Assembly: GCA_964616915.1 (NCBI GenBank)
Contig: CAZTSL010000002.1
Coordinates: 12,090 to 76,089 of the forward strand
Reading direction: 5' to 3'
Length of the DNA: 64,000 bases
Source of the DNA: an uncultured bacterium
GTDB lineage: Bacteria > Myxococcota_A > CAZTSL01
In this document: positions 1 through 64,000 of the stretch, one piece after another
Layout: each line of letters starts with the position of its first letter
How positions within the stretch are numbered: the first letter of the stretch is position 1
Made by a program: the position numbers and the translations under genes
Notes under the pieces: model-generated
What the model saw: the letters and a program-made list of their open reading frames with translations, nothing else
The model's database searches: none
Told to the model about the DNA's origin: nothing

Positions 1-2180
1 GGTTCCGTCTCGTGGGCCTCCGCCTCGGGGTGTTCGAGTTCGGAGAGCGTCGTCTCCCGGACGATCTCCCGTTTTTTCCCCGTCATCGGCTCGACCTGGT
101 AGTCGTAGCCCTGCGTCCTGGCGAGGGGCTCGATCCGGTCGAGGGGGGTGAGGGTGACGGTGTGCGCGCCGAGGAAGGGGTAGAGATCCACACCCCCGGG
201 GTTGGGTTCCTCGACCTCGATCGGGAGGAACTTCTTCACCGGGAGGTTCGCCGCGATCCTTCCAACCCCCTTTCGCCCATATCCCAGTGCGACGGCCACG
301 ACCCCCTCCGGCATGCCGGGCTCGATGCGGACGGGGAGTTCCACCCCTTTGCTCCCTGTCGCGAGGCGCACGACCCGTCCCTCCACGACACCGAGCCGCC
401 GCGCGCTCGCCGGCGAGATCGCGGCATGATTCCCCCAGGTCGTCCGGGCGATCGGGTCGGGGAGTTCCTGGAGCCAGGGGTTGTTCGCCTGCCGGCCGTC
501 TCCGAGCGCCACGCCGGCGAAGACGGCGAGTTCGAACCCCTCTGTCGTTGGAGCCTTCGGGCGCCGGATCCGGGCCACGGGGCGAAACTCGAAGGGCGCG
601 AGGGGAAGGCGTTCCCCTTCGAGGAGGAAGACGCCGTCGCGCACCGCGTTCGTCCAGAAGGTCTCGAAATCGGATGCTCCCCCCTTCCGACGGACGAAGA
701 GCTTCTCCCGCCAGACCTCGCGCAACGCATCGTAGGCCGTCGTCTCCACCCCGCTCCAGGCCAGCAGCGAGGTGATCGCCGAGCGCGTCTCGTAGAGGGG
801 GGCGATCGTCGGTTGAAAGAGCGTATACACCCCGAAATGGGGATGAGCGTCCCCCCAGCGCTCGAGGGGGTGGTCGTCGGGAGCCAGGAAGGTGCAGGCC
901 CCCGCAGTCTCCTCGCGTCGCCCCGCAAAGGAGAGGGTGAAGGGGATCCGTTCGAGTGCCCGCGCGATCCTTTCCCGCTCCGGATGGTCGTAGAGGGGAT
1001 TGGCGTCGAGGAAAAGCATCCCTCCGACCTCTCCACGCCCCATCTCCTCGATGAGCGCGCGCATCCGGTCGTCGTCCCCCTGGTACTGGAGGGAGGGCTG
1101 GCGAAGATCGATCGTTTCTCCGTAGTTGTCGAGGAGGTGGTTGACGGCGTTGACGAGGAGTTGCGTATCGACGTCGTTCACGCCGCACACCACGAGGCTG
1201 CGTCCCCGCGTTTCGAGGAGACGATCGATGGTTTTTTCGAGGATCTCTTCCTCCACGGGGCTCTTTCTCCCCTGGGGGAGCCACCGCTCTTCCCCGCGTC
1301 CCAGCTTCTTCGCGATCCGGTGGGCGATCGCCAGGAGGGTGTCGAAGATCTCCGAGGGGCGCAGCGGGACCCGGAGGTCCGCATTCGCTCCCGTCACCGA
1401 CATCCGCGGCTCGAACTGGGCGTGCCAGGAGAGCGTGGGATGGCGGGGATCGATCTTCCGGTTCTTGGCCCACCCCTTCGTGAACTCCACGGGAGAGAGC
1501 CACGTTCCGAGGAAATCGGCGTCGAAGGAGACGATCACCCTGGCCTTCTCGAAGCGGTACCACGGAACGACCCGGCGGCCATGGGTCCGGGCGTGCGCCT
1601 CGAGGATGCCGTGGGCCGAGAGGGGGTCGTAGATCACGTGCTCCGTGTTGGGATACGCACCCTTGAACCTCTCGATCGCGGAGAGGAGCGTAGGGCTCGT
1701 GATCGTCGTGGAGAGGATCACGAGCTTCTTGCCGCGCTCCTTCACCCCCTCGAGTTCCTTACGGACTTGCCGGTCGATCTCCTCCCAGGTGGCTTCCTTG
1801 CCCCCGATCCGGGGGCCCCGGAAACGCTCCGAATCGTAGAGGTCGAGCACCGAGGCCTGCCCCCGGGCGCAGAGCCCCCCGAGGGAGAGGGGGTGGAGGG
1901 GATTGCCTTCGAGCTTGATCGGACGCCCGTCCCGGTTCTTGACGAGGATCCCGCACGAGGCGGGACATGCCGCGCACGTCGAGGCGTACCAGAGGGAGAG
2001 TCCTGGCGTCACCTCCTCCGGTTGTTCGAGGAAGGGGACGATCTCCTCCCGGGGGGGACGAAAATCACAGCCGGCAAGGGAGAGCGCGGCGAAACTACCG
2101 CCGAGGATCTGGAGGAAGGTCCTCCGGTTCAAGGTGTCGATCCGATCCTGCACCCCTGCTTTCCGTTCATCGTGGGACAT
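1..2180 (-). CDS. Molybdopterin-oxidoreductase (MopB) superfamily large subunit, N-terminal 726 aa only; Tat signal; ACIII ActB / Qrc QrcB / PsrA-like. The gene continues beyond window position 1.
   Basis: Manual minus-strand translation from ATG at 2180, with an in-frame stop immediately upstream, gives MSHDERKAGVQDRIDTLNRRTFLQILGGSFAALSLAGC, a Tat motif (RR, TFL). It is followed by STCAACPASCGILVKNRDGRPIKLEGNPLHPLSLGGLCARG, a CxxCxxxC...C FS0 cluster motif typical of MopB enzymes. The frame stays open to position 1. It is absent from the ORF track because no stop lies in the window. The + ORF 12..2204 is its antisense shadow. Confidence 0.6.
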   Translation of the reverse strand, partial: MSHDERKAGVQDRIDTLNRRTFLQILGGSFAALSLAGCDFRPPREEIVPFLEQPEEVTPGLSLWYASTCAACPASCGILVKNRDGRPIKLEGNPLHPLSLGGLCARGQASVLDLYDSERFRGPRIGGKEATWEEIDRQVRKELEGVKERGKKLVILSTTITSPTLLSAIERFKGAYPNTEHVIYDPLSAHGILEAHARTHGRRVVPWYRFEKARVIVSFDADFLGTWLSPVEFTKGWAKNRKIDPRHPTLSWHAQFEPRMSVTGANADLRVPLRPSEIFDTLLAIAHRIAKKLGRGEERWLPQGRKSPVEEEILEKTIDRLLETRGRSLVVCGVNDVDTQLLVNAVNHLLDNYGETIDLRQPSLQYQGDDDRMRALIEEMGRGEVGGMLFLDANPLYDHPERERIARALERIPFTLSFAGRREETAGACTFLAPDDHPLERWGDAHPHFGVYTLFQPTIAPLYETRSAITSLLAWSGVETTAYDALREVWREKLFVRRKGGASDFETFWTNAVRDGVFLLEGERLPLAPFEFRPVARIRRPKAPTTEGFELAVFAGVALGDGRQANNPWLQELPDPIARTTWGNHAAISPASARRLGVVEGRVVRLATGSKGVELPVRIEPGMPEGVVAVALGYGRKGVGRIAANLPVKKFLPIEVEEPNPGGVDLYPFLGAHTVTLTPLDRIEPLARTQGYDYQVEPMTGKKREIVRETTLSELEHPEAEAHETE

Positions 2181-2194
2181 GGATCACGCGCCTC

Positions 2195-3307
2195 CTACTG
2201 GTGACAGATGTTGCAATCGGTGGATGCCTGGGAACGGAGCCAATGGGTCGGCACCTCCACCCCCTTCTTGCGGTGGCAGTTGACGCACCATCCCATCGAA
2301 AGATCGCTCACCTGGCGAATCCGTTCCATCTCCTGGACCGGTCCGTGACACTCCTGGCACGTGATCCCATTTCGGACATGTGCCTCGTGGGTAAAGTGGA
2401 CGAAGGCGGGGAGCCGATGGACACGTACCCACCGGATCGGTTTCGGCGTATCGCTCTTTCGGCTCTCCCAGGCGGCCCGGATCTTGGCGATCTCGGGGGA
2501 GGGATGCGCCTGCCCCCGGCGCCGATCGACGATCCGGTGGCAGTTCATACAGACCCCGACGGCGGGCACGCCCGCCACGGGTCCGCGCTCCGCGCCGCTG
2601 TGGCAGTAAAGACAGGAGATCTCCATCTCCCCGGCGTGCAGGGCATGCGAGAAGGCGATCGGCTGTTCGGGTTCGTATCCCTGGTCGTTGCCCCAGAGAT
2701 GGTGGTAGCGGTAACCGCCGAGGCTCCAGTAGAGGAGGAAGGCCGCCACGATCCCGAGCGTTCCGAGAAGACCGTTGTACCCGGCCCCCCAGGCCGCAAG
2801 GCCAAGGAGCACGACGACCCCGAGGGCCACGAGTCCTCCCCGATGGACCGGGCCTCGCGGACCGGGACCCGCGATGCGCCGATCCTTCTTCTCCGGGAGG
2901 AGCGGCCGGGGAATCTCCACGCCGCCGCCCCCCTCGCTCACCGTCTCGATATAGGCGATCATCGCCTCTGCCTCGGAGCGCGAGAGGCCGAGTTCCGCCA
3001 TTCGCACGCCGTTGTAGCGTTTGAGCAGCTGCTGGGCGATCGGATCGGTGTCGAGATAGCGTCCCGGCGCGGTGATGAAACCGATCAGCCAATCCCGTTT
3101 CCGTCGCTTCGTGACATCCTTGAGGTCGGGGCCCACCCGGTCCCCTTGACCGATCGTATGACACTTGCTGCACTGCTGCGCAAAGCGCGCGGCCTGCTTC
3201 TGGAAGGTGCCGTCATCCTCCCCGGCCTTCCCACTTCCCGCCAGGCAGAGCCAAACGCCCAGGCTGAGGAGGAGAAGGCGCATCGAGGATCGAAATCGGA
3301 AAGGCAT
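2195..3307 (-). CDS. Membrane-associated hexaheme cytochrome c (six CxxCH motifs; QrcA/ActA/NapC-like electron carrier)
   Basis: Heme-binding motifs CSKCH, CLYCH, CMNCH, CQECH, CVNCH and CNICH. Signal/anchor MPFRFRSSMRLLLLSLGVWLCLAGS when started at the internal Met (3307). Hydrophobic segment GLVALGVVVLLGLAAW. Sits 14 nt upstream of the MopB gene. Confidence 0.75.
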   Translation of the reverse strand: MPFRFRSSMRLLLLSLGVWLCLAGSGKAGEDDGTFQKQAARFAQQCSKCHTIGQGDRVGPDLKDVTKRRKRDWLIGFITAPGRYLDTDPIAQQLLKRYNGVRMAELGLSRSEAEAMIAYIETVSEGGGGVEIPRPLLPEKKDRRIAGPGPRGPVHRGGLVALGVVVLLGLAAWGAGYNGLLGTLGIVAAFLLYWSLGGYRYHHLWGNDQGYEPEQPIAFSHALHAGEMEISCLYCHSGAERGPVAGVPAVGVCMNCHRIVDRRRGQAHPSPEIAKIRAAWESRKSDTPKPIRWVRVHRLPAFVHFTHEAHVRNGITCQECHGPVQEMERIRQVSDLSMGWCVNCHRKKGVEVPTHWLRSQASTDCNICHQ

Positions 3308-3379
3308 GGTCACTCCTTCGTCACACGTTTGAAAACTTGCTCCATCGTCTTCCATTCGGAACGAGGTTCCGGGTCGTTG

Positions 3380-4036
3380 TCAGGATGTCGGGTCGGACCG
3401 GACGGTTTCGTCTGCTCGAACGCGACGCTCCGGAACGATCCGGATCGCCGAGGCGGGGCAGATCTGGGCACAGATCCCACACCCCGTGCAGCGGTCGTCG
3501 GAGACGGCGGCCTTCTGCCCCGGCGCGGTGAGCGTGATCGCCTTGGGCTTCTCGGGGCAGTGTTTCACGCAGTAGTCGCACGGCTGCCCTTGCGCCATGT
3601 AGCAATGCGCTTCCTCGACGACCGCCCGCCCCACGGTGAGGCGGGCTCCCGGAGCGGGAAAGGAGAGGGCCCCCGCCTCGCAGGCCGCGATGCAGGGCCA
3701 ATCCGCACAGAGGTGGCAGGGACTCTCATGGGGAATCATGATCGGAGAGCCGGCCAGCGCTGCGCCCAGTTCCGGTCCCGCCTTCCGGATCGCCCAATGG
3801 GGGCATGCCTTCACGCATTCGTCGCAGCGGGTGCAGGCGGCCAGGAACGCCTCCTCCGGCAGTGCGCCCGGGGGGCGGACGAAAAGGGGCCGCTGCGGCG
3901 TGGCGGCCCCTTCTCTGAGCGCCCTTTCGACTTCCCGCAACGGCGCGCGCACGCCCTGGACCACCTCGTCGAGGAGGCGAAAGGCCTCCGCAAATCCGAG
4001 GCGGAAGAATTCTTTCCTGCTGTAGCATTCCTTCAT
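3380..4036 (-). CDS. NapG/MauM-type 4Fe-4S ferredoxin (third paralogue, no clear Tat signal)
   Basis: Multiple CxxCxxCxxxCP motifs (CTRCDECVKACP, CHLCADWPCIAAC, CDYCVKHCP, CTGCGICAQICP). RPPGALPEEAFLAAC matches the block in the two Tat-NapG paralogues at 7.6-8.9 kb. Confidence 0.7.
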   Translation of the reverse strand: MKECYSRKEFFRLGFAEAFRLLDEVVQGVRAPLREVERALREGAATPQRPLFVRPPGALPEEAFLAACTRCDECVKACPHWAIRKAGPELGAALAGSPIMIPHESPCHLCADWPCIAACEAGALSFPAPGARLTVGRAVVEEAHCYMAQGQPCDYCVKHCPEKPKAITLTAPGQKAAVSDDRCTGCGICAQICPASAIRIVPERRVRADETVRSDPTS

Positions 4037-4129
4037 GCTCGTTCGTCTCGTTTCCTTACCGTTCGAGGTCCCGTGGCTACACCACTCCCCTGAAGAGGTC
4101 CCATGCGTCCTGGAGTTTCCGGATCTGGC

Positions 4130-5965
4130 TCACATCGCCGAAACCCGCATCTCCATCGGCTGGCGCAGCAGCCAGAGGCTGAAGGTGCTGAAGAGCACCA
4201 TCGCGATCAGCATGGGAAGTTGACAGAAGAATGCATCCCTACGGTTGGGAACCAACTTTCGTGTGGTTCGTTCTGTGATCCAGAGGCTGTAGACATGACC
4301 GATGAGGACGAAGAGGACCTGGATCCACCACAACCCCTCGAGCGAGATGAGCGGCGGAACGTTCCATCCCGCCGTCCCGAAGAGATTCCACCCCCGCCCC
4401 AGGGGGTCGGAGAGGAGGGCCACGATCTTCGGGCCTTCCATGAAGAAGTGCCCCGCGTTGTGCGCGAGATGATAGAAGAGCGCGATCGGCAGGAGCGCAT
4501 AGGCGTAGTGGAGGAAGAGCGCACGGGTACCGTGGGGAGCACTCCACCGTGCCGAGATCCGGGCGATCAGCGCAAAGAAGGCGATCGGCAGGAGGAGCAT
4601 CCCGAGCATGAGGAGGCCGAAGGAAAGCCCCGGGGCGATCCCGAGCGTCCTCTGAAGGGCCTCGTTCCACGCATGCCAGGCCGGCGTCATCGTCAGACCA
4701 TGAAACCCCGTCATCGAAAGGAGGATGATCGCAAGAAATGCCTCATCGGTCCGGGGTTTGCCCATCGCCGCCAGATCCGCCCCCCACGGCCGCGCGCGGA
4801 TCGCGATGTTGTCGTGCGGACAGGTCTTGAGACATTCCGTGCAGAGGATGCAGTAGGTGCTCTCCTTCATCACCCGGGGGAACTCGAAGGTCGGACATCC
4901 ATCCCCCCGATCGTTCCCCTTGAAACAGTCGTGCGTCTTGCAGGAACGGCAGACCGCCTCGTCCTCTGCCCGGAGTTCGAGACTCGAAAAGAGCGCATAG
5001 AGGCCCGAGACACGCCCCACCAGGCATCCATAGCGGCAGAACGACTTGCGGTCGAACACGAGCGCCGAGACGATCGCAAGGCCGAGGATGATGAGGGCGA
5101 CCCACGCCGTGGCCCGCGGGATCGACGTGATCCCCATCCCCAGCTCCACCCAGGTGAGGAGCACGAAGAGGATCACCGCGAACCAGATGTTGCGCATCCG
5201 CCGCGGCCAGGGGAGACGCAGCCCCAGTCCCGAGCGGCGGGGAGACTTTAGACTCAGCCGCTCGAGCCAGGTGGCGAGCGCGTCCCAGGGACAGACGTAG
5301 CACCACGCCTTCCCGAAGTAGAGGATGAGGAAGATCAACCCCGCCCACCAGATCGTCCACGTGAGGAGCGGCGCGATGTTCATCGTGGGGTTCTGGTTGC
5401 CGAAGAGGCCCGCGTAGATGATGAAGAGGAAGATCGCCACCATCATGAGACGGGCGCTCGTCTGAAATCCCGGCCGGCGCAGCAGGCGCCGCACCCCGGG
5501 ATGGGCCGTCAGCGGTTTCCGTGCAGCGATCGCAGGGACCACCGGTGCCCGCTTGCCGGCCCGCCAGGAGACGAACTCGAAGATGCCGAAAGAGAGAAGG
5601 AGCACGATCGCCACCGAAGCCTGGTACATCCAGGTCGGAAGCCCCTGCATCGTATGCCCTCCCCGCCGCGCCTGCGGGGCACGCATCCATCGCGCCGGAT
5701 CCTCCAGGAAGCGATCCCGGCAGCGCGTGCTGCAGAAATAGAAGGTCCGCGATCCGATCCGGAGGGGGTAGGCCGTGCGCGGCCGGACGTTCATCCCGCA
5801 CACGAGGTCGCGAACGCTCCCCACAGGGACATCCCCGGCAGGCGATACCGCGGCATTCGCCGGCAGCTCGATCACATCCCGCACCCGGCTCTGATCGAAA
5901 ACGATGATCCCCACGACGAGCGCAAGGAGGAACCATGGGAATGCCAGGGCGAACCGCCGATTCAT
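4130..5965 (-). CDS. NapH/MauN-type integral-membrane polyferredoxin with an N-terminal YHS/TRASH metal-binding domain
   Basis: Start MNRRFALAFPWFLL at 5965; the annotated 804 aa ORF has an implausible G/R-rich N-extension. YHS motif DLVCGMNVRP...YFCSTRCRDRFLEDP. NapH-like CYVCPWDA. Cys clusters CRYGC, CRSCKTHDC, CILCTECLKTCP. More than eight hydrophobic helices. Confidence 0.7.
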   Translation of the reverse strand: MNRRFALAFPWFLLALVVGIIVFDQSRVRDVIELPANAAVSPAGDVPVGSVRDLVCGMNVRPRTAYPLRIGSRTFYFCSTRCRDRFLEDPARWMRAPQARRGGHTMQGLPTWMYQASVAIVLLLSFGIFEFVSWRAGKRAPVVPAIAARKPLTAHPGVRRLLRRPGFQTSARLMMVAIFLFIIYAGLFGNQNPTMNIAPLLTWTIWWAGLIFLILYFGKAWCYVCPWDALATWLERLSLKSPRRSGLGLRLPWPRRMRNIWFAVILFVLLTWVELGMGITSIPRATAWVALIILGLAIVSALVFDRKSFCRYGCLVGRVSGLYALFSSLELRAEDEAVCRSCKTHDCFKGNDRGDGCPTFEFPRVMKESTYCILCTECLKTCPHDNIAIRARPWGADLAAMGKPRTDEAFLAIILLSMTGFHGLTMTPAWHAWNEALQRTLGIAPGLSFGLLMLGMLLLPIAFFALIARISARWSAPHGTRALFLHYAYALLPIALFYHLAHNAGHFFMEGPKIVALLSDPLGRGWNLFGTAGWNVPPLISLEGLWWIQVLFVLIGHVYSLWITERTTRKLVPNRRDAFFCQLPMLIAMVLFSTFSLWLLRQPMEMRVSAM

Positions 5966-6588
5966 ACCGCATCCTCCATCGAGTCGGTCGCGTCGGCCTG
6001 CCGGCGCCGTGCCATCTTGATCCGGGCGGCCCGGATCACGACGAGCAGGAAGGTGAGCCCGCCGCCGAAGGCGAGCAGCGGCGTCCAGGGGGAGCCAGGC
6101 TGCCCCACCACCATCGGAAAGCGGAGGGTCGAGACGACCTTCCCATCCTGGAAGGTGAGGACGACCTCGTAGTTCCCCTCCGCCGGGTAGACGGGGTAGA
6201 ACTTGAAGACGTTCTCGTCGAGCGTCGTCGTATCGGGTCCGAAGACGACCTTCTTCCCCCCGAAGATCCCCTGCTCCTGGATCGTGAGCGTCATCGGAAG
6301 ATCGTAGGGCGTCCGATCGAGACGGGAGACGACATAGACGTTGAGCTGCGTCCGCTCCCCGGGGGCGGGGTTGCCCGGATAGCTCGTCAACTGGAACTCC
6401 CAGTCGCCCACGTCCTCGAGGAGCTTGAGCACCGGCGCCTGGGGATAGTTCTCGTCGTAGGCGTAGTGGGGGATCCCCATGATGTGATGCGCGGCCGCGG
6501 CGGTGGGGAGGAGGAGCAGGAGAGAGGCCAGCGCCCCCCCCCACCCGCGCCAGGGAGGGATTCCCATTCCTTTCCGGTCACGCGACAT
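5962..6588 (-). CDS. Exported protein of unknown function embedded in the nap-like operon; signal peptide, His-rich N-terminus and C-terminal TM anchor
   Basis: Probable start at MSRDRKGMGIPPWRGWGGALASLLLLLPTAAAAHHIMGIPHYAYDENYPQ. C-terminal helix LLAFGGGLTFLLVVIRAARIKMARRR. Start codon uncertain, alternatives 6567-6693. Confidence 0.5.
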   Translation of the reverse strand: MSRDRKGMGIPPWRGWGGALASLLLLLPTAAAAHHIMGIPHYAYDENYPQAPVLKLLEDVGDWEFQLTSYPGNPAPGERTQLNVYVVSRLDRTPYDLPMTLTIQEQGIFGGKKVVFGPDTTTLDENVFKFYPVYPAEGNYEVVLTFQDGKVVSTLRFPMVVGQPGSPWTPLLAFGGGLTFLLVVIRAARIKMARRRQADATDSMEDAV

Positions 6589-7657
6589 CCCGAACCTCCT
6601 TCTCATGCCCGGGACTCGGATCTCCCTTCCCATCCTTCGCCGCAGGTCCCGGGATCCCGGAACTCGTCGTGGAGAGCGCGTACCCGATGGCATCGTCGGG
6701 ACAGACGTCGATACAGACGCCGCAGTTGTCGCACTCCATTCCGGTGCGGTCCGTCATCGGCAGGAGACCCCGAGGGCAGTGGACGTTACAGAGGGTACAG
6801 AGGGTGCAACGATCGACCTTCCGGCGAATCCGGAGGATCCGGTAGCGCCCGAGCGCGGAATAGATCGCCCCCCCGGGGCAGACCGAACGGCAGAAGAAAC
6901 GGGGCGCAAGGAAGATCTCTCCGAGCAGGAGCGCAAGGAAGAAGAGGGAGGCGCCCGAGAGCCCCCCCACGACGAAACGCACCCCGCCGTTTTCCGCCAC
7001 GTCGAAGAGGTTGAGCACGAAGGCGTGGATCTCCCGGCTCACGATCGCTGGCGGATAGATGTAGTCGAGCAGGGGAAGCCCCACCACGAGCGTGAAGAGG
7101 AGTCCCACACCGAGAAGGACGTATTTGTTTCCCCGCCAGATCCGGAGTGACGGAGGATGAATTTCGAGGAATTTCACGAAGGTTCGCACCTTCGCCGTCA
7201 TGTCGAAGAGGAAGCCTGCCGGACAGATCCATCCACAGAACACCCGTCCGAGAAGGAGGGTGAGGAGGAGGGGGAGGAGCAACCCCGTCCAGAAGGCCAC
7301 CGTAAAATTCCATGAGGCAACGAAGCTCTCCGCTCCCGCCAGCAGATCGGTCATCGAGACCCCGAAGAGGGTGATCGACCAGGGGGAACCGTAGAACTTC
7401 CGGGTCCGTTCGAGGATCGCCTTGCGGGGACGACGGGTCGGAACCCCCCCCTCCCCGTCCGGAATCCCGAGGCGGATGACCCGGTCGGTGGCAGCCAGGA
7501 GTTCCCCCTGCGTGCTCCCCCCCCACTTCTCGATCCGGTTGTCGAGCTGGCGCGCGGAGAGGTAGTGACTGTAGCGTGCCAGGATCGGCAGCGCGATCGT
7601 GAGGAGCAGGACGAGGAGTTGAATCGTGCGGCGCCAGGGCCAGATCTTCGTCTTCAT
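6578..7657 (-). CDS. NapH/MauN-type membrane polyferredoxin
   Basis: Start MKTKIWPWRRTIQLLVLLLTIALPIL at 7657. Motifs GRVFCGWICPAG, CRSVCPGGA, CTLCTLCNVHCP, CDNCGVCIDVCP. Four or more TM helices. Confidence 0.75.
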   Translation of the reverse strand: MKTKIWPWRRTIQLLVLLLTIALPILARYSHYLSARQLDNRIEKWGGSTQGELLAATDRVIRLGIPDGEGGVPTRRPRKAILERTRKFYGSPWSITLFGVSMTDLLAGAESFVASWNFTVAFWTGLLLPLLLTLLLGRVFCGWICPAGFLFDMTAKVRTFVKFLEIHPPSLRIWRGNKYVLLGVGLLFTLVVGLPLLDYIYPPAIVSREIHAFVLNLFDVAENGGVRFVVGGLSGASLFFLALLLGEIFLAPRFFCRSVCPGGAIYSALGRYRILRIRRKVDRCTLCTLCNVHCPRGLLPMTDRTGMECDNCGVCIDVCPDDAIGYALSTTSSGIPGPAAKDGKGDPSPGHEKEVRDVA

Positions 7658-8259
7658 GCGAACCTCCGCCGGGAAAAGACCCGGATCGCCTTGTTCTCCT
7701 TGACGATGCAGGCATCCTCGCAGAGACCACAGCCGACGCACTGCTCGGGATCGACCGTGGGACGGTTGTGCTGTCCCTGCCGGATCGCCCGTCCCTTCAA
7801 GGGACAGGCGGTGAAACAGGCGCCACAGATCCCGGAGCCGTTGTGGCTGACGCAGAGCCGTTCATCGACGACGGCGGTCCCCATCCGGGCCTCGGTCATC
7901 TCCGAGAGGGGTTCGATCGCTCCCGTGGGACACGCCGCCCCGCACGAGAGACAGAGCGTGCAGGCCGTCTCCTCGGGGAGGATGAAGGGGGTTCCCTGGT
8001 GTTTCCCGCTCCCCTTGCCGAAGAGGCGGATCGCACCGGCCTGGCAGACCTCGGCGCAGCGCGTGCAGCGGATGCACCTGGCCAGGAATGCCGTCTCCGC
8101 CACGGAACCGGGGGGGCGGATCAGTCCCCGACGATCCCATTCGGGAAGGAGGTAGTTCGGGCGTTCCTTTTCCACCCCCCCCATGAACCCCAGGAGGAGA
8201 CCGAACCCGAGCGCGCTCCCTGCCGTCTTCTTGAGAAACTGCCGTCGGTCCATCGTCAT
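7654..8259 (-). CDS. NapG/MauM-type periplasmic 4Fe-4S ferredoxin with Tat signal
   Basis: MTMDRRQFLKKTAGSALGFGLLLG (twin-arginine). CIRCTRCAEVCQ, CTLCLSCGAACP, CGACFTACP, CVGCGLCEDAC. 4-nt overlap with the downstream napH-like gene. Confidence 0.75.
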   Translation of the reverse strand: MTMDRRQFLKKTAGSALGFGLLLGFMGGVEKERPNYLLPEWDRRGLIRPPGSVAETAFLARCIRCTRCAEVCQAGAIRLFGKGSGKHQGTPFILPEETACTLCLSCGAACPTGAIEPLSEMTEARMGTAVVDERLCVSHNGSGICGACFTACPLKGRAIRQGQHNRPTVDPEQCVGCGLCEDACIVKENKAIRVFSRRRFA

Positions 8260-8882
8260 CCCCCCCGCTGCCGATCCGGGACGATCGAGATCGCCTGCGG
8301 ATAGCGGATACACGCCCGCTCGCACAGCCCACAACCGACACAGTAGGTGGGATCGAGGATCGGTTGTTCCATGAAGCCTGCGCGCAGCGCCTTCCCCTCG
8401 AAGGGACACGCCTTGACGCAGACCCCGCAGGAACTCCCCTGGTAGGAGTAACAGAGGTTCTCGTCGAGGGTGGAGACCCCCATCGAAACCTTCTCCTGGA
8501 TCGCCGCAGCGTCCTTTTCGACGGGAACGAGCGCGCCGGTGGGACAGGCCGCCGTACAGAGCAGCATCTTCCCCTGGTCCCCGCCGCAGAGGTTACAGGC
8601 TTGCAGGCGGGGGAAGATCACCGGGGTTCCGACCTCCGCCCGCCCCGGGGCCATGGAGAAGGGCCGCCCCGCTTCCCGGGTGAAGGGGCGGATCGCCTGG
8701 TTCGGACAGGCATCGCCACATTGGCCACAGCGGATACAACGGGCGAGGAATTCGTCCTCCGGGAGGGCCCCCGGCGGACGAAGCACGGCCCCCCCCGCTT
8801 CCGTGGGACGCAGGAAGCCGAAGCCCGCGGCCAGCGAGCCCGCCACCACCGTCACGTTCCGCAGGAAACCCCTGCGGCTCAT
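8256..8882 (-). CDS. NapG/MauM-type periplasmic 4Fe-4S ferredoxin with Tat signal (paralogue)
   Basis: MSRRGFLRNVTVVAGSLAAGFG (twin-arginine). CIRCGQCGDACP, CNLCGG...CTAACP, CGVCVKACP, CVGCGLCERAC. The start could be 8906. Confidence 0.75.
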   Translation of the reverse strand: MSRRGFLRNVTVVAGSLAAGFGFLRPTEAGGAVLRPPGALPEDEFLARCIRCGQCGDACPNQAIRPFTREAGRPFSMAPGRAEVGTPVIFPRLQACNLCGGDQGKMLLCTAACPTGALVPVEKDAAAIQEKVSMGVSTLDENLCYSYQGSSCGVCVKACPFEGKALRAGFMEQPILDPTYCVGCGLCERACIRYPQAISIVPDRQRGG

Positions 8883-8930
8883 CCGTCTGAACCAGGACGA
8901 TGCCATCCCCTCTGCTCCCCGGAACGCCGT

Positions 8931-11699
8931 TCAGATCTTCTCGATCCGGGCGGCGAGCTTCTTGTAGTCCGCCTGTCCCGACACCGGATCCCAGGCGCGG
9001 TGGCTCACCGCGTTGACGAGCCAGCGGTTCTTCTTCGGGTCGGCGCTGTCGGCCACCGAGAGGTTCCACGGGCTGAAGAGATAACCGGAGGGCACCTCGG
9101 AACGCGCCGGTTTGACGAGAGAATCGGTGCCGACCGAGACGCGGGCCTCGAAAGAGCCGCGCCGCGTCACCACCCGGACCTTTTCGCCATCCTCGAGACC
9201 GTAGCGCTCCGCGTCGTCCTCGTTGACCTCGACGTACTGCTCCGGCACGAGTTTGAGGGTCGTGGCCCCCCGGATCGTCTTCGAGGTGTGGAAGTGCTCG
9301 TAGACGATCCCGAGCCCGAGCCAGAAGGGATACTTGTTCTCCTTCTTCGCATCCTCGAGGCTCTTCGATTCGTCACGGAAGAAGTCGAGGTCGGGGAGTT
9401 CCGGAACGAGGGCGTTGTCCCGGGCGTGGACGAGGAGCGCGAGATGATCGATGAGGAAGGGCTGCTTCTCCGCCGCGGCCAGGATCTCCTTGTTCGAGGC
9501 CCCCTTGTGGACGAGTTCTCCGACGCTCTCCCCGAAGGTCATCAGCTTCGCACACGTCTCCTTCAGCGTGTCGTAGTTCTGCTCGCAGAGTTTGAAGTGC
9601 GCCTTTCCGTCCGGTTTGGGGAAGTTGCCGTACGGCTTGCCCGGCCAGTTCTCCTGTCCCATGTAGCGGCGCGCGACTCCTCCCTTCTTGGCGAGTTCGT
9701 AGGTCGGTGCGGGCCACTGGATGCCGCGCAGCCGGCGGAGCTGCTCGTAGGGGCTGATCCCATCCTTCTGCTCCACCTCGAGGATCCCGGTCAGGTCGGC
9801 GTCGGAGCCCTTGGAGGCCCGGATGATGTCGCGGAAGACCTCCTCCGGATCGTAGAACTTCTGGCCGTACTTGTTCGTGATCGTCTTCTTGTAGGGGAGG
9901 ATCTTATCGACGTCGAGGCCGAGCTTCCTGCCGATCGACCTGGCCTTGTCGATCGCAAGATCCATGTCGGGGCGGGCCTCCATGAGGACCTTCCCCTTGG
10001 CGTTGCGGCCAACCCCGACGCCGTCGTTGACGTAGAGCCGCCGTTCGCTCTGGATGTAGACACCGCCGCTCCATTCTCCCCATGTGATCGCCGGGAAGAC
10101 GACGTCGGCGTAGAGGAGGTTGGGGGCATGACGGTAGATGTCCTGGGCCACGGTGAAGGTCTTCATCATCGCGGGGCGAACGAGGGTCTGGACGTCGGGG
10201 AGATGGATGTGCGTCGTGTACATCCAGAACATCGCCTTGAGATCCCCTTTGAGGGCCCGTTCCATCATCCCGATCGCCATCGGGTTCTTCTGGCTCGCCG
10301 TGATGTTGAGCCGTCCCGCCGGCAGGCGCCAGCATTTGTTGATCCATCCGCGCCACTTCTCGTCGTTGAGCCCCTTGTTGAAGGGGAGACGGCCGGTCAA
10401 TCCTCCCATGAGGCGTTCGCTCATCGCGTTGGGCTGCCCCGTCTGGGAATGGGTGCCACAGCCGGGCCGCCCGATGTTTCCTGTCAGGAGGTGGAGGTTC
10501 ACGATCGAGATCGTGTTGTGCTGCCCGTGGAGCATCTGGTTGTAACCGATCCCCCAGAAGGTCAGCACGCCCCCCTTGCCCCGTTTTCGCCCCTTGATCG
10601 AGGCCTCGGCCCAGATCTTGGCGATCTTTTCGATCTGCTCGACGCTCACACGCCCCTGATCGATGATCTTGAGCCGCTCCACGACCTGTTGGGGCGAGTA
10701 GCGCGCCTTGATCCCCGCCACGTACTCCCGCCAGCCCGTCGTGTTCTCGTCGAGCCACTTCTCCGGCATCACGGCCTCGGGATACTTCGTGAGGATCACG
10801 TGCGCGATCGCGTTGAGGTAGGAGATGTCCCCGTTGATCGTCTGGAAATGGTACGAGTTGCGGGGGTTGACGTCCTCGAGGCCGGTGACGGTCCCGGTGC
10901 GCCGCGGGTCACTCACCAGCGTGGGAATATCCGTCTTCTTCTTGTGGTCCGCCACCCGCCAGAAGAGCACGGGGTGCGCCTCACGCGCATTGTGCCCCCA
11001 GAAGGTGATGAAGTCCGCCATCTCGATGTCGTCGTAGCTCGTGGGGGGGGTGTCGGAACCGAACGTCGCGAAATACCCCGTCACCGCCGAGGTCATGCAC
11101 ATCCGGGCGTTGGCCTCGATCGAGTTCGACGTGAGAATCCCCTTCATGAGGAGGTTCTCGATCCACTGGGCCTCCATCGTGAGCTGGCCCGAACCGCTCA
11201 GCCCCACGCTGTTGCCCCCGAACTTCTTCACGATCGCGGCGATCTTCTCCGCCACGATCTCTTCCGCCTCCTCGTAGCTCACCCGCCGGAAGACCGAATC
11301 GTCGAAACGCCCCTTGCTCTCGGAGACGTGTCCCGTCAACGGATCGGTCATGTCCTTCCGGACGAGGCAGTACTCGAGGCGATCCTGGTAGACCGGCTCG
11401 TTGGCGTTCAGCCCTTTGATGCACTGGATCCCCTTGTTCGTGGGGTGCGCCTTGTCGGGGACCATCCCTACGATCGTATCCCCCTCGACCTGGATCAGGG
11501 TCCCGCATCCCACCCCGCAATAGGGACACTGCGACTGAAGCTGCCGTCTCTTGGGTGTGGCCTTCCCCTCCGTCTCCGCCGCCATCACGAACTCGCCGGG
11601 GAAGAGCGACGAAACCCCTGCCGCCGCCGTCGTCACGCCGGAGATCTTCAGGAAATCCCGCCGCGATACCGGATGCTTCTCATCCTTCTTGCGTTTCAT
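8931..11699 (-). CDS. Tat-exported molybdopterin oxidoreductase catalytic subunit, NapA-like (periplasmic nitrate reductase-type), about 923 aa
   Basis: Start MKRKKDEKHPVSRRDFLKISGVTTAAAGVSSLF at 11699. N-terminal CPYCGVGCG ... NKGIQCIKG Fe-S motif, the NapA/Nas-type 'CIKG' signature. Length about 920 aa as in epsilonproteobacterial NapA. Followed by napG/napH-like genes. Confidence 0.8.
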   Translation of the reverse strand: MKRKKDEKHPVSRRDFLKISGVTTAAAGVSSLFPGEFVMAAETEGKATPKRRQLQSQCPYCGVGCGTLIQVEGDTIVGMVPDKAHPTNKGIQCIKGLNANEPVYQDRLEYCLVRKDMTDPLTGHVSESKGRFDDSVFRRVSYEEAEEIVAEKIAAIVKKFGGNSVGLSGSGQLTMEAQWIENLLMKGILTSNSIEANARMCMTSAVTGYFATFGSDTPPTSYDDIEMADFITFWGHNAREAHPVLFWRVADHKKKTDIPTLVSDPRRTGTVTGLEDVNPRNSYHFQTINGDISYLNAIAHVILTKYPEAVMPEKWLDENTTGWREYVAGIKARYSPQQVVERLKIIDQGRVSVEQIEKIAKIWAEASIKGRKRGKGGVLTFWGIGYNQMLHGQHNTISIVNLHLLTGNIGRPGCGTHSQTGQPNAMSERLMGGLTGRLPFNKGLNDEKWRGWINKCWRLPAGRLNITASQKNPMAIGMMERALKGDLKAMFWMYTTHIHLPDVQTLVRPAMMKTFTVAQDIYRHAPNLLYADVVFPAITWGEWSGGVYIQSERRLYVNDGVGVGRNAKGKVLMEARPDMDLAIDKARSIGRKLGLDVDKILPYKKTITNKYGQKFYDPEEVFRDIIRASKGSDADLTGILEVEQKDGISPYEQLRRLRGIQWPAPTYELAKKGGVARRYMGQENWPGKPYGNFPKPDGKAHFKLCEQNYDTLKETCAKLMTFGESVGELVHKGASNKEILAAAEKQPFLIDHLALLVHARDNALVPELPDLDFFRDESKSLEDAKKENKYPFWLGLGIVYEHFHTSKTIRGATTLKLVPEQYVEVNEDDAERYGLEDGEKVRVVTRRGSFEARVSVGTDSLVKPARSEVPSGYLFSPWNLSVADSADPKKNRWLVNAVSHRAWDPVSGQADYKKLAARIEKI

Positions 11700-11840
11700 C
11701 CATCTGCCTCCCAACAAAGAAGATCCACGGAAAGCCTGGCTCTTTGGACGCGGCTTGGAAAGCAAAATGAATACCACGCCCACGAGAAAAATCCTCCCTC
11801 TCCCAGAAAAAAGGACTGAATGGTATTTTTTCAGGATCGA

Positions 11841-11885
11841 GATCAGGATGGGGAGGGACCAACGTGAACCATCCCAACCTGATCC
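11841..11885. promoter_or_regulatory. Imperfect 12-13 bp inverted repeat (GATCAGGaTGGGg / cCCCAaCCTGATC) with 20-nt spacer in the AT-richer promoter region of the nap-like operon
   Basis: Read directly at 11841-11853 and 11873-11885. About 140 bp upstream of the NapA-like start, in the 300-bp intergenic region. Confidence 0.3.
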
Positions 11886-12001
11886 TCCCCCGAACCTGTT
11901 TCTTTTCACACAGAATTTTGCGGGATTTCACACAAAAGGAGAGGGGAGGATCGCCTGGTGGCACGATACACCCACACGAAGGGGGGAGGAGGGGACGACG
12001 A

Positions 12002-12949
12002 TCACCTGGCGGCGCTGCACGAGCCCCCGCCCAGAACGCAGAATTTCGCGCAGTGGGGATGATTGAGCTTCACGACGCCGGCGGCTTCCTCGAGGGTGCG
12101 GCCCATCTCGAAGCGTTCGTCGTAGGGGAGAAGGGTGCAGGAGAGGACCACGGGGTGGGGGGTCCCCTTCCGTTTCACGACCATACGGGAGGTCGCGCAC
12201 ATGACCGACCTGGGGTCGATGCCGAGGATCTCCCAGCACTTCGTCGTGATCTCCGGGACCTCGGCTCCTTCGTCCATCTCGGGGAAGAGGACGAGGCGGG
12301 TGGGGTCGCAGGGATCGATCGAGAGCCCGAGGGCGCGAAAGAGCGTCGCGAATCCCGCGCGCAGCTTCTCCTCCGGCTCGTCCCAACAGGTCCGTCCCGC
12401 CACGGAGAGGGAGAAGCCCTTTTCCGCCAGCCATCGGACCCCTTCGATCATCGGCGCCCACGACCGGGGGCCCCGCTCCTTCTCGTGACATTCCGGGGTG
12501 TAGTGGTCGATCGAGACGCGCAGTGTGAGGCGTTTCCCGAAGCGATCCCGGAGTTCGAGCAGGTCTTCCCTCTTCTTCTGCATCGGCCTCATCGCATTCG
12601 TGAGCACGAGGACCTCGAAGCCCCGCTCGAGCGCGCTTCGCAGGATCGCGACGATCTCGGGATTCATGAAGGGTTCGCCGCCGGTGAACCCGATCTGACG
12701 GGTGCCCAGGGCTTTGGCTTCGATCTCGTCGAGGTAGGTGGCGACCTCGTCACAGGTGAGGTAGACGAGTCGGTCGTTCGTGGGGGTCGATTCGATGTAG
12801 CAGTTGCGACAGGCGAGGTTGCACAGGGTTCCCGTATTGAACCAGAGGGTTTCGAGCCGTTCGAGGGGGACGAAGGCGCGGGGTTCCCCCTTGGCCGTGA
12901 TGTCGGGATGCTGGAATTTGCCATGGACGAGGGCTTCTGCTTCTTTCAT
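12002..12949 (-). CDS. Radical SAM protein with Cys-rich C-terminal tail (rSAM/Cys-rich domain family, ArsS-like architecture)
   Basis: CNLACRNCY (CxxxCxxC) near the N-terminus, GGEPF glycine motif, C-terminal HPHCAKFCVLGGGSCSAAR. Confidence 0.7.
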   Translation of the reverse strand: MKEAEALVHGKFQHPDITAKGEPRAFVPLERLETLWFNTGTLCNLACRNCYIESTPTNDRLVYLTCDEVATYLDEIEAKALGTRQIGFTGGEPFMNPEIVAILRSALERGFEVLVLTNAMRPMQKKREDLLELRDRFGKRLTLRVSIDHYTPECHEKERGPRSWAPMIEGVRWLAEKGFSLSVAGRTCWDEPEEKLRAGFATLFRALGLSIDPCDPTRLVLFPEMDEGAEVPEITTKCWEILGIDPRSVMCATSRMVVKRKGTPHPVVLSCTLLPYDERFEMGRTLEEAAGVVKLNHPHCAKFCVLGGGSCSAAR

Positions 12950-12994
12950 TCGGAACTCCTTATCTGTCCGGATGGGTTGGAAGCCGTCGGCTCG

Positions 12995-13828
12995 TCATGA
13001 GATGTCGAGGATCGCCAGGGTGGGTGGTTGTCCCAGGCGAAAGGGGAGGATGCTGTTGCCAAGGCCGGGGGAGACGTAGAGGCGGGAGGTCCCAAGGGGG
13101 TACCACCCCCGCACGAACCCGGCGCTGCCGGGGGGAAGGCGGAGCACGACCCCGAAGGGGGTGATCTGGCCCCCGTGGGTATGCCCCGAGAGGATCAACG
13201 TCGCGGACCCACGCCGCCGGGCGATCTCATGGGCGGTGGCGGGACAGTGGCTCAGCACGATCGTGGGGGTTCCCGGCTTTTCTTCCAGGAGGGCGTAGTC
13301 CGGCCGGCCGCCCAGGAGATCGTCGAGCCCCACGATCCTGATGGACCTCCCTGCGATCTTGCAGGTGCGACGTCCGTTGACGAGGAGTTCCACGCCGGCT
13401 GCTCCATAGGCCTCCGCAAGGCGATCGCGGTCGAGCCCCCCCCAGTACTCCCAGTTCCCGAGGATCGCGAACTTCCCCCCCCTTGCCCGCATCCCCCGGC
13501 AGATCTCCCCGATCAGCGCCTCCCGGTGAGGCGTATCGGCCATGTCGCCGAGGATGCAGAGGAAGTCGCACCCCGCCTCGTTGATCGCATCGATCAGTTC
13601 GGCAGTCTCGAAGGTGTAGTAGGGGGCGTGCAGATCGGTGACGATCCCGATCCGAAGGGGGGTGGGAAGGTTCCAGAGGCTGGCGCGTTCGTACACCACG
13701 CAGAGCCGGTTCGAACGCCAGGCGTAGGCCCCCGCCGGAAAACCGAGCAGCCCCGAGAGCGCAATCGTCCCCTTGAGGAAGCCACGACGGGTGGGGCGAG
13801 TTTTCCCCTTTCCAGCGGGCTCGTTCAT
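12995..13828 (-). CDS. Tat-exported calcineurin-like metallophosphoesterase
   Basis: MNEPAGKGKTRPTRRGFLKGTIALSGLLGFPAGAYA Tat signal. Phosphoesterase motifs GDMAD (GDxxD), GNWEY (GNHE-like) and GHTHGG. Confidence 0.7.
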   Translation of the reverse strand: MNEPAGKGKTRPTRRGFLKGTIALSGLLGFPAGAYAWRSNRLCVVYERASLWNLPTPLRIGIVTDLHAPYYTFETAELIDAINEAGCDFLCILGDMADTPHREALIGEICRGMRARGGKFAILGNWEYWGGLDRDRLAEAYGAAGVELLVNGRRTCKIAGRSIRIVGLDDLLGGRPDYALLEEKPGTPTIVLSHCPATAHEIARRRGSATLILSGHTHGGQITPFGVVLRLPPGSAGFVRGWYPLGTSRLYVSPGLGNSILPFRLGQPPTLAILDIS

Positions 13829-14370
13829 GGAATATTCTTCCCCTCGTCGTAGGTACCGTCGAAATCGGTATCGGTCTCGATCCGGATCGGCTTGATCCGT
13901 CCCGGCCGGTAGATCGACCGCTTGTCCGGTTTGCCGTCGAAGTTCGAATCGCGCTCGAGGAGTTTCCGGATCCCCTTCTCGTCGTAGGTGACCCACACGT
14001 CGGGCTTGCCATCGGCTTCGTTTCCAGGACCGTTGTAGTCGAAGACCGCTTTGCGGATCACGTCGTTGTAGTAATAATACCATTCATCGACGGTACCGTC
14101 GAGGTTGCGATCCGTCTCGAAGCGCGAGCGCAAGCCCTCCTCGTAGTAGGTCCATTCGTCCGCCTTTCCGTCGTGGTTGCGGTCGTTGACCTCCTCGAGG
14201 ATCTCCCCCCGCAGCCAATAGCTCCAGTGATCCGGACGTCCGTCCCCGTTTCGGTCCTCCACTTCGAGCCGCTTCACGAAGAGGAAACGGTAGCCGAGCA
14301 GGAAGAAGATCCCGAGGAGGATCACCAGGATGGCCAGTGAAAAATTCCGTCGTTTCGTCGATACGCCCAA
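13825..14370 (-). CDS. Membrane-anchored protein with six DxDxDG-type (EF-hand-like) calcium-binding repeats
   Basis: N-terminal TM LAILVILLGIFFLLGY, then repeats DRNGDGRPDHW, DRNHDGKADEW, DRNLDGTVDEW, GNEADGKPDVW, DSNFDGKPDKR, DTDFDGTYDEG. Confidence 0.6.
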   Translation of the reverse strand: MGVSTKRRNFSLAILVILLGIFFLLGYRFLFVKRLEVEDRNGDGRPDHWSYWLRGEILEEVNDRNHDGKADEWTYYEEGLRSRFETDRNLDGTVDEWYYYYNDVIRKAVFDYNGPGNEADGKPDVWVTYDEKGIRKLLERDSNFDGKPDKRSIYRPGRIKPIRIETDTDFDGTYDEGKNIP

Positions 14371-14429
14371 CTTCTTCCCTCACGCAAGCATGGATCGTTT
14401 CGGATTTCCGGTTCCTGGTTCCCGCGCCG

Positions 14430-14819
14430 TTACTCGATTCTCTCCCATTTCGAGGTTCCGCTGTCCCCGCTGCTGTCGCTCCAGGTACCCGTCATCTCCC
14501 GGCAGGTGAGGGAGATCTCGCACGTTTCACTCCCTGTGATCGAGGTGCCGACGTACTCGAAGTCGTAGTCGAAGGAGAAACGCTTCTGGGTTCCTTCCCC
14601 GATCCATTCGAGCGCCTGCCCCGCCACGCGGCCATGGACCTCGAAGCGGTCGTTCTCGATGGGGGTCACGGTCACGGCACCGACCCCCTGGCTTCCACTC
14701 TCACTCTCGTAGTGATAGCGCCACGTTCCTTCCACCGAGCAGGAGGTGTCCGGACAGGCGGGTGCCGGCAGGAGGAGGAGGAGAGGAAGGAGGAAGGTGG
14801 CCTGGATCATCTGTTTCAT
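14430..14819 (-). CDS. Small secreted/lipoprotein-like protein of unknown function
   Basis: Signal MKQMIQATFLLPLLLLLPAPACPD. Balanced amino-acid composition, 4-nt overlap with the upstream histidine-kinase gene. Confidence 0.5.
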   Translation of the reverse strand: MKQMIQATFLLPLLLLLPAPACPDTSCSVEGTWRYHYESESGSQGVGAVTVTPIENDRFEVHGRVAGQALEWIGEGTQKRFSFDYDFEYVGTSITGSETCEISLTCREMTGTWSDSSGDSGTSKWERIE

Positions 14820-16600
14820 CGGGGTTTCCTTCCATCTTCGTTGGGGGGAGCAAGGCGTGGGAAGCGGACGATCATCGTCGTTCCCGAAGGGGTGCTCTCC
14901 ACTTCGATCGTTCCTCCATGATCCTGGACGATCCGATGGGAAATTGCAAGTCCGAGTCCTGTCCCCTCCGGTTTCGTCGTGAAGTAGGGGGTGAAGATCT
15001 TCTCCCGCAAGGCCGGTGGAATCCCCGGGCCGCTGTCCCGGATCCGGAGTTCGACGACGTCTGCCTCCTGGAGCGTCTCGATCGAGAGTTCCCCTTCCCC
15101 CTCCATCGCCTCCACGGCATTCTTGAGGAGGTTGTGGAGCACCCGGTGGACGATGAGATCCCGATCGAGCGCCAGGGGGGGGAGCGTCCCGGCGAGCGCG
15201 AGACGCACGACGATCCGCGGGGCGCGCTCCGTCACGAAGGGAAGCGCGTCCCGCACGAGATCGTTCAGGTCGCAGGGTTGCTTCCGCGGCGCGGGGAGGC
15301 GGGCGAAGCGGGAGAACTCATCGATGATCCGCTCGAGGCTCTCCACCTCTTCGAGCACGATGCGTCCCGCCTCTTCGAGGATCTCCGGGAATTCGGGAAG
15401 ATTTCGTTCGTAAGCCTTCTGAAGGTTCTCCATGGAGGTCTGGATCGGAAAGAGGGGATTCTTGATCTCGTGGGCCATCCGGCGGGCGATCTCCTGCCAG
15501 GCGGCGATCCGTTCCGTGTACTGGAGCCGCCGGCGGTAACGTCGGAGGTCCCGGGTCATCTCGTTGAAGGCGGTGACGAGATCCCCGATCTCGTCACGGG
15601 TGGTCCGTTCCACCACGACCTCGAGGTCCCCCCCCGCCACCCGGCGCACCCCCTGAGCGAGCGAAAGGAGGGGTGCGGAGAGGGTGCGCCCCACCAGAAG
15701 CGTGGCCAGGAGGGCGACGACGAGCCCCAGGGAGCCGATGAAGGCGGCCACACTCTCGATGTAGTGGCGGAGATCCTCGCTCTCGCGTTCCGAGATGCCG
15801 AAGAGGAGGGCGCTCCCTCCCCCAGGGGGGAAGGTCGCAAGGGGCATGCGCCGAAGGGCGTAGGGTTCCCCCCCCACCGTGCCCCGAAGGGGGCGACCTC
15901 CCCTCCCCTCCACCAGGCCGATCCGTTCGGCGATCGTCCGCCACGCCTCCGGTGAGGGGGCCACCGTGACCCAGGCACCGGTCGAGCGGGAGAGCGCCCG
16001 GATGCTCTTGCGGTCGATCCGCCGTCCCACGGAGAGGATGAGGTCATGCCCTGCCACCCGGACCCGCTGGGCGACCCGGAAGTCGAGGCGATCCCCTTCC
16101 TCGCCCCCTTCCACGACGAAACGTCCCGCTCCGGCAAACGCCTCCACGAGACCGAGGGTATGCCGGTCGGGGAAGCCGAAGCGTTCCCGGGCAGGGCCGT
16201 AAGCCACGACGATCGTCCCATCCCGCTCGAGCACCTCCAGGCGGTCGAGTCCGTAGGCCTGGGCGGTCTGCTCCATTCGTTCGAAGAAGAGGGCGGGATC
16301 GAGCAGACCTCCCCCAAGCGCCCGCGCGATATCCTCGATGAGGGGGGAACGGTACGCGATCGTCTCGAGGGTTCGTTTCAGTTCCTCCTCCCATTGCCGG
16401 AACGCATCGGAGATCGTCCCTTCCACGGCCAGGAGGCGGCGCTGCGCGATCTCCCGGAAGTGTTGCGTGACGGCCTCGAGGATCGCCGCGATCGCCACGG
16501 TATAGGGGAGGACGACGAGGAGGGAGGTGACGAGGAGGAGTCGCGTCCGGATCCCCCACCTTCTGCCCGCCGACGGACGAGTCATCGCTTCGACCACCAT
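14816..16600 (-). CDS. Sensor histidine kinase (periplasmic sensor domain, HAMP, HisKA, HATPase_c); no cognate response regulator adjacent
   Basis: Two TM segments, HAMP-like region GDLVTAFNEMTRDLRRYRRRL, H-box AHEIKNPL, and N, G1 and G2 boxes (NLLKNAVEAM, DSGPGI, GTGLGLAI). Confidence 0.85.
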   Translation of the reverse strand: MVVEAMTRPSAGRRWGIRTRLLLVTSLLVVLPYTVAIAAILEAVTQHFREIAQRRLLAVEGTISDAFRQWEEELKRTLETIAYRSPLIEDIARALGGGLLDPALFFERMEQTAQAYGLDRLEVLERDGTIVVAYGPARERFGFPDRHTLGLVEAFAGAGRFVVEGGEEGDRLDFRVAQRVRVAGHDLILSVGRRIDRKSIRALSRSTGAWVTVAPSPEAWRTIAERIGLVEGRGGRPLRGTVGGEPYALRRMPLATFPPGGGSALLFGISERESEDLRHYIESVAAFIGSLGLVVALLATLLVGRTLSAPLLSLAQGVRRVAGGDLEVVVERTTRDEIGDLVTAFNEMTRDLRRYRRRLQYTERIAAWQEIARRMAHEIKNPLFPIQTSMENLQKAYERNLPEFPEILEEAGRIVLEEVESLERIIDEFSRFARLPAPRKQPCDLNDLVRDALPFVTERAPRIVVRLALAGTLPPLALDRDLIVHRVLHNLLKNAVEAMEGEGELSIETLQEADVVELRIRDSGPGIPPALREKIFTPYFTTKPEGTGLGLAISHRIVQDHGGTIEVESTPSGTTMIVRFPRLAPPNEDGRKPR

Positions 16601-18085
16601 GCATCGGCCAGAAGCGGGAGACCGCCGGGGGAGAAACGGATCCCTGTAAGCCTCCCTCCCCCCTCGAGCCCTACGACGGGGTGAAAGAGGAAGAGCACGG
16701 GAAGCGCCTCCCCGATCTCTTCCTCGATTCCAAAGAGAGCCTCCCAGCGGGCGGAGGGATCGGAAAGGGTGCTCAGACGGGGGACCCTCTGGCAGGCTTC
16801 CCCTGCTCCACCCGGGAGGAAACGGGCCGCATCCGCACAGAAATCCTCCAGCGCGAGAAAGGGGTCGGGGAAGGCCGCATGCCAGAAGAGGAGCGCCAGA
16901 TCGAACCTCCCCGCAGCCAGGCGCCGTTGGAGCGTCCTTTCTTCCAGGAACTCGATCCGGGCGTGCCAGCCGAGTTTCTCCTCGAGAAAGACCTCGATCC
17001 GCCGGGCAAGCCGTCGGACCGTCTCCCCCCCTTTGGGGACGAGGAAACGGATCTTGGGTCCTTCCGCCCTCGAAGGGGGGAAGGGGGGGGCTTGCGTCCC
17101 TTCGTGGCGGAGTGCGGCGTAGAAGACCGTCCGGTCGGGGAGGATCCCCCTCCCCGGCTCCGTGCCGGGTGCGAGATAGGTGCGAACGAGATCCCCCTTG
17201 TCGATCGCGGCACGCAGCGCGCGCTCCCCCTCTGCGATCGCCGCTTTCCCTCTGTTCCAGAGGAGGAGCGTGGTCGAAGCGGGGGGGAGGAAGCGCTCCT
17301 TTGCCTCGAGTTCCGGAAAGCGAGGCGCGGGATCGCGAAAGTGCAGATCGATCCGGCGCTCAGGCGTCCGATCCACCCGTTCCTCCACCACGACGATCCG
17401 GTCGAGGAAGGGGCGTCCCTCATGGTGCTGGGGGTTGGCGGCCAACACGATCCGTCCCTTCCGCGCCTCGATGAAGCGGAAGGGACCGCTTCCCACGGGG
17501 AGGGAGGACGCAAGCTTCCGGTGACGTGGCATCACCGCCGTGGCCGGGTGCGCCAGCCGCAGGGGAAGATCGGATACCGGCCGGGAGAAGGTGATCTCCA
17601 CGGTGAAGGGATCGGGCGCGACGATCCCCACCCGCGTCCCCTCCCCCCGATGAAACGCCTCTCCCCCCTCCACATCACGCAGAATCCACCAGTAGGGCGA
17701 ATCCACTCGGGGATCGAGGAGCCGACGCAACGAGGCGACCACATCGTGGGCCGTCAGCAACACGCCGTCGTGGAAGTGGAGGTCGGGAAGAAGGCGAAAG
17801 CGGAAGCGCCTTCCTTCCTCTACCTCCCACGATGCCCCGATCAGGAGATTGGGACGGGGCACGCCCCCCTCGTCGATGCGAAAGAGCGTCTCGTAGAGGT
17901 GCAGGTCGAGGAAGCGCGCAGCCGCCCCCTCGGCCAGAGGGGGGGGGACGACCTCGAGGGGCGGGGGAAGGGCGATCACGACCTCCCCTCCGTAGCGGGG
18001 CGCCGCCGCTCCAACGAAGAGAAGAAGGAGCAGGAGCAGGAGCAGGAAGAAAGGTCCCCCGACACTCGGGAAACGATGATTCACC
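16582..18085 (-). CDS. ABC-transporter solute-binding protein, family 5 (peptide/nickel/opine type), orphan (no permease or ATPase nearby)
   Basis: Signal FFLLLLLLLLLFVGAAAP after a probable GTG start near 18085; the annotated 692 aa ORF has an implausible N-extension. Size and composition fit SBP_bac_5. Start codon position approximate. Confidence 0.55.
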
Positions 18086-18398
18086 CCCTTCCCCCCGATC
18101 CGGACACCATCCGCTCCGGAGAGAGACGCAGGCGTTCCTTCAGTTCCTCGATATAGGCCCAGAGGACCTCGGGCTTCGCCTTGAAGAACCCATGCTGCCC
18201 CTCCCGGCGCACATCGAGCAATCCCGCGTCGGTCAGGATCTTGAGATGGTGGGAGACCGTCGATTGCCCGATCGGAAAACGCTCCGCCACCGCGCCGCAA
18301 GACATCTCCTCCGTTCCCGCGATGACCTCGAAGATCTCGAAGCGCCGGGGGTCGGCAAGCGCCTTTGCGATCCGGATGAATTGCTTGTCGTCCATCAC
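18081..18398 (-). CDS. ArsR/SmtB-family metalloregulatory transcription factor
   Basis: Winged HTH with DPRRFEIFEVIAG...MSCGAVAERFPIGQSTVSHHLKILTDAGLL, 105 aa. Confidence 0.8.
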   Translation of the reverse strand: MMDDKQFIRIAKALADPRRFEIFEVIAGTEEMSCGAVAERFPIGQSTVSHHLKILTDAGLLDVRREGQHGFFKAKPEVLWAYIEELKERLRLSPERMVSGSGGRG

Positions 18399-18804
18399 TC
18401 TTGTCTGGCCTCGATCTTTCGATCCATTTCGACAGATCGATGAAAAAAGTCAATCCTGCTGCTCTCGGGCGCACGATCGATCCATGAAATCCACCCGGAA
18501 CTTTTTCGCACTTCACCGCATTACGCCGGTGCGGCAGGAGGCAGACGGGCTGGAGGGAGGAGGGAGAGGCATGGAGCGTCCCATCCCCTTTGCGCTGCGC
18601 CCTTCCAGGGAGCATCGGTCCGGAAAGGAGATCGCTTACCGCCCTTCGCCCCTCTTCCACGAGCCCCTCCGCCTGCAGGAACCGATTCCCGATGCTTCGG
18701 TACCGATCATGCAGTCGCCTACCCGGGTAACTCCCTGAATCGTCTCATCTGACGGTATTTACGACAGTTGTGTGTGGTGAAACCCAACAATTGATATCTC
18801 GAAG

Positions 18805-21800
18805 ATGCGCTCCTGTGTTCGAAGGAACGACATGGACTCCCAGGCTCGATCTCTTGTGAACCCGACCTCCCCGAATTCCGGCAAGGATCCGATCGCGATC
18901 GTGGCAGTCGCGGCGGTCTCCCCGATCGGCAACGGCGCCGAGACGTTCTGGCGCAATACGTGCGGCAAGGCCGACGGGATCATCGAGGTGCCCCGGTCGC
19001 GCTGGAACCACGATCTCTACTACGACCCGGACCGCAAGGCCCCGAACAAGACCTATAGCAGGCTCGGTGGATTCGTCCTCGACGACGGCTTCGACCGCCG
19101 GGACCTCGGCGTCAATCCGATGGACGCCAGGGCGATGGATATCGTGATCCGGATGGCCCTGGCCGCGGCCTACGAACTCTTCTCGCAAAGCGGTTACCTG
19201 AAACGGGACTTCGACCGCTCGCGCTGCGCGGTGATCCTGGGCAACGCCAAGGGCGGGGTCGGCGTCCGGGACAACACGATCCGACAGGTCTACTTCCACG
19301 CGGCCTACGATGCGCTGCGCAGGAACGAACACTTCCGCAGACTCGCCCCCGATCTCCAGGAGGCGATCCTCGGCACCTGGCCGAAGGAGGCCCTGGCAGG
19401 GTGTACGCCGGTCCATGACGGATCGATGACCGGATGGCTCGGGAACGTCGTGGCAGGGCAGATCGCTCGCTATCTCGACCTCTCCGGTCCCAGCTTCACG
19501 ACCCATGCGGCCTGCGCGAGCGCGGTGGCCGCGCTCGCCTGCGCGGTCGATGGCTTGCAACGGGGAGAATTCGACCTGGCCGTGAGTGGAGGCGCATCGA
19601 GCTGCATGTCCCCCGCGGTCTTCGTGGAGTTCTCGAAGATCAACGCGCTCTCCCCCGACGGCAGCCGCCCCTTCGACGTGACGCGAAACGGCTTCGTGAT
19701 GGCCGAGGGGGCAGCCCTCCTCCTCCTCAAGCGCTATCACGACGCCGTGCGGGACGGCGACCGGATCATCGCGGTGATCCGGGGGATCGGAGCGGCAAGC
19801 GACGGGCGGAGCAAATCCCCGACCGCCCCCAGGGAGACGGGCCAGATTCTGGCGATCCGCCGGGCCCTCCAAGCCGCGGGGTGCGAACGCTCCGGCATCG
19901 GCCTCGTCGAGGCGCATGGCACCGCCACCCCCGTAGGGGATCGCACCGAGGTTCGCTCCCTCCAGAGGGTCCTCGGCCACCCCGCAAGCGACCTGCCGAT
20001 CCACCTCACCTCCGGCAAATCGCAGATCGGGCACACCCTCGGCGCGGCCGGCGCCTTCGGCGTGCTGCGGGCCGCCCTGGCGATCGAGACGGGCACGATC
20101 CCCCCTTCGATCCATTGCGAACGCCCCGATCCGGTGATCACCCCACCCTTCCAGGTCGCAACCGAACCGATCCCCTGGAAGGGGAAGGGTCCACGACGGG
20201 CGCTCGTCAACTCGTTTGGCTTCGGCGGTACCGATTTCTCGGTCGTCCTCGAAGAACCGGGCCCCTCTGGAACGCACGTGACGGTACGCGCAGATCTCCA
20301 GCAAAGCAAAGGAAACGATTCCACCCCCGCACCCGAGAGAGGATCCACGATGAACGCGGCGTTGCGCCCCCATGGAAGTCGTCTCGCTTTTCTCTTCCCC
20401 GGTCAGGGCTCCCAGTACGTGGGAATGGGCAAACCCCTCTACGACCGCTACGCCATCGTGCGGGAGACCTTCGAGGAAGCGGACGACGTGCTCCACAAAC
20501 CCCTCACGAAGCTGATCTTCGAGGGACCGGAGGAGGACCTCAAGGATACGAAGAACCTGCAACCCGCGCTCATCACGATCAGCGTGGCCTATTTCCGCCT
20601 CCTGGCCTCGCTGGGCATCCGTCCCGACCTGGTGGCGGGACACAGCCTCGGGGAATACGCCGCACTCGTGGCCGCCGAGGTCCTCGATTTCGCCGACATC
20701 CTCAAGATCGTGGCGCTGCGGGGAGAGTTCATGTCCCTGGCGCCGGGGAAGATGGCCGCGATCATGGCCGAAGAAGAGAAGATCGTCGCGGTGATCGAGA
20801 CGATCCCCGAAGTCTGGATCGCCAACCGGAACTCTCCGCGACAGTTCGTGATCTCCGGCTCCGTGGCGGGGATCGATCTTGCTTGCAAGAAACTGCGGGA
20901 GGCGGGGGTCAAACGGGTCTATCCCCTCCCCGTCTCCGCGCCGTTTCACTGCCCCCTCCAGCAGGGATTCTCCGACCGCTTCGCCGAGATCCTGGAAGGC
21001 TACGATTTCCGCCCCCCCACGATTCCGATCCTGACGAACGTCACAGGGGGCTTCCACAGCAACGACCCCGCCGAGATCCGCCGCCGGATGGTCGAGCAGT
21101 GCTACAGCTCCGTGAACTGGGTCGCCAACATGGAGACCGTCGAGGCCTTCGGCGTCCGCACCGTGGTCGAAACGGGTCCGGGCATCGTGCTCTGCGGCCT
21201 GGGCAACGTCATCTGGGATGGACGCATCGAAACGCTCGCCTTCCAGGACAACAAGCGCAACATCATCTTCGATGAACTCGTCGAAAAGCTTCAATGGGCC
21301 GTTGATCCTGGGATGCGCCACCCCGAGACGGATACCTCGGGGAAGGGGGTGACGCCGGGCCCGAAACCGGCGCGCGCGATCGAAACCACCCATACCGCGG
21401 AAGCGCCGCAGCGAAAAACCCCCACGGAGGGGGGGAGAAGGGAGAATGGCGGAATGGAGGAACGCAACGAACGATTCGTCTCACATCTCCTCGAGGACGA
21501 TACCCTCGAGCTGGCGAATGATTTCGCATTCTCCGCCTTCGCCCGCAGGCACCGGGAGATGATCAACGGGATGATCCGTCACCTCTACGAGACGGAACGA
21601 GCCTCCCGGCCGCAGGTCGTCGTGACCGGCGTCAACCTCGGTCTTCCCGGAAAAGCCCGCGCGGTCTTCGGCGAGGAGAACTGGAAGAGACTCGTCCAGG
21701 GAGAAAACCGTATCGATCCCCTCGATGAGGAGACGCAGCGGCGCATCCTCGAGAAGAACATCATCCGGACGCTCAAGAGCCCTACCGGTGGACTCCCGGT

Positions 21801-24800
21801 CGATGTCCCGGTCCGCAAGCTCTCCGAGGTGATCCACCTCGCCGGACAGCTCGGCGAGTTCGACCTGCGCAAGGACTACGGCATCGAGGAGCGTCTCGAC
21901 GAGACGCTCGACATCTCCTTCCGCCTCTCGCTCGCCTCGACGATCGAGGCGCTGCGCGATGCCTGCATCCCCCTGATCCCCCATTACGAGACGCTTGCGA
22001 ACGGGAAGCGCCGCTTCACGAAGTTCGCGCTTCCCCCCGAGATCGGAGACCGGACCTCGGTCTGGTTCGGCTGCGCCTTCCCCGGCCTGGAAAACATCCT
22101 CGACGAGGTCTCGAAGATGCTCGCCTGGCGTTTCACCTCCCTCAACCAGGGTGTCTTCGAGGAACTCGAACGGATCTACGGCGAACTCCTCGACGTCGTC
22201 GAAGATCCGGCCCATCGTTCGCAACTCTACCGGTGGTACGCGGAGGCTTTCTCGAAGCTCCGTGCCCATACCCCCAAGGAAGCGCCGGTCTATCGGTTCA
22301 ACCGCAAATTTCTCTTCCGGATCCTCGGGAGCATGGGGGCCTCCCAGATCGCCCAGTTCATCGGTGCAAGAGGGCTTGCGATCCAGTCGAACAACGCCTG
22401 CGCATCGACCGCGATCGCCAAGAGCCTCGGCGCGATGCTGATCCGGCAGGGGGAAGCCGATTGCGTGATCGTCACCGGCTCCGACGCCGTGACCGCCAGA
22501 CAGAGCATCGAGTACATCGGGGCCGGATTCCTCGCCTCCGGGGCGGCCACCACGGAGAAGATCGTGGAACGTGCGGCGAAACCCTTCGACCGGGATCGCA
22601 ACGGCATGATCCTCGGCGCCGGCGTGGGCACGGTGATCCTCGAGAAGGAATCCCTCCCCGAACGCCGGGGGGTCGTCCCCAAAGCGCTCTTCATCGCCGG
22701 GAAGATGGCCAACAGCGCCTTCCATGCCACCCGTCTCCACCCCCAGCACATCGCAGAGGTGATGCAGGATCTCTTCCGCGATCTCGAGCGTGACTACGGG
22801 ATCACTCCGCAGGAGATCGCCAGGGAGACGGTCTTCGTCTCGCACGAGACCTACACCCCGGCGCGAGGGGGGAGCGCCCAGGCGGAGATCCGCGCCCTGC
22901 GGGAGACCTTCGGCCCGGCGGCCAACCAGGTCCTCATCACGAACACGAAGGGTTTCACCGGCCATGCAATGGGCGCCGGGATCGAGGACGCCGCCTCCGT
23001 CGAGATCCTCGACACGGGTGAGGTCCCCCCCGTGGCCAACCTCGAAAATCCCGACCCCGAACTGGGAGACCTCCGGCTGAGCCGCGGCGAAAAGGCCGAT
23101 CCGAAATATGCCCTGCGCCTGGCCGCCGGCTTCGGCTCCCAGATCTGCATCACCTTCGAGGCCGCGGTTCCCGGTCCGAGCGGCCTGCGCGACGAAGCCC
23201 GACACGCGCGTTTCCTCGCCGAAGTCACCGGGATCGAACACCCCGAGACCGAGATCGTCCACCGGACCTACCGGGTGAAACTCCCCCCCAAGGACCAGGC
23301 CGTCCTCGAACGGATGCAACGCGCGCGCGCCAAGGAGAAACCCGTCACACCCGCTGCGGCTACGCCGGGGAAGCCCACCGCCACCCCTACGAGAGAATCG
23401 AGGGGAACGCCACCCGCCGCAAGCCCCACGACGACCACGGCCGGCAAGCCCGCCACCCCCACGCTCACGGAAACGGCCTCCCCCCTCTCCGCCAGCGATA
23501 TCACCGAGCGGGTTCTCGAAGAGGTCTGCGCGTTCACGGGGTATGAGCGCGACGAGGTCGATCCGAAGGCCCACATCGAGGACGATCTGGGGATCGACTC
23601 CAACAAGGCCCCCGAACTCATCGACTTCATCGAAGAGAAACTCGGCGTCGAGATCCCCAACGAGGTGGCCAGCCGCATCGAGACGATCGAGCAGATCGTC
23701 GAAGCCGTCTCCCAGAGGGGCAGCATCCCCACCCCACAGCCGACGCCGGACGCCGCCAAGGGGCATGCAGAGCCCCTCTCTCCGATTTCTTCTCCCCCCG
23801 CCCCCGATTCCGCTCCCAAGGGAGATCTCGTCTCCCGCGTGATCGAGGCGGTCTGCGCGTTCACGGGGTATGAGCGCGACGAGGTCGATCCGAAGGCCCA
23901 CATCGAGGACGATCTGGGGATCGACTCCAACAAGGCCCCCGAACTCATCGACTTCATCGAAGAGAAACTCGGCGTCGAGATCCCCAACGAGGTGGCCAGC
24001 CGCATCGAGACGATCGAACAGATCGTCGAAGCCGTCGCAAAGAACGGCAACCTTCCGGGCGCCTTCCGCCACCTCTTGCCCGCAGAGAAAGAAACCCCCA
24101 CAGAGACGCGTGCCCCGAACAGCGAAGCGGCCTCGATCGCCGAACGCGTGATCGAGGCGGTCTGCGCGTTCACGGGGTATGAGCGCGACGAGGTCGATCC
24201 GAAGGCCCACATCGAGGACGATCTGGGGATCGACTCCAACAAGGCCCCCGAACTCATCGACTTCATCGAAGAGCAACTCGGCGTCGAGATCCCCAATGAA
24301 GCAGCCAGCGCGATCCAGACCATCGAGGAGATCGTCGAGACGATCGAATCGGGACGAGAGAAGCGTGAACCGGCACCCCCGGCTGCCAGGGCAGGGGATG
24401 AAAGCGCTCCTCCCCAGGCGCCCCCCTCTCCGCCCTCCGGCGACAGGGGAACCCTCGAGGCCGCTCAGACCCCCCCCCCCACAGCGGAGGCGTCGTACGG
24501 CGAGATCCTCGAGGCAGTGATCCGGCATGTCTGCGCGTTCACGGGGTATGAGCGCGACGAGGTCGATCCGAAGGCCCACATCGAGGACGATCTGGGGATC
24601 GACTCCAACAAGGCCCCCGAACTCATCGATTACATCGAAGCGCAAATGGGCGTCGAGATCTCCAACGAAGAGGCGACCGAACTCGAACGAATCGAAGAGA
24701 TCGCCCGGATCGTCTTCGAGAAACGGAGCGCTTCCCCTCGCGTGGATCAGAGCCAGCCAGCCGCCTCACCCCCCGCCGAGACGACACACGAAGCCCGGCT

Positions 24801-27800
24801 CGAGCGGCGGATCGTGACCTGGCAGGAAATCGAGGGGGAGGGATCCGACGCCGCGTTCAGACAGATTTCCGATCTCCCGATCGCCCTGGTCGGCGCCCTT
24901 TCGGCGCTCACCCCCTTCCTCGAAGAAGCGCACGTCATCCCCTTCGACTTCGAGCAGCCGGACGAAGCATGGCGGGAGCGGGTCGCCGCAACCGGTCCCT
25001 TCGCTGGGCTCTGCTACCTCCACGGCGCTTCGGCCCAAAGGGTTCACACGGAGCACCTGGCCCGGCTCGCCACCCTGATCGCGGAACTTCCGATGCGCAA
25101 AGGCGCCTTCCTCCTGGCCCTTACCCCGGAACAGAGGAACGACGATCCCGAATTCGAGGCGGTCTGCGGCCTTTTCGCCTCGATCCAGCACGAACGATCG
25201 GAGGCGGTCGTCGTGCGGATCGCCTCCGGCATCTCCCTCGACGATCCCCTTCGCACCGTCGCCGAGCGTGTCCTCCGGGCACCGGGAGGGATGGAGATCC
25301 GTTTCTCGCAGGATCGCATCCTCACCCCGATCGTAACCAGCGCACCGCCCCTCGGTCCATGCCTCGATCTCACCCCCAGCGACACGGTCCTCCTCACCGG
25401 CGGTGCCCGCGGGATCACGGCCGGGATCTCGAAGGAGATCGCCCGGCGTCATCACTGCCGGATCGCGCTGATCGGAAGGACGCCGTTGCCGCAGGATCTC
25501 CCCGAGCATCTCCACGATCTCCATCCCCGGATGTCGCAGGAGGAATTGCGAGCCAAGATCCGGGAGCGGCTGAAAGAGCGTGGGGCTTCCGTGCGTCCCA
25601 CCGATGTGGCCCGGGAGATCGAACGGATGCGCGCCAGTCACGAGGCGGCCGAGAATATCGGCGCGATCTCGGAAGCAGGGGCAGAGGTCGTCTACTTCCC
25701 CTGTGACATCACGGATCGAAACGCCCTTGCCCGCACGATCGAGGAGATCGACGCGCGCTTCGGGCGAATCACCGGCATCGTTCACGGGGCGGGGATCAAA
25801 TGGGATGCTCCCCTCGAGAAGCTCACCCCCCGGCACTGGGAAGCCGTCTTTGCGCCCAAGGTCGGCGCGGTCGAAAGCCTGAGCGCCCTGATCGATCCCG
25901 ATTCCCTCCGCTTCTTCGTGGTCCTCTCCTCGATCGCCGCCCTCTACGGCAACGCCACGCAGGGGAACTACGCGGCGGCCAACCGCGCGGTCGTGGCCCT
26001 GATGCGAAACCTCCACGAAGCGCACGGTGTGCTCGCCAAGGCGATCTACTGCCCACCGATCAGCGGGGTGGGGATGGCCGCCGACCCCGGAATCCTCCGT
26101 CACCTGGCACAGCTCGGGATCGACTACGGCACACCCGAAGCGTTGGCCGCCTTCGTGGCCGAGGAGATCGCCGTCGCCGATCCCGAGGTCGCGGTCGCCT
26201 GGCATGGGCGGGTCGGCGCGCTGGCCCGTTACTTCGCGCAAGCCCCTTCAGGGGGGGATCCCGGCCGCTCCGGAGGGGGAAACGGCACCCGCCAGCCAAC
26301 GCCCCTCTCCCCGGCGGAAGGGAGTGATTCCTTCTTCGACCGCGTCCTCGAACACCAACCCAACGAGCGGATCGTGCTCGAAAAGACGTTCGACGTCGAA
26401 CGGGACATCACCCTCCTCGACCATGCGATCGAGGGAACACCGGTCGTTCCCGCCATCCGCGGAATCGAGGTCTTCCTCGCGGCCGCCTCGCGGCTCTTTC
26501 CCGGCAAACGGATCGAATCGCTCAAGGATCTGCGCTTCCTCAAGTGGCTCAAGCTCGAAGGGGGGAAACCCCTCACCGTCCGGGTGAAGGCGGAGGGGAC
26601 GCCCGAGGCGTGCAAGGTCTATATCGAACAGGAGATTCGCTCCCCCCGGGGCGCGCAGCCGGGGAGCTACCGGATCCACTTCTCCGGAACGGTCGTTTTC
26701 GCCGATCAGACGAGCGCCGCTTCAGGGCTCTTCTCCCTCGAGGGGCTTGAGGAGGCCGGGGTGTCTCCCAAGGAAATCTACCGTCCCGACCGTTTCTTCC
26801 ACGGCCCCGAGTTCCAGGTCCTCGGGGGAGTGAGCCGGTGGGGGATCGAGGGGGCGGAGGGAGAATACGCCCCACCGAAAACGATTCCGGGAGGCAATCA
26901 CCTTCCCCGTGGGATCCACCCCGAACACTTCCTCGTCCTCGAGGCACTCGAACAGCTCGCCGGGATCTTCGATATGCGCTTCCATGGAACCTTCGCGCTG
27001 CCGGCGGCATTCTCCCAGCTTCGCTTCATCGCCGCGCCGGTGGGTCCGATCCGGCTTCGCGTCATGGAAGTCGGCGGGGGGGCCAAGGAGCGCCGCTTCG
27101 ACCTCCTCGCCCTCGATCGTGCCAACCGGCCCGTGGTGAGCGCACGCGGTTTCACCCTCAAGGTGATCCGAACCCTTGTTCCCTCCGCCCGATTCCCCGA
27201 GGATACGCCGCCTGTCCCCCCCGTGCCGGGAAGCTCGAGCATGATCAACTCCCCCCTCCCCGGTGATGGGGGGAATACGCAGATGGCCATCGCCGAGGTA
27301 CCCCTCGATCGGCTCGAAGCCGCGATCCGCGAAAATCCAGCCCTGATCGAGGCATTCCTCGGAGAGGAAGAGATGGAGGCACTCCTGGCGATGCGCCACC
27401 GCCGCCGCCGCCTGGAGCGAATCGGAGGCACGATCGCCGCAAAGAAGGCCTTCCTGCGCTATTGCGCCAGGATCGAAGGGAGAACGCCTGCGCTCACTTC
27501 CCTCACCCTGCGGCATCGCAAGAGCGGAAAGCCCTATCTTTGCGTGGATGGCGACCCATACCCCGTGGCCCTCTCGATCGCCCACTCCGGCAAGCGGGCC
27601 GTCGCGCTCGTCGGAAGAAAAACCGCCGGCATCGACCTCGTCGATCTCTCCTCCTTCGGCTCCGAGGCGTTCAAGCGACGGGTCTATACGCTGCGCGAAC
27701 GGATCCTGGCCAGCTCGATCGCCAAGGCGGCGGAGATCGAGCACTTCTTCCAGGCCGGCGCGCCCCACCAGCTCACTTCCCCCCTGCCTGAGAGCGCCCT

Positions 27801-28026
27801 CATCGATGAGGATACGGCCCTCGCCCAGATCTGGGCGGCCAAGGAGTCGTTCGTGAAAGCGCTCGGCACCGGGTTCCGGGGACTCGACTTCCGGCAGATC
27901 GAGGTCAAGGAGATCCGGCCCGACGGCCGTGTCCTCCTCGATTTCCACCGCAACACCCTCCCCCCCTATCTCACCCGCGTCACGAAGAAGGAAGGCTACG
28001 TCCAGGCCACGACCCTCTTCGGATGA
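18805..28026 (+). CDS. PUFA-synthase-like iterative type I PKS/FAS megasynthase: KS - AT - second KS-like domain - 4 tandem ACP - KR - FabA-like DH - C-terminal Sfp-type phosphopantetheinyl transferase (3073 aa)
   Basis: KS1: TTHAACASAV, EAHGTATPVGD, KSQIGHTLGAAG. AT: GQGSQYVGMG, GHSLGEYAAL. KS2-like: QSNNACASTAIA, TNTKGFTGHAMGAG. Four ACPs: DLGIDSNKAPELI repeated four times. KR: LLTGGARGITAGISK. DH: LLDHAIEGTPVVPAI. PPTase: GIDLVDL and KESFVKALGTG. Confidence 0.9.
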   Translation: MRSCVRRNDMDSQARSLVNPTSPNSGKDPIAIVAVAAVSPIGNGAETFWRNTCGKADGIIEVPRSRWNHDLYYDPDRKAPNKTYSRLGGFVLDDGFDRRDLGVNPMDARAMDIVIRMALAAAYELFSQSGYLKRDFDRSRCAVILGNAKGGVGVRDNTIRQVYFHAAYDALRRNEHFRRLAPDLQEAILGTWPKEALAGCTPVHDGSMTGWLGNVVAGQIARYLDLSGPSFTTHAACASAVAALACAVDGLQRGEFDLAVSGGASSCMSPAVFVEFSKINALSPDGSRPFDVTRNGFVMAEGAALLLLKRYHDAVRDGDRIIAVIRGIGAASDGRSKSPTAPRETGQILAIRRALQAAGCERSGIGLVEAHGTATPVGDRTEVRSLQRVLGHPASDLPIHLTSGKSQIGHTLGAAGAFGVLRAALAIETGTIPPSIHCERPDPVITPPFQVATEPIPWKGKGPRRALVNSFGFGGTDFSVVLEEPGPSGTHVTVRADLQQSKGNDSTPAPERGSTMNAALRPHGSRLAFLFPGQGSQYVGMGKPLYDRYAIVRETFEEADDVLHKPLTKLIFEGPEEDLKDTKNLQPALITISVAYFRLLASLGIRPDLVAGHSLGEYAALVAAEVLDFADILKIVALRGEFMSLAPGKMAAIMAEEEKIVAVIETIPEVWIANRNSPRQFVISGSVAGIDLACKKLREAGVKRVYPLPVSAPFHCPLQQGFSDRFAEILEGYDFRPPTIPILTNVTGGFHSNDPAEIRRRMVEQCYSSVNWVANMETVEAFGVRTVVETGPGIVLCGLGNVIWDGRIETLAFQDNKRNIIFDELVEKLQWAVDPGMRHPETDTSGKGVTPGPKPARAIETTHTAEAPQRKTPTEGGRRENGGMEERNERFVSHLLEDDTLELANDFAFSAFARRHREMINGMIRHLYETERASRPQVVVTGVNLGLPGKARAVFGEENWKRLVQGENRIDPLDEETQRRILEKNIIRTLKSPTGGLPVDVPVRKLSEVIHLAGQLGEFDLRKDYGIEERLDETLDISFRLSLASTIEALRDACIPLIPHYETLANGKRRFTKFALPPEIGDRTSVWFGCAFPGLENILDEVSKMLAWRFTSLNQGVFEELERIYGELLDVVEDPAHRSQLYRWYAEAFSKLRAHTPKEAPVYRFNRKFLFRILGSMGASQIAQFIGARGLAIQSNNACASTAIAKSLGAMLIRQGEADCVIVTGSDAVTARQSIEYIGAGFLASGAATTEKIVERAAKPFDRDRNGMILGAGVGTVILEKESLPERRGVVPKALFIAGKMANSAFHATRLHPQHIAEVMQDLFRDLERDYGITPQEIARETVFVSHETYTPARGGSAQAEIRALRETFGPAANQVLITNTKGFTGHAMGAGIEDAASVEILDTGEVPPVANLENPDPELGDLRLSRGEKADPKYALRLAAGFGSQICITFEAAVPGPSGLRDEARHARFLAEVTGIEHPETEIVHRTYRVKLPPKDQAVLERMQRARAKEKPVTPAAATPGKPTATPTRESRGTPPAASPTTTTAGKPATPTLTETASPLSASDITERVLEEVCAFTGYERDEVDPKAHIEDDLGIDSNKAPELIDFIEEKLGVEIPNEVASRIETIEQIVEAVSQRGSIPTPQPTPDAAKGHAEPLSPISSPPAPDSAPKGDLVSRVIEAVCAFTGYERDEVDPKAHIEDDLGIDSNKAPELIDFIEEKLGVEIPNEVASRIETIEQIVEAVAKNGNLPGAFRHLLPAEKETPTETRAPNSEAASIAERVIEAVCAFTGYERDEVDPKAHIEDDLGIDSNKAPELIDFIEEQLGVEIPNEAASAIQTIEEIVETIESGREKREPAPPAARAGDESAPPQAPPSPPSGDRGTLEAAQTPPPTAEASYGEILEAVIRHVCAFTGYERDEVDPKAHIEDDLGIDSNKAPELIDYIEAQMGVEISNEEATELERIEEIARIVFEKRSASPRVDQSQPAASPPAETTHEARLERRIVTWQEIEGEGSDAAFRQISDLPIALVGALSALTPFLEEAHVIPFDFEQPDEAWRERVAATGPFAGLCYLHGASAQRVHTEHLARLATLIAELPMRKGAFLLALTPEQRNDDPEFEAVCGLFASIQHERSEAVVVRIASGISLDDPLRTVAERVLRAPGGMEIRFSQDRILTPIVTSAPPLGPCLDLTPSDTVLLTGGARGITAGISKEIARRHHCRIALIGRTPLPQDLPEHLHDLHPRMSQEELRAKIRERLKERGASVRPTDVAREIERMRASHEAAENIGAISEAGAEVVYFPCDITDRNALARTIEEIDARFGRITGIVHGAGIKWDAPLEKLTPRHWEAVFAPKVGAVESLSALIDPDSLRFFVVLSSIAALYGNATQGNYAAANRAVVALMRNLHEAHGVLAKAIYCPPISGVGMAADPGILRHLAQLGIDYGTPEALAAFVAEEIAVADPEVAVAWHGRVGALARYFAQAPSGGDPGRSGGGNGTRQPTPLSPAEGSDSFFDRVLEHQPNERIVLEKTFDVERDITLLDHAIEGTPVVPAIRGIEVFLAAASRLFPGKRIESLKDLRFLKWLKLEGGKPLTVRVKAEGTPEACKVYIEQEIRSPRGAQPGSYRIHFSGTVVFADQTSAASGLFSLEGLEEAGVSPKEIYRPDRFFHGPEFQVLGGVSRWGIEGAEGEYAPPKTIPGGNHLPRGIHPEHFLVLEALEQLAGIFDMRFHGTFALPAAFSQLRFIAAPVGPIRLRVMEVGGGAKERRFDLLALDRANRPVVSARGFTLKVIRTLVPSARFPEDTPPVPPVPGSSSMINSPLPGDGGNTQMAIAEVPLDRLEAAIRENPALIEAFLGEEEMEALLAMRHRRRRLERIGGTIAAKKAFLRYCARIEGRTPALTSLTLRHRKSGKPYLCVDGDPYPVALSIAHSGKRAVALVGRKTAGIDLVDLSSFGSEAFKRRVYTLRERILASSIAKAAEIEHFFQAGAPHQLTSPLPESALIDEDTALAQIWAAKESFVKALGTGFRGLDFRQIEVKEIRPDGRVLLDFHRNTLPPYLTRVTKKEGYVQATTLFG
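23500..24720 (+). repeat. Four tandem about 310-360 bp direct repeats, near-identical at nucleotide level, encoding the ACP domains of the megasynthase
   Basis: Repeat unit gtctgcgcgttcacggggtatgagcgcgacgaggtcgatccgaaggcccacatcgaggacgatctggggatcgactccaacaaggcc... seen starting near 23524, 23851, 24160 and 24531. The repeats also appear as repeated peptides in the antisense ORFs. Confidence 0.9.
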
Positions 28027-28214
28027 GGAACGATCCACTTGCTTTGTTGCGCTCCCTCTGGTAATTCCCGAAGAGAGCCTCCGCAAGAACGACCCGTTGG
28101 GTCGTGAAGCCGCGAGGCATCTCCTTCGACGACGATCCCCTCGCGGATCCGGGAAACGACTTCCCTGCTCGAGGAAGGCTGAGGAGATCGTCGTAGGGAT
28201 CTCCGGAGGGTACC

Positions 28215-29150
28215 ATGAGAAAGAAGATCGTCCTCCCGCTGGCCTGCGTCGTACTCCTTTGCCCCCTTCCGCTTCGAGGGGAGGAGCCCTTCTACGTGGG
28301 GGTGACGACGCACGCCTATTATTCGTGGGTGGCCAACGTGGCCCAGGGGACACCCGTGGTGATCGTCCCCCTGGTGCCGCCGAACGCAGACCTGCACCAC
28401 TTCGAGCCGAAGGTGGAGGACCTGCGGAAACTGGAACGATTGCAGGCCCTCGTGGCCAACGGTCTGGGACACGATCCCTTCGTCGATCGGCTCCTGGCTG
28501 CTGCCGGCAAGACCGGGATTCCACGGATCGATCTTCACCGGGGAGTGCCCCTCATCCCTTACGCGCGTGGGGTTTCCCACCACCATGGCAATGAACCCCG
28601 GAAGCCCGAACCGTCGGGAAAGACCGCCTACAACCCCCACACCTTCATTTCCCTCACGACCGCGATCCAGCAGATCTACAACATCGAGCAATGGCTCTCC
28701 TCCCTCCTTCCCGGATACCGGGAGGTTTTTCATCGGAATACCCGGGCCTACACGAAGCGGCTGCGCAGACTCAAGGCCAATGCGGCCAAACGCCTGGCCG
28801 AAACGAAGCCCCGTCGGGTCGCCACGGTTCATGACGGCTACGCCTATCTCCTCCAGGAGTTCGGCATTCCGATCGTGACCGTGATCCAACCGAGACACGG
28901 CATCGAACCCTCCGCCCGGGAATTGGCGGAGACGATCGAGACGATCAAGGAGAACGGCGTAGAGGTGATCTTCAGCGAACGCGACTTCCCGAAACCCTAC
29001 GTCGATCTCATCCGCAAGGAGACGGGCTGCAGAATCTACGCCCTCAGCCACATCGGAAGGGGTCCCTACCGACCCGAGACCTTCGAGGAGGAGATCGCCC
29101 GGAACCTCGAGACGATCGTGCGGGCGATGGCAGGAGAAGCGGCCCCATGA
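28215..29150 (+). CDS. Metal ABC-transporter substrate-binding protein (ZnuA/TroA, cluster 9 family) with His-rich loop; orphan
   Basis: Signal MRKKIVLPLACVVLLCPLPLRG, flexible loop GVSHHHGNEPRKPEPSG, typical TroA fold length (311 aa). No znuB/znuC nearby. Confidence 0.7.
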   Translation: MRKKIVLPLACVVLLCPLPLRGEEPFYVGVTTHAYYSWVANVAQGTPVVIVPLVPPNADLHHFEPKVEDLRKLERLQALVANGLGHDPFVDRLLAAAGKTGIPRIDLHRGVPLIPYARGVSHHHGNEPRKPEPSGKTAYNPHTFISLTTAIQQIYNIEQWLSSLLPGYREVFHRNTRAYTKRLRRLKANAAKRLAETKPRRVATVHDGYAYLLQEFGIPIVTVIQPRHGIEPSARELAETIETIKENGVEVIFSERDFPKPYVDLIRKETGCRIYALSHIGRGPYRPETFEEEIARNLETIVRAMAGEAAP

Positions 29151-29262
29151 TCTCACCGGCGCCAGGCGCGGTGGCTCGTGGAGGCGGATCCCCAACCCGC
29201 ATACTTCCCGATCGACCTGCGAAGCGGGCAGGAACGATCCGAACAGAAAGGAACCGACCAGG

Positions 29263-30978
29263 ATGAACGAACACGACCGTGCCACGATCCAGGAATTCTA
29301 CGCCCTCGTCGAAGCCGAATGGGAGCGGGGGTTGCGGGAACACCCCGAGCGAGCCACCTATCTTGGTGACCCTCGCTACAACGACCGCTTCACGGACCAT
29401 TCCCCGGAGGCGATCGAGGCGCGGATGCGCCGGGAGAAGGAAGTTCTCACCCGTCTCGAAGCGATCGATGCCACCCGATGGCCCGAGGAGGATCGGCTCA
29501 ACTACGACCTCTTCCGCAAGGAATACGAGGTTGCGGTGGCCGGGCATCCCTTCCCCGCCCATCTCCTTGCCGTAAGCCCCCTCTACGGCCCTCAGGTGGC
29601 ATTGCCGCAGCTCATGGCGGTCACCCCCTTCCAGACACGGAAGGACTACGAGGACGCGCTGGCCCGGATGGCCGCCTTCCCCCGCCTCGTCGATCAGACG
29701 ATCGACCTCCTTACCCTCGGGATCGAAAGGGGATGGACCCTGCCGGCCGTGACGCTGCGGGGGGTGCCGGACCAGATCGAGGCGCATCTTCGTTCCGCGC
29801 CGGAGGATACCCCCTTCTTCAAACCCTTCGCGAGCTTCCCCCCTACGATCGAACCCTCCCACGGAACGCGGCTGCAAGAGGCGGCCCTCGAACGGATCCG
29901 TGAGGCGCTCCAGCCCGCCTACCGGAAACTCGCCGACTTCCTCGTGAAAGTCTACCTTCCCGCCACGATCGAGACGGTCGGGATGCACGCTCTGCCCGAT
30001 GGCCGGGAGTATTACGACTACTGCTGCCGGCTCTACACGACCACCCCGCTCACCCCCCAGGAGATCCACGAGATCGGCAAAGAGGAGGTCAAGCGGATTC
30101 TTGGAGAGAAGAAGGCGTTGATCGAAGAGATCGGATTCGCGGGGGATCACGCGGCCTTTCTCGAATTCCTCCGCACCGACCCCCGCTTCTATTACGAGGA
30201 TGCGCAGACTTATCTGCGGGACTACCGCGACATCTGCAAGCGGATCGATCCGATGCTCCCGAAGCTCTTCAAGACGCTCCCCCGGATCCCCTATGGCGTG
30301 ATCCCGGTTCCCGACTATGCCGCACCCTCCTCTCCCGGCGCTTACTATCAGCCCCCGGCACCCGATGGTTCCCGCCCCGGCTACTTCTTCGCGAACACCT
30401 ACGATCTGCCCTCCCGTCCGAAGTACGAGATGGAGGTGCTCGCCCTCCACGAGACCGTGCCGGGCCATCATCTCCAGATGGCGCTGGCACTCGAGCGGAC
30501 CGACCTCCCCCCCTTCCGGAAGCACGGCTTCCATACGGCCTTCATCGAGGGGTGGGGGCTCTACGCGGAAGGGCTCGGTGAAACACTCGGCCTCTACACC
30601 GATCCCTACTCGAAGTTCGGCCGGCTCTCCAACGAGATCTGGCGCGCCTGCCGCCTCGTCGTCGATACCGGGCTTCACGCCTTTCAGTGGCGCAGAGAAG
30701 ATGCGATCGCCTACATGAAGGCGCATACGGCCAACACGGATCACGACATCGAAGTCGAGGTCGATCGTTACCTCGTGATGCCAGGACAGGCGCTCGCCTA
30801 CAAGATCGGGGAGATCCGGATCCGCCGGCTCGTGGAGAAGGCCCGCGAATCCCTCGGAACTCACTTCGACATCCGCGATTTCCACGACCTCCTCCTGCGA
30901 AACGGGCCACTGCCCCTCGATCTTCTCGAGGCCCAGGTCGATGGCTACCTCGAGGCTCATCCCACGACCCGCGGATGA
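29263..30978 (+). CDS. DUF885-family protein (predicted metallopeptidase-like)
   Basis: HETVPGHHLQ zinc-binding-like motif and overall DUF885 composition, 571 aa. Confidence 0.6.
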   Translation: MNEHDRATIQEFYALVEAEWERGLREHPERATYLGDPRYNDRFTDHSPEAIEARMRREKEVLTRLEAIDATRWPEEDRLNYDLFRKEYEVAVAGHPFPAHLLAVSPLYGPQVALPQLMAVTPFQTRKDYEDALARMAAFPRLVDQTIDLLTLGIERGWTLPAVTLRGVPDQIEAHLRSAPEDTPFFKPFASFPPTIEPSHGTRLQEAALERIREALQPAYRKLADFLVKVYLPATIETVGMHALPDGREYYDYCCRLYTTTPLTPQEIHEIGKEEVKRILGEKKALIEEIGFAGDHAAFLEFLRTDPRFYYEDAQTYLRDYRDICKRIDPMLPKLFKTLPRIPYGVIPVPDYAAPSSPGAYYQPPAPDGSRPGYFFANTYDLPSRPKYEMEVLALHETVPGHHLQMALALERTDLPPFRKHGFHTAFIEGWGLYAEGLGETLGLYTDPYSKFGRLSNEIWRACRLVVDTGLHAFQWRREDAIAYMKAHTANTDHDIEVEVDRYLVMPGQALAYKIGEIRIRRLVEKARESLGTHFDIRDFHDLLLRNGPLPLDLLEAQVDGYLEAHPTTRG

Positions 30979-31340
30979 ACTTTCTTTCCCCTCCAGGCGA
31001 AAAAAGTTCCAGGCTCCGGCATTTCTTTGGCGCTTCCCCTCGAGGTCGGCGTTTCCTCTGCCGATATTGTTGGAGTTGCCGACGCCCCCTGTCGTCAAAC
31101 TCCACAGGGAACACACCGGGTGGGGATGTCCCTCTTTACAGGAAAAGGAAAGCGATCGAAGGGAATCTTTGGGGAAAGGTGGATATCTGCTGCGAATCTG
31201 CCCCGATTCCTGGGGAAAGAGCGTTGATGGTATAGGACTTGCTTTCTCTTCCGTTGTCCGTTCCACGATGCGGATGACCACTCCAAAACCGTGCGGTCTG
31301 CCCCTGGGGGCAAGTCAGGGTCTTTGGAGGAGGGTGTCCC

Positions 31341-31363
31341 AATGTTGTACAATGTTGTACAAT
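31341..31363. promoter_or_regulatory. Tandem perfect palindrome TTGTACAA-TG-TTGTACAA (operator-like) about 95 bp upstream of the first small-peptide gene
   Basis: aaTGTTGTACAATGTTGTACAATcg read at 31341-31363. The two 8-bp palindromes are offset by 10 bp (31345-31352 and 31355-31362), one helical turn, in an AT-richer region. Confidence 0.4.
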
Positions 31364-31456
31364 CGCCGCACACGGACAAGGCGGTTTCTTCACGGCACGG
31401 GGCTTCGCCCCGCTCGTGAGACAACGCAACCCTCAAACCCTTTTGGAGGAAGTCGG

Positions 31457-31753
31457 ATGAAACGGATTCTTTGCATGTTGACCCTCGCGATCATGGGTCT
31501 CTCCCTCGTCGGCGCCTCGGCGCCCATGAACGTGGACAACACGTGCAACATCGAGGCGGTGAACTACACCCCCGCCGACATGGATGCCCTCGGCATCGGT
31601 GACGGCAGCGTCATCAAGGATCTCTGCAACCGCGCCTGCGAGGCGGGCCGCGAGAAGTGCGTCGCCCAGGACCAGGGCCGTGGCATCATCGAAAATCTCT
31701 GCAACAAGATCTTCGATGCCTGCTCGGCCAAGTGCGATTCGATCGGCGGCTGA
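31457..31753 (+). CDS. Small secreted cysteine-rich peptide (98 aa precursor, six Cys in mature part), copy 1
   Basis: MKRILCMLTLAIMGLSLVGASAPMNVDNTCNIEAVNYTPADMDALGIGDGSVIKDLCNRACEAGREKCVAQDQGRGIIENLCNKIFDACSAKCDSIGG. Sec signal peptide, ends GG. Confidence 0.7.
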   Translation: MKRILCMLTLAIMGLSLVGASAPMNVDNTCNIEAVNYTPADMDALGIGDGSVIKDLCNRACEAGREKCVAQDQGRGIIENLCNKIFDACSAKCDSIGG

Positions 31754-31823
31754 ACCCCGGCTTCATCGCTCGCAAGGTCGATTCCCTGAATTCCAAGCCT
31801 GAATGGAAACCATGGAGTGAATC

Positions 31824-32123
31824 ATGAAGAAAGTCATTACCGTCCTGAGTCTCTCCCTCATCCTTGGCCTCTCCCTCGTCGGCGCCTCGGCGCCCATGAA
31901 CGTGGACAACACGTGCAACATCGAGGCGGTGAACTACACCCCCGCCGACATGGATGCCCTCGGCATCGGTGACGGCAGCGTCATCAAGGATCTCTGCAAC
32001 CGCGCCTGCGAGGCGGGCCGCGAGAAGTGCGTCGCCCAGGACCAGGGCCGCGGCATCATCGAGGGACTCTGCAACAAGATCTTCGACGCCTGCTCGGCGA
32101 AGTGTGAGTCGATCGGCGGCTGA
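31824..32123 (+). CDS. Small secreted cysteine-rich peptide, copy 2 (tandem paralogue)
   Basis: MKKVITVLSLSLILGLSLVGASAPMNVDNTC...CESIGG. The mature part is about 97 % identical to copy 1, with about 190 nt identical at DNA level. Different signal peptide. Own RBS-like ggagtgaatcATG. Confidence 0.7.
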   Translation: MKKVITVLSLSLILGLSLVGASAPMNVDNTCNIEAVNYTPADMDALGIGDGSVIKDLCNRACEAGREKCVAQDQGRGIIEGLCNKIFDACSAKCESIGG

Positions 32124-32401
32124 TCGCAAGGATCCCTTTCCGACCGGACCTCCCGGAAGGATCTGGTCCACGCATCGCGTCGAAAGGACCTTCTGGGGTG
32201 CCGGTCACCGGCCGGCACGGCCCAGTTCCGGTCCACGGAACGAGACGAGAGGACGCTTCATCGAGGGTGTCCTCTCGTCTTCGCTTTTGAGGGGGAGTGC
32301 CCTCTCCTACGCTCCCCCCCGCAAATGCGGATGCCGGAATGTTTCAAAGGGGCGCCGACGGAGGGACGGTGTGCCCCCGCGGCGCTCCTCCCTCCCGGGA
32401 G

Positions 32402-32596
32402 ATGCGAATGCCGGAATTCACGAAGCTCATGAAGCTCATCGTCATGATCCTGCTCGGTAGTCTTCTCTTCGCCCTCTTGCTCCGAAGACTGGCCACCCTT
32501 CCCATCGAGCCGAAGTTCGAGGAGGGTCGAGGTGCCGCCTATCGAGTGATCTCACCGGCCCACGGTTCTCCGAGCCCTGCTGCGATGCGGGCGTAG
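32402..32596 (+). CDS. Possible small single-TM protein (64 aa); overlaps the 3' end of convergent ansA, doubtful
   Basis: MRMPEFTKLMKLIVMILLGSLLFALLLRRLATLPIEPKFEEGRG... GC3-rich codons, but 58-nt convergent overlap with ansA. Confidence 0.2.
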   Translation: MRMPEFTKLMKLIVMILLGSLLFALLLRRLATLPIEPKFEEGRGAAYRVISPAHGSPSPAAMRA

Positions 32597-33531
32597 TCCC
32601 CCCCTGTTCTTGCGATCAGGCACTTGAGCTTGAGGAGCGCCGCCTCGCTCGTCATGTCTCCGGCCGAGAGGGCTCCCGCCTGCGCCGCTGCTTCTCCACA
32701 CGCATAGAGGGAGAGATCGACGCCGCCGTAGAGACACTGGCTCGTGATCACGACCGGGATTCCCTTTCCGGTGCACCGGGCGATCAACTCGAGGAAACCG
32801 CCCGATTCGACCGGGATGTTCCCCGCCCCGAAGGCCTCGAGGACGATCCCCTCGATTCCGCACTCGAGCACCCGTTCGATCGCGGTCGTGCGCATGCCGG
32901 GGAAGAGCTTGATGAAGGCCACGTTCGTGGAGAGTTCCGTGTGGAGCGCGGGCGCGCCCGAGGGCTTCAGGATATGGTCCGAAAGCTCGATATCGAGACC
33001 GATCTGCGCCAGTGGCGGGCAGTTCGGACTCGCAAAGGCGTCGTAGTGCCAGAGATCGATCTTCGTGCTCCGGTTGCCGCGCAGGGCCTGGTCCCCGAAA
33101 CAGATCACGACCTCCGGGATCTCCATCGTGGCGAGAATCGAAGCGGTGACGAGGTTGCTGCGCGCGTCGCTGCGCAATTCCGCCAGGGGGCGTTGGGAAC
33201 CGGTGAGGATCACCGGCTTGGGAAGGTTGCGGAGCATGAAGGAGAGGGCTGTGGCCGTGTAGGCCATCGTATCCGTGCCGTGGAGGACGACGAAGCCGTC
33301 GAAGTGGTCGAGCGCCTCGAAGATCCGGCCGGCAAGGCGGCGCCAATGGGGGGGGCCGATGTTCGAGGAGTCGGTATTGCAGAGGATCTCGAGTTCGATC
33401 TCCGCGATCTGACGGAGTTCCGGCACGATCGAGAGGATCTCGTGGGTGTAGGTGGAAGGGGAGAGGGGACGCGGCCTTCGGGCCTCCATTCCCAGGGTCC
33501 CTCCCGTATGAAGGAAGAGGAGCCGTTTCAT
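32539..33531 (-). CDS. ansA: L-asparaginase, type I
   Basis: N-terminal HTGGTLGM signature, GTDTMAYTA, 330 aa. Confidence 0.85.
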   Translation of the reverse strand: MKRLLFLHTGGTLGMEARRPRPLSPSTYTHEILSIVPELRQIAEIELEILCNTDSSNIGPPHWRRLAGRIFEALDHFDGFVVLHGTDTMAYTATALSFMLRNLPKPVILTGSQRPLAELRSDARSNLVTASILATMEIPEVVICFGDQALRGNRSTKIDLWHYDAFASPNCPPLAQIGLDIELSDHILKPSGAPALHTELSTNVAFIKLFPGMRTTAIERVLECGIEGIVLEAFGAGNIPVESGGFLELIARCTGKGIPVVITSQCLYGGVDLSLYACGEAAAQAGALSAGDMTSEAALLKLKCLIARTGGDYARIAAGLGEPWAGEITR

Positions 33532-33564
33532 CGTCGCCTCCGGCGGGGTCGATCCCCCTTTCGG

Positions 33565-34476
33565 TCACGAAGCCGAAGGGGAGCGGTCCCGCGCATGGGG
33601 GAGGACCTCCCGTTCATACCGCTCGACGCGTTCGAGGACACGGGCACGCGTCGCGATCCCGGAGACACCCGCAGCGCAGACGGCGAAGGACGCCGCGCAT
33701 GTGGCAAAGATCGCCGCTTCCCTGGTATTCCTCCCCTCGGCGAAGGCCACGAGGAAGGCCGCCATGAAGACATCCCCTGCGCCGGTCGGATCGATCGCCT
33801 CGACGGGGAAGGCCGGCAGGTCGATACACGATTCACCCGAGATCACGCGGACCCCTCTGGCACCGCGCGTGAGGAGGAGGATCGGAACCTCTCCGGCGAG
33901 TTCTTCCACGATCTCCGGAAAGGGTGCCACATCCTCCTCCGAGAGGGAGAGGACCGAGATCCGGTCGCGCCAGGCCGATGGGATCCCTTCCCACGCCACG
34001 GCTTCGACACGCCCCCCGCCGGGAGGCCATCGCCGCATGAACCCCTGCGGGGAGAGCCCGATCAATCCCTGGGGGAAGGCTTCGATCACCTCGAGATCGA
34101 CCTCCCGGGCGATCGGGGCGAGATGGACGATCCGGCTCTCCCGTACCGCCTCGGGAAGCGCCGAGACGATCTCCTTCGAGAGGGGGGCGGCCCATGCGTG
34201 AAGCCATTGGGCCCGGCGTCCCGAAACGGGGTCGTAGCGGTTCTCGAAGGTCGTCGTTGCCGGGGCGGGGTGAACGAAGAGATCCACCCCCGCTCCCTCC
34301 AAGAGGGCACGGAAAGCGAAATCCGGCCCGACACGCGTCACGACCGTCACATCTCCTTCGGAAAGGAGCGCGCGCGCCGCAAGTGCAGCGTAGAGCGCCG
34401 CGCCGCCGGGATGGATCCCCTCCGGCACACGGTCGTGACAGAGATGACCGATCGTAAGAAACGCGGGGGGCCTCAA
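33565..34476 (-). CDS. PfkB-family carbohydrate/nucleoside kinase (ribokinase-like)
   Basis: DPTGAGDVFMAAFL (PfkB signature 2), 303 aa. Confidence 0.75.
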   Translation of the reverse strand: MRPPAFLTIGHLCHDRVPEGIHPGGAALYAALAARALLSEGDVTVVTRVGPDFAFRALLEGAGVDLFVHPAPATTTFENRYDPVSGRRAQWLHAWAAPLSKEIVSALPEAVRESRIVHLAPIAREVDLEVIEAFPQGLIGLSPQGFMRRWPPGGGRVEAVAWEGIPSAWRDRISVLSLSEEDVAPFPEIVEELAGEVPILLLTRGARGVRVISGESCIDLPAFPVEAIDPTGAGDVFMAAFLVAFAEGRNTREAAIFATCAASFAVCAAGVSGIATRARVLERVERYEREVLPHARDRSPSAS

Positions 34477-35777
34477 AGCGTTCCCACCATGGAGCGTGTG
34501 GCATGAAACTCGTGGAAGCGACGCTCGATCCGATCCGCGAGGGCGGCGGTCGTCCGATAGCGCACCCGAACCCCCTCTTCCTCGAACGCCTCTTCCAGGA
34601 TCCGGGCCATCTCCCGGATCTCCCGTACGAACCCTTGCTCCTCGTAGCGCAGCCGCAACGAACGATCGACCATCCCCCGCTCGAAGAAGGTGAAGATCTG
34701 GCGCTCGAGCGTTTCGATCCCCTCCCCCGTCTCGCCGGAGACGCAGATCCCGTCGGGGAAACGGCGGCGCAAGAGGTTGAAGAGCGCCGGATCCGTCACC
34801 CGATCGATCTTGTTGAAGACGTGGAGACGTGGGGTTCCCTGCAAGCCGAGATCGCTCAGGATCCGATCGGTCGTGGCGATCTGCTGCGCAAAGGCGGGGT
34901 GGGAGAGATCGACGACGTGAAGGAGGAGGTCCGCCTCCGCCACCTCCTCGAGCGTGCTCTTGAAGGAGGCCACCAGGTGCGGGGGGAGCTTCTTGATGAA
35001 GCCGACGGTATCGATGAGCAAGACGGGGGGGCGAAGTTCGTTGGGCAGGCGACTCACCTTGGCATCGAGCGTGGCAAAGAGCCGGTCCGCGACCAGGACT
35101 TCGGAATCGGTCAAGGCGCGCAGGAGCGTCGATTTCCCCGCATTCGTGTAGCCTACGAGGGCTACGGTGAAGCAGTTGCGCCGTCTCTTGCGCCGCGTCT
35201 CACGGCGGGCGCGGATCACCGCCAGTTCCCGCTCCAGTTTCTGGATCCGTTCCCGCACGATTCGCCGGTCGAGTTCGATCTGCGATTCTCCGGCTTCCCG
35301 AAGACCGATCCCCCCCCGTTGCCGGTGCAGGTGGCCCCAGCGCCGGGCCAGCCGGGGAAGGAGGTAGGAGAGGCGGGCGATCTCCACCTGGATCGCCGCT
35401 TCCTTCGTGCGGGCGTTACGCGCGAAGATCTCGAGGATCAACTCGGTGCGGTCGAGGATCCGTCGCTCGATGACCCGCTCCAGGTTTCGGGCCTGAGCCG
35501 GGGAGAGATCGTCGTCGAAAATCACCGTATCGGCATCGAGCGCCCTGGCCTGCGCTGCGATCTCCCGAACTTTCCCCTCCCCCACGAAGTAGGTCGCATC
35601 GATCGCCTCCCGCCGTTGGGTGATCCGACCGACCGTCGTGATCTGTGCGGTCTGTGCCAGCCGGGAGAGTTCATCGAGGGCCTCCGTGAGTTCGTCCGCG
35701 CCTTGCGCGGGATGGCGTACCCCCACCAGGAGAGCTTTCTCGGATGTTTCTTTCTGAAGCGTATCGCGATTTCTCAA
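34473..35777 (-). CDS. hflX: GTPase HflX
   Basis: HflX N-domain, G-domain motifs GYTNAGKST (G1), DTVGF (G3) and NKID (G4). 4-nt overlap with the pfkB-like gene. Confidence 0.85.
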   Translation of the reverse strand: MRNRDTLQKETSEKALLVGVRHPAQGADELTEALDELSRLAQTAQITTVGRITQRREAIDATYFVGEGKVREIAAQARALDADTVIFDDDLSPAQARNLERVIERRILDRTELILEIFARNARTKEAAIQVEIARLSYLLPRLARRWGHLHRQRGGIGLREAGESQIELDRRIVRERIQKLERELAVIRARRETRRKRRRNCFTVALVGYTNAGKSTLLRALTDSEVLVADRLFATLDAKVSRLPNELRPPVLLIDTVGFIKKLPPHLVASFKSTLEEVAEADLLLHVVDLSHPAFAQQIATTDRILSDLGLQGTPRLHVFNKIDRVTDPALFNLLRRRFPDGICVSGETGEGIETLERQIFTFFERGMVDRSLRLRYEEQGFVREIREMARILEEAFEEEGVRVRYRTTAALADRIERRFHEFHATRSMVGTL

Positions 35778-36240
35778 GGTCGTTTCGAGCTTTCTCCTCT
35801 GTTGTGTACGGCTCGTTCTTCCCGGCGCTTTCTCCCTGCGCTCCCCCCTTCTATCATTCTAGGAACTCCGAGCGGCCTTGTCAAGGGAAAGGCTTCATTG
35901 GACACCCGACCCGGATTCCTCGATGGCGACGCCCGACTTGACAAGGAGATCTTTTTTCCATAGATTCACGGATGATCCGGAAGGGGAGAACCTCGGAGAG
36001 GAACGGGGGCCCCTTCCTGCCGGACCGGATGACGTGATCCACTCTTCCCGCACACCGTGGAGCGGGAGAGATTCGGGGTGGAGGCCCCCCTGTTTCGCCG
36101 GTCGTCCACCCCGATCTTGCTTTGCCGGACCTGCCTTCTTCCCCTGCTGCACGACCCCACGCCGTCCCCCTTCATCCCCCGGAAGAAATCGGGATGGAAA
36201 CCGAAAAGCGGCCTCTCCAAGGGGAGCCGCCGATCGGAGA

Positions 36241-36263
36241 AATCACCGGTGAAACCGGTGATT
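36241..36263. promoter_or_regulatory. Perfect 10-bp-stem palindrome AATCACCGGT-GAA-ACCGGTGATT about 80 bp upstream of sat/cysC in the hflX-sat divergent region
   Basis: Read directly at 36241-36263. Candidate operator or 5'-UTR hairpin. Confidence 0.35.
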
Positions 36264-36339
36264 CATCCTGGATGCCCTGCGAGATGTCGGGAAGACGGGT
36301 AGATCTCCCGCAAACCAGAAAACCGAAAAAGGAGAAAAG

Positions 36340-38049
36340 ATGTCTGAACTGATCCAGCCGCACGGTGGCGAACTCAAGGAACTTTGCGTCCGGGGACCGG
36401 AACTCGAAGCACTCAAGAAGGAAGCGCTCGAGTTGCCTTCGATCACGCTGACGGAGCGGCAGCTCTGTGATATCGAACTCCTCCTCAACGGCGGCTTCTC
36501 CCCCCTCACAGGATTCATGAACCGGGAGACCTACGAGCGCGTCGTCTCGGAGATGCGATTGCCCGACGGAACGCTCTGGCCGATGCCGATCACGCTCGAC
36601 CTGCCGGCGGAGCGGGCGGAGACCCTCTCGAAGGGGGACCGGGTGGCACTCCGTGAGCCGGAGGGGATGCTCCTTGCGGTGATGACGGTGGACGAGGTCT
36701 GGGAACCGGACAAGACGCGCGAAGCCCAGCTCGTCTTCGGGACCGAGGACGATACGCACCCCGCGGTCGATTACCTGATGCACACGGCGGGGAGCCACTA
36801 CGTGGGAGGAACACTCCAGGGCGTGCAGCTCCCCCACCACTACGACTTCCTGCGGCTGCGGCACACGCCGGCGGAACTGCGCGAGCATTTCCGGAAGCTG
36901 GGGTGGCGCAGGGTCGTGGCCTTCCAGACGCGCAACCCGATGCACCGCGCCCACAAGGAGCTGACCGTCCGTGCCGCCAAGGAGGTGGAGGCCAACCTTC
37001 TCATTCACCCCGTGGTCGGGATGACGAAGCCGGGGGATGTCGATCATTTCACGCGGGTGCGCTGTTACGAGAAGATCATGCCGAAGTATCCGCACGGAAC
37101 CGCGATGTTGAGCCTTCTCCCCCTGGCGATGCGGATGGCCGGCCCGCGAGAGGCGCTCTGGCATGCGATCATCCGCAAGAACTACGGATGCACCCACTTC
37201 ATCGTCGGACGCGACCATGCTGGCCCCGGCAACGACAGGAACGGAAAACCCTTCTACGGGCCCTACGACGCGCAGGAGATGGTCGCCCGCTACGCCGACG
37301 AACTCGGTGTCCAGATGGTCCCCTTCAAGCTGATGGTCTACGTGGAGGACCGTGCGGAGTACATGCCGATCGATGAGGTACCGCCGGAGAGCCGGACCCT
37401 GACGATCTCCGGCACGGAGCTGCGCCGCCGCCTCAACGAAGGGCTCGATATTCCGGAGTGGTTCACCTATCCCGAGGTCGTCGAGGAGCTGCACGTCTCG
37501 CATCCGCCGCGCAGCAAGCAGGGCTTCACCGTCTTCTTCACCGGCCTCTCCGGCTCCGGGAAATCGACGATCGCCAACGCCCTCATGGTCGCCTTCCTCG
37601 AGGAGGGACGCCGTCCCGTGACCCTCCTCGACGGGGACATCGTGCGCACGAATCTTTCGAGTGAACTCGGCTTCTCCAAGGAGCACCGTGACCTCAACAT
37701 CCGCCGGATCGCCTTCGTGGCCAGCGAGATCACGAAGAACCACGGGATCGCGATCTGCGCCCCGATCGCGCCCTACGCCGAGGCCCGCCGCTACGCCCGC
37801 AAGCTGATCGAGCAGTACGGCGGCTTCATCGAGGTTCACATCTCGACCGATATCTCCGTGTGCGAACAGCGGGATCGCAAGGGGCTCTACGCCAAGGCGC
37901 GTCAGGGTCTCATCAAGGGGTTCACCGGCATCGATGACCCCTATGAGGTTCCGGAGAATCCGGAACTCCGCATCGATACCGCCGAGGTGAGCGTCACCGA
38001 GGCGGTCCAGCGGATCCTCCTCCACCTCGAGAAGGAAGGCTACATCTGA
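36340..38049 (+). CDS. sat: Bifunctional sulfate adenylyltransferase (ATP sulfurylase) / adenylylsulfate (APS) kinase
   Basis: N-terminal ATP-sulfurylase domain ([21 protein letters not shown]) fused to APS kinase ([18 protein letters not shown]-loop). RBS aaaggagaaaagATG. Confidence 0.9.
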
Positions 38050-38053
38050 TCCG

Positions 38054-38758
38054 TCAGTAACGCGGTGTTCCGGAGAAATCGAAGAGCTCCGGCGCCCGTT
38101 TGAGCCCGACGACCATCTCCTCGATCGCATGCTGGACGCTCTCCTCCACGAGGGGGTCGAAGAGATGGTCGTCCTGGGCCCCCTCGGGGGGGAAGGTGTC
38201 GAACTGGCGGCTCGTGATCTTCTGGCGCCAGATCGGCCGGTGCCCCAGATCGTAGAAGGTCACTTCGAGTTCGAGGAGGACGTCCCCCTTGATGCTCACG
38301 AGTTCCTTCTCCGGCGTTTCGCCCCCTCCCTGCGGATCCTTCCGGTAGAAGAAGACCACATCGAGCGTATTGCGGAGAATTTCGACGGTGAGGATCCCAT
38401 CGAGCTTCTTCTTGCGTGCTTCCTGGAGGTTGCGAACCTGGGTGGCAAACTCGAAGGCGATCTGTGCCGCGGGCTCCATCATTGCGGCAATGGCCCGTCC
38501 CACGGCGTAATGATAGACGGGGGCCTTCTTCTGCTTCTCCTCGTTTCCCTGAAACCGCGCCTGGCCGGAAAGGATGTGGCGACGCACCTCACTGGGAACG
38601 ACCACGCCAACGGTCAGCGGGATCTCCATCGTGGAGTACATCGTGGAGAAGCGGTTGTCCAGTGTCTCCGAGAGGCGGGTGGAACGGACGAATGCGCTAC
38701 ACCCCACCGTCGAGGGGAGGAGAAAGAGGCCGAGGACCAGAGCGAGGCTGCGTTTCAT
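38054..38758 (-). CDS. Lipoprotein of unknown function
   Basis: MKRSLALVLGLFLLPSTVGCSAF lipobox. Start at internal Met; the upstream extension is G/R/S-rich. Confidence 0.5.
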   Translation of the reverse strand: MKRSLALVLGLFLLPSTVGCSAFVRSTRLSETLDNRFSTMYSTMEIPLTVGVVVPSEVRRHILSGQARFQGNEEKQKKAPVYHYAVGRAIAAMMEPAAQIAFEFATQVRNLQEARKKKLDGILTVEILRNTLDVVFFYRKDPQGGGETPEKELVSIKGDVLLELEVTFYDLGHRPIWRQKITSRQFDTFPPEGAQDDHLFDPLVEESVQHAIEEMVVGLKRAPELFDFSGTPRY

Positions 38759-38810
38759 CTCCCTTCCTTTCCAGAACTTCCCCGTCGATGGCGCCCGACC
38801 CCTCTGCGCC

Positions 38811-39545
38811 TCAGATCCCGAAGAGCTTGATCGCCACCCCGGAGAGGGCGATCGCCACGCCGGCCAGGGTATTCGCGTAGCGTTCCAGCGGACCAAAGAG
38901 GGAGACCTGCAAGGCGTAGTACCCCAAGGTCACGAGAAGGAGCATCGTGCCGATCGTCACCGTCCCGAAGACGAGCGCGACCCAGAAGGTCCCCCAGGCC
39001 CCCATCGTGGCCGCAGGCACCATGAGGAGGGGAATGAGCGGCTCGCAGGGGCCGAGCACGAAGATGATGAAGAGCCCCCAGAAGGTCAGTTGCTTTCCGG
39101 AGAGCGTCGAAGCATCGTGAAGATGAGCGTGGTGATGGGGGTGGTGAGGGTCGTGGGGGTGGACATGGACGTGCCCATCGTGTTCGTGGATGTGACGGTA
39201 GGCTCGCCGCTGACGGGCAAAGGACCACCCCGCGTACGCCAGCCCGAAGACGATGAGGAGCCAGGCCGAAAGGGAACCCCGACTCGCCTCGATCGTGGTG
39301 AGCTTGGAGAGACCGATCCCAAGACCGATGCCAATGGCGCCGAGCACCACCGAGGAGAGGACGTGACCGAGACCACAGAGCGCGGTGATCGCAAGCACCT
39401 TGGTCAGCGACCACTTCCGGGCCCGGCCGAGCACCACGAAGGGGAGCGTGTGATCGATCCCGATCGCGGTGTGAAGGAGGGCGACACTCGTCGCCGTCGT
39501 CAGAAGTACGAGCAGTGTGGGTTCATTCATCGAGGAGACCTCCAT
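38811..39545 (-). CDS. NicO/NiCoT-like nickel/cobalt transporter membrane protein with His-rich loop
   Basis: Six to eight TM helices. LLHTAIGIDHTLPF (Hx5DH-type motif). Cytoplasmic loop HIHEHDGHVHVHPHDPHHPHHHAHLH. Overlaps the sodX 3' end, forming an operon with sodN-sodX. Confidence 0.65.
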   Translation of the reverse strand: MEVSSMNEPTLLVLLTTATSVALLHTAIGIDHTLPFVVLGRARKWSLTKVLAITALCGLGHVLSSVVLGAIGIGLGIGLSKLTTIEASRGSLSAWLLIVFGLAYAGWSFARQRRAYRHIHEHDGHVHVHPHDPHHPHHHAHLHDASTLSGKQLTFWGLFIIFVLGPCEPLIPLLMVPAATMGAWGTFWVALVFGTVTIGTMLLLVTLGYYALQVSLFGPLERYANTLAGVAIALSGVAIKLFGI

Positions 39546-39838
39546 GCATCCAAAGGCCCGGAACGGGGGATCCTGGCCGTGACTCTTCCGAGAAGCCGGC
39601 TCAGGGGGATCGAACCGAAGCTGCGGCTGTCGGTGCTCTCCCTCGGGTTGTCCCCGAGGAGGTGGAGACGATCCCCCCGAACCGCGGCAACCCGTTTGAC
39701 GAGCCGTACCCCGCGGCGGAAGGGATGAAGAAAGACGACGATCTCACCGGGCCGGGGCGCGCGGCGGCGATAGCAGCGGGGATCGACGAGGACGATCTCT
39801 CCCCCTTCGAGCGTGGGCGACATCGAATCACCCGACAC
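39527..39838 (-). CDS. sodX: Ni-SOD maturation peptidase SodX (truncated S26 signal-peptidase-like)
   Basis: GDSMSPTL (S24/S26 catalytic Ser box) and GDNPRESTDSR. About 100 aa, immediately downstream of sodN. Probable GTG start. Confidence 0.75.
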   Translation of the reverse strand: MSGDSMSPTLEGGEIVLVDPRCYRRRAPRPGEIVVFLHPFRRGVRLVKRVAAVRGDRLHLLGDNPRESTDSRSFGSIPLSRLLGRVTARIPRSGPLDAWRSPR

Positions 39839-39925
39839 CCGGAAGCGCCACCGCCGGCCGAGGAGCCAGAGGAGGTACTCCTTGAGATCGGCGCGCGCTA
39901 CCCGCCCGGCCGCCCGATCGGCGTC

Positions 39926-40399
39926 TCACCCCGCGGTATACCAGGCGACCTCGCGCCCCTTCGTGGCCCAGAAGATCTCATGGATCTTCTTGATCGTGTC
40001 GAGCAGTTCCTGCGCATGTTCGAGGCTGACTTCCACCTTGACCGCGGAGCAGAGTTTGGCGGCCTTCCAGAAGATGTCGTGCAGATCGGGGTACTGCTGC
40101 AGGTGGGGCGGCTTGAAGTAGTCGGTCCAGAGGACGAGGAGTTCCGTCTTGGCCAGGTGCGCCTGCGCCTCCTTGATCGCGATGTAGCGCGAGAGCGTGT
40201 TGTGGTAGGCCACGAGCGCCTTGGCATCCCCCGGATCGGGGGGCGTGAGATCGAGGATCTTCTTCGTCATCGAGAGGACCGCTTCCGCGGCGATTCTCGC
40301 CGAGGCGGGGTCGTAGACCCCACAGGGACCGTCACAGTGCGCCTCCACACGTTCCGCGGGAAGCCGATGCAGGAGTCTCTCCGTCAATTTCTCGAGCAT
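39926..40399 (-). CDS. sodN: Nickel-containing superoxide dismutase precursor
   Basis: Leader MLEKLTERLLHRLPAERVEA followed by Ni-hook HCDGPCGVYDP. Four-helix-bundle length of 157 aa. RBS GAGGAG. Confidence 0.9.
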   Translation of the reverse strand: MLEKLTERLLHRLPAERVEAHCDGPCGVYDPASARIAAEAVLSMTKKILDLTPPDPGDAKALVAYHNTLSRYIAIKEAQAHLAKTELLVLWTDYFKPPHLQQYPDLHDIFWKAAKLCSAVKVEVSLEHAQELLDTIKKIHEIFWATKGREVAWYTAG

Positions 40400-41272
40400 G
40401 GTCGATTCTCCTCTCTTGCAGGGGTAAGGACGATCACGACCTCCGCCCGGAGCGGAAAGGGAAGATGCGCGTCATTGGCCACACAGCCACGGAACCGACG
40501 GCCACGCGGTGAAGTCTCCATCCCCATCCCTCCATGAGGGAGGCGTGGTGCAATTCCTGGAAAGAACGCCCAATTCTAGTCGAGATCCCCGGTATTGTCA
40601 ACCAGCCCGAATCTCATCGCCCAGGGCAATCGCATCAAATTTCCCGATAAGATCTGCAATCCCGTAGGATCTCGAAAGCAAGGGAGTTCCCACATGACAG
40701 TCGCCGCTCTCCACGGCGTCTGGTCGGTAATGCGTTCCACCCCTTTCGTGCCCGATGCTCCGATACCATGCGGATTCCGCGAATCATGAGGATTTTCAAT
40801 GCGATTGCCCTGCCGCCTCATCAAAAAAACCTTGACCGCTCCGATCGAAGCATGCTATCGTAACCTTCCGTCGCTCCCAGGGGAAGGGCATGACGAGGGG
40901 AGCAGGACGAAAGGGAGCGACTCGAGCAGGACGAAAGGGGACGACTCGAGCCTCGCCTCGGAAGGGGAGCCGACAGAACGAGGCGGCACAAGGGAAGGGG
41001 GAAATGCACGCAACGTCGGAGAAGGATGACAGGAAAAGGGGAGAGGAGGAGCACTTCCGGAGACGGCCGGGATGGGGTTGGCGCCATCCCCGCCTCAAGG
41101 CCACCCTCGCCTTCCTTACGCTCCTCTTTGCCGTCCATCTCCTCTTTCTCCTCCACTTCCTCCTCTCCCGCCACAGTACCCCTGTTCCGACTCCCCTCTC
41201 CGCTTCCCCCCTCTCCCTGATGCAGGGACGCGGGTAGCGCCGGCATCCTTACCGCGGGAGGAAGAGCGTTTC

Positions 41273-43618
41273 ATGCACGTCCGGATACGCAACCTTTGGG
41301 CTCTGGGGTGCGGTGTGCTCCTCTTTTTCTTTTTCGCTGCCGGCGAACTTCGGGCCCAGGGGCAACCCCACCAGACGATCCTCCTCCTCGATCATTCGAA
41401 GAGCATGAAGGGGAACGATCCCTTCTTCCTGAACCACTTCGCCGCCCACCTCCTCGTCGATCTGGCGGCCCCCCGTGACGAGATCGGCATCTTCGACTTG
41501 CAATCCTCCGTCGTTCCGATGGATCCGGTCGCGGGGAGGAAAGAGGCGCTCCATGCCGCCATCGACCACCTCTCCTATGGGGGGAAAACCCCCTGCGCGA
41601 CCCCCCTTTCCCGCGCCCTTACGGAACTGAAGGAGAAACAACGGCCGGAGGCGCTTGCGAGTATCGTCTTCCTCACCGATGGGGTCTGCGACGAGGACGA
41701 TCCGATCGAGAAAGCGCTTCCCGCGCTGCAAGCGGCCAGGATCCCGGTCTTCACGATCGCGCTGGGGAAAGAGACGGAACATCGCCGGCAGTTGCAGCGG
41801 CTCGCCGAGCAGACGGGAGGAATCCCCTTCGCCGTGACGGACGCGGCGGATCTACCGGAGGTCTTCGCGAAACTCGCCGGCCGTCTCCATGGGGCGGAGT
41901 ACCAAAGCGGCATGCTCGCCCGTGGAGAACAGATCTTCGCCGCCGCCCCCTACCTCGAACGGATCGTGCTCCTCGCCGCGGGGAAGGTCGAGACGGCCCG
42001 TTTCTTCGGGCTCCATTCCCCCACCGGTCCGGTGGCCCTCGATGGGAAGAACGCCCGCATCCGCTCCTTTGCGAACCACCGTCATCCCAACGCCCCCGAG
42101 GTCTATACGATCGTGGAGATTCCGGAACCGCCCCCCGGAGAGTGGCGCTACGAGGTGGAAGGGAAAGAAGAGAAATTCTCCGTGGCCGTGATCCAGATCT
42201 TCGACCTCGTCCTCTCCCTGGAAGGGCATCCGCAACGGGTCGAGGGGAAGGAAACCGTGGAACTCGTGGCCCGGCTGGCAACCTCCCGGGGAAGAGTGCC
42301 CGATCCCGCGTTCCTGCGGCAGGTTTCGGTGACCCTCCATCACCGCCCCCCCGGCGGCGATTTTCAGCGTTGGGGTCCCCTCCCCTTCGACGGGAAAGGG
42401 GCGTTCCGCACCCGTCTTTCCCTTCCGGAACCGGGGGAACACGTCTTCTACGCCGTGGCGCGCTACCAGCAGCATCTGAACCGCCGCAGTCCGCTTCGCT
42501 CGATCGAACGCCTGGAGCCCCCCCCCGAAGGGTGCCGCCTTCGCTTCCTCGAGGCCGAGGCGTGCCATCGGAAGGGGGATGTCCCCTTCCCCGTGAGCGT
42601 GCGCCTCGAATGCGCCCCTCCCCAGACCCTCTCCGCGGCCTACCAGGAAAGCTGCACCGGCCGCCTCTTTGCCCAGTCCCCCGGGGGAGAGGGCTTTGGC
42701 GAGGTCGCATCCTTCTCGTCGGAGCCGGGAGGACGCTACACGGCCCTCGTAACGCTGCCCGAGGAGGGGCATCACCGGCTCCAGGCCCGCCTCGAGTGTC
42801 CGAACACCCGTTTCGTCTCCGGAACGAGTGATCTTTTCGTGGGGGAACTCCCCCCCCTTCTCCCGCTCGATTTCGGAACACCGGAGGGGGGGAGCGTGGC
42901 GACCCGAGGGATCGATCTTTCCCCCTGGCGTCCCTTCCTTCCCCTCGACATCACGTTCCGGCCGGAAGCGCTCACCGGCCCTTCGGCCGCATCGATCGCG
43001 GTCGATGCCGACGGAGCCGGTGGACTCCTCGCCACGCTGAAGATCGCGGGGTGCCGCTCCGAGGGGGAAGGGAACGGGGCGATCGCGATCGTCCCGAAGG
43101 GGTGTCTCTCTCCCGTCGCGCTTCCCGTCTCCTACACGGTCCACCCCACCCCCTTTCTCGCCTGCTATCGGCGGATCTATCTCGGGACGCTGGCGCTGCT
43201 CGGGGGCGCTTTCCTCCTCTACGGATTCCTCTCCCCCCCGGCATTCTCCCCCCGCCGAACGATCTGCTGGAGTGCCTCCCGGCAGGGGTGCGTGGAAAGG
43301 GACCCCACCGCCGCCACGGAGGTGCTCTTCGGGGCGTTGCATGGCCACGGGAAGGGGCGGCGTCGCTGGTATACCCCCGCCCGCCTCTACTTCGGCGGTC
43401 CCGACGACTTCCTCGGACCCAAGGGGGAAACGCCCGTGGCCTGGCTCGAAGCCACCCGCTCCGGAATCCTCCTCGTCACCCTCCAGCCGGGACAGACCTT
43501 CCTGTGCACCGAGGGGGGAGGAGAAGAACCGATCACGATGCAGGCGACCCCCCTCCATTACGGCACCGTCTACCGCGTCGATATCGGGGGTGAACACCGC
43601 TATTTCGAAATCCACTGA
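41273..43618 (+). CDS. Membrane-spanning von Willebrand factor A (vWA/MIDAS) domain protein, 781 aa; first gene of the vWA-tubulin-like cluster
   Basis: Start MHVRIRNLWALGCGVLLFFFFAAGELRAQG (signal/anchor). MIDAS LLLDHSKSM (DxSxS) plus VFLTDG. Second TM IYLGTLALLGGAFLLYGFL near residue 700. C-terminal about 130 aa tail. Confidence 0.8.
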   Translation: MHVRIRNLWALGCGVLLFFFFAAGELRAQGQPHQTILLLDHSKSMKGNDPFFLNHFAAHLLVDLAAPRDEIGIFDLQSSVVPMDPVAGRKEALHAAIDHLSYGGKTPCATPLSRALTELKEKQRPEALASIVFLTDGVCDEDDPIEKALPALQAARIPVFTIALGKETEHRRQLQRLAEQTGGIPFAVTDAADLPEVFAKLAGRLHGAEYQSGMLARGEQIFAAAPYLERIVLLAAGKVETARFFGLHSPTGPVALDGKNARIRSFANHRHPNAPEVYTIVEIPEPPPGEWRYEVEGKEEKFSVAVIQIFDLVLSLEGHPQRVEGKETVELVARLATSRGRVPDPAFLRQVSVTLHHRPPGGDFQRWGPLPFDGKGAFRTRLSLPEPGEHVFYAVARYQQHLNRRSPLRSIERLEPPPEGCRLRFLEAEACHRKGDVPFPVSVRLECAPPQTLSAAYQESCTGRLFAQSPGGEGFGEVASFSSEPGGRYTALVTLPEEGHHRLQARLECPNTRFVSGTSDLFVGELPPLLPLDFGTPEGGSVATRGIDLSPWRPFLPLDITFRPEALTGPSAASIAVDADGAGGLLATLKIAGCRSEGEGNGAIAIVPKGCLSPVALPVSYTVHPTPFLACYRRIYLGTLALLGGAFLLYGFLSPPAFSPRRTICWSASRQGCVERDPTAATEVLFGALHGHGKGRRRWYTPARLYFGGPDDFLGPKGETPVAWLEATRSGILLVTLQPGQTFLCTEGGGEEPITMQATPLHYGTVYRVDIGGEHRYFEIH

Positions 43619-43742
43619 AAGGCAATGGGGGCAATGGAGAGAGCCACCATGCAAGACGCACCGGGGAGAGCCAACGAACGAGATCTCCATCGCAACGCGG
43701 GGAGCATCCTTTTCCCACGGCAGCCATCAGGAGGAATACGCC

Positions 43743-46700
43743 ATGGCCGATCAGATCTACCCGACCTTCTTCATCGGACTGGGGGGAACCGGGGGTAAGA
43801 CGGTAAACCGGATCGCCAGGAAGTTCAAGACGAACTGGAACTACGAGACGCTGCGCAACTCCGTCGCCTTCTTCACCTTCGACACCGACCGTAGCGATCT
43901 CGAAGGGTTCAGCGACATCCCCAAGGAAAACCGTTTTCTCCTCCACATCCCCCGCAAGAAGGAGTTCGTGGATCGCGTGCGGGGCGCGGGCTACCTCGAC
44001 CCCGATCCCTTCTACACGAGCTGGATGCACCCCGACTACGGCTTCCACATCGAAGGAGGAAAGGGCGCCGGGCAGATCCGGATCGAATCACGCCTCACCT
44101 TCACCTACCGGATCGAGCATCCCGACCTGCAGCTTGGACATCGGGACATCCTCCGCGCTTTCCAGGACGCGATCGGCAGGGCACTCGATCCGGACAACAA
44201 CGCCACGAGGCGGCAGCCCGCCTACTTCCAGATCTTCTGCTTCGGTTCGATCGCCGGGGGGACGGGGAGCGGATCGTTCCTCCCCCTCGCCTATACCCTT
44301 CAACACCTCCTCCAGGAGCGAGGATGGGAAACGATCACCGCTCTTTGCCTCTTCGATCCGGAGGTCTTCGAGCCGGAGGTCCAGAACGCGCTCAAAAAGG
44401 ACATCCAGGCCAACGGCTACGCTGCGCTCATGGAGACGGACCACTTCATGCGCCTTTCGGCCGAGGGGGGACATCACTCCCTCCCGAAGAAGATCCGGTT
44501 CCATACACGGAAGGCATGGCCCCGTCTCGTCGATCGCGCCCCGGCCACGATCGTGTACCTCTGCGGAATCCCGAAACATTTCTCGATGGAGAAGATCGCC
44601 TCGATGATCAATGCCGTGGCCGATGCGAGCTACTTCCAGGTCTTCTCTCCCCTCCTCGGTCTCCAGGAGGCCGAATCGGTCAACTTCGTTCGACATCAGC
44701 TCGGGCTCGTGCAGCAGGTCTTCTCCGCCCACTACGGCGCCTTCGGCTGCTGCCTCCTTCACGTTCCGGATGAAGACATCCTCCTCTACTGCGGCCTCCG
44801 TTTCGCCGAGACGGCCCTGCGCCGCTACGTCCTCCTCGAAGGAGAGGTCGAACTCCTCGAGGGAGAGGGGGAAGAGAACCTCTCCGAGGAGGAGAAGGCC
44901 GACGCCGAAGACGAGCGCTTCTGCTTCTGGATCGACCGGAAGGCGGAAGAGGAAGTACGGGATCGAAAGAGGGAGGGCATCTTCCAGAAGATCCGGGGGG
45001 GGCGCCTCCCATCGGGAGAAACCCTCCAGGAAGTGATCGAAGCCGCGGTCGCCGAAACCCTCCAGGAGATCCCCCAGGCGATCCGCCTCAGCCGTCTCTC
45101 CACGAACGACCTCTCGGAATACCGCTACGGCCTCGATCCCTACCGGAACCGACTCGTCGAAGAACTCGCGGAATCGAAGGCCCGACTCCAACGCCATCTG
45201 CGCACCGTCACCTACGACATCGCCAACGGAACCTTCCTCGGCCGCATCTTCAAGGGCTGTCAGGCCGATCCCTTCATGCAGCGCTATGCCCTCATCGATC
45301 TCAAACGGAGACTCAGAACGGCGATCTCCGATGGACAGGAGCCCAGGAATCCCGACGACCCCACCGCATCCGCGGTCATCGATCGGCTCCGCTCCTGGGA
45401 GGACGAACTGGCCCGAACCGCACCCTATACGATGAAGGAGCGTCTCTTCCAGCGAGAGAACCGCGACTTCATCGAGACGAGGGAGCAGGCGGTCGCCGAC
45501 TTCAACCGCGTCGTCGAGGCGAATCAGCGGGCCATGGAAGCCCATGCGAAACGGGAGATCGAGGAGGCCCTCTTCCACCAGGTCATGGAACGACTCCGTG
45601 CCTTCCGTACCCTCATGTCGCTGGGCAAGGCGCTCGTGGAGGAACTGGAAGAGGAAGCCGACCGCTTCCAGCGCTCGGGCGTGCCCCCGGAGGGAGAATC
45701 GCAGGCCAACGCCTTCTTCCTCGACGAGGAGGCGCTCCAGGACCTCGAGGGCAACCGCCTCTGGAAGACCTTCTACGAAGCGGAGATCGTCCCCAAGGAG
45801 GTCGAACTCTTCCAGCCCGCCGAAATCTTCGCCGCCATCGAGGAAGCCTCCGCCCCCCGCCTCGATCCCCGGGGAAGAACCCAATCCCCCACACCAGAAG
45901 AGGTCCGCCGCGCCCTCAAGGCGAAACTCGTCCAGCTCGGGTGCAAACGCTTGCGCCCCCGGATCGTCGGCATGGAAAGGAATGTCGCCCCCCGCGATCA
46001 ACAGGGCCTCCTCATCGACGAAGCCCTCCTCCTCGAAGCGAGGTTCGTCCTCGAAAAGCGCCAGAAGGCCGGCGAAATCCTCTCCTTCGGCCCCGATGAG
46101 ATCGCCGCGTACATCCGGGAGAAGCTCGGCCATGCGAAACGGAGAAGCGGGCATCTGGCCAAGATCGAGAATCTGGAGGACCCCGAGGTGAAGCCCTGCC
46201 CGATCTCGCTCGTGGCCTTCCACGAATGCTACCAGGAGGCCCTTCCCCACCAGAACGGCTCCCTGGCCGATCATCTCCGCGAGATCTCTCCCGAAGGACG
46301 CTGGGTCGAAAACTGGCACGACCGCAAGCGGATCGTCTTCTACCAGGCCACCCTCGGCGTCCCCCTCTTCTATTTCCCCTACGTCCGAAAGACGCTGCGT
46401 CAGGCATACGAGGAACTCGACGCCAAGGGGGTCAAGGAGCGAGGCTATCCCCTCCATATCGACGCCGCCTTCGAGAAGCGGCTCTGCCCCCTCACCCCCG
46501 AAAGACTCCAGGAGTTCCTCGCCCGCAGCCTCGAGGAACGCGTCGCCCCCCGCTTCGTCCTCGGTACCCTCGCCGGCATCGTCTCCCACCAGGACGGCGC
46601 ATACCACTGGAAATTCGGCGAAAGATGGGGGGACACGCTCGGAAGTGATCTCTCCCAGGCCCTCCGGACCTACGACGCACTCGAGCCCGCGATCGCCGAA

Positions 46701-46925
46701 CGGATCTCCCGCAAACTCGAAGAGACCGAAAGGCGTCTCAAGAGCGATCCACAGCTCCGCACCGCCCTCGAAGCCCTTCGCACCACCTACGAAGAAGCGA
46801 TCCTCGACCGGAAATTCCCGAAACGACAGCTACAGGACGCCCAGACGGCCCGGATCGACGAGATCCCCATCCTCGAGAAACTCAAGAGCGCCTGTGAGGA
46901 TCTCCTCCAGAGCACGAGCGCGTAG
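43743..46925 (+). CDS. FtsZ/tubulin-superfamily GTPase with about 700 aa C-terminal extension (1060 aa); not a canonical cell-division FtsZ
   Basis: T1 loop YPTFFIGLGGTGGKTVNRIARKF (compare FtsZ GGGGxNAVNRM). T4 / tubulin signature FCFGSIAGGTGSGSFLPLA (GGTGSG). Charged, coiled-coil-like E/R-rich C-terminal region. Confidence 0.8.
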   Translation: MADQIYPTFFIGLGGTGGKTVNRIARKFKTNWNYETLRNSVAFFTFDTDRSDLEGFSDIPKENRFLLHIPRKKEFVDRVRGAGYLDPDPFYTSWMHPDYGFHIEGGKGAGQIRIESRLTFTYRIEHPDLQLGHRDILRAFQDAIGRALDPDNNATRRQPAYFQIFCFGSIAGGTGSGSFLPLAYTLQHLLQERGWETITALCLFDPEVFEPEVQNALKKDIQANGYAALMETDHFMRLSAEGGHHSLPKKIRFHTRKAWPRLVDRAPATIVYLCGIPKHFSMEKIASMINAVADASYFQVFSPLLGLQEAESVNFVRHQLGLVQQVFSAHYGAFGCCLLHVPDEDILLYCGLRFAETALRRYVLLEGEVELLEGEGEENLSEEEKADAEDERFCFWIDRKAEEEVRDRKREGIFQKIRGGRLPSGETLQEVIEAAVAETLQEIPQAIRLSRLSTNDLSEYRYGLDPYRNRLVEELAESKARLQRHLRTVTYDIANGTFLGRIFKGCQADPFMQRYALIDLKRRLRTAISDGQEPRNPDDPTASAVIDRLRSWEDELARTAPYTMKERLFQRENRDFIETREQAVADFNRVVEANQRAMEAHAKREIEEALFHQVMERLRAFRTLMSLGKALVEELEEEADRFQRSGVPPEGESQANAFFLDEEALQDLEGNRLWKTFYEAEIVPKEVELFQPAEIFAAIEEASAPRLDPRGRTQSPTPEEVRRALKAKLVQLGCKRLRPRIVGMERNVAPRDQQGLLIDEALLLEARFVLEKRQKAGEILSFGPDEIAAYIREKLGHAKRRSGHLAKIENLEDPEVKPCPISLVAFHECYQEALPHQNGSLADHLREISPEGRWVENWHDRKRIVFYQATLGVPLFYFPYVRKTLRQAYEELDAKGVKERGYPLHIDAAFEKRLCPLTPERLQEFLARSLEERVAPRFVLGTLAGIVSHQDGAYHWKFGERWGDTLGSDLSQALRTYDALEPAIAERISRKLEETERRLKSDPQLRTALEALRTTYEEAILDRKFPKRQLQDAQTARIDEIPILEKLKSACEDLLQSTSA

Positions 46926-46963
46926 GGACGGCCAGCAGGGCGCCATGGCCCATCGAGTCTGGA

Positions 46964-49450
46964 ATGGAGCACCTCTTCATGATTCCGAACCCCACCCTCC
47001 TGATCGCCGGAGGAACGATCGGTAGAGACGTCACCGAGGTGATCGAAGCAGAGATCGAACGCCTCGCCCACTTCGGCCTGATCGAAGGACGTGAACGCTT
47101 CGACACCTTCCTCCCCGAACCGAATGGAGCGATCACCGAGGGTCTGCGCCAGCGCCTCGATCTGAACCTGAGACGCTGGGATGTACAGTTCCGAGAGCGT
47201 CCCAGCGACCGCCAACAGATCGATCTCTTCTTCGTGGCCGACCTGGCCGACCCGGAGATCACCCGGGCCTGGATGACGGCGGTGATCGAGGGGATCGAGG
47301 GATTTCTCGAGAGCATCCCCCGCCTGATCGAGGGGGGGTGCGACGTCCTCCTCCTTCCGATCCTCGTGCTCCCCCTTCTCCGCAAGCGTGGGGACCTCGA
47401 AGCCGCCGTTCCCCTCCTTTCGTTCCGCGACCGGCGCAGGGGCTGCGCCCCCATCTTCCTCATCGAGAACCAGAGCGCGAAGTTCACGATGCGTCCCGAG
47501 GAACAGGCGGATCTCGTGGCGACCTTCATCCGTCTCCTCGTCTTCGGAAACCTCCGGTATCACGAAGGGTTGCGGCGGATCTTCGAGCATCGTAGCGGGG
47601 ATCCCTTCGGGACGTTCATGATCGAGAGCGCCGAGCTTCCCACGGTCGAGGCCTTCGCCTACTGTGCGGACCGGTATGCCTGCGAGATCCTCGCCCGCGT
47701 CTCTCCGGTCAAGACCGCGGAGGGGGGAGATCTGTCGGTAACCGCGCCCTCGGGCCTCTCCCGCCCCGACCCCGCCACCCTCCACGAGGCCCTCGTGCGG
47801 CAACGGGAATGGGGGTCGCTCGAGGCACATCTGCGGGATTTCTGCGCAAGACTCCTCCCCGAGTTCCGCTTCCGCCCCGTAGGCCTCCTCGAGCCTCGGG
47901 AACGCGTCGCCGCCTTCTATACCCCCCACTGGCACGAAGCCAACCTCGAACGCCTCGACACCGCGCTCGATCGGAGCGAATACCTCCTGATCGACGAGAG
48001 CATCGCGGTCGTCGAAAAACGGGGCATCGCCACCCTCCTCGATGCGGTTCGCGATCTCGCCGCAACGATCGACCGGCGAATCGGCGTGCGAGAGGAGGGC
48101 GCAGGCGCACGGAAGCCGAAAGAGGCGCCGGAACCGGATGAAGGGGTCCATCGCTGCCGCAAACGGGTCGAACGCTTCGCCAGGGAGATCGCCGCGGAGA
48201 AGGGTTCGGCGCATCGCCGTCTCGAGCGCTTCCCCCCCCGCCCCCGCTGGGAGGCCTACCGGCAGGGCTACGAGGAACTCTGCGATGCGATCGCGGCCAA
48301 ACCCCGTTTCTCCACCCTCTGCTTCTTCGGCCTCCCCCTGGCGTTCCTGACGACCCTCTTCTCCGCTCCCCTCCTGGCGCCCCTCTTCGAGCGTTTCTCC
48401 GCTGCACTCGGGATTGAGCGTTCCTTCCTCTCCCATACGGCGGCTGCGCTCCTCACCCTTCTCCTCCTTGGCTATCTCGGGCATCTCGTCCTCGAATGGG
48501 GATGCGCCCCCCTCTACGACCTGATCGGTGATGGTTCTTCGCTGACCCAGAGGAAGGCTCCCGGCCGTCTCGGCACGATCCTCCAGAGGAGTGTCCTCTC
48601 GAAGGGGGGGGGACTCCTGGGCCATATCTGGCACCGCGTCTCCTTTGCCCGGGACCTCTGGATCATCCGGATCGAGGGGGCGCTCGAACGGCGGGTGCTG
48701 CGGGAGCGGGACGCCCTCGAACACCTGGAGCGCAGCGCGATCCGCCAGGGAGAGGGAATGCGCCGCAGGCTCGAGGAACGCGGCGCGCGCCATCTCGAGG
48801 GAGGCGCCTTCGATCCCACCGGTATCCGGCTTCCCGAAACGACGCTCCGGAGGTTCCTCTGTCCCCCCCGCTTCTTTCCCCGTCTCTACGAGGGGGACGA
48901 TCCTCCGGACCCGATCGAGGGGGAACGCGAGTTCCGGCGGGAATTCTTCTCCCCGCAATGGCGCCATTTCCCCCCCTATGCCGATCCCGGTCTCCTCGAT
49001 GCGTTCGCCCGGCGTCCCTTCCGTTCCGTCGTGACCGGTGAACGTTTCTCCCTCGACCCAGAGATCAAGCGCCATGTCGCTGCGGCGTTCGAGACCTTCT
49101 GTAACGAGACGCAGCGTCTCTCCCTCCCCCTCGAAATCGTCGAACACCGCGACCCGGATGGTTTCCGGGGGATCGAGGTCACGCTCATCCCCCCCGCCTT
49201 CTCTTCATTCTCGGAGCGCGGAACGGCGCGGGAGGAAATTTCGATCGAGGAGCCGAATCGTACCTATCGACTCACCGTCGTCTATGACATCGATGAGGCG
49301 GCATTGCCGGTCGAAGGGGGAGGAGAGACCGCTTCCCTTCCAGGAGGCGCGAGGAGGGATGCCGCGGAGGGTCGATCCGCAGGGGAAGGGGGAGAGATCC
49401 CCCCGGCCAAGGGGGGAGGGCCGATTCCTCTCCGGAGGAAGGAATCGTGA
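46964..49450 (+). CDS. Large uncharacterised protein (828 aa) with two central TM helices; N-terminus possibly a degenerate second tubulin/FtsZ-like fold
   Basis: MIPNPTLLIAGGTIGRDV (GxGGxG-like) ... GGCDVLLLPILVLPL. TM segments FSTLCFFGLPLAFLTTLFSAPLLAPLF and AALLTLLLLGYLGHLVL. 38-nt gap after the tubulin-like gene. Confidence 0.5.
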   Translation: MEHLFMIPNPTLLIAGGTIGRDVTEVIEAEIERLAHFGLIEGRERFDTFLPEPNGAITEGLRQRLDLNLRRWDVQFRERPSDRQQIDLFFVADLADPEITRAWMTAVIEGIEGFLESIPRLIEGGCDVLLLPILVLPLLRKRGDLEAAVPLLSFRDRRRGCAPIFLIENQSAKFTMRPEEQADLVATFIRLLVFGNLRYHEGLRRIFEHRSGDPFGTFMIESAELPTVEAFAYCADRYACEILARVSPVKTAEGGDLSVTAPSGLSRPDPATLHEALVRQREWGSLEAHLRDFCARLLPEFRFRPVGLLEPRERVAAFYTPHWHEANLERLDTALDRSEYLLIDESIAVVEKRGIATLLDAVRDLAATIDRRIGVREEGAGARKPKEAPEPDEGVHRCRKRVERFAREIAAEKGSAHRRLERFPPRPRWEAYRQGYEELCDAIAAKPRFSTLCFFGLPLAFLTTLFSAPLLAPLFERFSAALGIERSFLSHTAAALLTLLLLGYLGHLVLEWGCAPLYDLIGDGSSLTQRKAPGRLGTILQRSVLSKGGGLLGHIWHRVSFARDLWIIRIEGALERRVLRERDALEHLERSAIRQGEGMRRRLEERGARHLEGGAFDPTGIRLPETTLRRFLCPPRFFPRLYEGDDPPDPIEGEREFRREFFSPQWRHFPPYADPGLLDAFARRPFRSVVTGERFSLDPEIKRHVAAAFETFCNETQRLSLPLEIVEHRDPDGFRGIEVTLIPPAFSSFSERGTAREEISIEEPNRTYRLTVVYDIDEAALPVEGGGETASLPGGARRDAAEGRSAGEGGEIPPAKGGGPIPLRRKES

Positions 49451-52290
49451 AGGAACTCCTCGAAACCTTCCTGGCCTGGTTCGTCGCTTTGACGATGAGC
49501 GGCACGTTCGGTTTCGTGCTCGCCTTCGGCGGCGGGCTGCTGGGCGCCCTGCTCCTCGTCGGCCTGGTCTGGCTCCCCTCCCGCGGGCGCACGCGCCCGG
49601 CCGGCGGGATCGCCTGGGCGCTGGGCACCGTCTCTTTCCTCGGGATCTTCCTCCTCGGCCTCCTCGTCGATCTCCTCCTGGGGGGGGAACTCGAAATCCG
49701 GACGATCGGGCGCCTCCCCGTGCTCGCGAAACTCGTTCCCCTGGCCCACGTTCCCCGGGTTGCCCTCCCCCTCTACCAGGCCCTCTTCCTCCTCGTCGAT
49801 CTCCTCATCGTCTGGGGGGTGTGGCGGATCGTCTGCGCGGCCGATCACCGGGGGGCCTTCGCCGGTCACCCCTCGATCGGGCTCACCGGTCGTCTCGATC
49901 CGTGGCGGATCGATCCCTCCTTCCGGCGGTGGTTCCGCTTCGTGGCGTGGGGGTGGAGTCTCGTGGTCGTGATCGCCTTCGTGGGGATCGTGCGCAAGAG
50001 TTTCCCCCTCTCCCCAGCCTCCTGGGTGGCGGGGGAGATCTTCGCCCTGGGGGCCCTGGCCACCCTCTACGCCCGGGGGAAGGCCCCGGTCGAGGCCGAG
50101 GCCGAGGAACCGGAGGAGGATACGGAGCAAGCTCCGGCCGTCCCCTCCCCCCTCGACAAGCTCGAGCGCCTCCTCGACGAGGCGGGCTACGAGATCCGGG
50201 AGCCCCGACGCGAACTCGATCCCCAACGGGGTGTCGAGGGGCGGGTTCCCTTCACCTCCCCCCTCCTCCAGGAGTTCTCCCCTCTCCTCTTCGGCGGTCC
50301 TCCCTGGCAGCACCAGGAGGCCGGGGTCGCGCGCCTCGCCGGGATGCTCGCCGAAATGCACGACACCCCCCAACGGGAAGCGGCGCTGCTCCTGCAGGGG
50401 GCCTACGGGAGCGGACGCAGCACCCTCCTCTTCGCCCTGGCGCTCACCGTGGCCCTGGAGGTGAACCGGAACGTCCTCTTCATCGAGCCGGATCGGACGC
50501 GGGCAGCGGGACGATTCAAGCGCTTCGACACGGTCGTCCGGCGTTCGAGCCTCCGATGGAGCCTCCCCCGCTCGCTCGATTCAGCGCTCGAAGAGGCTGG
50601 CGCCGGCAAAGGGGTCGATCTCTTCGCCGAGGGGCGCATGCCCCTTCTGCGTCTCACGACCCCTCGGGAACTCGAACACGATCTTTCCGAGGCAACACGG
50701 GGGGACCCACAGCAGACCGCCCGGCTACGCCGCGCCTTCCACGAGGCCCTCTCCCTCGTCGTCGTCGATGACGTGGATGGCTATGCCCCGGAAGCGTTGG
50801 CGGAACTCGGGCTCCTCCTCCACCGCCTGCGGCTTCGCGTTCGGCAGGAACAAGCGCGGCAGATGTCACTCGTGGTCGCGCTTTCGGCCAGGGCCGGTTT
50901 CGGGGTGGATGCGGTCCGGATCTTGACGGGGATGGAGCGGATCGAGATGCTCCCCTGCACCGCTGCGCCGCAGTGCAAGCGGCGGATTCGATTCCTCTTC
51001 CCCACCCGTCCCGATCCGCACCCCCTCTCCCGACTTCCCTTCCACGAGGCGGGGATCCGGACCTATGCGACCTGGGATCTCGACGCGCCCGCCCCCTTCT
51101 CCTTTCCGGAGCGTCACCCCCCCGTGGGTACCCTCTTCGAATCCCCCCCTTCGCTGCAGCCTCCCCCCCCGGTCTCGGAGGGGAGTGCTGCGGGGGCCTG
51201 TGATCCCCTCCGCGCAGAGGTCACCTTTCTGACGGGCGGTTTTCCCCTCTTCGATGTCGTGGAAGGGGAGAGCCGGCACTTCGGGAGCGTATCGGGGAAG
51301 AAGATGCACGGGGTCTTCCACCTCGTCTCCCCCGATCCCCTCTCCGAGGCGCTCCTCGATATCGATATCCCACGGGTGGCGCGGACCTTCCGCCCCTTCC
51401 CCTTCGACGAGGCGCGGGTCACGAAACACCTTCGCCGCTGCGAGCCCGCCGCGGCTTCCACCCTCCGGGAGATCTTTGGGGAGGCGCGCGTCGCGGCGTT
51501 CCTCGAGCGCTTCCCCGCCGCAAAGGTTCGGGAATTCTGGGATCTTCGGGAGGATCGTCTCGTGCGGGACACCTGGATCGATCCAACCCTCCTCCCGCCC
51601 GAAAGGGGGGGAGAAGGGGAACCTTGGACGCGCGGCCTCGAGGGCGTGATCGCGCATCCCCCCGAGGGGATCGCCCCCCTCCTCGTGCCGGGGCGGATCG
51701 TCGGCAAAGGGCGGGAGGCCTTCCTCCTCGAGGAGGCGGGACGGCTCACCCCGCACCCGACCCCCACCTTCACCCGGCCGATACGCAGCGTCTCCCTCCA
51801 CGACGCGGAGGTCCTCTGGCGAAAGACCCTCACGCTCCGCCTCGAGGAAGAGGAGGTGACGCTCACCGCGGCGGAGGTGGTGGGGGAGATCGAAGAGCAG
51901 ATCTTCGGGATGCGCCGTCACAGCGCGGATGGCGTACGTCTGGGGGAAGAGCGCTTCGAGTCGCCGATCCCCTTCCGCAGACGGGGACATGCCCTCCAGC
52001 TCGAAATGCCGGTCAAGGGGGTTCGCTCGGCCACGGCCTTCTCGCTTGCGCTTTCCCTCCTCTCCCCCCTCTCCGAAGATCTTCTCGATGCCGCCTTCAT
52101 CCCGGGGGGGGTCCTCCTCTTTGGCCGGGTTTCCCTCGACCTCCTGGCCCCCTGGCGGAGCACCGAGGCCCTCCGGGAACTCGTCGCCCTTTCACGCTGG
52201 TTGACCGAACGGGCGGTCAGGGCACTCGACGATTTCGCCAAGGACCTTCCCCACTCCCCAGACGAAGCCCGGGACCGGTCTCAGGAATAG
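49447..52290 (+). CDS. Membrane-anchored protein (4 N-terminal TM) with atypical P-loop NTPase-like domain (947 aa)
   Basis: GTG start overlapping the upstream stop (translational coupling). Four hydrophobic helices. Walker-A-like [18 protein letters not shown] (Arg in place of Lys). Walker-B-like [11 protein letters not shown]. Confidence 0.55.
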
Positions 52291-53087
52291 CTGTGTTCCT
52301 CCCCCGGGAAGGCCCCCTCCTTGACCTCTTCCACGTAGTGCCGGACCGCCTTGGTGATCACCTCACTCAGGTTCGCGTAGCGCTTGACGAATTTCGGGGT
52401 GAAGCCATCGAACATGCCGACGAGATCGTGGAAGACGAGCACCTGGCCGTCGCAGTGGAGCCCGGCACCGATCCCGATCGTGGGGATCGAGAGGCTCTCG
52501 GTGATCTCCCGGGCAAGGTCGCCAGGCATCCCCTCGAGGACGACGGAGAAGGCGCCGGCTTCCTCCACGGCCCTGGCATCCTCGAGGAGGCGTTGCCGGG
52601 CCCCGTTGCTCCGTCCCTGCACCCGGAACCCACCGAAGCGGTGGATCGATTGGGGGGTGAGCCCGATGTGCCCCATCACCGGCACATCCATGTCGGTGAT
52701 CGCGGCGATCGTGGAGGCCACGTTCCGCCCCCCCTCGAGCTTGACCGCCTGGGCTCCCGATTCCTTGATGAGGCGAAAGGCGCTGCGCTTCCCCTCCTCC
52801 ACGGAGTTCTGGTAGGAGCCAAAGGGCATGTCCGCCACCACGAAGGCCCGCGTCACACCGCGACAGACCGCCTTCGTGTGATAGATGATCTCATCGAGCG
52901 TGACGGGGAGGGTATTCTCCAGCCCCTGGATGACCATGCCGAGCGAATCGCCCACGAGAAGCATATCGACGCCACAGGCATCGAGAATCCGTGCCGTCGG
53001 GTAGTCGTATGCCGTAATCATCGAGATCTTCTCACCTTCTCGCTTCATCTTGCCGAAGTCGAGGATGGTTCTTCGTTTTTGCTGCAT
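52281..53087 (-). CDS. panB: 3-methyl-2-oxobutanoate hydroxymethyltransferase (ketopantoate hydroxymethyltransferase)
   Basis: [32 protein letters not shown]..., [24 protein letters not shown]. Start at internal Met 53087. Confidence 0.85.
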
Positions 53088-53677
53088 CTGTCCTTCCTTC
53101 TCCCCTTGCCCCGCCGGCGCTGTGCGGAGACACCGGAAAGGGGCAGGGGGAATCCGGTCGTTACCGTTCACCCCTTCGGGATTCGCTTCCCGCAAACCGG
53201 GATCGCGATGACGAAGGTGTTCTCCTCCCCCCTTCCCCCCGTCCCACCCGGGACGACGGCCCTGAAACGCACCGGTGGGAGGAGATGCGCGCTTTCAACT
53301 GTGCGTTTCTCGACAAGGCATGATAACCCAAGGGGGAGGGAACGATCAAGTACCCGCAGGCGCTACCGGTCCAACCCCGTGCAGTCCATCTCCTTGCCCG
53401 GAGATCCGGGTATCCCCCGATCCCCGATCCGCCGTGATCGTTCATGGAGGCAACACCGACGGGGGGTAACAGCCGGGTACGGTTAACAGGGGCAACCCCG
53501 CTCGGGGAGGAAAGATCGAGGAATGCCGAGAGAAAGAAGAGGGAACGGAAGTTGCTTTTCCCTTGTCGAGAAAGGGGAATGCTCGGAGAAACGAAGCACC
53601 CCGAGCAGGGATGAACGGATCCTCGAGGGCCAAATCCCTCCCCTGACGCCACGATCACGAACTTCAGGAGGCATAGA

Positions 53678-53766
53678 TGAAGGATATCCTGACACTCCTG
53701 GCCATCTTCGGGGGGTGGCTCTTCCTCCAACTCTGGCTCTTCCCCCGCCTCGGGGTTCCGACCTGA
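53678..53766 (+). CDS. Small hydrophobic peptide (29 aa) with strong RBS; below the ORF-track size cut-off
   Basis: caggaggcatagATG; MKDILTLLAIFGGWLFLQLWLFPRLGVPT*. Confidence 0.35.
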
Positions 53767-53870
53767 GCGGTCCCCCACCCCCGCCGGTCGGCGGAATCGA
53801 CACCCGGAAACGATCGAACCCACGACGAGAGCGTCTGCGGCTCCCCCGCAGGCAGCAAGGAGGAGACACG

Positions 53871-54260
53871 ATGAAGAACTATGGCATCCGAAAGACCGTC
53901 CAGATGAGCTACGAGGAAGCCCTCGCCAAGGTTCCCGAAGCGCTCCAGAAGCAGGGATTCGGCATCCTGACCGAAATCGATGTGAAGGAGACGTTGAAGA
54001 AGAAACTCGACGTCGATTTCCGGAAATACAAGATCCTCGGCGCCTGCAATCCCCCCCTTGCGCACAAGGCGCTCTCCACGAACCTCGAGATCGGCCTCCT
54101 GCTCCCCTGCAACGTGATCGTCTACGAGGGGGACGGAGGGGAAACGGTCGTCTCCGCCATCGATCCGATCGAGATGATCGCCGGAGAGGGGGACCCCACC
54201 CTCGAGGAGGTGGCCCGCACGGCACGCGAGAAGCTCATGGCCGCACTCGAAATCCTCTGA
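53871..54260 (+). CDS. DUF302-family protein
   Basis: RBS aaggaggagacacgATG; MKNYGIRKTVQMSYEEALAKVPEALQKQGFGILTEIDV..., about 129 aa. Confidence 0.65.
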   Translation: MKNYGIRKTVQMSYEEALAKVPEALQKQGFGILTEIDVKETLKKKLDVDFRKYKILGACNPPLAHKALSTNLEIGLLLPCNVIVYEGDGGETVVSAIDPIEMIAGEGDPTLEEVARTAREKLMAALEIL

Positions 54261-54670
54261 ACGCCCCTCCCTCCCCCTCCGCCCCCTGTTCGAAATCCCG
54301 CAGTTCGTGCTTCAAATGGAGCATGTTCCCGATGTCGCAATCCCGGTATCGGCGACTTCCCCCCCTCCTCGGCCCTCCTTTCGAGGTTCTCCTCCCCCTT
54401 TCTCGGGAGGAACCGACCAACCGGAAAGATCCTGTCCCTTCTGGTATGGCTGTTGCAGAGTTGCGTCGTGCATGAATCTGAATCCGATACCGGCGGGGAG
54501 CGATCGTGGCGGAATTCCCGGGGACATCGAGGGGGGCGGTTCCAGCCGATCGGCAAGTCGAAGCGTCGATCGGTAGGGGGCCACGCCCCCATGAGGCTCG
54601 ACCGGGAAAGTGGAGGAGATCCCTCCGATCGTGCCTCGTCCGGAACGAAAGGGAACGAGGAGCGTCAGGG

Positions 54671-55138
54671 ATGCAGGAACGGAAAGACAAATGGAGCGTG
54701 GGGGCGTGGATGACGCCGAATCCTTTCTCGATCTCTCCGGACGACTCGGTGCGTTCCGCCTTCTTCCGGATGCGCAGGGAGGGAGTGCGTCATCTCATCG
54801 TGGAGGAGGAGGGAAAACTCGTCGGCATCGTGACCGACCGCGATCTTCGGCGGCCCGACATCACCGAGGAACCAGATGGCTGGGACGACTACTACCGCCT
54901 CGACGAGGACTACGAGGTGCGCTACGTGATGACGACCGCGGTCAAGACGCTTCGGCCGGGCGATCCGCTCGAGAAGGCGCTCAAGCTCTTCCTTGCGCAC
55001 AAGTTCGGCGCCATCCCGGTCATCGACAAGAAGGGGAGCGTGATCGGCATCCTCTCCACGCACGACGCGCTTGCAGCGTTCGCGGAACTGCTCGCCACCG
55101 AAGGGGAGAGACTGCACAAGGGGACGAAGAAGCCCTGA
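54671..55138 (+). CDS. CBS-domain pair protein
   Basis: Start MQERKDKWSVGAWMTPNPFSISPDDSV. Two CBS motifs (HLIVEEEGKLVGIVTDRDL; GAIPVIDKKGSVIGILSTHD). Confidence 0.7.
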   Translation: MQERKDKWSVGAWMTPNPFSISPDDSVRSAFFRMRREGVRHLIVEEEGKLVGIVTDRDLRRPDITEEPDGWDDYYRLDEDYEVRYVMTTAVKTLRPGDPLEKALKLFLAHKFGAIPVIDKKGSVIGILSTHDALAAFAELLATEGERLHKGTKKP

Positions 55139-55170
55139 GCCGAAGTTCCCCCTCCCCTCACGATCCCACC

Positions 55171-55281
55171 GGTGTCAGGCCGCGGGCTTCCGTTTCGCAG
55201 GGGGCAGGGGAGCGTTCCGCGTTCATCCGATCGATGCCGGCCAGGTGTCAGGCCGCGGGCTTCCGTTTCGTAGGGGGCAGG
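55171..55281. repeat. 38-bp direct repeat (two copies, about 35 bp apart) duplicating the 3' coding end of the FHA-histidine-kinase gene into the intergenic region
   Basis: ggtgtcaggccgcgggcttccgtttcg(c/t)agggggcagg at 55171-55208 and 55244-55281. Copy 2 encodes the C-terminal ...LPLLPPTKRKPAA of the kinase. Confidence 0.7.
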
Positions 55282-56933
55282 AGCGGCAGGAAGAGGGTGA
55301 AGGTCGATCCCTTGCCCGGACGGGAGCGAACTTCGATCGAGCCCTTGTGCTCCTTGACGATCTTCTGCGTCACGGGAAGCCCAAGGCCCGTTCCGCGTGA
55401 GCCCTTCGTGCTCATGAACATGTTGAAGATCCGGGGGAGATCGGAGGCGGGGATCCCCACGCCGTTGTCCTCCACACAGACCCGTACCCCCTGCCGCTGC
55501 GGATCGTGACAGGTGGTGACCCGCACGCATGCCTCGGGACGCTCCTCCACCGCATCGAGGGCGTTCGTCACGAGGTTGAGGATCGCGCGGTGGATCCCCA
55601 CCCTGTCGATCTCGATGGCGGGAAGGTGGGGATCGAGTTCCTGGACGAGTGCGATCTTCGACTCGGCGGCGCGGTCACGGAGCAGCTCGACGACGGAGGA
55701 GACGATCTCGTTGAGATCGGCCGACACGTATTCCGGCTCCCGTTCCTTGGCGTAGTCGAGCATGTTCATGACCATGTCGGAGATCTTCCCCAGGCTCCGC
55801 TGGAGTACCTGCCAGCCGACCTCGACGTCCTCCATCTTGCCACTCTCGATCCCGAGTCTGATGAGGGAGGATCCCCCGTTGATGCCGTTCAGAATGTTCT
55901 TGACGTAGTGGGCGAGTCCCGCAACGGTCTGTCCGATGCCGGCCAGGCGCTCGTTGCGGAGGTTCTCCGCCATCAAGGCCACGTTCTCCACGGCAACCCC
56001 CGCCTCGAAGCCGATGATCGTCAGGAGCTGGAGATCTTCCTTCGTGTAGCGGGAATAGCCGTAATCGTCGAGATGGATGATGCCGAGGATCTTCGTGCGG
56101 CTGCGCAACGGGACGCACATCGCCGAGCGGATCTGGTAGTTGAGGACGCTCTTGCCCTCCTGGAAGCGCTGGTCGTGCATCGCATCGTTGGTGATCACCG
56201 ACTCCCCGCTCTCCAGGACGTGGTTGATGATCGTCTTGCTCAGCGTGATCGAGCGCTTCCCCTCCTTGCCTTCGCCCGGTTCGAGCACTTCCTCCTTTTT
56301 CCCCTGGCGCACGGCCTTGGGGATCAGTTCCCCCGTCTCCTCCTCGAGGAGCATGATGAAACCGCGGTCGGCCCCGATCACCTCGAAGATGAGATCGAGA
56401 ATCCGGTCGAAGAGGTCCTCGATGCTGAACTCCTGCATCAACCGGTTGATCTCGTAGATCGTCATCAGGTTCTTGTGCGCCTTCTGGAGCGTCTCGAGAT
56501 CCCCTTCGGGGAGGGTCCTGTCGAGAAGCGCCTTGGCTTCGAGGCTCGATACGGAGAGCTGGATGTCCGAATCGGGATCGCGGTCGTCGCTGACGACCCG
56601 GACATCGGGGTAGCGTTTCCCCCTGTCCGTGCCCCCCGGCTCCTCCCACTCCCGATGGAACTCGAGCTGAATGCCCCCCATCGTGATCCGGTCGCCGTGC
56701 TCGAGGCGTTTTTCCGAGATCTTCTCGCCGTTTACGTAGGTCCCGTTCGAGGAATTGAGGTCCTTGATGTAGCAGATGCCGTTCTTGCGGACGATGACCG
56801 CGTGATGCCGGGAGACTTTCTGCCCCTCGAGACAGAGCGTGTTGGAAGGATCCCGGCCCACCGTCGTCTTCGGCTGGTCGAGCGGAAAACCGAAGCCCTC
56901 CCGCGGACCATGGATGATCGTCAGAAAGTCCAA
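55248..56933 (-). CDS. FHA-GAF-histidine kinase (cytoplasmic sensor kinase); no adjacent response regulator
   Basis: FHA: TTVGRDPSNTLCLEGQKVSRHHAVI...NGTYVNG. GAF region. HisKA and HATPase boxes (LAHYVKNILNGI, NLVTNALDAV, DNGVGI, GTGLGLPV). Confidence 0.85.
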   Translation of the reverse strand: MDFLTIIHGPREGFGFPLDQPKTTVGRDPSNTLCLEGQKVSRHHAVIVRKNGICYIKDLNSSNGTYVNGEKISEKRLEHGDRITMGGIQLEFHREWEEPGGTDRGKRYPDVRVVSDDRDPDSDIQLSVSSLEAKALLDRTLPEGDLETLQKAHKNLMTIYEINRLMQEFSIEDLFDRILDLIFEVIGADRGFIMLLEEETGELIPKAVRQGKKEEVLEPGEGKEGKRSITLSKTIINHVLESGESVITNDAMHDQRFQEGKSVLNYQIRSAMCVPLRSRTKILGIIHLDDYGYSRYTKEDLQLLTIIGFEAGVAVENVALMAENLRNERLAGIGQTVAGLAHYVKNILNGINGGSSLIRLGIESGKMEDVEVGWQVLQRSLGKISDMVMNMLDYAKEREPEYVSADLNEIVSSVVELLRDRAAESKIALVQELDPHLPAIEIDRVGIHRAILNLVTNALDAVEERPEACVRVTTCHDPQRQGVRVCVEDNGVGIPASDLPRIFNMFMSTKGSRGTGLGLPVTQKIVKEHKGSIEVRSRPGKGSTFTLFLPLLPPTKRKPAA

Positions 56934-57252
56934 GAGATTCTCCTTCCCGCACCCGTTGTCCTATCCCCTTCTCCTATTCTACGGAGGGAATGCCGAAGAC
57001 GCAACCCTCCCCGCGAGGCGCCCCCCCCTTCCCGGAGAAGTGGCTTGAAATTCCCCGGCAGCGTGCTACGATGCCTCCGTGGCTTCTCGAAGTGCGGAAT
57101 CGGGGAGGATCGCCAGGAGCGGGACGATCGAGCGTGGCGCTCCCCCCGTGCGGGCATTCCCCCGATCGGTCCGGTGAAAACGGTTTTCTTGGGATCGACG
57201 AAAGAACGAGGAGGCACGACGCGACAACCCCGAAACGAAGGAGCTTCCAACG

Positions 57253-58713
57253 ATGAATCGTTCTTCCCTCTCCCTTCGAGACCCCCTGCGGGTGCTCTCC
57301 TTGCTCGTCCCCACCCTCCTGCTCTTGCCCTTGACACTCCATGCGACGGAAGATCCCGACGTGGCCACGCTCGAGCGAACCTCGAAGGCATTCGCCCGGG
57401 TGGCCAAGAGAGCGATCCCCGGGGTGGTCTTCATCAAGGTGGAGAAGAAGGTCACGCCGGGATGGCGCCGCTCCCCCCGATACTCCAACGATCCCTTCGA
57501 CATGTTCGCGGAGGAGTTCTTCGAGCGCTTCTTCCGCCACCGCCTCCCCCGGCGCCAGGACGAACGCTACGTCGAGATCGGGCAGGGTTCCGGTTTCATC
57601 GTCTCCCCGAAGGGGTATATCCTCACGAACCACCACGTCGTGGGGGAAGGAGACCGCTTCCAGGTCATCCTCTACGACGGACGCAAATTCTCCGCAACCT
57701 TCATCGGCAGCGATCCGGAGTCGGACGTGGCCGTCATCCAGATCGATGGGAAGGATCTCCCCGTCCTGCCGATGGGTGACTCCGACCGGCTCGAGGTCGG
57801 GGAGTGGGTGATCGCCATCGGCAACCCCTTCGGGCTCTCCCACACGATCACGGTCGGCGTGGTGAGCGCCAAGGGGAGGAGCGGAATGGGGATCAACGAC
57901 TACGAAGACTTCATCCAGACCGATGCGGCGATCAATCCCGGGAACTCCGGAGGCCCCCTCATCAACATCCGCGGAGAGGCCGTCGGAATCAGTACCGCGA
58001 TCTTCTCGAAGAGCGGCGGTTACATGGGGATCGGCTTCGCCATCCCGATCAATATGGCCCGCGTGATCGAACGCCAGATCGTCAACGCCGGTGGCGTCAC
58101 CCGCGGCTACCTCGGCGTCACGATCCAGGAACTCACCAGCGAGATCGCCGCCTCCCTCGGCCTCGACACGAATGAAGGCGTCCTCATCGTCGAGGTCGTC
58201 CCCGATTCCCCGGCGGACGAGGCCGGACTCCGTCGCGGTGATGTCGTCCTCGCCTACGGCGGAAAACGGGTGGAGAGCCCGGCCCACTTCCGGAACATGG
58301 TTGCGCTCTCCGAACCGGACAAGCCGGTCGAGATCGTCGTCTTCCGGGATGGAAAGCGGATCAGGAAACGGGTTCGTCCCTCCCCCCTCGAAGAACCCTA
58401 CGAGCCGACCGCGCGCCAGATCGAGATGATGGAACACCTCGGCTTCATGGTCACCGACCTCACGAAACCACTCGCCGATCGCCTCGGCTACGACACCGCC
58501 GGTGGGGTCGTCGTCTCCGAGGTCTATCGCGGAACCCTCGCACACGTCAACGGACTTCGCCCCGGGATGCTCATCCGGGAACTCAACCGCAAACCGGTCC
58601 CCGACACGAAGACCTTCTTCGAGTTGCTCGAAGAGGCGATCTCGGGTCGTGCGATCCTCCTCCTCGTCCAGGATGGGTCCTTCACGAAGTACGTCGTGCT
58701 GAAGCTCCGGTGA
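57253..58713 (+). CDS. htrA: Periplasmic serine endoprotease DegP/HtrA (Do family, two PDZ domains)
   Basis: Signal peptide. Catalytic triad context TNHHVV (His), D in DVAVIQI, and GNSGGPL (Ser). Two PDZ-like segments. Confidence 0.9.
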   Translation: MNRSSLSLRDPLRVLSLLVPTLLLLPLTLHATEDPDVATLERTSKAFARVAKRAIPGVVFIKVEKKVTPGWRRSPRYSNDPFDMFAEEFFERFFRHRLPRRQDERYVEIGQGSGFIVSPKGYILTNHHVVGEGDRFQVILYDGRKFSATFIGSDPESDVAVIQIDGKDLPVLPMGDSDRLEVGEWVIAIGNPFGLSHTITVGVVSAKGRSGMGINDYEDFIQTDAAINPGNSGGPLINIRGEAVGISTAIFSKSGGYMGIGFAIPINMARVIERQIVNAGGVTRGYLGVTIQELTSEIAASLGLDTNEGVLIVEVVPDSPADEAGLRRGDVVLAYGGKRVESPAHFRNMVALSEPDKPVEIVVFRDGKRIRKRVRPSPLEEPYEPTARQIEMMEHLGFMVTDLTKPLADRLGYDTAGGVVVSEVYRGTLAHVNGLRPGMLIRELNRKPVPDTKTFFELLEEAISGRAILLLVQDGSFTKYVVLKLR

Positions 58714-58733
58714 TCGGGAAGATCCCCCCCACG

Positions 58734-61700
58734 ATGCAACGTGCCGTCACGGCATTCCTTTGCACGGGCCTCCTCTTTTGCTGTGCCTGCGTGAAGCGGA
58801 GGGGGGATCTCGTCACCACCGATGAGGGGGAAGGAGGGGGGAGCGGTGTTTCCTCCGGCCCCCTCGCCAGACCGCGCCGGGTCACGACGAGCCCGGAGAA
58901 CGAGTTCCTCCCCGCCCTCTCGCCCGATGGCCGACGTCTCGCCTACGTCTCGGATCGCTCCGGCAACCTCGACATCTGGCTCGAATCCCTCGATCCGGGT
59001 GTGCGAAGGGGGGCACGGCGGCTCACCTTCAGCGCGGCCACCGATACGGAGCCCGCCTTCTCCCCCGATGGGGAGCGCCTCCTCTTCACCTCGATGCGCG
59101 AGGACGTTCTGGGGGATATCTACGAGGCCCGCATCACCCGGGTCTCCGGACGCTCCGAGCCGGAACTCCGACGACTCACCTCGGCCGGACGCGCGGAACG
59201 TTCGCCGGTCTATGCGCCCGACGGAGCATCGTGCTTCTTCACCGCCGGGCAGGGGGAAAGACGAAGGATCATGCGGATGAAGCTGGCAACCCGCCAGGTC
59301 GAGCCGGTCGGACCGCCAGGGGGGGGACAACCCGCCCCCTCCCCCGATGGACGCTACCTCGCCTTCACCCGCTTCCGAATGGGACAGGGGGAACGCTCCG
59401 GCGGGGTCGTCGCGCTCCTCGATCTCGAAACGGGCATCTTCGTGGACGTGACGGATCGGCTCGACGCCTTCCCCCACTGGGGGAACGGGGGCAAGCGCCT
59501 CTTCTTCACCCGCTACGCGGACGACACGAACCTCGACGGAACGATCGACCTCTTCGACCGTCCCTCGGTGTGGCGGATCCCCTTTCGTTCCGAATATCTC
59601 GAAGGCACCCCTCCCCCTCCCGCGGAACCGGTCACCGACTCGGGGGAAGGGGTCTTTTTCCCCACGCTCGGCGGCGGGGATCTCTACTTCACGCGCTTCG
59701 ACAGGATCGGCGCCGACATCTGGCGACTGGCCGGAAACGATCTGGCGTTGCGCTTCCCCACGCCGGAACGACTCTTCGCGCGGGCGGAAGCGACCCGGGA
59801 GCCCTACCGGGCGATCCACCTCTACCGGCTCGTCGCAGGAGGCAACGCGGCACACTTTCTCCGCCCGGCCCGGGATCCCACGACGCTGGCCGCCCGCGCA
59901 CGCCTGGCGATGGCCCGGCGTTTCGAGGAACTCGGCGACCAGAAACGCGCGCTCGAGATCCTCTCGGAGATCATCCAGCAGATCCCCCAGACGCAGACGG
60001 CGGGTCTGGCAAGGGTCATGGAGATCCGACTCCGCCATGGCGTGACGAGCCAGGCGGTCGGCCGGCGGGATCTCTCTCCCGAAGCGGGGAGCGCGGCACT
60101 CGAAGCCCTCTCCGCGCTGATCGCCGCTTCCCCCTTCCCACGGGTGAAGGCGGCGGCTCAACTCGCCAAGGGGGAGACGAGACGCGCGATGAACGACGAC
60201 GCCGGTGCGCTCGCCGACTACGAGGCCGTGCTCCCCTATGCGTCCGATGCGCCGGACGAGGCAGCGGCCGCCCGTCTGGCCCGGGGGGACATCTTCCGCC
60301 TCGTCGGCGACGAAGCCCAGCTTACGGCGACCTATCTCGGGATCATCCGCGACTACGCGGCCTCCCCGGAATGGTGCCGGGCCGCCGCCCGGCGGCTCGT
60401 GGCCCTCGCCGATCTCTCCGAGCGCTTCGAGGAGCGTCTCGCCAGATTGCGGGAATTCGTCTCCCTCCAGGCGGATCTGCCGATCCTCCCGGCCCTGGCG
60501 CAAAACGAGATCGGCAACCTCTATGCGGCCACGGGACGCCTTGCAGAGGCGAAACGTGCCTACCAGGCCACGATCTCCAACTTCCCCTCCGAAACGGAGG
60601 AGGCCGCGGACGCTTACTTCAAACTCGCCGAGATCCTGGCCCGGGAGGGGAACGACCGCGAGCGGATGGCCCTCTACCGCCGGATGTACGAGGCGGGAGA
60701 CTTCCCGGAGGAGATCCGGCAACGCGCAAGGCAAGGCTACATCGATGCGGCGCTCGCCGCCGCGGAGAAGGAACGCAACCTCCGGGAGTGGGGACGCGCG
60801 GCCAGAATCTATCGCGAACTGATCGCCTTCGACGACCGGATCGTGGCGGCACACCGCGGCATCGTCGCCTGCGCGGTCCCCCGGCACAAACAGAGGGAAA
60901 CCCTTGCCGAATACCGGCGCCTTGCGGCGCAACACCCCGAAAACCCCGCTTTCCGCTACACGATCGGCCTCCTGATGACCTACGATCCCGCCATCGAAGG
61001 GGATGCGGATCCCAAGGCAGCCCTTGCCGCGATCGACCGGGCGATCGCAGAGGTGACGCATGCGATCCGTCTCGACCCCCTCTCCCCCTTTCCCCACCAG
61101 ACGCTCGGATGGCTCCTCGAACAGAAGGACCGGCTGGCCCGTACGATCGCGGAGCGGGAGAACCGCTTTTTCGGCTACGCTCGCCTCCTCCTGGGGATGG
61201 CGCTCGATCTCTTCGAGAAGGAACCCCCCGCTCCGACGCTCGAACAGGCGCTCGAATCGTATGCCCGGGCGCTCGTCCTCCTCGGTGATGCTCCCCGTCC
61301 CCGGGATGCGGCCGATCTCTACCTCAACATGGGCAACGGTTACTTCCGCCTCGAGGCCTACCGGCGGGCCTACCACTACTATCACCGCCGACTGGCCTCC
61401 GGCGTCCCCTTCCTCGATCCCCGGCGGGAATTCGCCTTCTACCGGAAATTCGGCCGGGTGGCCTTCCACCTCGAACGCTACGACGAGGCCGCCGCCTACT
61501 TCAAGCGGGCGATCGAATACGCGGAAGCCAACGAACCGATCGGGGAGCAGATCGTCCTCTACACCCGACTGGCGCTCAACGAGCAGGATGCGGGACGCTA
61601 CCCCGAGGCGATCGAGTACTTCCGTAAGGCCTTCCAGCTCAACCGGAAACTCGGACGCCACGACCTCGAGGCGCAGGCGCTTCGCAACATCGCGATCAAT

Positions 61701-64000
61701 GAGTACTTCGCAGGCACGCGCGATCGGGACGCGGAGCGCTTCACCGCAGCGCTCGATCACTTCTTCGAAAGCCGCGATGCCCTCACCGCCTATGGGATCA
61801 AGGCCCAGGCACGCAAAGGGGGACGCTTCGACATCGAAACCACGGTCACGGGCAGCGACACGACCGCAGCCTCCGAGGCCGCCGAGGGGTTCGACGAACG
61901 GGGGGAACTGGCCCTCGTCTTCACCTTCATCGGAAACATCTACAAGAGCTTCGAGGACTACGAGAACGCCCAGAAATTTCTGAGGGAGAAACTCCGCCTC
62001 CTCGACCGGAAGCTCGAAAGCCACCCGAAGGCGCGGAGGTTTCTGGCGAAACGTCTTTCGATCCGGAACGCCGGTGCCATCGATACGGAGGATCTGGCGA
62101 TCCTCACCCAACGCGCACGGATCCTCAACAACCTCGGCGTTCTGGCCGATCAGCTCCACGACTTCGCCACGGCCCGTACCGATTTCCTCGCCTCGCTCGA
62201 CCTCTGCCGGCAGCTCGAAAACGTCCGCGGAATCCTCGTCAATACGGTCAACCTCGGCAAAATTGCGCTGCAAGACCCGACGGTGGACCTTGCCACACTC
62301 CAGGAGACGATCGCCCGCCAGGAGGAGGCCCTGGAATTCCTCTCCCCCGGCTCGAAGTCCGGCTTTGCGATGGGGGCGGAGAGCACGCGCTCCCCCATTC
62401 CCCCCCTCGATCGAATCGCGATCGAAAACAACCTTGGCGGCCTCTTCGTCCGTCTCGCCGAACGATGGCAGGGAATGCCCCGGCAGGCGCCCCCCCACGA
62501 GGGGAGAAGCGGGGAAGACCTCGCAGCGGCCGTCACGGCCGCCCTCCGCGAACTCGAAACGGAAATGGCGCGTCTGAGAGAGGAGCGGGAAGCGTTCCTC
62601 GCCGAAGCCCGGAACCATTTCGAGCGGGCATTGGCGCTCGCGCGCCAACAGGGCGCAGCGCCGGCGGCAGAGGCCGCCCTCCTGATGAACCGCGCGCTCC
62701 TCACGGCCCGGCAAGGCCCCCTCTCCGACGAGGCGAAGACGCGGATCGTTTCCGACCTCGAAGCCGCCCTCGATCTTGCAAGGACGTGGCATCTGCCCCA
62801 CCTGCGATGGAAGGTCGAGGTTCAGCTGGCCCGCTTCCTCCCTGCCGACGTCGCTCGGAAACACCTCTCCGCGGCGGTGCGAGCGCTGGAGTTCTATCCC
62901 CCGTCCCTGGTCCTCCCGAGAACGGCATGGCGAGATCGGACACGGATCCGCGAACTCTACGAACGTCTCGTCGCTGTGCTCTGGCCTGCATCACCGGAAA
63001 ATGCCTTTTGGGCCTCGGAACTCCATCTCGCCCGTGAGATCGTCTTCGCGCTTCGAGAGTCCGATCTATCCTTTGCCGATCCTGAGCTACGGGCCCTCTT
63101 CCGGGAGGGGCGGGCGCGGGAGCGGGACGTGGCGAAGGCGCTCGCCCGCCTCCACCGCGCCGGTTCGGCAGAGGGGGAGGCCCGGGCCGGGGCGGAGGCG
63201 GCCCTTTCGGCGTATCACGCCTTCCTCGAGGCACTTCCAGAGCGGGCGCCGGCACTCCTCCCCTTCCTCTCGGGAGAGGCCGCGGGGAGTGGGGAGATTC
63301 GGGCGCTCCTTCCGGAGCGAACGGCGCTCGTCAAGTTCTTCCTCCTCTCCGATCGGATCCTCGTCTGGTTCCTGACGAGGGAGCAACGCTTCACATACGT
63401 CGTCGAGGTTCCGATCGAAGGGGTGCTCCATGCGCGGGCACCCGGAGACCTCCTCTTCGGTCCCGTTGCAGAGGTTCTGGCCGGGATCGAACGGCTCTAC
63501 GTCGTTCCCGATCGGGCGCTCTGGCGCCTCGACTTTCCACGTCTTCCGGTAAGGGGCAAGCCCCTGGGGGAGGGACGGGGCGTGGTCCATCTCCCGAGCG
63601 CGACCCTTCTCGTCGCGGCGAACCGGGCCAGGAACATCAACCGGAGTCCCTTCCTCCTCTTCGCCGTTTCCGATGCGTTGCGCAAGCCACTCCCCTCCGG
63701 GTACGTCGAGGCCCTGGGGCGAGTGCTCCCCCTCTCCGAGGCGGTGACCGGACCCGGCACGGGAAAGGGAATCTTTCGGGAGCGGGTGGCAGAGGCAGGG
63801 ATCGCTCAGATCGAGATGCCGCTCTCCCTGCATCCGGTCTTCCCCGCGAAGTCGGCGTTGCGCTTTCCCGACAACGGGCGGGGCACCTCGGATCTCCAGG
63901 CGTGGGAGTTCCCCGCCCTCTCGCTGCGCTCCCACCTCCTCCTCTTCTCCGATGTCATCGCTCCGGAAGGGGACGACGCCCGGGCTCGTGATCTCCTCCT
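58734..64000 (+). CDS. Giant lipoprotein (more than 1750 aa, 3' end beyond window) with TolB/PD40-type beta-propeller, TPR repeats and C-terminal CHAT (caspase-like) domain
   Basis: Manual frame-0 translation from ATG 58734: MQRAVTAFLCTGLLFCCAC (lipobox). PD40 repeats LSPDGRRLAYVSDRSGNLDIW, PAFSPDGERLLFTS, PSPDGRYLAFTR. TPR-like YFKRAIEYAE.../AIEYFRKAFQLNRKLG. CHAT-like LYVVPDRALWRLDFPRLP...GVVHLPSATLLVAA. No stop to the window end, hence missing from the ORF track. The minus ORF 58524..62864 is its antisense shadow. Confidence 0.65.
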   Translation, partial: MQRAVTAFLCTGLLFCCACVKRRGDLVTTDEGEGGGSGVSSGPLARPRRVTTSPENEFLPALSPDGRRLAYVSDRSGNLDIWLESLDPGVRRGARRLTFSAATDTEPAFSPDGERLLFTSMREDVLGDIYEARITRVSGRSEPELRRLTSAGRAERSPVYAPDGASCFFTAGQGERRRIMRMKLATRQVEPVGPPGGGQPAPSPDGRYLAFTRFRMGQGERSGGVVALLDLETGIFVDVTDRLDAFPHWGNGGKRLFFTRYADDTNLDGTIDLFDRPSVWRIPFRSEYLEGTPPPPAEPVTDSGEGVFFPTLGGGDLYFTRFDRIGADIWRLAGNDLALRFPTPERLFARAEATREPYRAIHLYRLVAGGNAAHFLRPARDPTTLAARARLAMARRFEELGDQKRALEILSEIIQQIPQTQTAGLARVMEIRLRHGVTSQAVGRRDLSPEAGSAALEALSALIAASPFPRVKAAAQLAKGETRRAMNDDAGALADYEAVLPYASDAPDEAAAARLARGDIFRLVGDEAQLTATYLGIIRDYAASPEWCRAAARRLVALADLSERFEERLARLREFVSLQADLPILPALAQNEIGNLYAATGRLAEAKRAYQATISNFPSETEEAADAYFKLAEILAREGNDRERMALYRRMYEAGDFPEEIRQRARQGYIDAALAAAEKERNLREWGRAARIYRELIAFDDRIVAAHRGIVACAVPRHKQRETLAEYRRLAAQHPENPAFRYTIGLLMTYDPAIEGDADPKAALAAIDRAIAEVTHAIRLDPLSPFPHQTLGWLLEQKDRLARTIAERENRFFGYARLLLGMALDLFEKEPPAPTLEQALESYARALVLLGDAPRPRDAADLYLNMGNGYFRLEAYRRAYHYYHRRLASGVPFLDPRREFAFYRKFGRVAFHLERYDEAAAYFKRAIEYAEANEPIGEQIVLYTRLALNEQDAGRYPEAIEYFRKAFQLNRKLGRHDLEAQALRNIAINEYFAGTRDRDAERFTAALDHFFESRDALTAYGIKAQARKGGRFDIETTVTGSDTTAASEAAEGFDERGELALVFTFIGNIYKSFEDYENAQKFLREKLRLLDRKLESHPKARRFLAKRLSIRNAGAIDTEDLAILTQRARILNNLGVLADQLHDFATARTDFLASLDLCRQLENVRGILVNTVNLGKIALQDPTVDLATLQETIARQEEALEFLSPGSKSGFAMGAESTRSPIPPLDRIAIENNLGGLFVRLAERWQGMPRQAPPHEGRSGEDLAAAVTAALRELETEMARLREEREAFLAEARNHFERALALARQQGAAPAAEAALLMNRALLTARQGPLSDEAKTRIVSDLEAALDLARTWHLPHLRWKVEVQLARFLPADVARKHLSAAVRALEFYPPSLVLPRTAWRDRTRIRELYERLVAVLWPASPENAFWASELHLAREIVFALRESDLSFADPELRALFREGRARERDVAKALARLHRAGSAEGEARAGAEAALSAYHAFLEALPERAPALLPFLSGEAAGSGEIRALLPERTALVKFFLLSDRILVWFLTREQRFTYVVEVPIEGVLHARAPGDLLFGPVAEVLAGIERLYVVPDRALWRLDFPRLPVRGKPLGEGRGVVHLPSATLLVAANRARNINRSPFLLFAVSDALRKPLPSGYVEALGRVLPLSEAVTGPGTGKGIFRERVAEAGIAQIEMPLSLHPVFPAKSALRFPDNGRGTSDLQAWEFPALSLRSHLLLFSDVIAPEGDDARARDLL

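Follow-up and report, generated by a model that had tools for sequence, protein, structure and literature searches.

The gene at positions 4130..5965 (minus strand) of the window, the 64,000-nucleotide stretch of DNA analysed here, encodes a real, uncharacterised membrane iron-sulfur protein that, judged from its sequence, carries a predicted periplasm-facing domain of the copper type (YHS). The fusion of a YHS domain to a polyferredoxin is unstudied, yet frequent. It had been called unusual in the original prediction, but a search of other genomes found 827 homologs, and 362 GTDB species genomes, all so far MAGs, hold a relative. Databases label the homologs 'YHS domain-containing protein' or 'polyferredoxin/YHS domain-containing protein'. 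Literature searches returned nothing on a YHS domain with a polyferredoxin, nothing on a Planctomycetes nap with YHS, and nothing relevant joining YHS/TRASH with napH, napG or molybdopterin. By sequence and gene order, the protein has a true partner in HisExp, the product of the gene immediately upstream.

Several observations place the start of the protein. The ATG at 5965 overlaps the stop of the upstream gene (ATGA) and has GGAGGA 6 nt to its 5′ side, public assemblies hold a called protein identical to the 611-aa product, and the first transmembrane (TM) helix and the YHS domain are kept in homologs down to 43% identity. The N-terminal segment is thus translated, the start codon assumed earlier is right, and an untranslated N-terminus is rejected. 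The motifs on which the prediction had been built are all present in the minus-strand ORF: DLVCGMNVRP...YFCSTRCRDRFLEDP at residues 53-91, CYVCPWDA at 222-229 and CILCTECLKTCP at 372-383. The positive-inside rule predicts 11 TM helices with the N-terminus in and the C-terminus out; an AF2 model reaches a pLDDT of 82.8 and a pTM of 0.86. TM1 (residues 5-25, 5891..5953, minus strand) is a predicted signal anchor with a hydropathy peak of 2.66, matched by an AF2 helix at residues 3-26, and no AxA cleavage site is seen there by inspection. It is, as had been stated, the single TM helix ahead of the YHS domain. Invariant residues of the family were read from an alignment of 32 members, and fifteen of them are Cys.

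The YHS/TRASH domain occupies residues 52-93 (5687..5812, minus strand). The Pfam profile (PF04945) matches it at E=1.8e-6; the score of 28.3 bits falls 2 bits short of the gathering score of 30.3. Since the same profile matches 31 of the 32 aligned members, the best with E=7e-23, a chance match is rejected and the domain assignment holds. About 90% of the best 120 homologs have a precomputed PF04945 match. Residues D53, C56, M58, F77, C78 and C82 are invariant in the 32 sequences. A TRASH module comprises about 45 residues with the pattern C-x(19-22)-C-x3-C; in our reading the spacing C56-x21-C78-x3-C82 fits it. Relatives carry 0-3 copies, and those with none, found in Binatia and Myxococcota, retain the whole gene cluster. 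Just beyond the domain, at the periplasmic start of TM2, the alignment has the invariant motif H104-x-M106-x-G108-x-P110 (5636..5656, minus strand).

On which side of the membrane the domain lies had been left to topology prediction. The positive-inside rule, applied over the 32 members, puts it in the periplasm, and paralogs with haem-c motifs agree. In P0172, P0207, P0209 and P0220 two to three CxxCH motifs stand at the YHS position, and P0207 has a precomputed Cytochrome_C554 match. Since attachment of haem c takes place exclusively outside the cytoplasm, the N-terminal module is likely to be periplasmic. The swap of a haem-c redox domain for TRASH also suggests an electron-transfer role for the module. 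YHS domains are known from Cu-ATPases and from a mycobacterial Cu-sensing cyclase, in which the domain is a probable Cu sensor; by this precedent, binding of a transition metal by the domain is proposed here, with copper as the candidate (PMC4626032).

What follows the YHS domain is only distantly NapH-like. The four-helix core (TM3-TM6, 5006..5464, minus strand) is covered by the NCBIfam NapH profile at residues 211-389 and by Fer4_5 at residues 201-240. The original prediction had described a full NapH-type core; the NapH-related signal is real but weak, and the protein is not NapH. TIGR02163 gives 27.4 bits vs. a cutoff of 213.05, the equivalog NF007013 22 bits vs. 234, and Fer4_5 21.3 bits vs. 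22. NapH has four TM helices and two CX3CP motifs at the cytoplasmic face. The core here has one CX2CP motif (C222-YV-C225-P) and one CX3C motif that lacks the Pro (C310-RYG-C314-L), both at the cytoplasmic face as judged from loop charges. True NapH identity is rejected on the score, on these Cys motifs and on the presence of a better paralog in the operon. When the protein is compared with the family of that paralog, hhalign gives a probability of 96.7% over 79 columns, at residues 305-392 only, and BLASTP aligns the Fe-S region alone (E=3e-5).

This region is the cytoplasmic Fe-S domain (4817..4951, minus strand), presumed to hold 2x[4Fe-4S] on eight invariant Cys. Its first motif is irregular, C339xxC342x4C347...C357P (CxxCx4Cx9CP), and the second canonical, C372xxC375xxC378xxxC382P. 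A PDB sequence search with the protein found only the similarity of PsaC-type ferredoxins (E ~0.01). No solved homologous fold was found.

The rest is a family-specific C-terminal domain of five TM helices (4133..4753, minus strand), rich in His, which matches no Pfam or NCBIfam family; a profile of it retrieves 2604 representative proteins. Making up about a third of the protein, it had been overlooked in the original prediction. Its invariants are H422, H499, H502, H506, H557, SDP (519-521) and the C-terminal QPMEMRxSAM, a Met-rich tail predicted to be periplasmic. By hydropathy and the AF2 helices, H422, H499, H502 and H506 lie close to the surface on the periplasmic side, while H557 sits deeper, in TM10. 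Of all the His, the Cys-less homologs inspected retain just H502 and H557, and every Cys-less homolog of the TM core has a cupredoxin-like gene in front.

HisExp (208 aa, 5962..6588, minus strand) is a beta-sandwich protein of the CopC/CrdA-like kind, with a Sec signal peptide and, at the C-terminus, a TM anchor. Its homologs are all annotated 'hypothetical protein', and no Pfam or NCBIfam family, Pfam CopC included, matches it at E<=0.01. The CopC-like fold matches CrdA, P19 and PmoD, which we count as an indication of copper (PMC9182242). The predicted mature N-terminus is HHIMGIPHYAY; the AxA/HH site is conserved in 73 sequences, cleavage there being a prediction only. D-x-H, the second half of the Cu(II) site of CopC, is not conserved. 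A link between the YHS protein and a His-rich exported protein next door had been offered as a possibility, and it turns out to be strong: HisExp adjoins the target upstream in 76 of 80 related loci, and the two are fused in L033 and P0192.

The pair belongs to a larger gene cluster, for which synteny was counted over 80 loci, drawn from the 362 genomes with a relative and spread over about ten phyla; one locus, L074, bears the label Planctomyces sp. SH-PL62. Two genes upstream of the target lies the better NapH match already referred to (6578..7657, minus strand; 70 loci), a polyferredoxin with two CX3CP motifs (FCGWICP and FCRSVCP). It scores 103 bits with TIGR02163 (cutoff 213), 46.9 bits with Fer4_5 and 19.3 bits vs. 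316.7 with the CcoG profile TIGR02745. In 53 of the 70 loci it forms a single ORF with HisExp. Beyond it are two NapG-like periplasmic ferredoxins, both in 71 loci and both below the NF007012 cutoff of 269 bits: one at 7654..8259 (minus strand; TAT motif DRRQFLK; 131.8 bits), the other at 8256..8906 (minus strand; SRRGFL; 120 bits). Then comes a TAT-exported Mo-bisPGD catalytic subunit of 925 aa (8931..11708, minus strand; Pfam Molybdopterin, Molydop_binding, Fe4S4 and TAT), present in 60 loci at 64-87% identity. It is NapA-like and unclassified. The NapA HMM gives 309 bits vs. a cutoff of 904, the best PDB match is D. desulfuricans NapA (236 bits), its Cys-Met stretch 'rmCMtsav' aligns with 'r+cm sav' of NapA, and sources name it only generically.

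In sum, the NapA-like Mo enzyme, the two NapG-like proteins, the NapH-like protein, HisExp and the target form a fixed module (60-71 of the 80 loci), whose order and strand are constant in every row inspected. In L005, L007 and L046 the pair of target and HisExp occurs with no Mo enzyme, and is thus not obligatorily part of it; in L005 it lies beside genes of Alternative Complex III (ACIII), in L007 alone. Downstream of the target, a NapF/NapG-like ferredoxin (3380..4036, minus strand; NCBIfam NapG and NapF matches) is predicted to be cytoplasmic: it has no signal peptide and, by inspection, no RR motif and no hydrophobic N-terminus. A true ortholog occurs at this place in about half of the loci. 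A membrane-anchored cytochrome c with monohaem and QrcA/ActA-like multihaem domains (2195..3355, minus strand; Pfam and NCBIfam; start codon uncertain) is present only in the 16 closest loci. The window edge cuts an ActB-like subunit of an ACIII-like operon (1..2180, minus strand; Pfam Molybdop_Fe4S4 and Molydop_binding), past which orthologous loci continue with NrfD/ActC and ActD. In most loci there are genes for a bc-type complex or for ACIII. The conserved neighbour families include no cuproenzyme, no ccoHIS or cbb3 oxidase, and no ars, sel or similar gene.

Polyferredoxins of the NapH superfamily (NapH, NosR, PceC and CcoG) are widespread. To this superfamily the target family adds a putative metal-binding domain in the periplasm, a further membrane domain rich in His and a CopC-like protein as obligatory partner, and its gene is tied to that of an unclassified NapA-like enzyme across at least 60 species-level genomes of about ten phyla. 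With NapH/MauN (TIGR02163, NF007013) the protein shares a membrane polyferredoxin plan: Cys motifs on the cytoplasmic side, just past TM helices, a double CxxC...CP domain in the cytoplasm, and gene neighbours for NapG-like TAT ferredoxins and a NapA-like enzyme, all below the equivalog cutoffs. Unlike NapH, it has an irregular first Fe-S motif and 11 rather than four TM helices, with the periplasmic YHS and the five-helix domain added, in an operon that has its own NapH-like gene.

The flavinylated NapH-like proteins of the NosR/PceC type resemble it in their signal anchor, extracytosolic cofactor domain, NapH-like TM core and cytoplasmic Fe-S clusters, in being attached to a periplasmic respiratory reductase, and in modular swaps of the cofactor (PMC8238504), for which the haem-c variants are the counterpart here. 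The differences are that the target has no FMN_bind match, YHS/TRASH standing in that position, and that the C-terminal domain and the CopC-like partner are added; the NosR HMM misses it, and no ApbE was annotated among the conserved neighbour families. CcoG/FixG/RdxA (TIGR02745) is of the same superfamily, a membrane ferredoxin-like protein linked to copper (PMC8475189), and the joint NapH-like and HisExp ORF reproduces its layout of polyferredoxin, extra TM helix and periplasmic Ig-like domain. The target itself has no match to the CcoG HMM at E<=0.01, lacks ccoHIS/cbb3 genes as conserved neighbours, and does not carry the C-terminal periplasmic Ig-like domain that follows the fifth TM helix of CcoG, the comparable domain being encoded separately as HisExp; Pfam FixG_C matches neither protein. 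The Cu(II) on which CcoG acts is cytosolic; the putative metal domains of the present system lie in the periplasm.

Two metal systems offer further likenesses. FtrD is the membrane polyferredoxin of FtrABCD iron uptake, a system in which, as here, the gene for such a protein accompanies genes for small copper-dependent proteins of the periplasm with a beta-sandwich or cupredoxin fold (there the Cu proteins FtrA-P19 and FtrB), and Cys-less relatives of the target's TM core likewise adjoin Cupredoxin_1-like genes. The names of the Ftr components are given in PMC11966278. Unlike in FtrABCD/P19, there is no Ftr1/EfeU permease and no Pfam P19 match, and the context is Mo-enzyme respiration rather than iron uptake. 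CopC-CopD and YcnJ-YcnI, copper uptake pairs, share the CopC-fold protein of the periplasm, whose first mature residue is predicted to be His, and a polytopic His-rich membrane domain; here neither Pfam CopC nor CopD matches, half of the CopC copper site is not conserved, and the membrane partner carries presumed Fe-S clusters.

We prefer, tentatively, the view that the target is a second, specialised membrane subunit of the NapH superfamily in the NapA-like module: a transmembrane redox subunit with a probable copper site facing the periplasm. In its build it appears to follow NosR, PceC or CcoG and not NapH. The TRASH Cys and Met, the periplasm-facing His and Met and the His-His of HisExp may jointly hold a thiophilic, redox-active metal, most likely copper. 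Electrons would cross the membrane via the target, between this metal site and the cytoplasmic Fe-S clusters. The downstream NapF-like ferredoxin could feed those clusters, and the target would serve both periplasmic NapG-like ferredoxins and the Mo enzyme. The domain architecture and predicted topology, the haem-c variants, the fixed gene order and the gene fusions speak for this view. The indications of copper are the YHS family, the fold of the partner, its AxA/HH site, the invariant His and Met on the periplasmic side, and the cupredoxin-like genes by Cys-less homologs. As precedents, NapH-like proteins with an extracytosolic N-terminal cofactor domain have been proposed to be transmembrane electron-transfer modules, with swaps of cytochrome and flavin domains (PMC8238504), and CcoG is a membrane ferredoxin-like cupric reductase (PMC8475189). 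Were this view right, copper availability would bear on how lineages of groundwater and sediment respire oxyanions anaerobically, and YHS/TRASH would have a redox role.

Several points speak against it. The variable copy number of TRASH (0-3) would be more typical of antenna domains that capture metal, like those of P1B-ATPases. No path over the ~30 Å membrane core is evident except one mid-membrane His (H557), and weak matches to Sdh_cyt permit a haem b/quinone site instead of copper. To our knowledge TRASH/YHS is no established electron-transfer centre, we know of no copper requirement of NapA-type enzymes, and the pair occurs without the Mo enzyme.

A role in copper handling rather than respiration is possible though doubtful. 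Target and partner would then act in the manner of CcoG/CopCD, as a device for reducing Cu(II) to Cu(I), for carrying Cu across or along the membrane, or for both, that supplies a cuproenzyme or shields the periplasmic Fe-S proteins (the two NapG-like ferredoxins and the Mo enzyme) while standing outside the Nap-like electron path. YHS domains on Cu-ATPases and in the Cu-sensing cyclase (PMC4626032), TRASH copies that vary as those of HMA domains do, the CopC/CrdA-like partner with its predicted N-terminal His, the CcoG-like layout of the NapH-like and partner proteins, and the cupric reductase activity of CcoG (PMC8475189, PMC8456105) all point this way. So does the persistence of the pair beside ACIII genes or alone, and a series of His, mid-membrane His and Cys motifs could make an ion path. 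On the other side, the cluster has no conserved cuproenzyme, the CcoG HMM misses the target and CopD and CopC go undetected, the swap of haem c for TRASH suits electron transfer better, and tight linkage to a Mo enzyme across phyla is unusual for a general homeostasis factor. Copper trafficking of this kind would extend the CcoG paradigm to the periplasm.

Going further than the preferred redox subunit, one could regard the whole set as a previously undescribed respiratory complex, in which a copper centre (His-His, TRASH Cys and membrane-surface His) would be an obligatory redox station between cytoplasmic ferredoxin-type clusters and the periplasmic molybdoenzyme. We think this rather unlikely. 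Such a complex would occur widely among uncultured bacteria (Planctomycetota, Elusimicrobiota, Binatia, Latescibacterota and others), would be a copper-dependent route for reducing nitrate or another oxyanion, and would give YHS/TRASH its first assigned redox function. Whether the target wires a copper site or traffics copper, caution is due where metagenome annotations enter these clusters as 'napA' or as 'formate dehydrogenase'.

Quinol dehydrogenation with haem b, the explanation closest to the original prediction, is unlikely. Here the C-terminal domain would anchor haem b and quinone as SdhC/NarI do and feed the Fe-S clusters, and YHS would only sense metal for regulation or help NapG to dock. 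Pfam Sdh_cyt (PF01127) matches recur in six of 12 members, always at TM8-TM9 and spanning the YHLAHNAEH helix, and H502 and H557 are the two His left in the Cys-less homologs inspected. Two NapG-like proteins for two NapH-like membrane proteins suggest two pairs of the NapGH type, and NapH is named as the putative quinol-oxidising Nap subunit in a passage of PMC8238504 that cites Brondijk 2002. The Sdh_cyt matches, however, have E values of 0.016-0.034 and about 15 bits, far below the cutoff of 25.8, and the arrangement H499-x2-H502-x3-H506 with one His each in TM7 and TM10 is unlike the di-haem spacings familiar from cytochrome b and NarI. The obligatory His-His partner and the Met-rich periplasmic motifs would be left unexplained, and quinol oxidation is already covered by the bc-type complex or ACIII in most loci.

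We consider it very unlikely that the Mo enzyme reduces an oxyanion such as arsenate, selenate or tellurate while TRASH traps or hands over the thiophilic product and the polyferredoxin keeps the Cys reduced. The enzyme does belong to an unclassified clade far below the NapA cutoff, with generic names, and the three invariant Cys of each TRASH would suit coordination of the As(III) type; but its Cys-Met stretch and closest PDB entry are those of NapA, ars or sel genes are not conserved nearby, TRASH-less members keep the whole cluster, and the His/Tyr motif of the partner is not thiophilic. Least credible is a regulator that senses periplasmic metal or redox state and controls expression or activity of the cluster, as in the historical view of NosR/NirI: the cyclase precedent for YHS as a probable Cu sensor (PMC4626032) and a histidine kinase ~9 kb upstream in the window favour it, but the target has no output domain, its fifteen invariant Cys and Fe-S fold point to electron transfer, and the kinase is not a conserved neighbour.

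Finally, in P0186 and P0199 the NapH-like protein, HisExp and the target are joined in one fusion. In fused forms, the mature His-His of HisExp would need internal processing.

The YHS-polyferredoxin gene (4130-5965, minus strand) begins with an ATG at 5965 that overlaps the upstream stop codon (ATGA) and lies 6 nt after a GGAGGA sequence. The exact 611-aa product is a called protein in public assemblies. The N-terminal segment is therefore translated, and the objection that it might not be fails. All the motifs of the original prediction (YHS, CYVCPWDA and CxxCxxCxxxCP) are present in this ORF, which runs to 4130 on the minus strand. The Pfam YHS profile aligns to residues 52-93 with E=1.8e-6 and 28.3 bits, the gathering score being 30.3. 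Judging from the alignment, the borderline score is a peculiarity of the single sequence, since 31 of 32 aligned relatives match the profile (best E=7e-23). D53, C56, M58, F77, C78 and C82 are invariant in these 32 sequences, and the domain can be taken as confirmed.

The protein starts with a signal anchor, behind which lies the YHS/TRASH domain with an invariant HxMxGxP motif just after it. The third of its five parts is a core of four TM helices, where C222xxC225P and C310xxxC314 lie at the cytoplasmic face. A cytoplasmic domain containing eight invariant Cys comes next, and the last part is a C-terminal 5-TM domain with invariant H422, H499, H502, H506 and H557 and a Met-rich tail. An AF2 model built with the 32-sequence alignment is confident (pLDDT 82.8, pTM 0.86). 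Family averages of hydropathy and of K+R counts indicate 11 TM helices. Since the loops 135-167, 221-259, 305-407, 471-483 and 566-577 are positive, they are predicted to be cytoplasmic; the periplasmic side is predicted to hold the YHS region (residues 26-111), the short loops and the QPMEMRxSAM at the C-terminus. In paralogs, two to three CxxCH haem-c motifs replace YHS at the same position; because attachment of haem c takes place only outside the cytoplasm, this lends independent support to a periplasmic YHS region. The predicted location of the domain is thus the periplasm.

The assignment to NapH did not hold. The polyferredoxin scores far below the cutoffs of TIGR02163 (27.4 vs. 213 bits) and the NapH equivalog (22 vs. 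234 bits), and its Cys motifs depart from the CX3CP of NapH. The gene at 6578-7657 (minus) is a better NapH-like candidate, with two CX3CP motifs and 103 bits, yet it is also sub-threshold. In profile-profile comparison, homology between the two families is confined to residues 305-392 (96.7% probability, E=4e-10). CcoG and NosR profiles gave no match either, so that by any profile tested the protein is a member of none of the three families; in design of working it resembles NosR and CcoG. NosR and PceC carry an extracytosolic cofactor domain (FMN) ahead of a NapH-like core, and modules of this type, with cytochrome/flavin swaps, are proposed transmembrane electron carriers (PMC8238504). CcoG, a ferredoxin-like membrane protein, acts as a cupric reductase (PMC8475189).

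The fusion occurs well beyond this genome. A threshold of E<=1e-3 yields 827 homologs; identity ranges from 43 to 100% in the best 120, of which about 90% have YHS. A relative is encoded in 362 GTDB species genomes. The best 80 of these, which are the loci counted here, are MAGs without exception, from Planctomycetota, Elusimicrobiota, Latescibacterota, Hydrogenedentota, Krumholzibacteriia, Eiseniibacteriota, Binatia, Verrucomicrobia, Gemmatimonadales, Cloacimonadota and 'Deltaproteobacteria'. The existence of the fusion is not new because database labels ('YHS domain-containing protein' or 'polyferredoxin/YHS domain-containing protein', and no others) already show it; a literature search gave no paper describing the architecture. 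What appear to be undescribed are the 5-TM domain, the gene fusions, the CopC-like protein as an obligatory partner, and the fact that in many uncultured phyla the association with an unclassified NapA-like enzyme is fixed.

The partner is the His-rich gene at 5962-6588 (minus). Its homologs are all labelled 'hypothetical', and a profile search found no Pfam family for it. Directly after the AxA at the end of the signal peptide comes HHI(L/M)G(I/L)PHYxY...YPQxP, in which H1, H2, H8, Y9 and Y11 are essentially invariant; the C-terminal end is a TM anchor. When the operon proteins were compared with the 80 loci by tblastn, the partner was matched in 76, the NapH-like gene in 70, each of the NapG-like genes (7654-8259 and 8256-8906, minus) in 71, and the Mo subunit in 60 (64-87% identity). 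Gene order and strand, from tblastn offsets, are identical across loci with the full set. A true downstream NapF-like ferredoxin (here 3380-4036, minus) is present in about half of the 80.

In 53 of 70 loci the NapH-like gene and partner form a single uninterrupted ORF, a layout that resembles CcoG. In the subclade of the window they are split, overlapping at 6578-6588 in two frames, as in the nearest relatives. Fused forms retain the AxA|HH site, suggesting that a signal peptidase cuts them internally. Triple fusions of NapH-like protein, partner and polyferredoxin (P0186, P0199) and double fusions of the last two (P0192, L033) are Rosetta-stone indications that the three may belong to one membrane complex. 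The suspected link to the upstream His-rich gene is borne out by these fusions and by the 76 of 80 loci.

The Mo subunit (8931-11708, minus) is a TAT-exported protein of 925 aa. It is of Mo-bisPGD type and conserved at 64-87% identity across about ten phyla. Its closest match in the PDB is NapA of D. desulfuricans (236 bits), and in that alignment a Cys-Met stretch is kept ('rmCMtsav' vs. NapA 'r+cm sav'), at the place where NapA has its Mo-ligand Cys. The NapA profile gives 309 bits against a cutoff of 904, with Fdh-alpha nearly level at 286; by these scores the subunit is assigned to an unclassified NapA-like clade. Its database names are generic ('molybdopterin-dependent oxidoreductase' or 'anaerobic selenocysteine-containing dehydrogenase'). 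In 56 of 80 loci it is preceded by a cytochrome c of about 930 aa, with five cbb3-type monohaem domains and a c7-like multihaem part, and in 40 a bc-type cytochrome b lies further upstream. This cytochrome c was seen in L020-L080, about 6-10 kb upstream of the polyferredoxin. Both cytochromes are absent from the corresponding position in the window, whose subclade has ACIII-like genes downstream instead. In the Alternative Complex III-like operon (1-3355, minus), 2195-3355 (minus) encodes a cytochrome c that fuses a monohaem domain to a QrcA/ActA-like multihaem part and contains two internal TM helices; 1-2180 (minus), truncated by the edge of the window, encodes an ActB-like subunit. A radical SAM protein (12002-12949, minus) directly upstream of the Mo subunit is not conserved (weak matches in 4 of 80); some relatives instead carry a MoaA or hemerythrin gene downstream of the cluster.

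A profile of residues 403-611 retrieves 2604 representative proteins. One kind is a large, unannotated, Cys-less family of about 470 aa (P0244, P0270, P0296), with HGFGxRxDLPxP after the signal peptide, that has the TM core and the C-terminal domain in common with the polyferredoxin. In all three contexts examined (L081, L086, L088), its gene comes after one for a small Cupredoxin_1-like protein with a His-rich tail. Others are a haem-c variant that follows an FGE-sulfatase gene (L083) and an Fe-S variant among AsnC-TRASH regulators, followed by a Temptin_C protein. From these contexts the TM core seems habitually to work with a periplasmic metalloprotein partner. Four paralogs (P0172, P0207, P0209, P0220) have two to three Cytochrome_C554-like CxxCH motifs instead of YHS/TRASH; one of these shows translational coupling to a gene with an FGE-sulfatase domain that lies downstream of genes for corrinoid biosynthesis.

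The architecture, predicted topology, invariant ligand-type residues, fixed synteny and fusions are the observed basis for a mechanism. By analogy, we infer a transmembrane redox subunit in the style of NosR, PceC and CcoG. As the outer cofactor we envisage a thiophilic metal, copper being the likeliest, which the TRASH Cys/Met, periplasm-facing His/Met and the predicted His-His N-terminus of the partner would hold. This site would be connected to the Fe-S clusters on the cytoplasmic side and to the NapF-like ferredoxin, and would serve the NapG-like proteins and the Mo enzyme. We tentatively favor this reading as a whole, at somewhat under even chances. The main rival, which we consider rather unlikely, is that polyferredoxin and partner handle copper (Cu(II) reduction or trafficking) outside the electron path of the Mo enzyme. 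It is favored by the variation in TRASH copy number (one in 25 of the 80 loci, two in 29, three in 19, none in 7). Of the seven TRASH-less forms, the five that come from Binatia and Myxococcota-type MAGs carry a short linker, which in four contains an MSCH motif; the others are a His-rich linker form (L077) and a contig-edge fragment (L078). Also in favor of this rival, the pair occurs without the Mo enzyme, being retained alone in 3 of 80 loci (L005, L007, L046); in L005, ACIII-like genes follow directly. Against it, haem c can be swapped in for YHS/TRASH, the linkage is near-universal, and the neighbor genes of the 80 loci include no conserved cuproenzyme as client. That the protein is a quinol dehydrogenase with haem b, and YHS mere decoration, is improbable; weak Sdh_cyt matches over TM8-TM9 in 6 of 12 members (E about 0.02) leave room for a haem b or quinone site there. 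Capture of a metalloid product is very improbable, and a sensor role scarcely credible.

Elsewhere in the window, 18805-28026 (plus) encodes a 3073-aa PUFA-synthase/PKS-like protein with KS, AT, four ACP, KR, DH and a C-terminal 4'-phosphopantetheinyl transferase. Three large co-directional genes at 43272-52290 (plus) could be a conflict or defence-type system; their products are a 1217-aa protein with Tubulin_2 (bacterial tubulin-like), one of 828 aa without family and one of 947 aa that weakly matches an nSTAND NTPase. The ORFs at 13825-14370 (minus) and 16681-18156 (plus) are well supported (GC3 about 0.75-0.79) and match no Pfam family. The former encodes 181 aa with repeated D-x-N/D-G-x-x-D-E-W motifs and may bind calcium.

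Follow-up and report, generated by a model that had tools for sequence, protein, structure and literature searches.

The window analysed here, i.e., the whole 64-kb stretch of DNA, carries a 9.2-kb gene on the + strand (18805..28026) whose translation, taken from the open reading frame list, is 3073 amino acids long plus the stop. The frame is uninterrupted and has a GC3 of 0.82. Upstream, on the - strand, lie genes for a family-5 SBP and for a histidine kinase, and downstream lie ZnuA and DUF885 genes, which agrees with the regulators and metal SBPs given as flanks in a preliminary description of this DNA. HflX is also encoded within the window. A GNAT remnant downstream of the gene, as in sister loci, was considered and dismissed, with no hit by tblastn and with ZnuA being a bona fide gene. 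Scanning the surroundings of the gene for promoters and terminators gave nothing exceeding shuffled expectation, and an exact look-up found no identical copy of the protein in public assemblies.

Domain calling with Pfam and NCBIfam gave the layout KS1-MAT-KS2-ACPx4-KR-DH-PPTase, in agreement with the order proposed previously, and the motifs quoted in that proposal were located at residues 1196 (NNACAS), 1386 (GHAMGAG), 2942 (GIDLVDL), and 3013 (KESFVKALG). The top NCBIfam model for the megasynthase was TIGR02813 (PfaA), and the broad kinship with PfaA claimed at the outset holds, although the score of 672 bits is below the model's cut-off of 1010. KS1 (residues 28-490; 18886..20274, + strand; Pfam ketoacyl-synt N and C) is a type I PKS/PfaA-type ketosynthase that aligns with positions 8-467 of the PfaA model; its closest PDB matches, among the best 60 of 185 for KS1-AT, were CurL and DEBS. 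The catalytic residues Cys237, His371, Lys405, and His410 are invariant in 121/121 members of the family described below. The adjoining malonyl-CoA:ACP transacylase is FabD-like (residues 526-805; 20380..21219, + strand; TIGR00128 and Pfam Acyl_transf_1), exceeds the TIGR00128 fabD cut-off of 261 with 282 bits, and has Ser614 (in GHSLG) and Arg639, both invariant among family members. Beyond the second ketosynthase and the ACPs, the KR with its structural subdomain occupies residues ~1990-2470 (24772..26214, + strand; Pfam KR and adh_short). The subdomain begins near 1990, and the catalytic part (2194-2405) contains Ser2376, Tyr2389, and Asn2393, the Ser and Tyr being invariant in 121/121 members. 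It is followed by a PKS-type double-hotdog DH (residues 2515-2800; 26347..27204, + strand; Pfam PKS_DH_N and PS-DH) with His2540 in HxxxGxxxxP and the pair Glu2713-x3-Gln2717, all three invariant in 120/120 members. Stretches that could have hidden an ER or TE domain proved to be low-complexity linkers (residues 830-930, 1490-1560, and 2800-2832) or the KR structural subdomain (1990-2190).

The second ketosynthase, KS2 (residues ~932-1480; 21598..23244, + strand), was delimited by alignment to FabF and by NCBIfam fabF, its best NCBIfam model; the PfaA model gave no match. In the alignment, Cys1199, His1347, Lys1382, and His1387 fall on the FabF catalytic positions, and 121/121 members have the whole Cys-His-Lys-His set, with His1347 lying within the invariant motif F-x-S-H-E-T-Y-T-P-A. 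An AF2 model of 566 residues (pLDDT 86.6) was searched with Foldseek, and each of the best 50 PDB matches was a FabF, a KasA, or a mitochondrial KAS (target TM-scores 0.80-0.88). Judged by sequence, KS2 is thus no chain-length factor, and the original view of it as catalytically equipped was borne out. It had also been called atypical; in fact, KS2 was found in 120/120 homologues and all 80 genome loci. Compared with FabF/KAS II, KS2 has the same complete fold and catalytic residues, but sits within a megasynthase, is only 20-22% identical, has the family-specific HETYTP in place of HGTGTP, and carries a helical hairpin of ~60 residues. The hairpin (residues ~1095-1153; 22087..22263, + strand; AF2 model) consists of two long helices (H171-207 and H211-229 in model numbering), and we counted this stretch as extra since FabF has ~410 residues compared to the 566 of the model. 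It occurs in our protein and most members, and is missing from 13 fused-PPTase members.

Four ACPs were delimited on the + strand by Pfam PP-binding, HMM bounds, and DNA repeats: ACP1 (residues 1559-1640; 23479..23724; Ser1599 in GIDSNKA), ACP2 (residues 1668-1749; 23806..24051; Ser1708), ACP3 (residues 1771-1852; 24115..24360; Ser1811), and ACP4 (residues 1894-1975; 24484..24729; Ser1934). ACP2 aligned over its whole length with type II FAS ACPs, its attachment Ser falling on the DS serine. As DNA, the units are four 221-nt copies that are 79-94% identical; every pair contains an identical stretch of 101 nt or longer, and the same codon is used at 85-94% of identical residues. With the ACPs of homologues, identity does not exceed 38%. 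Considering the high DNA identity, the shared codons, and the low identity to homologues, concerted evolution or recent duplication is well supported. Of the recombining tandem ACPs proposed before, the four tandem DNA repeats stand, while recombination itself is something that we infer. A word-based search for the origin of these ACPs gave no candidate, and HMMER against 1.84 billion representatives gave at most ~43% identity, with a ranking driven by summed tandem repeats; by these two approaches, the origin is untraceable. Throughout the family, ~97% of ACP units have Thr rather than Ser at the phosphopantetheine site, making our protein, with its AcpP-like Ser-ACPs, an outlier. We found no description of Thr-ACPs in the literature searched, and we know of no precedent for threonine phosphopantetheinylation of carrier proteins.

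The C-terminal residues 2832-3073 (27298..28023, + strand) form a fused 4'-phosphopantetheinyl transferase that was assigned by Pfam ACPS, AF2, and Foldseek. Pfam ACPS scored 52 bits, with an ACPS-superfamily domain at 2942-3068, and the region comprises two AcpS-like halves, each matching AcpS, which is the pseudo-dimeric layout of ~230 residues that characterises group II enzymes. The AF2 model (pLDDT 90.8) had full-length Foldseek matches to AASDHPPT, Sfp, PcpS, and PptT. By its modelled fold, the domain is a true Sfp-type (group II) PPTase, as had been surmised. The motif residues are Asp2944, Val2946, Asp2947, Lys3013, Glu3014, and Lys3018, and P1a-like SGKP and P1b'-like LSIAH motifs are also present. 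The W/F-x-x-K-E-x-x-x-K motif is intact (WAAKESFVK). In contrast, the G-x-D-x-E motif reads G-I-D-L-V, with Asp2947 adjoining: Val2946 replaces the Mg-ligand Glu that is kept in 28/28 aligned fused homologues and is unique among the 29 aligned sequences. Because of this substitution, self-priming by the PPTase may be impaired. The label "self-contained" previously given to the megasynthase is therefore too strong, since it has neither an ER nor a release domain and its PPTase lacks the Glu of the Mg-binding motif. The fusion had been described as atypical as well; it is present in 50 of 200 sampled members (about a quarter) and in four clades, with our protein as the deepest branch of one.

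We also looked for partner genes. Seeds for ER, ACAD, ETF, ACC, GNAT, and PPTase found nothing further in the 64-kb window by tblastn, and scanning the remaining plausible ORFs of the window with Pfam brought up no PKS or lipid partner. The window holds no pfaB, pfaC, pfaD, ER, TE, ACC, or other lipid gene, and the earlier remark that pfaBCD and an ER are missing applies to the 18.8 kb before and the 36 kb after the gene. Homologues provided a broader context. Each of the 120 best homologues and each of the 80 genome loci has the order KS1-AT-KS2-ACPn-KR-DH, and the family, as we delimited it, is distributed over at least 593 species-level genomes, among them Acidobacteriota, Myxococcota, Actinomycetota, Chloroflexota, Elusimicrobia, and Thermoplasmatota archaea. 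The closest homologue is 31-47% identical to our protein, and KS2 identity in the genome scan was 57% at most among the matches listed. The canonical operon consists of ETF, a Bcd-like acyl-CoA dehydrogenase, the synthase, a single-chain carboxylase, and a PPTase. The dehydrogenase, whose best PDB relatives are reductive Bcd/EtfAB and CarC enzymes, lies directly upstream of the synthase in 53 of 71 non-fused loci; ETF genes are present in 18-20 loci, the carboxylase adjoins the synthase in 50 of 85, in keeping with a demand for malonyl-CoA, and a separate PPTase gene occurs in L005 and many other loci. Among fused-PPTase loci, 1 of 14 has an ACAD, a short one on the opposite strand. A fused PfaD-type ER occurs in one family member, and pfaB, pfaC, or a free-standing pfaD was beside the gene in 0/85 family loci.

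These features recall a secondary lipid synthase, Type R, that was catalogued in 2011 with an uncharacterised product (Shulse and Allen, 2011, PLoS One 6:e20146). Type R has one pfaA homologue of the form KS-MAT-CLF-ACP(3-6)-KR with a PPTase gene directly downstream and, in Koribacter, an ACC gene; it was reported from Acidobacteria, Elusimicrobia, and Chloroflexi, specifically Koribacter versatilis, Solibacter usitatus, Elusimicrobium minutum, and Roseiflexus spp., and the combination of P1a and P1b' PPTase motifs marks Types M-T (Shulse and Allen, 2011). Our gene likewise is a single pfaA-like gene with KS-MAT, a second KS (the "CLF"), four ACPs (Type R has 3-6), and a KR, and has a dedicated P1a/P1b'-type PPTase. 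The same phyla recur among its homologues, which include Elusimicrobia, Bryobacteraceae, Korobacteraceae, and Chloroflexia, and its relatives share the association with acetyl-CoA carboxylase. Considering architecture, taxa, and gene order, we regard it as probably a member of the Type R family; it lies inside the KS2 tree of 200 members, which was built without the four Type R reference proteins. Since KS2 retains Cys-His-Lys-His, the term "CLF" is a misnomer throughout the family. The traits of our gene that had seemed odd in fact characterise a large and widely distributed family known since 2011. Nevertheless, it differs from Type R in that its PPTase is a C-terminal fusion rather than a downstream gene, it has no nearby ACC, ACAD, or ETF, and its AcpP-like ACPs bear Ser in a family with Thr in nearly all units. 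With its Ser-ACPs, Val-for-Glu PPTase, and want of partner genes, it is an outlier that is absent from the 2011 paper, as are the canonical operon and the prevalence of Thr-ACPs (Shulse and Allen, 2011). The literature searched contained no biochemical data on any family member, no characterisation of Type R, and no link of Type R to ACAD/ETF.

With a probability of roughly 0.7, we propose that the gene encodes a type I FAS/PKS-like enzyme that works iteratively and uses malonyl-CoA to assemble one long acyl chain on its own tandem ACPs. Ser1599, Ser1708, Ser1811, and Ser1934 would receive phosphopantetheine either from the C-terminal Sfp-type domain or from a housekeeping PPTase, and the FabD-like transacylase would then put malonyl units on the four ACPs. 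Condensation would be carried out by the two catalytically complete ketosynthases, the PKS-type KS1 and the FabF-type KS2, which probably split the work by chain length or stage. Such sharing is known for KS-A and KS-C of PUFA synthases. In each round, KR and DH would process the beta-keto group as far as the enoyl stage. Neither the protein nor the rest of the 64-kb window encodes functions for enoyl reduction or chain release. Since ACAD, ETF, ER, ACC, GNAT, and TE are all missing from these 64 kb, an ER acting in trans is one that we purely infer; as to the product, our best guess, put at a little under even odds, is a long lipid-type acyl chain with enoyl reduction in trans, as in most of the family. 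The heterocyst-glycolipid or alkylresorcinol product suggested at first finds no counterpart in the window, which has no type III PKS, glycosyltransferase, or hglC/D-type gene.

The main alternative is an ER-less polyene synthase whose product, perhaps a pigment, would be either a conjugated polyene or a hydroxy-polyene made without an ER in trans. Enediyne PKSEs have the order KS-AT-ACP-KR-DH-PPTase. Both PKSEs (SgcE, CalE8, DynE8) and Rhodococcus RerA/RerB share KS-AT-ACP-KR-DH without an ER with our protein, the C-terminal KR-DH-PPTase order is that of PKSE, whose C-terminal PPTase is self-priming, and RerA (KS-AT-ACP2-KR-DH) resembles it in having tandem ACPs. RerA and the PPTase-containing RerB yield polyenes in which 6 to 9 double bonds are conjugated, along with polyenoyl chains of up to C22 bound to the ACP. 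With only KS, AT, ACP, KR, and DH, and no ER in cis or within the window, each cycle would leave a double bond and a polyene would result. ACAD/ETF genes are also missing from fused-PPTase loci, and in P0018, a member of the same clade, two aromatic ammonia-lyases directly upstream recall aryl-polyene or flexirubin logic. However, PKSE and RerA have a single KS and need a partner thioesterase, whereas our protein has four ACPs (PKSE has one) and two KS, the FabF-type KS2 being invariant in the family; neither a thioesterase nor enediyne cassette genes are present in the window. The same core is mostly paired with a Bcd-type reductase and in one member with a PfaD-type ER, and enediyne PKSs were found neither among the best 60 of 185 PDB matches to KS1-AT nor among the best 25 of 134 matching NCBIfam families. 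We regard a polyene as somewhat less probable than a chain reduced in trans. A PfaA subunit of a conventional PUFA synthase, or an HglE-type glycolipid synthase, with its partners (pfaB/C/D or hglC/D) outside the window is very improbable. In PfaA, too, a PKS-type KS is followed by malonyl transferase, tandem ACPs, KR, and a PKS-type DH, the iterative logic and ACP concerted evolution are alike, and TIGR02813 is the top model. Against this, the score stays below the cut-off, PfaA lacks the extra FabF-like KS2 that lies here between AT and ACPs, the PPTase is fused, and PfaB, PfaC, and PfaD partners are missing, both here, with nothing related in the flanking 18.8 and 36 kb, and beside all 85 family loci.

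The solitary position of the gene, its deviant PPTase motif, and its strongly divergent ACPs could also indicate a decaying or non-functional copy that lost its partners (ACAD/ETF, ACC, and GNAT) and whose PPTase was crippled by the Glu-to-Val change, a pseudogene in the making. We consider this unlikely, since P0094, which belongs to the same clade, likewise stands alone, the 9.2-kb frame runs unbroken and shows a strong coding signal in GC3, every other checked catalytic residue of KS1, AT, KS2, KR, and DH is intact, the ACP repeats are homogeneous with Ser in all, and a housekeeping AcpS could prime such AcpP-like Ser-ACPs. To return to the proposed acyl-chain synthase, one gene (minus enoyl reduction and release) with Ser-ACPs that standard hosts should prime offers a practical entry point to the family product. 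According to a 2026 paper, very few secondary lipids are identified so far, and expression of the gene on its own could reveal the product of a family that extends to archaea. If the family truly phosphopantetheinylates Thr by dedicated PPTases, our protein would be a natural Ser-type control, and, if confirmed, the FabF-type second KS, the Bcd/ETF-type operon reductase, and the Thr attachment site would interest FAS/PKS enzymologists. It is conceivable, but doubtful, that the gene represents a naturally minimal, single-polypeptide version of the family, with two active KS and with Ser-ACPs where Thr prevails elsewhere.

The megasynthase gene (window positions 18805-28026, + strand) is an unbroken reading frame of 3073 aa whose codon-position GC is that of the real genes of the window (65% GC). 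Pfam and NCBIfam models placed in it, all on the + strand, a first ketosynthase (KS1, residues 28-490), a FabD-like malonyl transferase (526-805; TIGR00128 above cut-off), a second ketosynthase (KS2, ~932-1480), four PP-binding domains between KS2 and the KR, the catalytic part of the KR (2194-2405), a PKS-type DH (2515-2800), and an ACPS-superfamily domain (2942-3068). The preliminary description had seen the gene correctly: the motifs it quoted sit at their positions in the protein and, as it reported, an enoyl reductase (ER) partner is missing; nor is an acyl-CoA dehydrogenase (ACAD), electron-transfer flavoprotein (ETF), carboxylase, GNAT acetyltransferase, thioesterase, or second PPTase detectable across the whole 64 kb.

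Shulse and Allen (2011) described Type R secondary lipid synthases as one pfaA homologue, KS-MAT-CLF-ACP(3-6)-KR, followed by a PPTase gene, in Koribacter (where an ACC gene intervenes), Solibacter, Elusimicrobium, and Roseiflexus; the product was then unknown, and we found no later characterisation of it in the literature searched. A 2026 paper counts only a handful of secondary lipids as known. In architecture, taxa, and gene order, the megasynthase and its homologues match Type R. Its best 120 database matches, of 2600-3800 aa and only 30-47% identity, include proteins of Elusimicrobia, Thermoplasmatota archaea, Spirochaetota, and Persicimonas, and all 120 share the order KS1-AT-KS2-ACPn-KR-DH. 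Of 200 sequences, 50 have a fused PPTase, and these 50 make up four clades of a KS2 neighbour-joining tree. The two features that had been called atypical, KS2 and the C-terminal PPTase, are normal for this orphan family, which was already known. Scanning genomes for KS2-specific motifs confirmed the family in at least 593 species genomes, among them Acidobacteriota (Bryobacteraceae, Korobacteraceae, Sulfotelmatobacter), Myxococcota, Actinomycetota, Chloroflexota, Verrucomicrobiota, Dormibacterota, Binatia, and Thermoplasmatota. In the KS2 tree the megasynthase branches deepest within a clade of 19 members, made up of Myxococcota and "Proteobacteria" MAGs. Elsewhere in the window lies HflX (34473-35777, - strand), to which a protein encoded on a 3.3-kb contig in a "Deltaproteobacteria bacterium" MAG is 100% identical, whereas the next best match has 51% identity; the host lineage is therefore deep and poorly sampled.

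Alignment to FabF identified Cys1199, His1347, Lys1382, and His1387 as the catalytic positions of KS2, and when the megasynthase is aligned with its 120 best homologues, neither these four nor the motif F-x-S-H-E-T-Y-T-P-A vary; the same holds for the KS1 set (Cys237, His371, Lys405, and His410). The top NCBIfam model for KS2 is fabF, with no match to the PfaA model; KS1 matches the PfaA model and the KS domains of type I PKSs such as CurL. An AlphaFold model of residues 925-1490 (pLDDT 86.6, pTM 0.87) superposes on the full length of FabF, KasA, and mitochondrial KAS (target TM-scores 0.80-0.88), and the top 50 structure matches are all of this kind. Since the FabF-aligned catalytic set is invariant and the predicted fold covers these enzymes throughout, the sequence and model identify KS2 as a complete FabF-type condensing enzyme rather than a chain-length factor, as had been proposed from its retained Cys and His. 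An extra two-helix hairpin (~residues 1095-1153) occurs in most family members and is absent from 13. The other catalytic domains have their residues too: the loader is malonyl-specific and FabD-type (Ser614 and Arg639), the KR has Ser2376 and Tyr2389 in place, and His2540 and Glu2713-x3-Gln2717 of the DH are invariant. At the LDD stereochemistry motif site of the KR (residues 2332-2334; window 25795-25803), the megasynthase reads K-W-D against a family consensus of E-R/E-S, with Ser in 116 of 121 members; since the site differs, the stereochemistry of ketoreduction may differ from that of the relatives, motif-based typing being uncertain for the Type R family.

The C-terminal region (residues 2830-3073) consists of two AcpS-like halves, and its AlphaFold model (pLDDT 90.8) matches human AASDHPPT, Sfp, PcpS, and PptT over the full length and AcpS over one lobe only. 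Sequence and model thus agree with the earlier assignment in identifying an Sfp-type PPTase. It carries SGKP (P1a-like) and LSIAH (P1b'-like) motifs, and P1a-like and P1b' motifs have been reported for the group containing Type R (Shulse and Allen, 2011). The motif W-x-x-K-E-x-x-x-K is intact. Where the 28 fused homologues in the alignment all have G-[IVT]-D-[LI]-E, the megasynthase has G-I-D-L-V-D, placing Val2946 on the Mg-ligand Glu position with Asp2947 adjoining, and the codons there (gtc gat) are more than one point mutation from a Glu codon. Self-priming by the fused PPTase is plausible but not assured.

The carrier sites of the family proved unusual as well. The homologues carry Thr, not Ser, at the phosphopantetheine position, in the motif (E)ADLGIDT(V/I)KQ (ADLGIDTVKQAE), and alignment of one such Thr-ACP with the PigH and S. 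coelicolor ACPs puts its Thr exactly on the DS serine. Thr was found in 429 of 441 units from the best-homologue set (P0001-P0120), 204 of 210 from genome loci (L006-L085), and 32 of 34 from further members in a representative library, an overall share of ~97% of the family's tandem units (examples are L003 10001-19294 and L005 10001-18802); Ser variants are rare (ACP1 of locus L062, and homologues P0251 and P0337). In every case with sufficient downstream sequence, a dedicated PPTase adjoins the synthase or is fused to it. We found no mention of Thr at this site in the literature searched. All four ACPs of the megasynthase, in contrast, read GIDSNKAPELI and can be aligned over their full length with ACPs of type II FAS and of mitochondria; the databases searched contained no close relative. 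The four units are DNA repeats. Since every pair shares an exact DNA run of at least 101 nt, the same codon is used at 85-94% of identical residues, and identity to any homologue's ACPs is at most 38%, concerted evolution or recent duplication of the units is well supported. The megasynthase thus deviates twice, in its carrier-site residue and its PPTase metal motif, which may reflect replacement of the ACP array with co-adaptation, or relaxed selection on the PPTase.

Among the 85 family loci examined, the canonical operon runs ETF-beta, ETF-alpha, a Bcd-like ACAD (550-740 aa, sometimes extended at the N and C termini), synthase, a BC-BCCP-CT carboxylase in a single chain (~1850 aa), and PPTase (e.g., L017 2258-20872, L018 2748-20891, and L049 4614-20466), with frequent stop/start codon overlap, as in L017. 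Shulse and Allen (2011) make no mention of this ETF/ACAD/carboxylase context. ACAD occurs in 53 of 71 loci whose PPTase is separate or unseen but almost never beside a fused PPTase (1 of 14 loci). Since its closest solved relatives are the reductive butyryl-CoA dehydrogenase of the Bcd/EtfAB complex and the caffeyl-CoA reductase CarC, this kinship suggests that the operon ACAD supplies the missing enoyl reduction, and ACAD with ETF may be the pathway's enoyl reductase. Homologue P0088 (L004 3658-15066) has, in place of ACAD, a PfaD/NMO-type ER match (PF03060) in its N-terminal ~620 residues; its ACPs lie between AT and KS2, not after KS2. Thermoplasmatota MAGs (L003 8178-23063 and L054) encode, in one cassette, a carboxyltransferase, a synthase with fused PPTase, BioY, biotin carboxylase, BCCP, and enoyl-CoA hydratase, which, if the contigs are correctly binned, would be a complete ACP-dependent acyl-chain module in archaea. 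In the clade of the megasynthase, the gene immediately downstream of the synthase usually encodes a GNAT acetyltransferase (L006, L007, L042, L062, L077, and L086). One member, P0018 (L086 6786-20444), has this GNAT and, directly upstream, two aromatic amino-acid ammonia-lyase genes, a hint that this organism primes the chain with an aryl group and off-loads it by N-acylation; another, P0094, stands alone among two-component genes, like the megasynthase.

We infer that one chain would be elongated iteratively on the tandem ACPs, with condensations split between KS1 and KS2 by stage or chain length; every cycle would leave an enoyl chain unless a reductase works in trans, and an unlinked enzyme would release the chain. 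Given the FabF-type KS2 and the ACAD/ETF or PfaD-type ER of the family, parsimony favours a trans-reduced, lipid-type long acyl chain as the product, a reading to which we give a probability of roughly 0.45. An unreduced polyene or hydroxy-polyene is a somewhat less probable alternative, for which the analogues are PKSE and Rhodococcus RerA, whose polyenes have 6 to 9 conjugated double bonds; other products take the remaining probability. That the gene is a conventional PfaA with partner genes elsewhere is unlikely, and so is a decaying copy, because frame and catalytic residues are intact. Within a known orphan family the megasynthase is a new form: its PPTase is fused, its ACPs are AcpP-like and Ser-type, and it lacks partners. 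As a single gene it offers a tractable way into a widespread synthase whose product is unknown.

Other genes of the window include a respiratory-type cluster (1-11909, - strand), in which several poly-ferredoxin proteins and a multihaem c-type cytochrome accompany two molybdopterin oxidoreductases, one of them bearing a TAT signal. ATP sulfurylase and APS kinase are encoded as a fusion (36340-38049), and a nickel superoxide dismutase is also present (39926-40399). Four large consecutive genes (41072-52290, + strand) encode a vWA-domain protein (848 aa), a Tubulin_2 (PF13809) protein (1217 aa), a protein without assignment (828 aa), and a protein with a weak novel-STAND NTPase match (947 aa). 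A very large reading frame (58710-64000, + strand) runs past the window end; it codes for 1763 aa or more and contains PD40 beta-propeller and TPR repeats.

Follow-up and report, generated by a model that had tools for sequence, protein, structure and literature searches.

Two adjacent genes lie on the plus strand of the window, i.e. the whole 64-kb stretch of DNA that was analysed, in an uncultured bacterium from a hot spring of ~60 °C whose source pool is anoxic and Fe(II)-rich (bioRxiv 10.1101/428698). The two ORFs, of 98 and 99 aa, are 70 bp apart, as a preliminary description of this DNA had stated, and the features found in and around them are listed in Table 1. The sole other carrier found was a sister MAG in GenBank with ~90% DNA identity, which served as reference for all between-genome comparisons; gene 1 and gene 2 of the window are referred to as W1 and W2, and their sister-MAG orthologues as L1 and L2. 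Both genes are real, because their GC3 values (0.87 in gene 1 and 0.90 in gene 2) are the highest of the window, each is preceded by a ribosome-binding site (GGAGG and GGAG, respectively), and codon changes between orthologues show an excess of synonymous ones, with 6 synonymous to 1 non-synonymous in gene 1 (97.6% identity to its orthologue) and 15 to 5 in gene 2, in agreement with the selection proposed earlier. Together they form a stand-alone two-gene operon. Given that their GC3 tops the window, the locus is not an AT-rich foreign island; the "AT-richer island" first reported comes down to promoter and intergenic DNA only (GC 0.55 in the 480-bp upstream spacer), while the two genes have an overall GC of 0.62-0.63.

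Table 1. Positions of the genes, putative control elements and sequence tracts at the locus, numbered within the window
Feature	Position	Strand	Description
Conserved promoter-region block (putative), TCTTTGGAGG...TACAAT	31321-31365	+	start of renewed conservation with the sister MAG; only 57% identity on the 5' side
Two perfect TTGTACAA palindromes	31345-31352 and 31355-31362	.	10-bp tandem repeat
Leader (5'UTR) hairpin	31389-31420	+	UCACGG..CGGGGC-UUC-GCCCCG.CUCGUGA; -19 kcal/mol, z = -3.5
Shine-Dalgarno GGAGG	31445-31449	+	7 nt 5' of gene 1 ATG
Gene 1	31457-31753	+	98-aa precursor; predicted 20-22-aa signal peptide; mature part encoded from 31523
Donor tract (most likely)	31499-31680	+	182 nt in gene 1, 100% identical to 31869-32050
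Intercistronic spacer	31754-31823	+	70 nt, without terminator (fold z = -0.2), 73% conserved with the sister MAG
Shine-Dalgarno-type GGAG	31814-31817	+	6 nt 5' of gene 2 ATG
Gene 2	31824-32123	+	99-aa precursor; mature part encoded from 31893
Conversion tract	31869-32050	+	in gene 2, with gene 1 as its most likely source
Structured 3'UTR (predicted)	32124-32241	+	96.6% identity to the sister MAG vs 57-80% in neutral spacer; fold z = -3.1
Intrinsic terminator	32242-32292	+	17-bp stem followed by UUCGCUUUUG; z = -4.9
Downstream ORF	32408-32596	+	62 aa, single TM; GGGAG 5' of ATG

The near-identity of the mature regions noticed at first was found again, with two residue differences (N58G and D72E) over 76 aa; both proteins finish SIGG, which accounts for the GG ends, and the signal peptides have indeed diverged in the n-region and most of the h-region. 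All nine paralogue differences in the last 255 nt of the genes fall within the final ~75 nt, and W1 and W2 show no difference across block positions 9-190. Comparison of the four sequences revealed that within the 182-nt tract L2 differs from L1 at 17 sites while W2 equals W1, and that at 14 sites W2 is in the gene 1 state and L2 is different. On the 3' side of the tract, five paralogue-specific sites are common to W2 and L2, and over the 3' 73 nt W2 groups with L2 (3 vs 9 differences). The most parsimonious reading of this comparison is gene conversion, one of the two processes previously suggested, in which gene 1 most likely overwrote this 182-nt tract in gene 2. The other, a recent duplication, is contradicted by the five paralogue-specific 3' sites shared with the sister genome, which place the duplication before the split of the two lineages. 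In principle, short-read assembly could produce such a 100% identical tract as a consensus artefact. In an independent Logan assembly of the same sequencing run the contig breaks within gene 1, the behaviour to be expected of a true exact repeat. This break, together with the distinct flanks of both genes in the second MAG, led us to reject the duplication itself as an assembly artefact.

Conservation with the sister MAG reaches 79-93% in the promoter and 5'UTR, versus 57-80% in the surrounding spacer. A double palindrome one helical turn apart had been described upstream of gene 1, and both exact copies of TTGTACAA were located at a spacing of 10 bp; the pair can also be read as TGTAC-N6-GTACA, and each unit holds a TACAAT -10-like hexamer. 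Exact TTGTACAA copies are expected 0.02 times in the window and none of 100 shuffles reached two, the composite TGTA-N8-TACA occurs once versus 0.00 expected, and two of the only three TANAAT hexamers on the plus strand of the window are inside the palindrome pair. No third TTGTACAA copy was found in the 64-kb window, even with one mismatch. In the sister MAG there are three TTGTACA units (TTGTACAA) with periods of 10 and 8 bp, so that copy number varies, and the distance from the first TACAAT (31348-31353) to the conserved TTTGGAGG block is equal in both genomes. The TACAAT core looks like a -10 box and the promoter assignment is putative: the candidate -35 is weak (TTGGAG, 3/6 consensus positions), the consensus promoter scan gave no full sigma-70 match, and the spacing, as read from the sequence, led us to reject both a sigma-54 promoter and an extended -10. 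Literature matches to TTGTACAA were Gateway attB primers and were set aside.

Since each unit contains the -10-like hexamer, the TTGTACAA repeat may be nothing more than core promoter sequence that slippage has duplicated. Alternatively, the pair might be a dedicated operator for a dimeric regulator, e.g. a CRP/FNR-like protein on TGTAC-N6-GTACA, with a regulon of its own, a tentative possibility on the unlikely side. The perfection and 10-bp spacing of the palindromes, the single composite site against none expected, the conservation of the block in the sister MAG, and the position of the extra copies at the presumed start site, the usual place of repressor binding, are all consistent with an operator. 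However, no second site lies within 64 kb with mismatches allowed and no regulator gene adjoins, the different unit number and phasing in the sister genome fit replication slippage, and the TACAAT hexamer accounts for the conservation without a regulator.

As for RNA structure, the preliminary description had placed a UUCG-loop GC hairpin in the 5'UTR. The GC-rich hairpin is present, and none of 200 shuffles was equally stable, but its loop here is a UUC triloop; the c(UUCG)g tetraloop belongs to the sister genome, where the hairpin is kept through an indel as GGGGC-UUCG-GCCCC (z = -2.8). In the 3'UTR, substitutions between the two genomes that fall at predicted pairs all retain pairing as G.U. 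The four sequences of the comparison are very similar and give no covariation evidence for the RNA or the protein structures. Rfam gave no gathering-level match in the window, leader and 3'UTR included; the sole match in 30900-32500, a Pyrobaculum snoRNA on the opposite strand, was dismissed as chance-level (E = 0.13).

Both N-termini read as n-h-c type segments (MKR or MKK, ~15 hydrophobic residues, VGASA), in line with the Sec signal peptides proposed before, and suggest export from the cytoplasm by a Sec-type signal. Signal peptidase I is intolerant of Pro at +1, and because cleavage after ASA would leave Pro at this position, cleavage after VGA, giving a mature SAPMN... product of 78 aa, appears at least as likely. 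A lipoprotein was rejected as the sequence is without a lipobox, a haem c protein as it has neither a CXXCH motif nor His, and an Fe-S protein such as HiPIP as the signal is Sec-type, not Tat-type. The mature peptide is acidic (12 D+E vs 7 K+R) and without His and Trp.

While a six-Cys mature region had been reported, the count is seven, at positions 8, 35, 39, 46, 60, 67 and 71. Six of the seven follow C-x3-C-x6-C-x13-C-x6-C-x3-C, which is mirror-symmetric about Arg53: the position sums of 35/71, 39/67 and 46/60 are all 106, and the chance of three such co-centred pairs is 0.004-0.01. Two AlphaFold runs returned the same all-helical model (helices 28-41, 43-49/53 and 57/59-74), with moderate confidence only (pLDDT 72 and 67), and the three Cys of a triplet span no more than a 40-degree arc on their helix. 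From the mirror-symmetric spacing and the all-helical prediction together we infer a helix-loop-helix fold that nests three Cys pairs and leaves one N-terminal Cys spare, and 35/71, 39/67 and 46/60 would most likely be three nested disulfides. On the other hand, as the habitat is anoxic and Fe(II)-rich and no Dsb gene was found in the 64-kb window, the six Cys might remain reduced as metal ligands rather than pair up in disulfides. Mirror-spaced Cys on two antiparallel helices, joined by nested disulfides after export to an oxidising compartment, are known from the twin-CX3C/twin-CX9C (CHCH) proteins and the plant alpha-hairpinins. The predicted hairpin resembles them in its mirror-symmetric Cys on two helices, but those proteins are eukaryotic, with other Cys spacings and no homology to it, and have two disulfides where three are predicted here.

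The statement that no family is recognised was supported by all sequence, profile and fold searches. Pfam and NCBIfam profile scans of the protein gave no family even at E <= 10, PHROGs matched only at E 0.18-0.3 and over the signal peptide, and a word-indexed search of 5.8 billion clusters hit nothing but the protein, which sits in a four-member cluster. Besides the protein, an exhaustive phmmer run over 1.84 billion representatives returned a single remote match, the giant adhesin P0005 (DUF11/CARDB-type repeat), which we rejected as a repeat-summed artefact: its E-value of 1.9e-10 is the sum over 7 repeats of only 16-25 bits each, the target repeat is Cys-free so that no query Cys aligns to Cys, and the query is predicted to be helical. 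The best hit of the PDB sequence search (E = 0.4), to the PxDMDALGxxDG motif of FwdD (formylmethanofuran dehydrogenase subunit D), is not significant, and neither tblastn against plasmids and phages nor the IMG/VR and JGI metagenome scans gave a match. In a DUF885-anchored synteny search of 185k species genomes, from which the source genome is absent, the nearest relative is only 51% identical, and neither an ORF with the Cys signature nor a double palindrome turned up in the ~0.9 Mb of anchored loci. As exhaustive sequence and fold searches were without relatives, the pair is a genus-restricted orphan family.

Neighbouring genes were scanned against Pfam for 30 of the ~36 called ORFs (12-30978 and 32408-54260, i.e. 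everything within ~20 kb on each side), and no maturase, exporter, glycosyltransferase, C39 peptidase or adjacent regulator was found among them. The pair is neighboured by a DUF885 gene in a separate transcription unit, with the 480-bp spacer between; its translation shows no signal peptide and carries an HETVPGHH motif, which we take to be a zinc peptidase signature. The second gene upstream of the pair codes for a ZnuA-type metal-binding protein. The 62-aa TM ORF downstream is, judging from its sequence, a real gene: 8 changes against the sister MAG are synonymous and 4 non-synonymous, and 9 of 13 differences are at codon position 3; it had no Pfam or PHROG match. For the bacteriocin, signalling and redox/metal functions suggested in the preliminary description there is no positive evidence, and no maturase, exporter or regulator adjoins.

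Glycocins (sublancin, glycocin F and thermoglycocin/orniglycocin) are small bacterial peptides, some of them from thermophiles, whose helix-loop-helix is held by nested disulfides on a (C-x6-C)...(C-x6-C) core, with further Cys outside these pairs (PMC12457901). C39-x6-C46...C60-x6-C67 in the present protein matches that core spacing, and the mirror Cys spacing and helical AlphaFold models are compatible with two nested disulfides of glycocin type. However, glycocins are RiPPs of Firmicutes with a core of 37-50 aa, a non-Sec leader cut by a C39 peptidase-ABC exporter (PCAT), and an S/O-glycosyltransferase (SunS/GccA type) in the cluster, while the product here has 76-78 aa and a Sec-type signal ending VGASA, and none of the 30 scanned ORFs encodes such a glycosyltransferase, a C39 peptidase or an ABC exporter; a third, outer C-x3 staple is predicted here, and there is no sequence similarity. 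Sec-dependent class II bacteriocins (enterocin P, lactococcin 972) share the small peptide, the Sec signal and a small membrane-protein gene immediately downstream, but are typically cationic and Gram-positive; none has this Cys pattern and no library match was obtained here.

It is nevertheless conceivable, if unlikely, that the pair is a Sec-dependent bacteriocin-like antimicrobial, its hairpin acting like a glycocin or class II peptide and the 62-aa membrane protein serving as immunity factor. The products are small, putatively exported and Cys-stapled, and limited to one lineage, a real small TM gene follows directly downstream, and nested-disulfide helix-loop-helix peptides of thermophiles are antimicrobial (PMC12457901). 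Against this, the mature peptide is acidic, the copies are under purifying selection and homogenised rather than diversified, a strong terminator separates the TM ORF from the pair, the scanned neighbourhood offers no export or modification genes, no plasmid or phage matched, and the NCBI label Deltaproteobacteria implies a diderm, in which Sec delivers to the periplasm only.

A periplasmic metal/thiol buffer, in which six reduced helix-facing thiols bind Cu(I), Zn, Cd, Fe(II) or As(III), possibly as a four-helix dimer resembling copper-storage proteins, seems equally improbable. The Cys stripes on a single face of each helix, the acidic protein without His and Trp, the anoxic, iron-rich pool, the nearby ZnuA-type gene and a gene-dosage signature would fit such a buffer. 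However, ZnuA is in a different transcription unit with DUF885 and the 480-bp spacer between, the perfectly mirrored Cys spacing is a classic inter-helix disulfide signature, and no metal-responsive regulator or recognisable Zur/CsoR-type box was seen on reading the sequence. Csp1 and Csp3 (DUF326) likewise have helices lined by Cys along a single face, and Csp1 is an exported protein, but Csps form four-helix bundles of ~120 aa that contain 13-18 Cys, and Tat exports Csp1 in its folded state, whereas the protein here has 76 aa, 7 Cys, one predicted hairpin and a Sec-type signal, and matched neither DUF326/Csp nor any other metal-binding family, even at E <= 10. A standard-mechanism protease inhibitor presenting its apex loop QGR53G as reactive site, as plant alpha-hairpinin trypsin inhibitors do on their disulfide-stapled hairpin, is less likely still: the three Cys pairs are centred exactly on Arg53, which stands in a loop flanked by Gly, and the HETVPGHH-bearing DUF885 is a neighbour, but there is no homology to any inhibitor family, the likeness is purely architectural, and DUF885 belongs to another unit and shows no signal peptide.

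As a whole, the locus is probably, if by no means certainly, best explained as a self-contained operon for a pair of exported, Cys-stapled helical hairpins, shaped by gene conversion and preceded by a promoter repeat. In this operon, the promoter region is followed by a ~95-nt leader with a stabilising hairpin, gene 1, the 70-nt spacer, gene 2, a structured 3'UTR and a strong terminator. The TTGTACAA units would be a slippage-prone 10-bp repeat carrying the -10 hexamer TACAAT, and a repressor might bind at the further unit or units, which cover the presumed start of transcription. The two near-identical acidic proteins of ~8 kDa would pass unfolded through the Sec pathway, and outside the cytoplasm residues ~28-74 would form an antiparallel helix-loop-helix in which Cys 35, 39 and 46 of one helix face 71, 67 and 60 of the other, most likely as three nested disulfides, giving a very stable miniprotein suited to the ~60 °C spring. 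Cys8, in the acidic N-terminal segment, would be left free for an intermolecular disulfide or a ligand. The gene pair goes back to an old duplication, and gene conversion together with purifying selection has kept the copies alike, a pattern that suggests dosage or homo/hetero-oligomers, not diversification.

With regard to function, a stable extracytoplasmic binding or defence protein ranks first and is quite possible, though short of probable. Rather more doubtful is the stronger proposal of a new family of Sec-exported miniproteins, in which a thermostable triple-nested-disulfide hairpin made without modifying enzymes has a specific extracellular activity, putatively antimicrobial, protease-inhibitory or soft-metal binding, with expression controlled by TTGTACAA and the 3'UTR. 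The locus offers a compact and clear-cut textbook example, directly visible in MAGs, of gene conversion driving concerted evolution. In other respects the pair is one among many lineage-restricted secreted hypothetical proteins, without a tie yet to an open biological question. Should the predicted fold be right, the product would be a triple-stapled helical hairpin of a thermophile that is genetically simple and requires no modification, a possible miniprotein scaffold, and a further case of nested-disulfide hairpins arising independently in bacteria.

Both tandem genes of the window (see table), which encode near-identical small Cys-rich proteins of secreted type, are real genes that form a compact operon, and the pattern noticed in the preliminary description is real and beyond chance. 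GGAGG lies 7 nt before the ATG of gene 1 and GGAG 6 nt before that of gene 2, no terminator was found in the 70-nt spacer between them, and gene 2 is followed by a structured 3'UTR of 118 nt and a terminator with a 17-bp stem and U-rich tail. By sequence reading, both ORFs open with an n-h-c export-type signal (MKR or MKK, ~15 hydrophobic residues, then VGASA), and both proteins end in SIGG. Nucleotide comparison bore out near-identical mature regions behind diverged signal peptides: over the first 10-12 codons, which encode the n-region and most of the h-region, the two sequences are unrelated, while the final 255 nt differ at 9 positions, every one in the last ~75 nt, and a stretch of 182 nt (31499-31680 and 31869-32050) is 100% identical. 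The mature regions differ only by N58G and D72E (residues counted after VGASA). Seven Cys, rather than the six first described, were found in the 76-aa mature region (8, 35, 39, 46, 60, 67 and 71). Signal peptidase I does not tolerate Pro at +1, and because Pro comes directly after ASA, cleavage may instead fall after VGA and give a 78-aa product. An AT-richer island had also been suggested, but low GC is confined to the 480-bp upstream spacer (0.55, one of the three lowest values in 400-nt windows); GC3 of the genes (0.87 and 0.90) is the highest among window genes, thus both are native, with strongly biased codons.

Features of the locus, with DNA identity to the sister MAG GCA_003694145.1
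Feature	Coordinates	Strand	Identity	Remarks
Upstream genes				PfaA-like PUFA synthase, ZnuA-type binding protein, DUF885
Neutral spacer			57-80%	
Promoter block			79%	figure reduced by 8-bp insertion
5'UTR			93%	
Leader hairpin	31389-31420	+		-19 kcal/mol, z = -3.5
Gene 1	31457-31753	+	97.6%	ORF, 98 aa
Intercistronic spacer			73%	
Gene 2	31824-32123	+	92%	ORF, 99 aa
3'UTR and terminator	32124-32292		96-97%	
Single-TM ORF	32408-32596			62 aa; real gene, GGGAG precedes ATG
Further downstream				asparaginase, PfkB, HflX on other strand

Among ~15 billion proteins, the only relatives were RME04295.1 and RME04296.1, encoded in another MAG (GCA_003694145.1, contig RFKX01000286.1; labelled "Deltaproteobacteria bacterium"), which carries the same gene pair at the same position after DUF885, the two loci sharing ~90% DNA identity. 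The DUF885 protein of the window is present in run SRR7905022, sequenced from sediment of the Jinata Onsen source pool; bioRxiv 10.1101/428698 describes this hot spring as anoxic and iron-rich. Logan contig SRR7905022_9560, assembled independently from the same run, stops 24 codons into gene 1. Assemblers break contigs at true exact repeats, and breakage of short-read assemblies at the exact 182-nt repeat may be a reason why the pair is rarely recovered intact. Conservation was measured segment by segment between the window and the sister MAG. Between orthologues, the ratio of synonymous to non-synonymous codon changes was 6:1 in gene 1 and 15:5 in gene 2, which points to purifying selection on both. 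A 54-nt island at 31059-31112 is 96% conserved in an upstream spacer otherwise at 75-80%; it contains a possible imperfect hairpin (GGAGTTGCCGACG...CGTCAAACTCC), the fold of which is not significant (z = -0.5 and -0.3 on the two strands).

The history of the pair was read from a four-gene comparison of W1 and W2 (genes 1 and 2 of the window) with L1 and L2 (the same genes in the sister MAG) over a common 264-nt block. While the duplication had been taken as recent, five paralogue-specific sites in the 3' 73 nt of the block (positions 203-205, 245 and 248) are common to both genomes, so the two lineages separated only after the duplication. Throughout the 182-nt tract W2 equals W1, and at 14 sites W2 has the gene 1 state where its orthologue L2 differs. 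W2 differs from L2 at 18 positions and from W1 at 3 (0 within the tract) over the block's first 186 nt, where the tract lies, against 3 and 9, respectively, in the 3' part. Most parsimoniously, the tract in gene 2 would have been overwritten by gene 1 in the window lineage, in line with the gene conversion raised earlier; a sevenfold or greater acceleration restricted to L2 is a less likely explanation in its place.

Upstream of the pair, TTGTACAA occurs at 31345 and 31355, with no other copy in the window even at one mismatch (0.02 exact copies expected), and no second palindrome site was found within the 64-kb window. The two units jointly read TGTAC-N6-GTACA, and each contains TACAAT; TANAAT occurs three times on the + strand of the window, two of them here. 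We read the first unit as a putative -10 box, because the distance from TCTTTGGAGG, where the conserved block begins, to the first TACAAT is equal in both genomes, and the one additional unit of the sister genome, reduced to 8 bp, lies downstream of the first TACAAT position. The further units resemble products of slippage; they lie over the presumed transcription start and could act as a putative repressor binding site. The -35 is weak, and no sigma-70 promoter was reported by a consensus scan. The loop of the leader hairpin, previously given as UUCG, is a triloop (UUC) in the window; an indel in the sister genome makes it a canonical c(UUCG)g tetraloop with the stem retained. Identity of the 3'UTR and terminator exceeds that of gene 2 and by far that of neutral spacer, the region folds very stably at -94 kcal/mol, with z = -5.3 for the whole and -3.1 once the terminator is left out, and 3'UTR substitutions within predicted pairs all leave the pair as G.U. 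Rfam gave no match for this region, which may yield an sRNA derived from the 3'UTR or serve to stabilise the mRNA.

In the neighbourhood, no adjacent glycosyltransferase, peptidase-exporter, Dsb enzyme or transcription factor was found, and the sole radical-SAM gene (12002-12949) lies ~19 kb off. It adjoins, as does a HAMP histidine kinase (14816-16600), a minus-strand cluster at 2195-11909 of a Tat-exported molybdopterin oxidoreductase, several 4Fe-4S proteins, a YHS-domain protein and a multihaem c-type cytochrome. The PfaA-like polyunsaturated-fatty-acid/polyketide synthase (18805-28026; 3,073 aa, KS-AT-4xACP-KR-DH) has a C-terminally fused 4'-phosphopantetheinyl transferase domain. The single-TM ORF, for which no family match was found, shows 8 synonymous and 4 non-synonymous changes from the sister MAG with the TM segment invariant, and at its 3' end it shares 58 nt with the convergent asparaginase gene. 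A direct repeat, ATGCGRATGCCGGAAT, occurs at ~32325 and ~32403, ~80 bp apart, upstream of or overlapping the start of this ORF, and the similar GATGCGGATGACC at ~31287. Further off, 43272-52290, a possible module of conflict or defence type, encodes a 1,217-aa Tubulin_2-domain protein and then two large ORFs, one with a weak nSTAND NTPase match. At 39527-40399 (minus strand), a nickel superoxide dismutase, notable in an organism of the anoxic source pool, is encoded beside a short S26/S24-type peptidase, a likely SodX maturation protease.

The last six Cys follow the spacing C-x3-C-x6-C-x13-C-x6-C-x3-C, and the pairs 35/71, 39/67 and 46/60 all have their midpoint at Arg53 in a QGRG turn (probability of three co-centred pairs by chance, 0.4-1%); placed on an alpha-helix, each Cys triplet falls within a 40-degree arc. 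AlphaFold, run with the single sequence and with a four-sequence alignment, gave the same all-helical layout (17-23, 28-41, 43-49/53 and 57/59-74; pLDDT 72 and 67). The fold we infer is a hairpin of two antiparallel helices in which the Cys form three nested pairs, in the simplest case disulfides, and Cys8, in an acidic N-terminal segment, is spare. The mature protein is acidic (12 D+E versus 7 K+R) and lacks His and Trp. A haem c protein was rejected, since without His there is no CXXCH site, and the Sec-type rather than Tat-type signal speaks against cytoplasmic insertion of a cofactor. Absence of a known family, as first noted, held up: the proteins had no match in Pfam, NCBIfam, PHROGs, plasmids, phages, IMG/VR or JGI metagenomes, and the best among PDB sequences reached only E = 0.4 over a short PxDMDALGxxDG motif. 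The sole remote HMMER match, a 4,617-aa repeat adhesin (E = 1.9e-10), was rejected as the sum of seven 16-25-bit matches with no Cys aligned. Among DUF885-anchored loci in 185k species genomes, the nearest relative was only 51% identical and none had a comparable ORF. The pair is thus a genus-restricted orphan with a plausible predicted fold.

Twin-CX3C/CHCH proteins and plant alpha-hairpinins follow a mirrored-Cys principle, which they have in common with these proteins. Csp copper-storage proteins likewise have Cys-lined helices, but their Pfam profile gave no match. By architecture, the closest bacterial analogues would be glycocins, in which a helix-loop-helix carries nested (C-x6-C)2 disulfides as well as extra Cys, three-disulfide members being known from a thermophile (PMC12457901); however, the gene pair has none of their genetic hallmarks (glycosyltransferase, C39-PCAT exporter, non-Sec leader). 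The main interest of the pair is as a candidate thermostable miniprotein scaffold.
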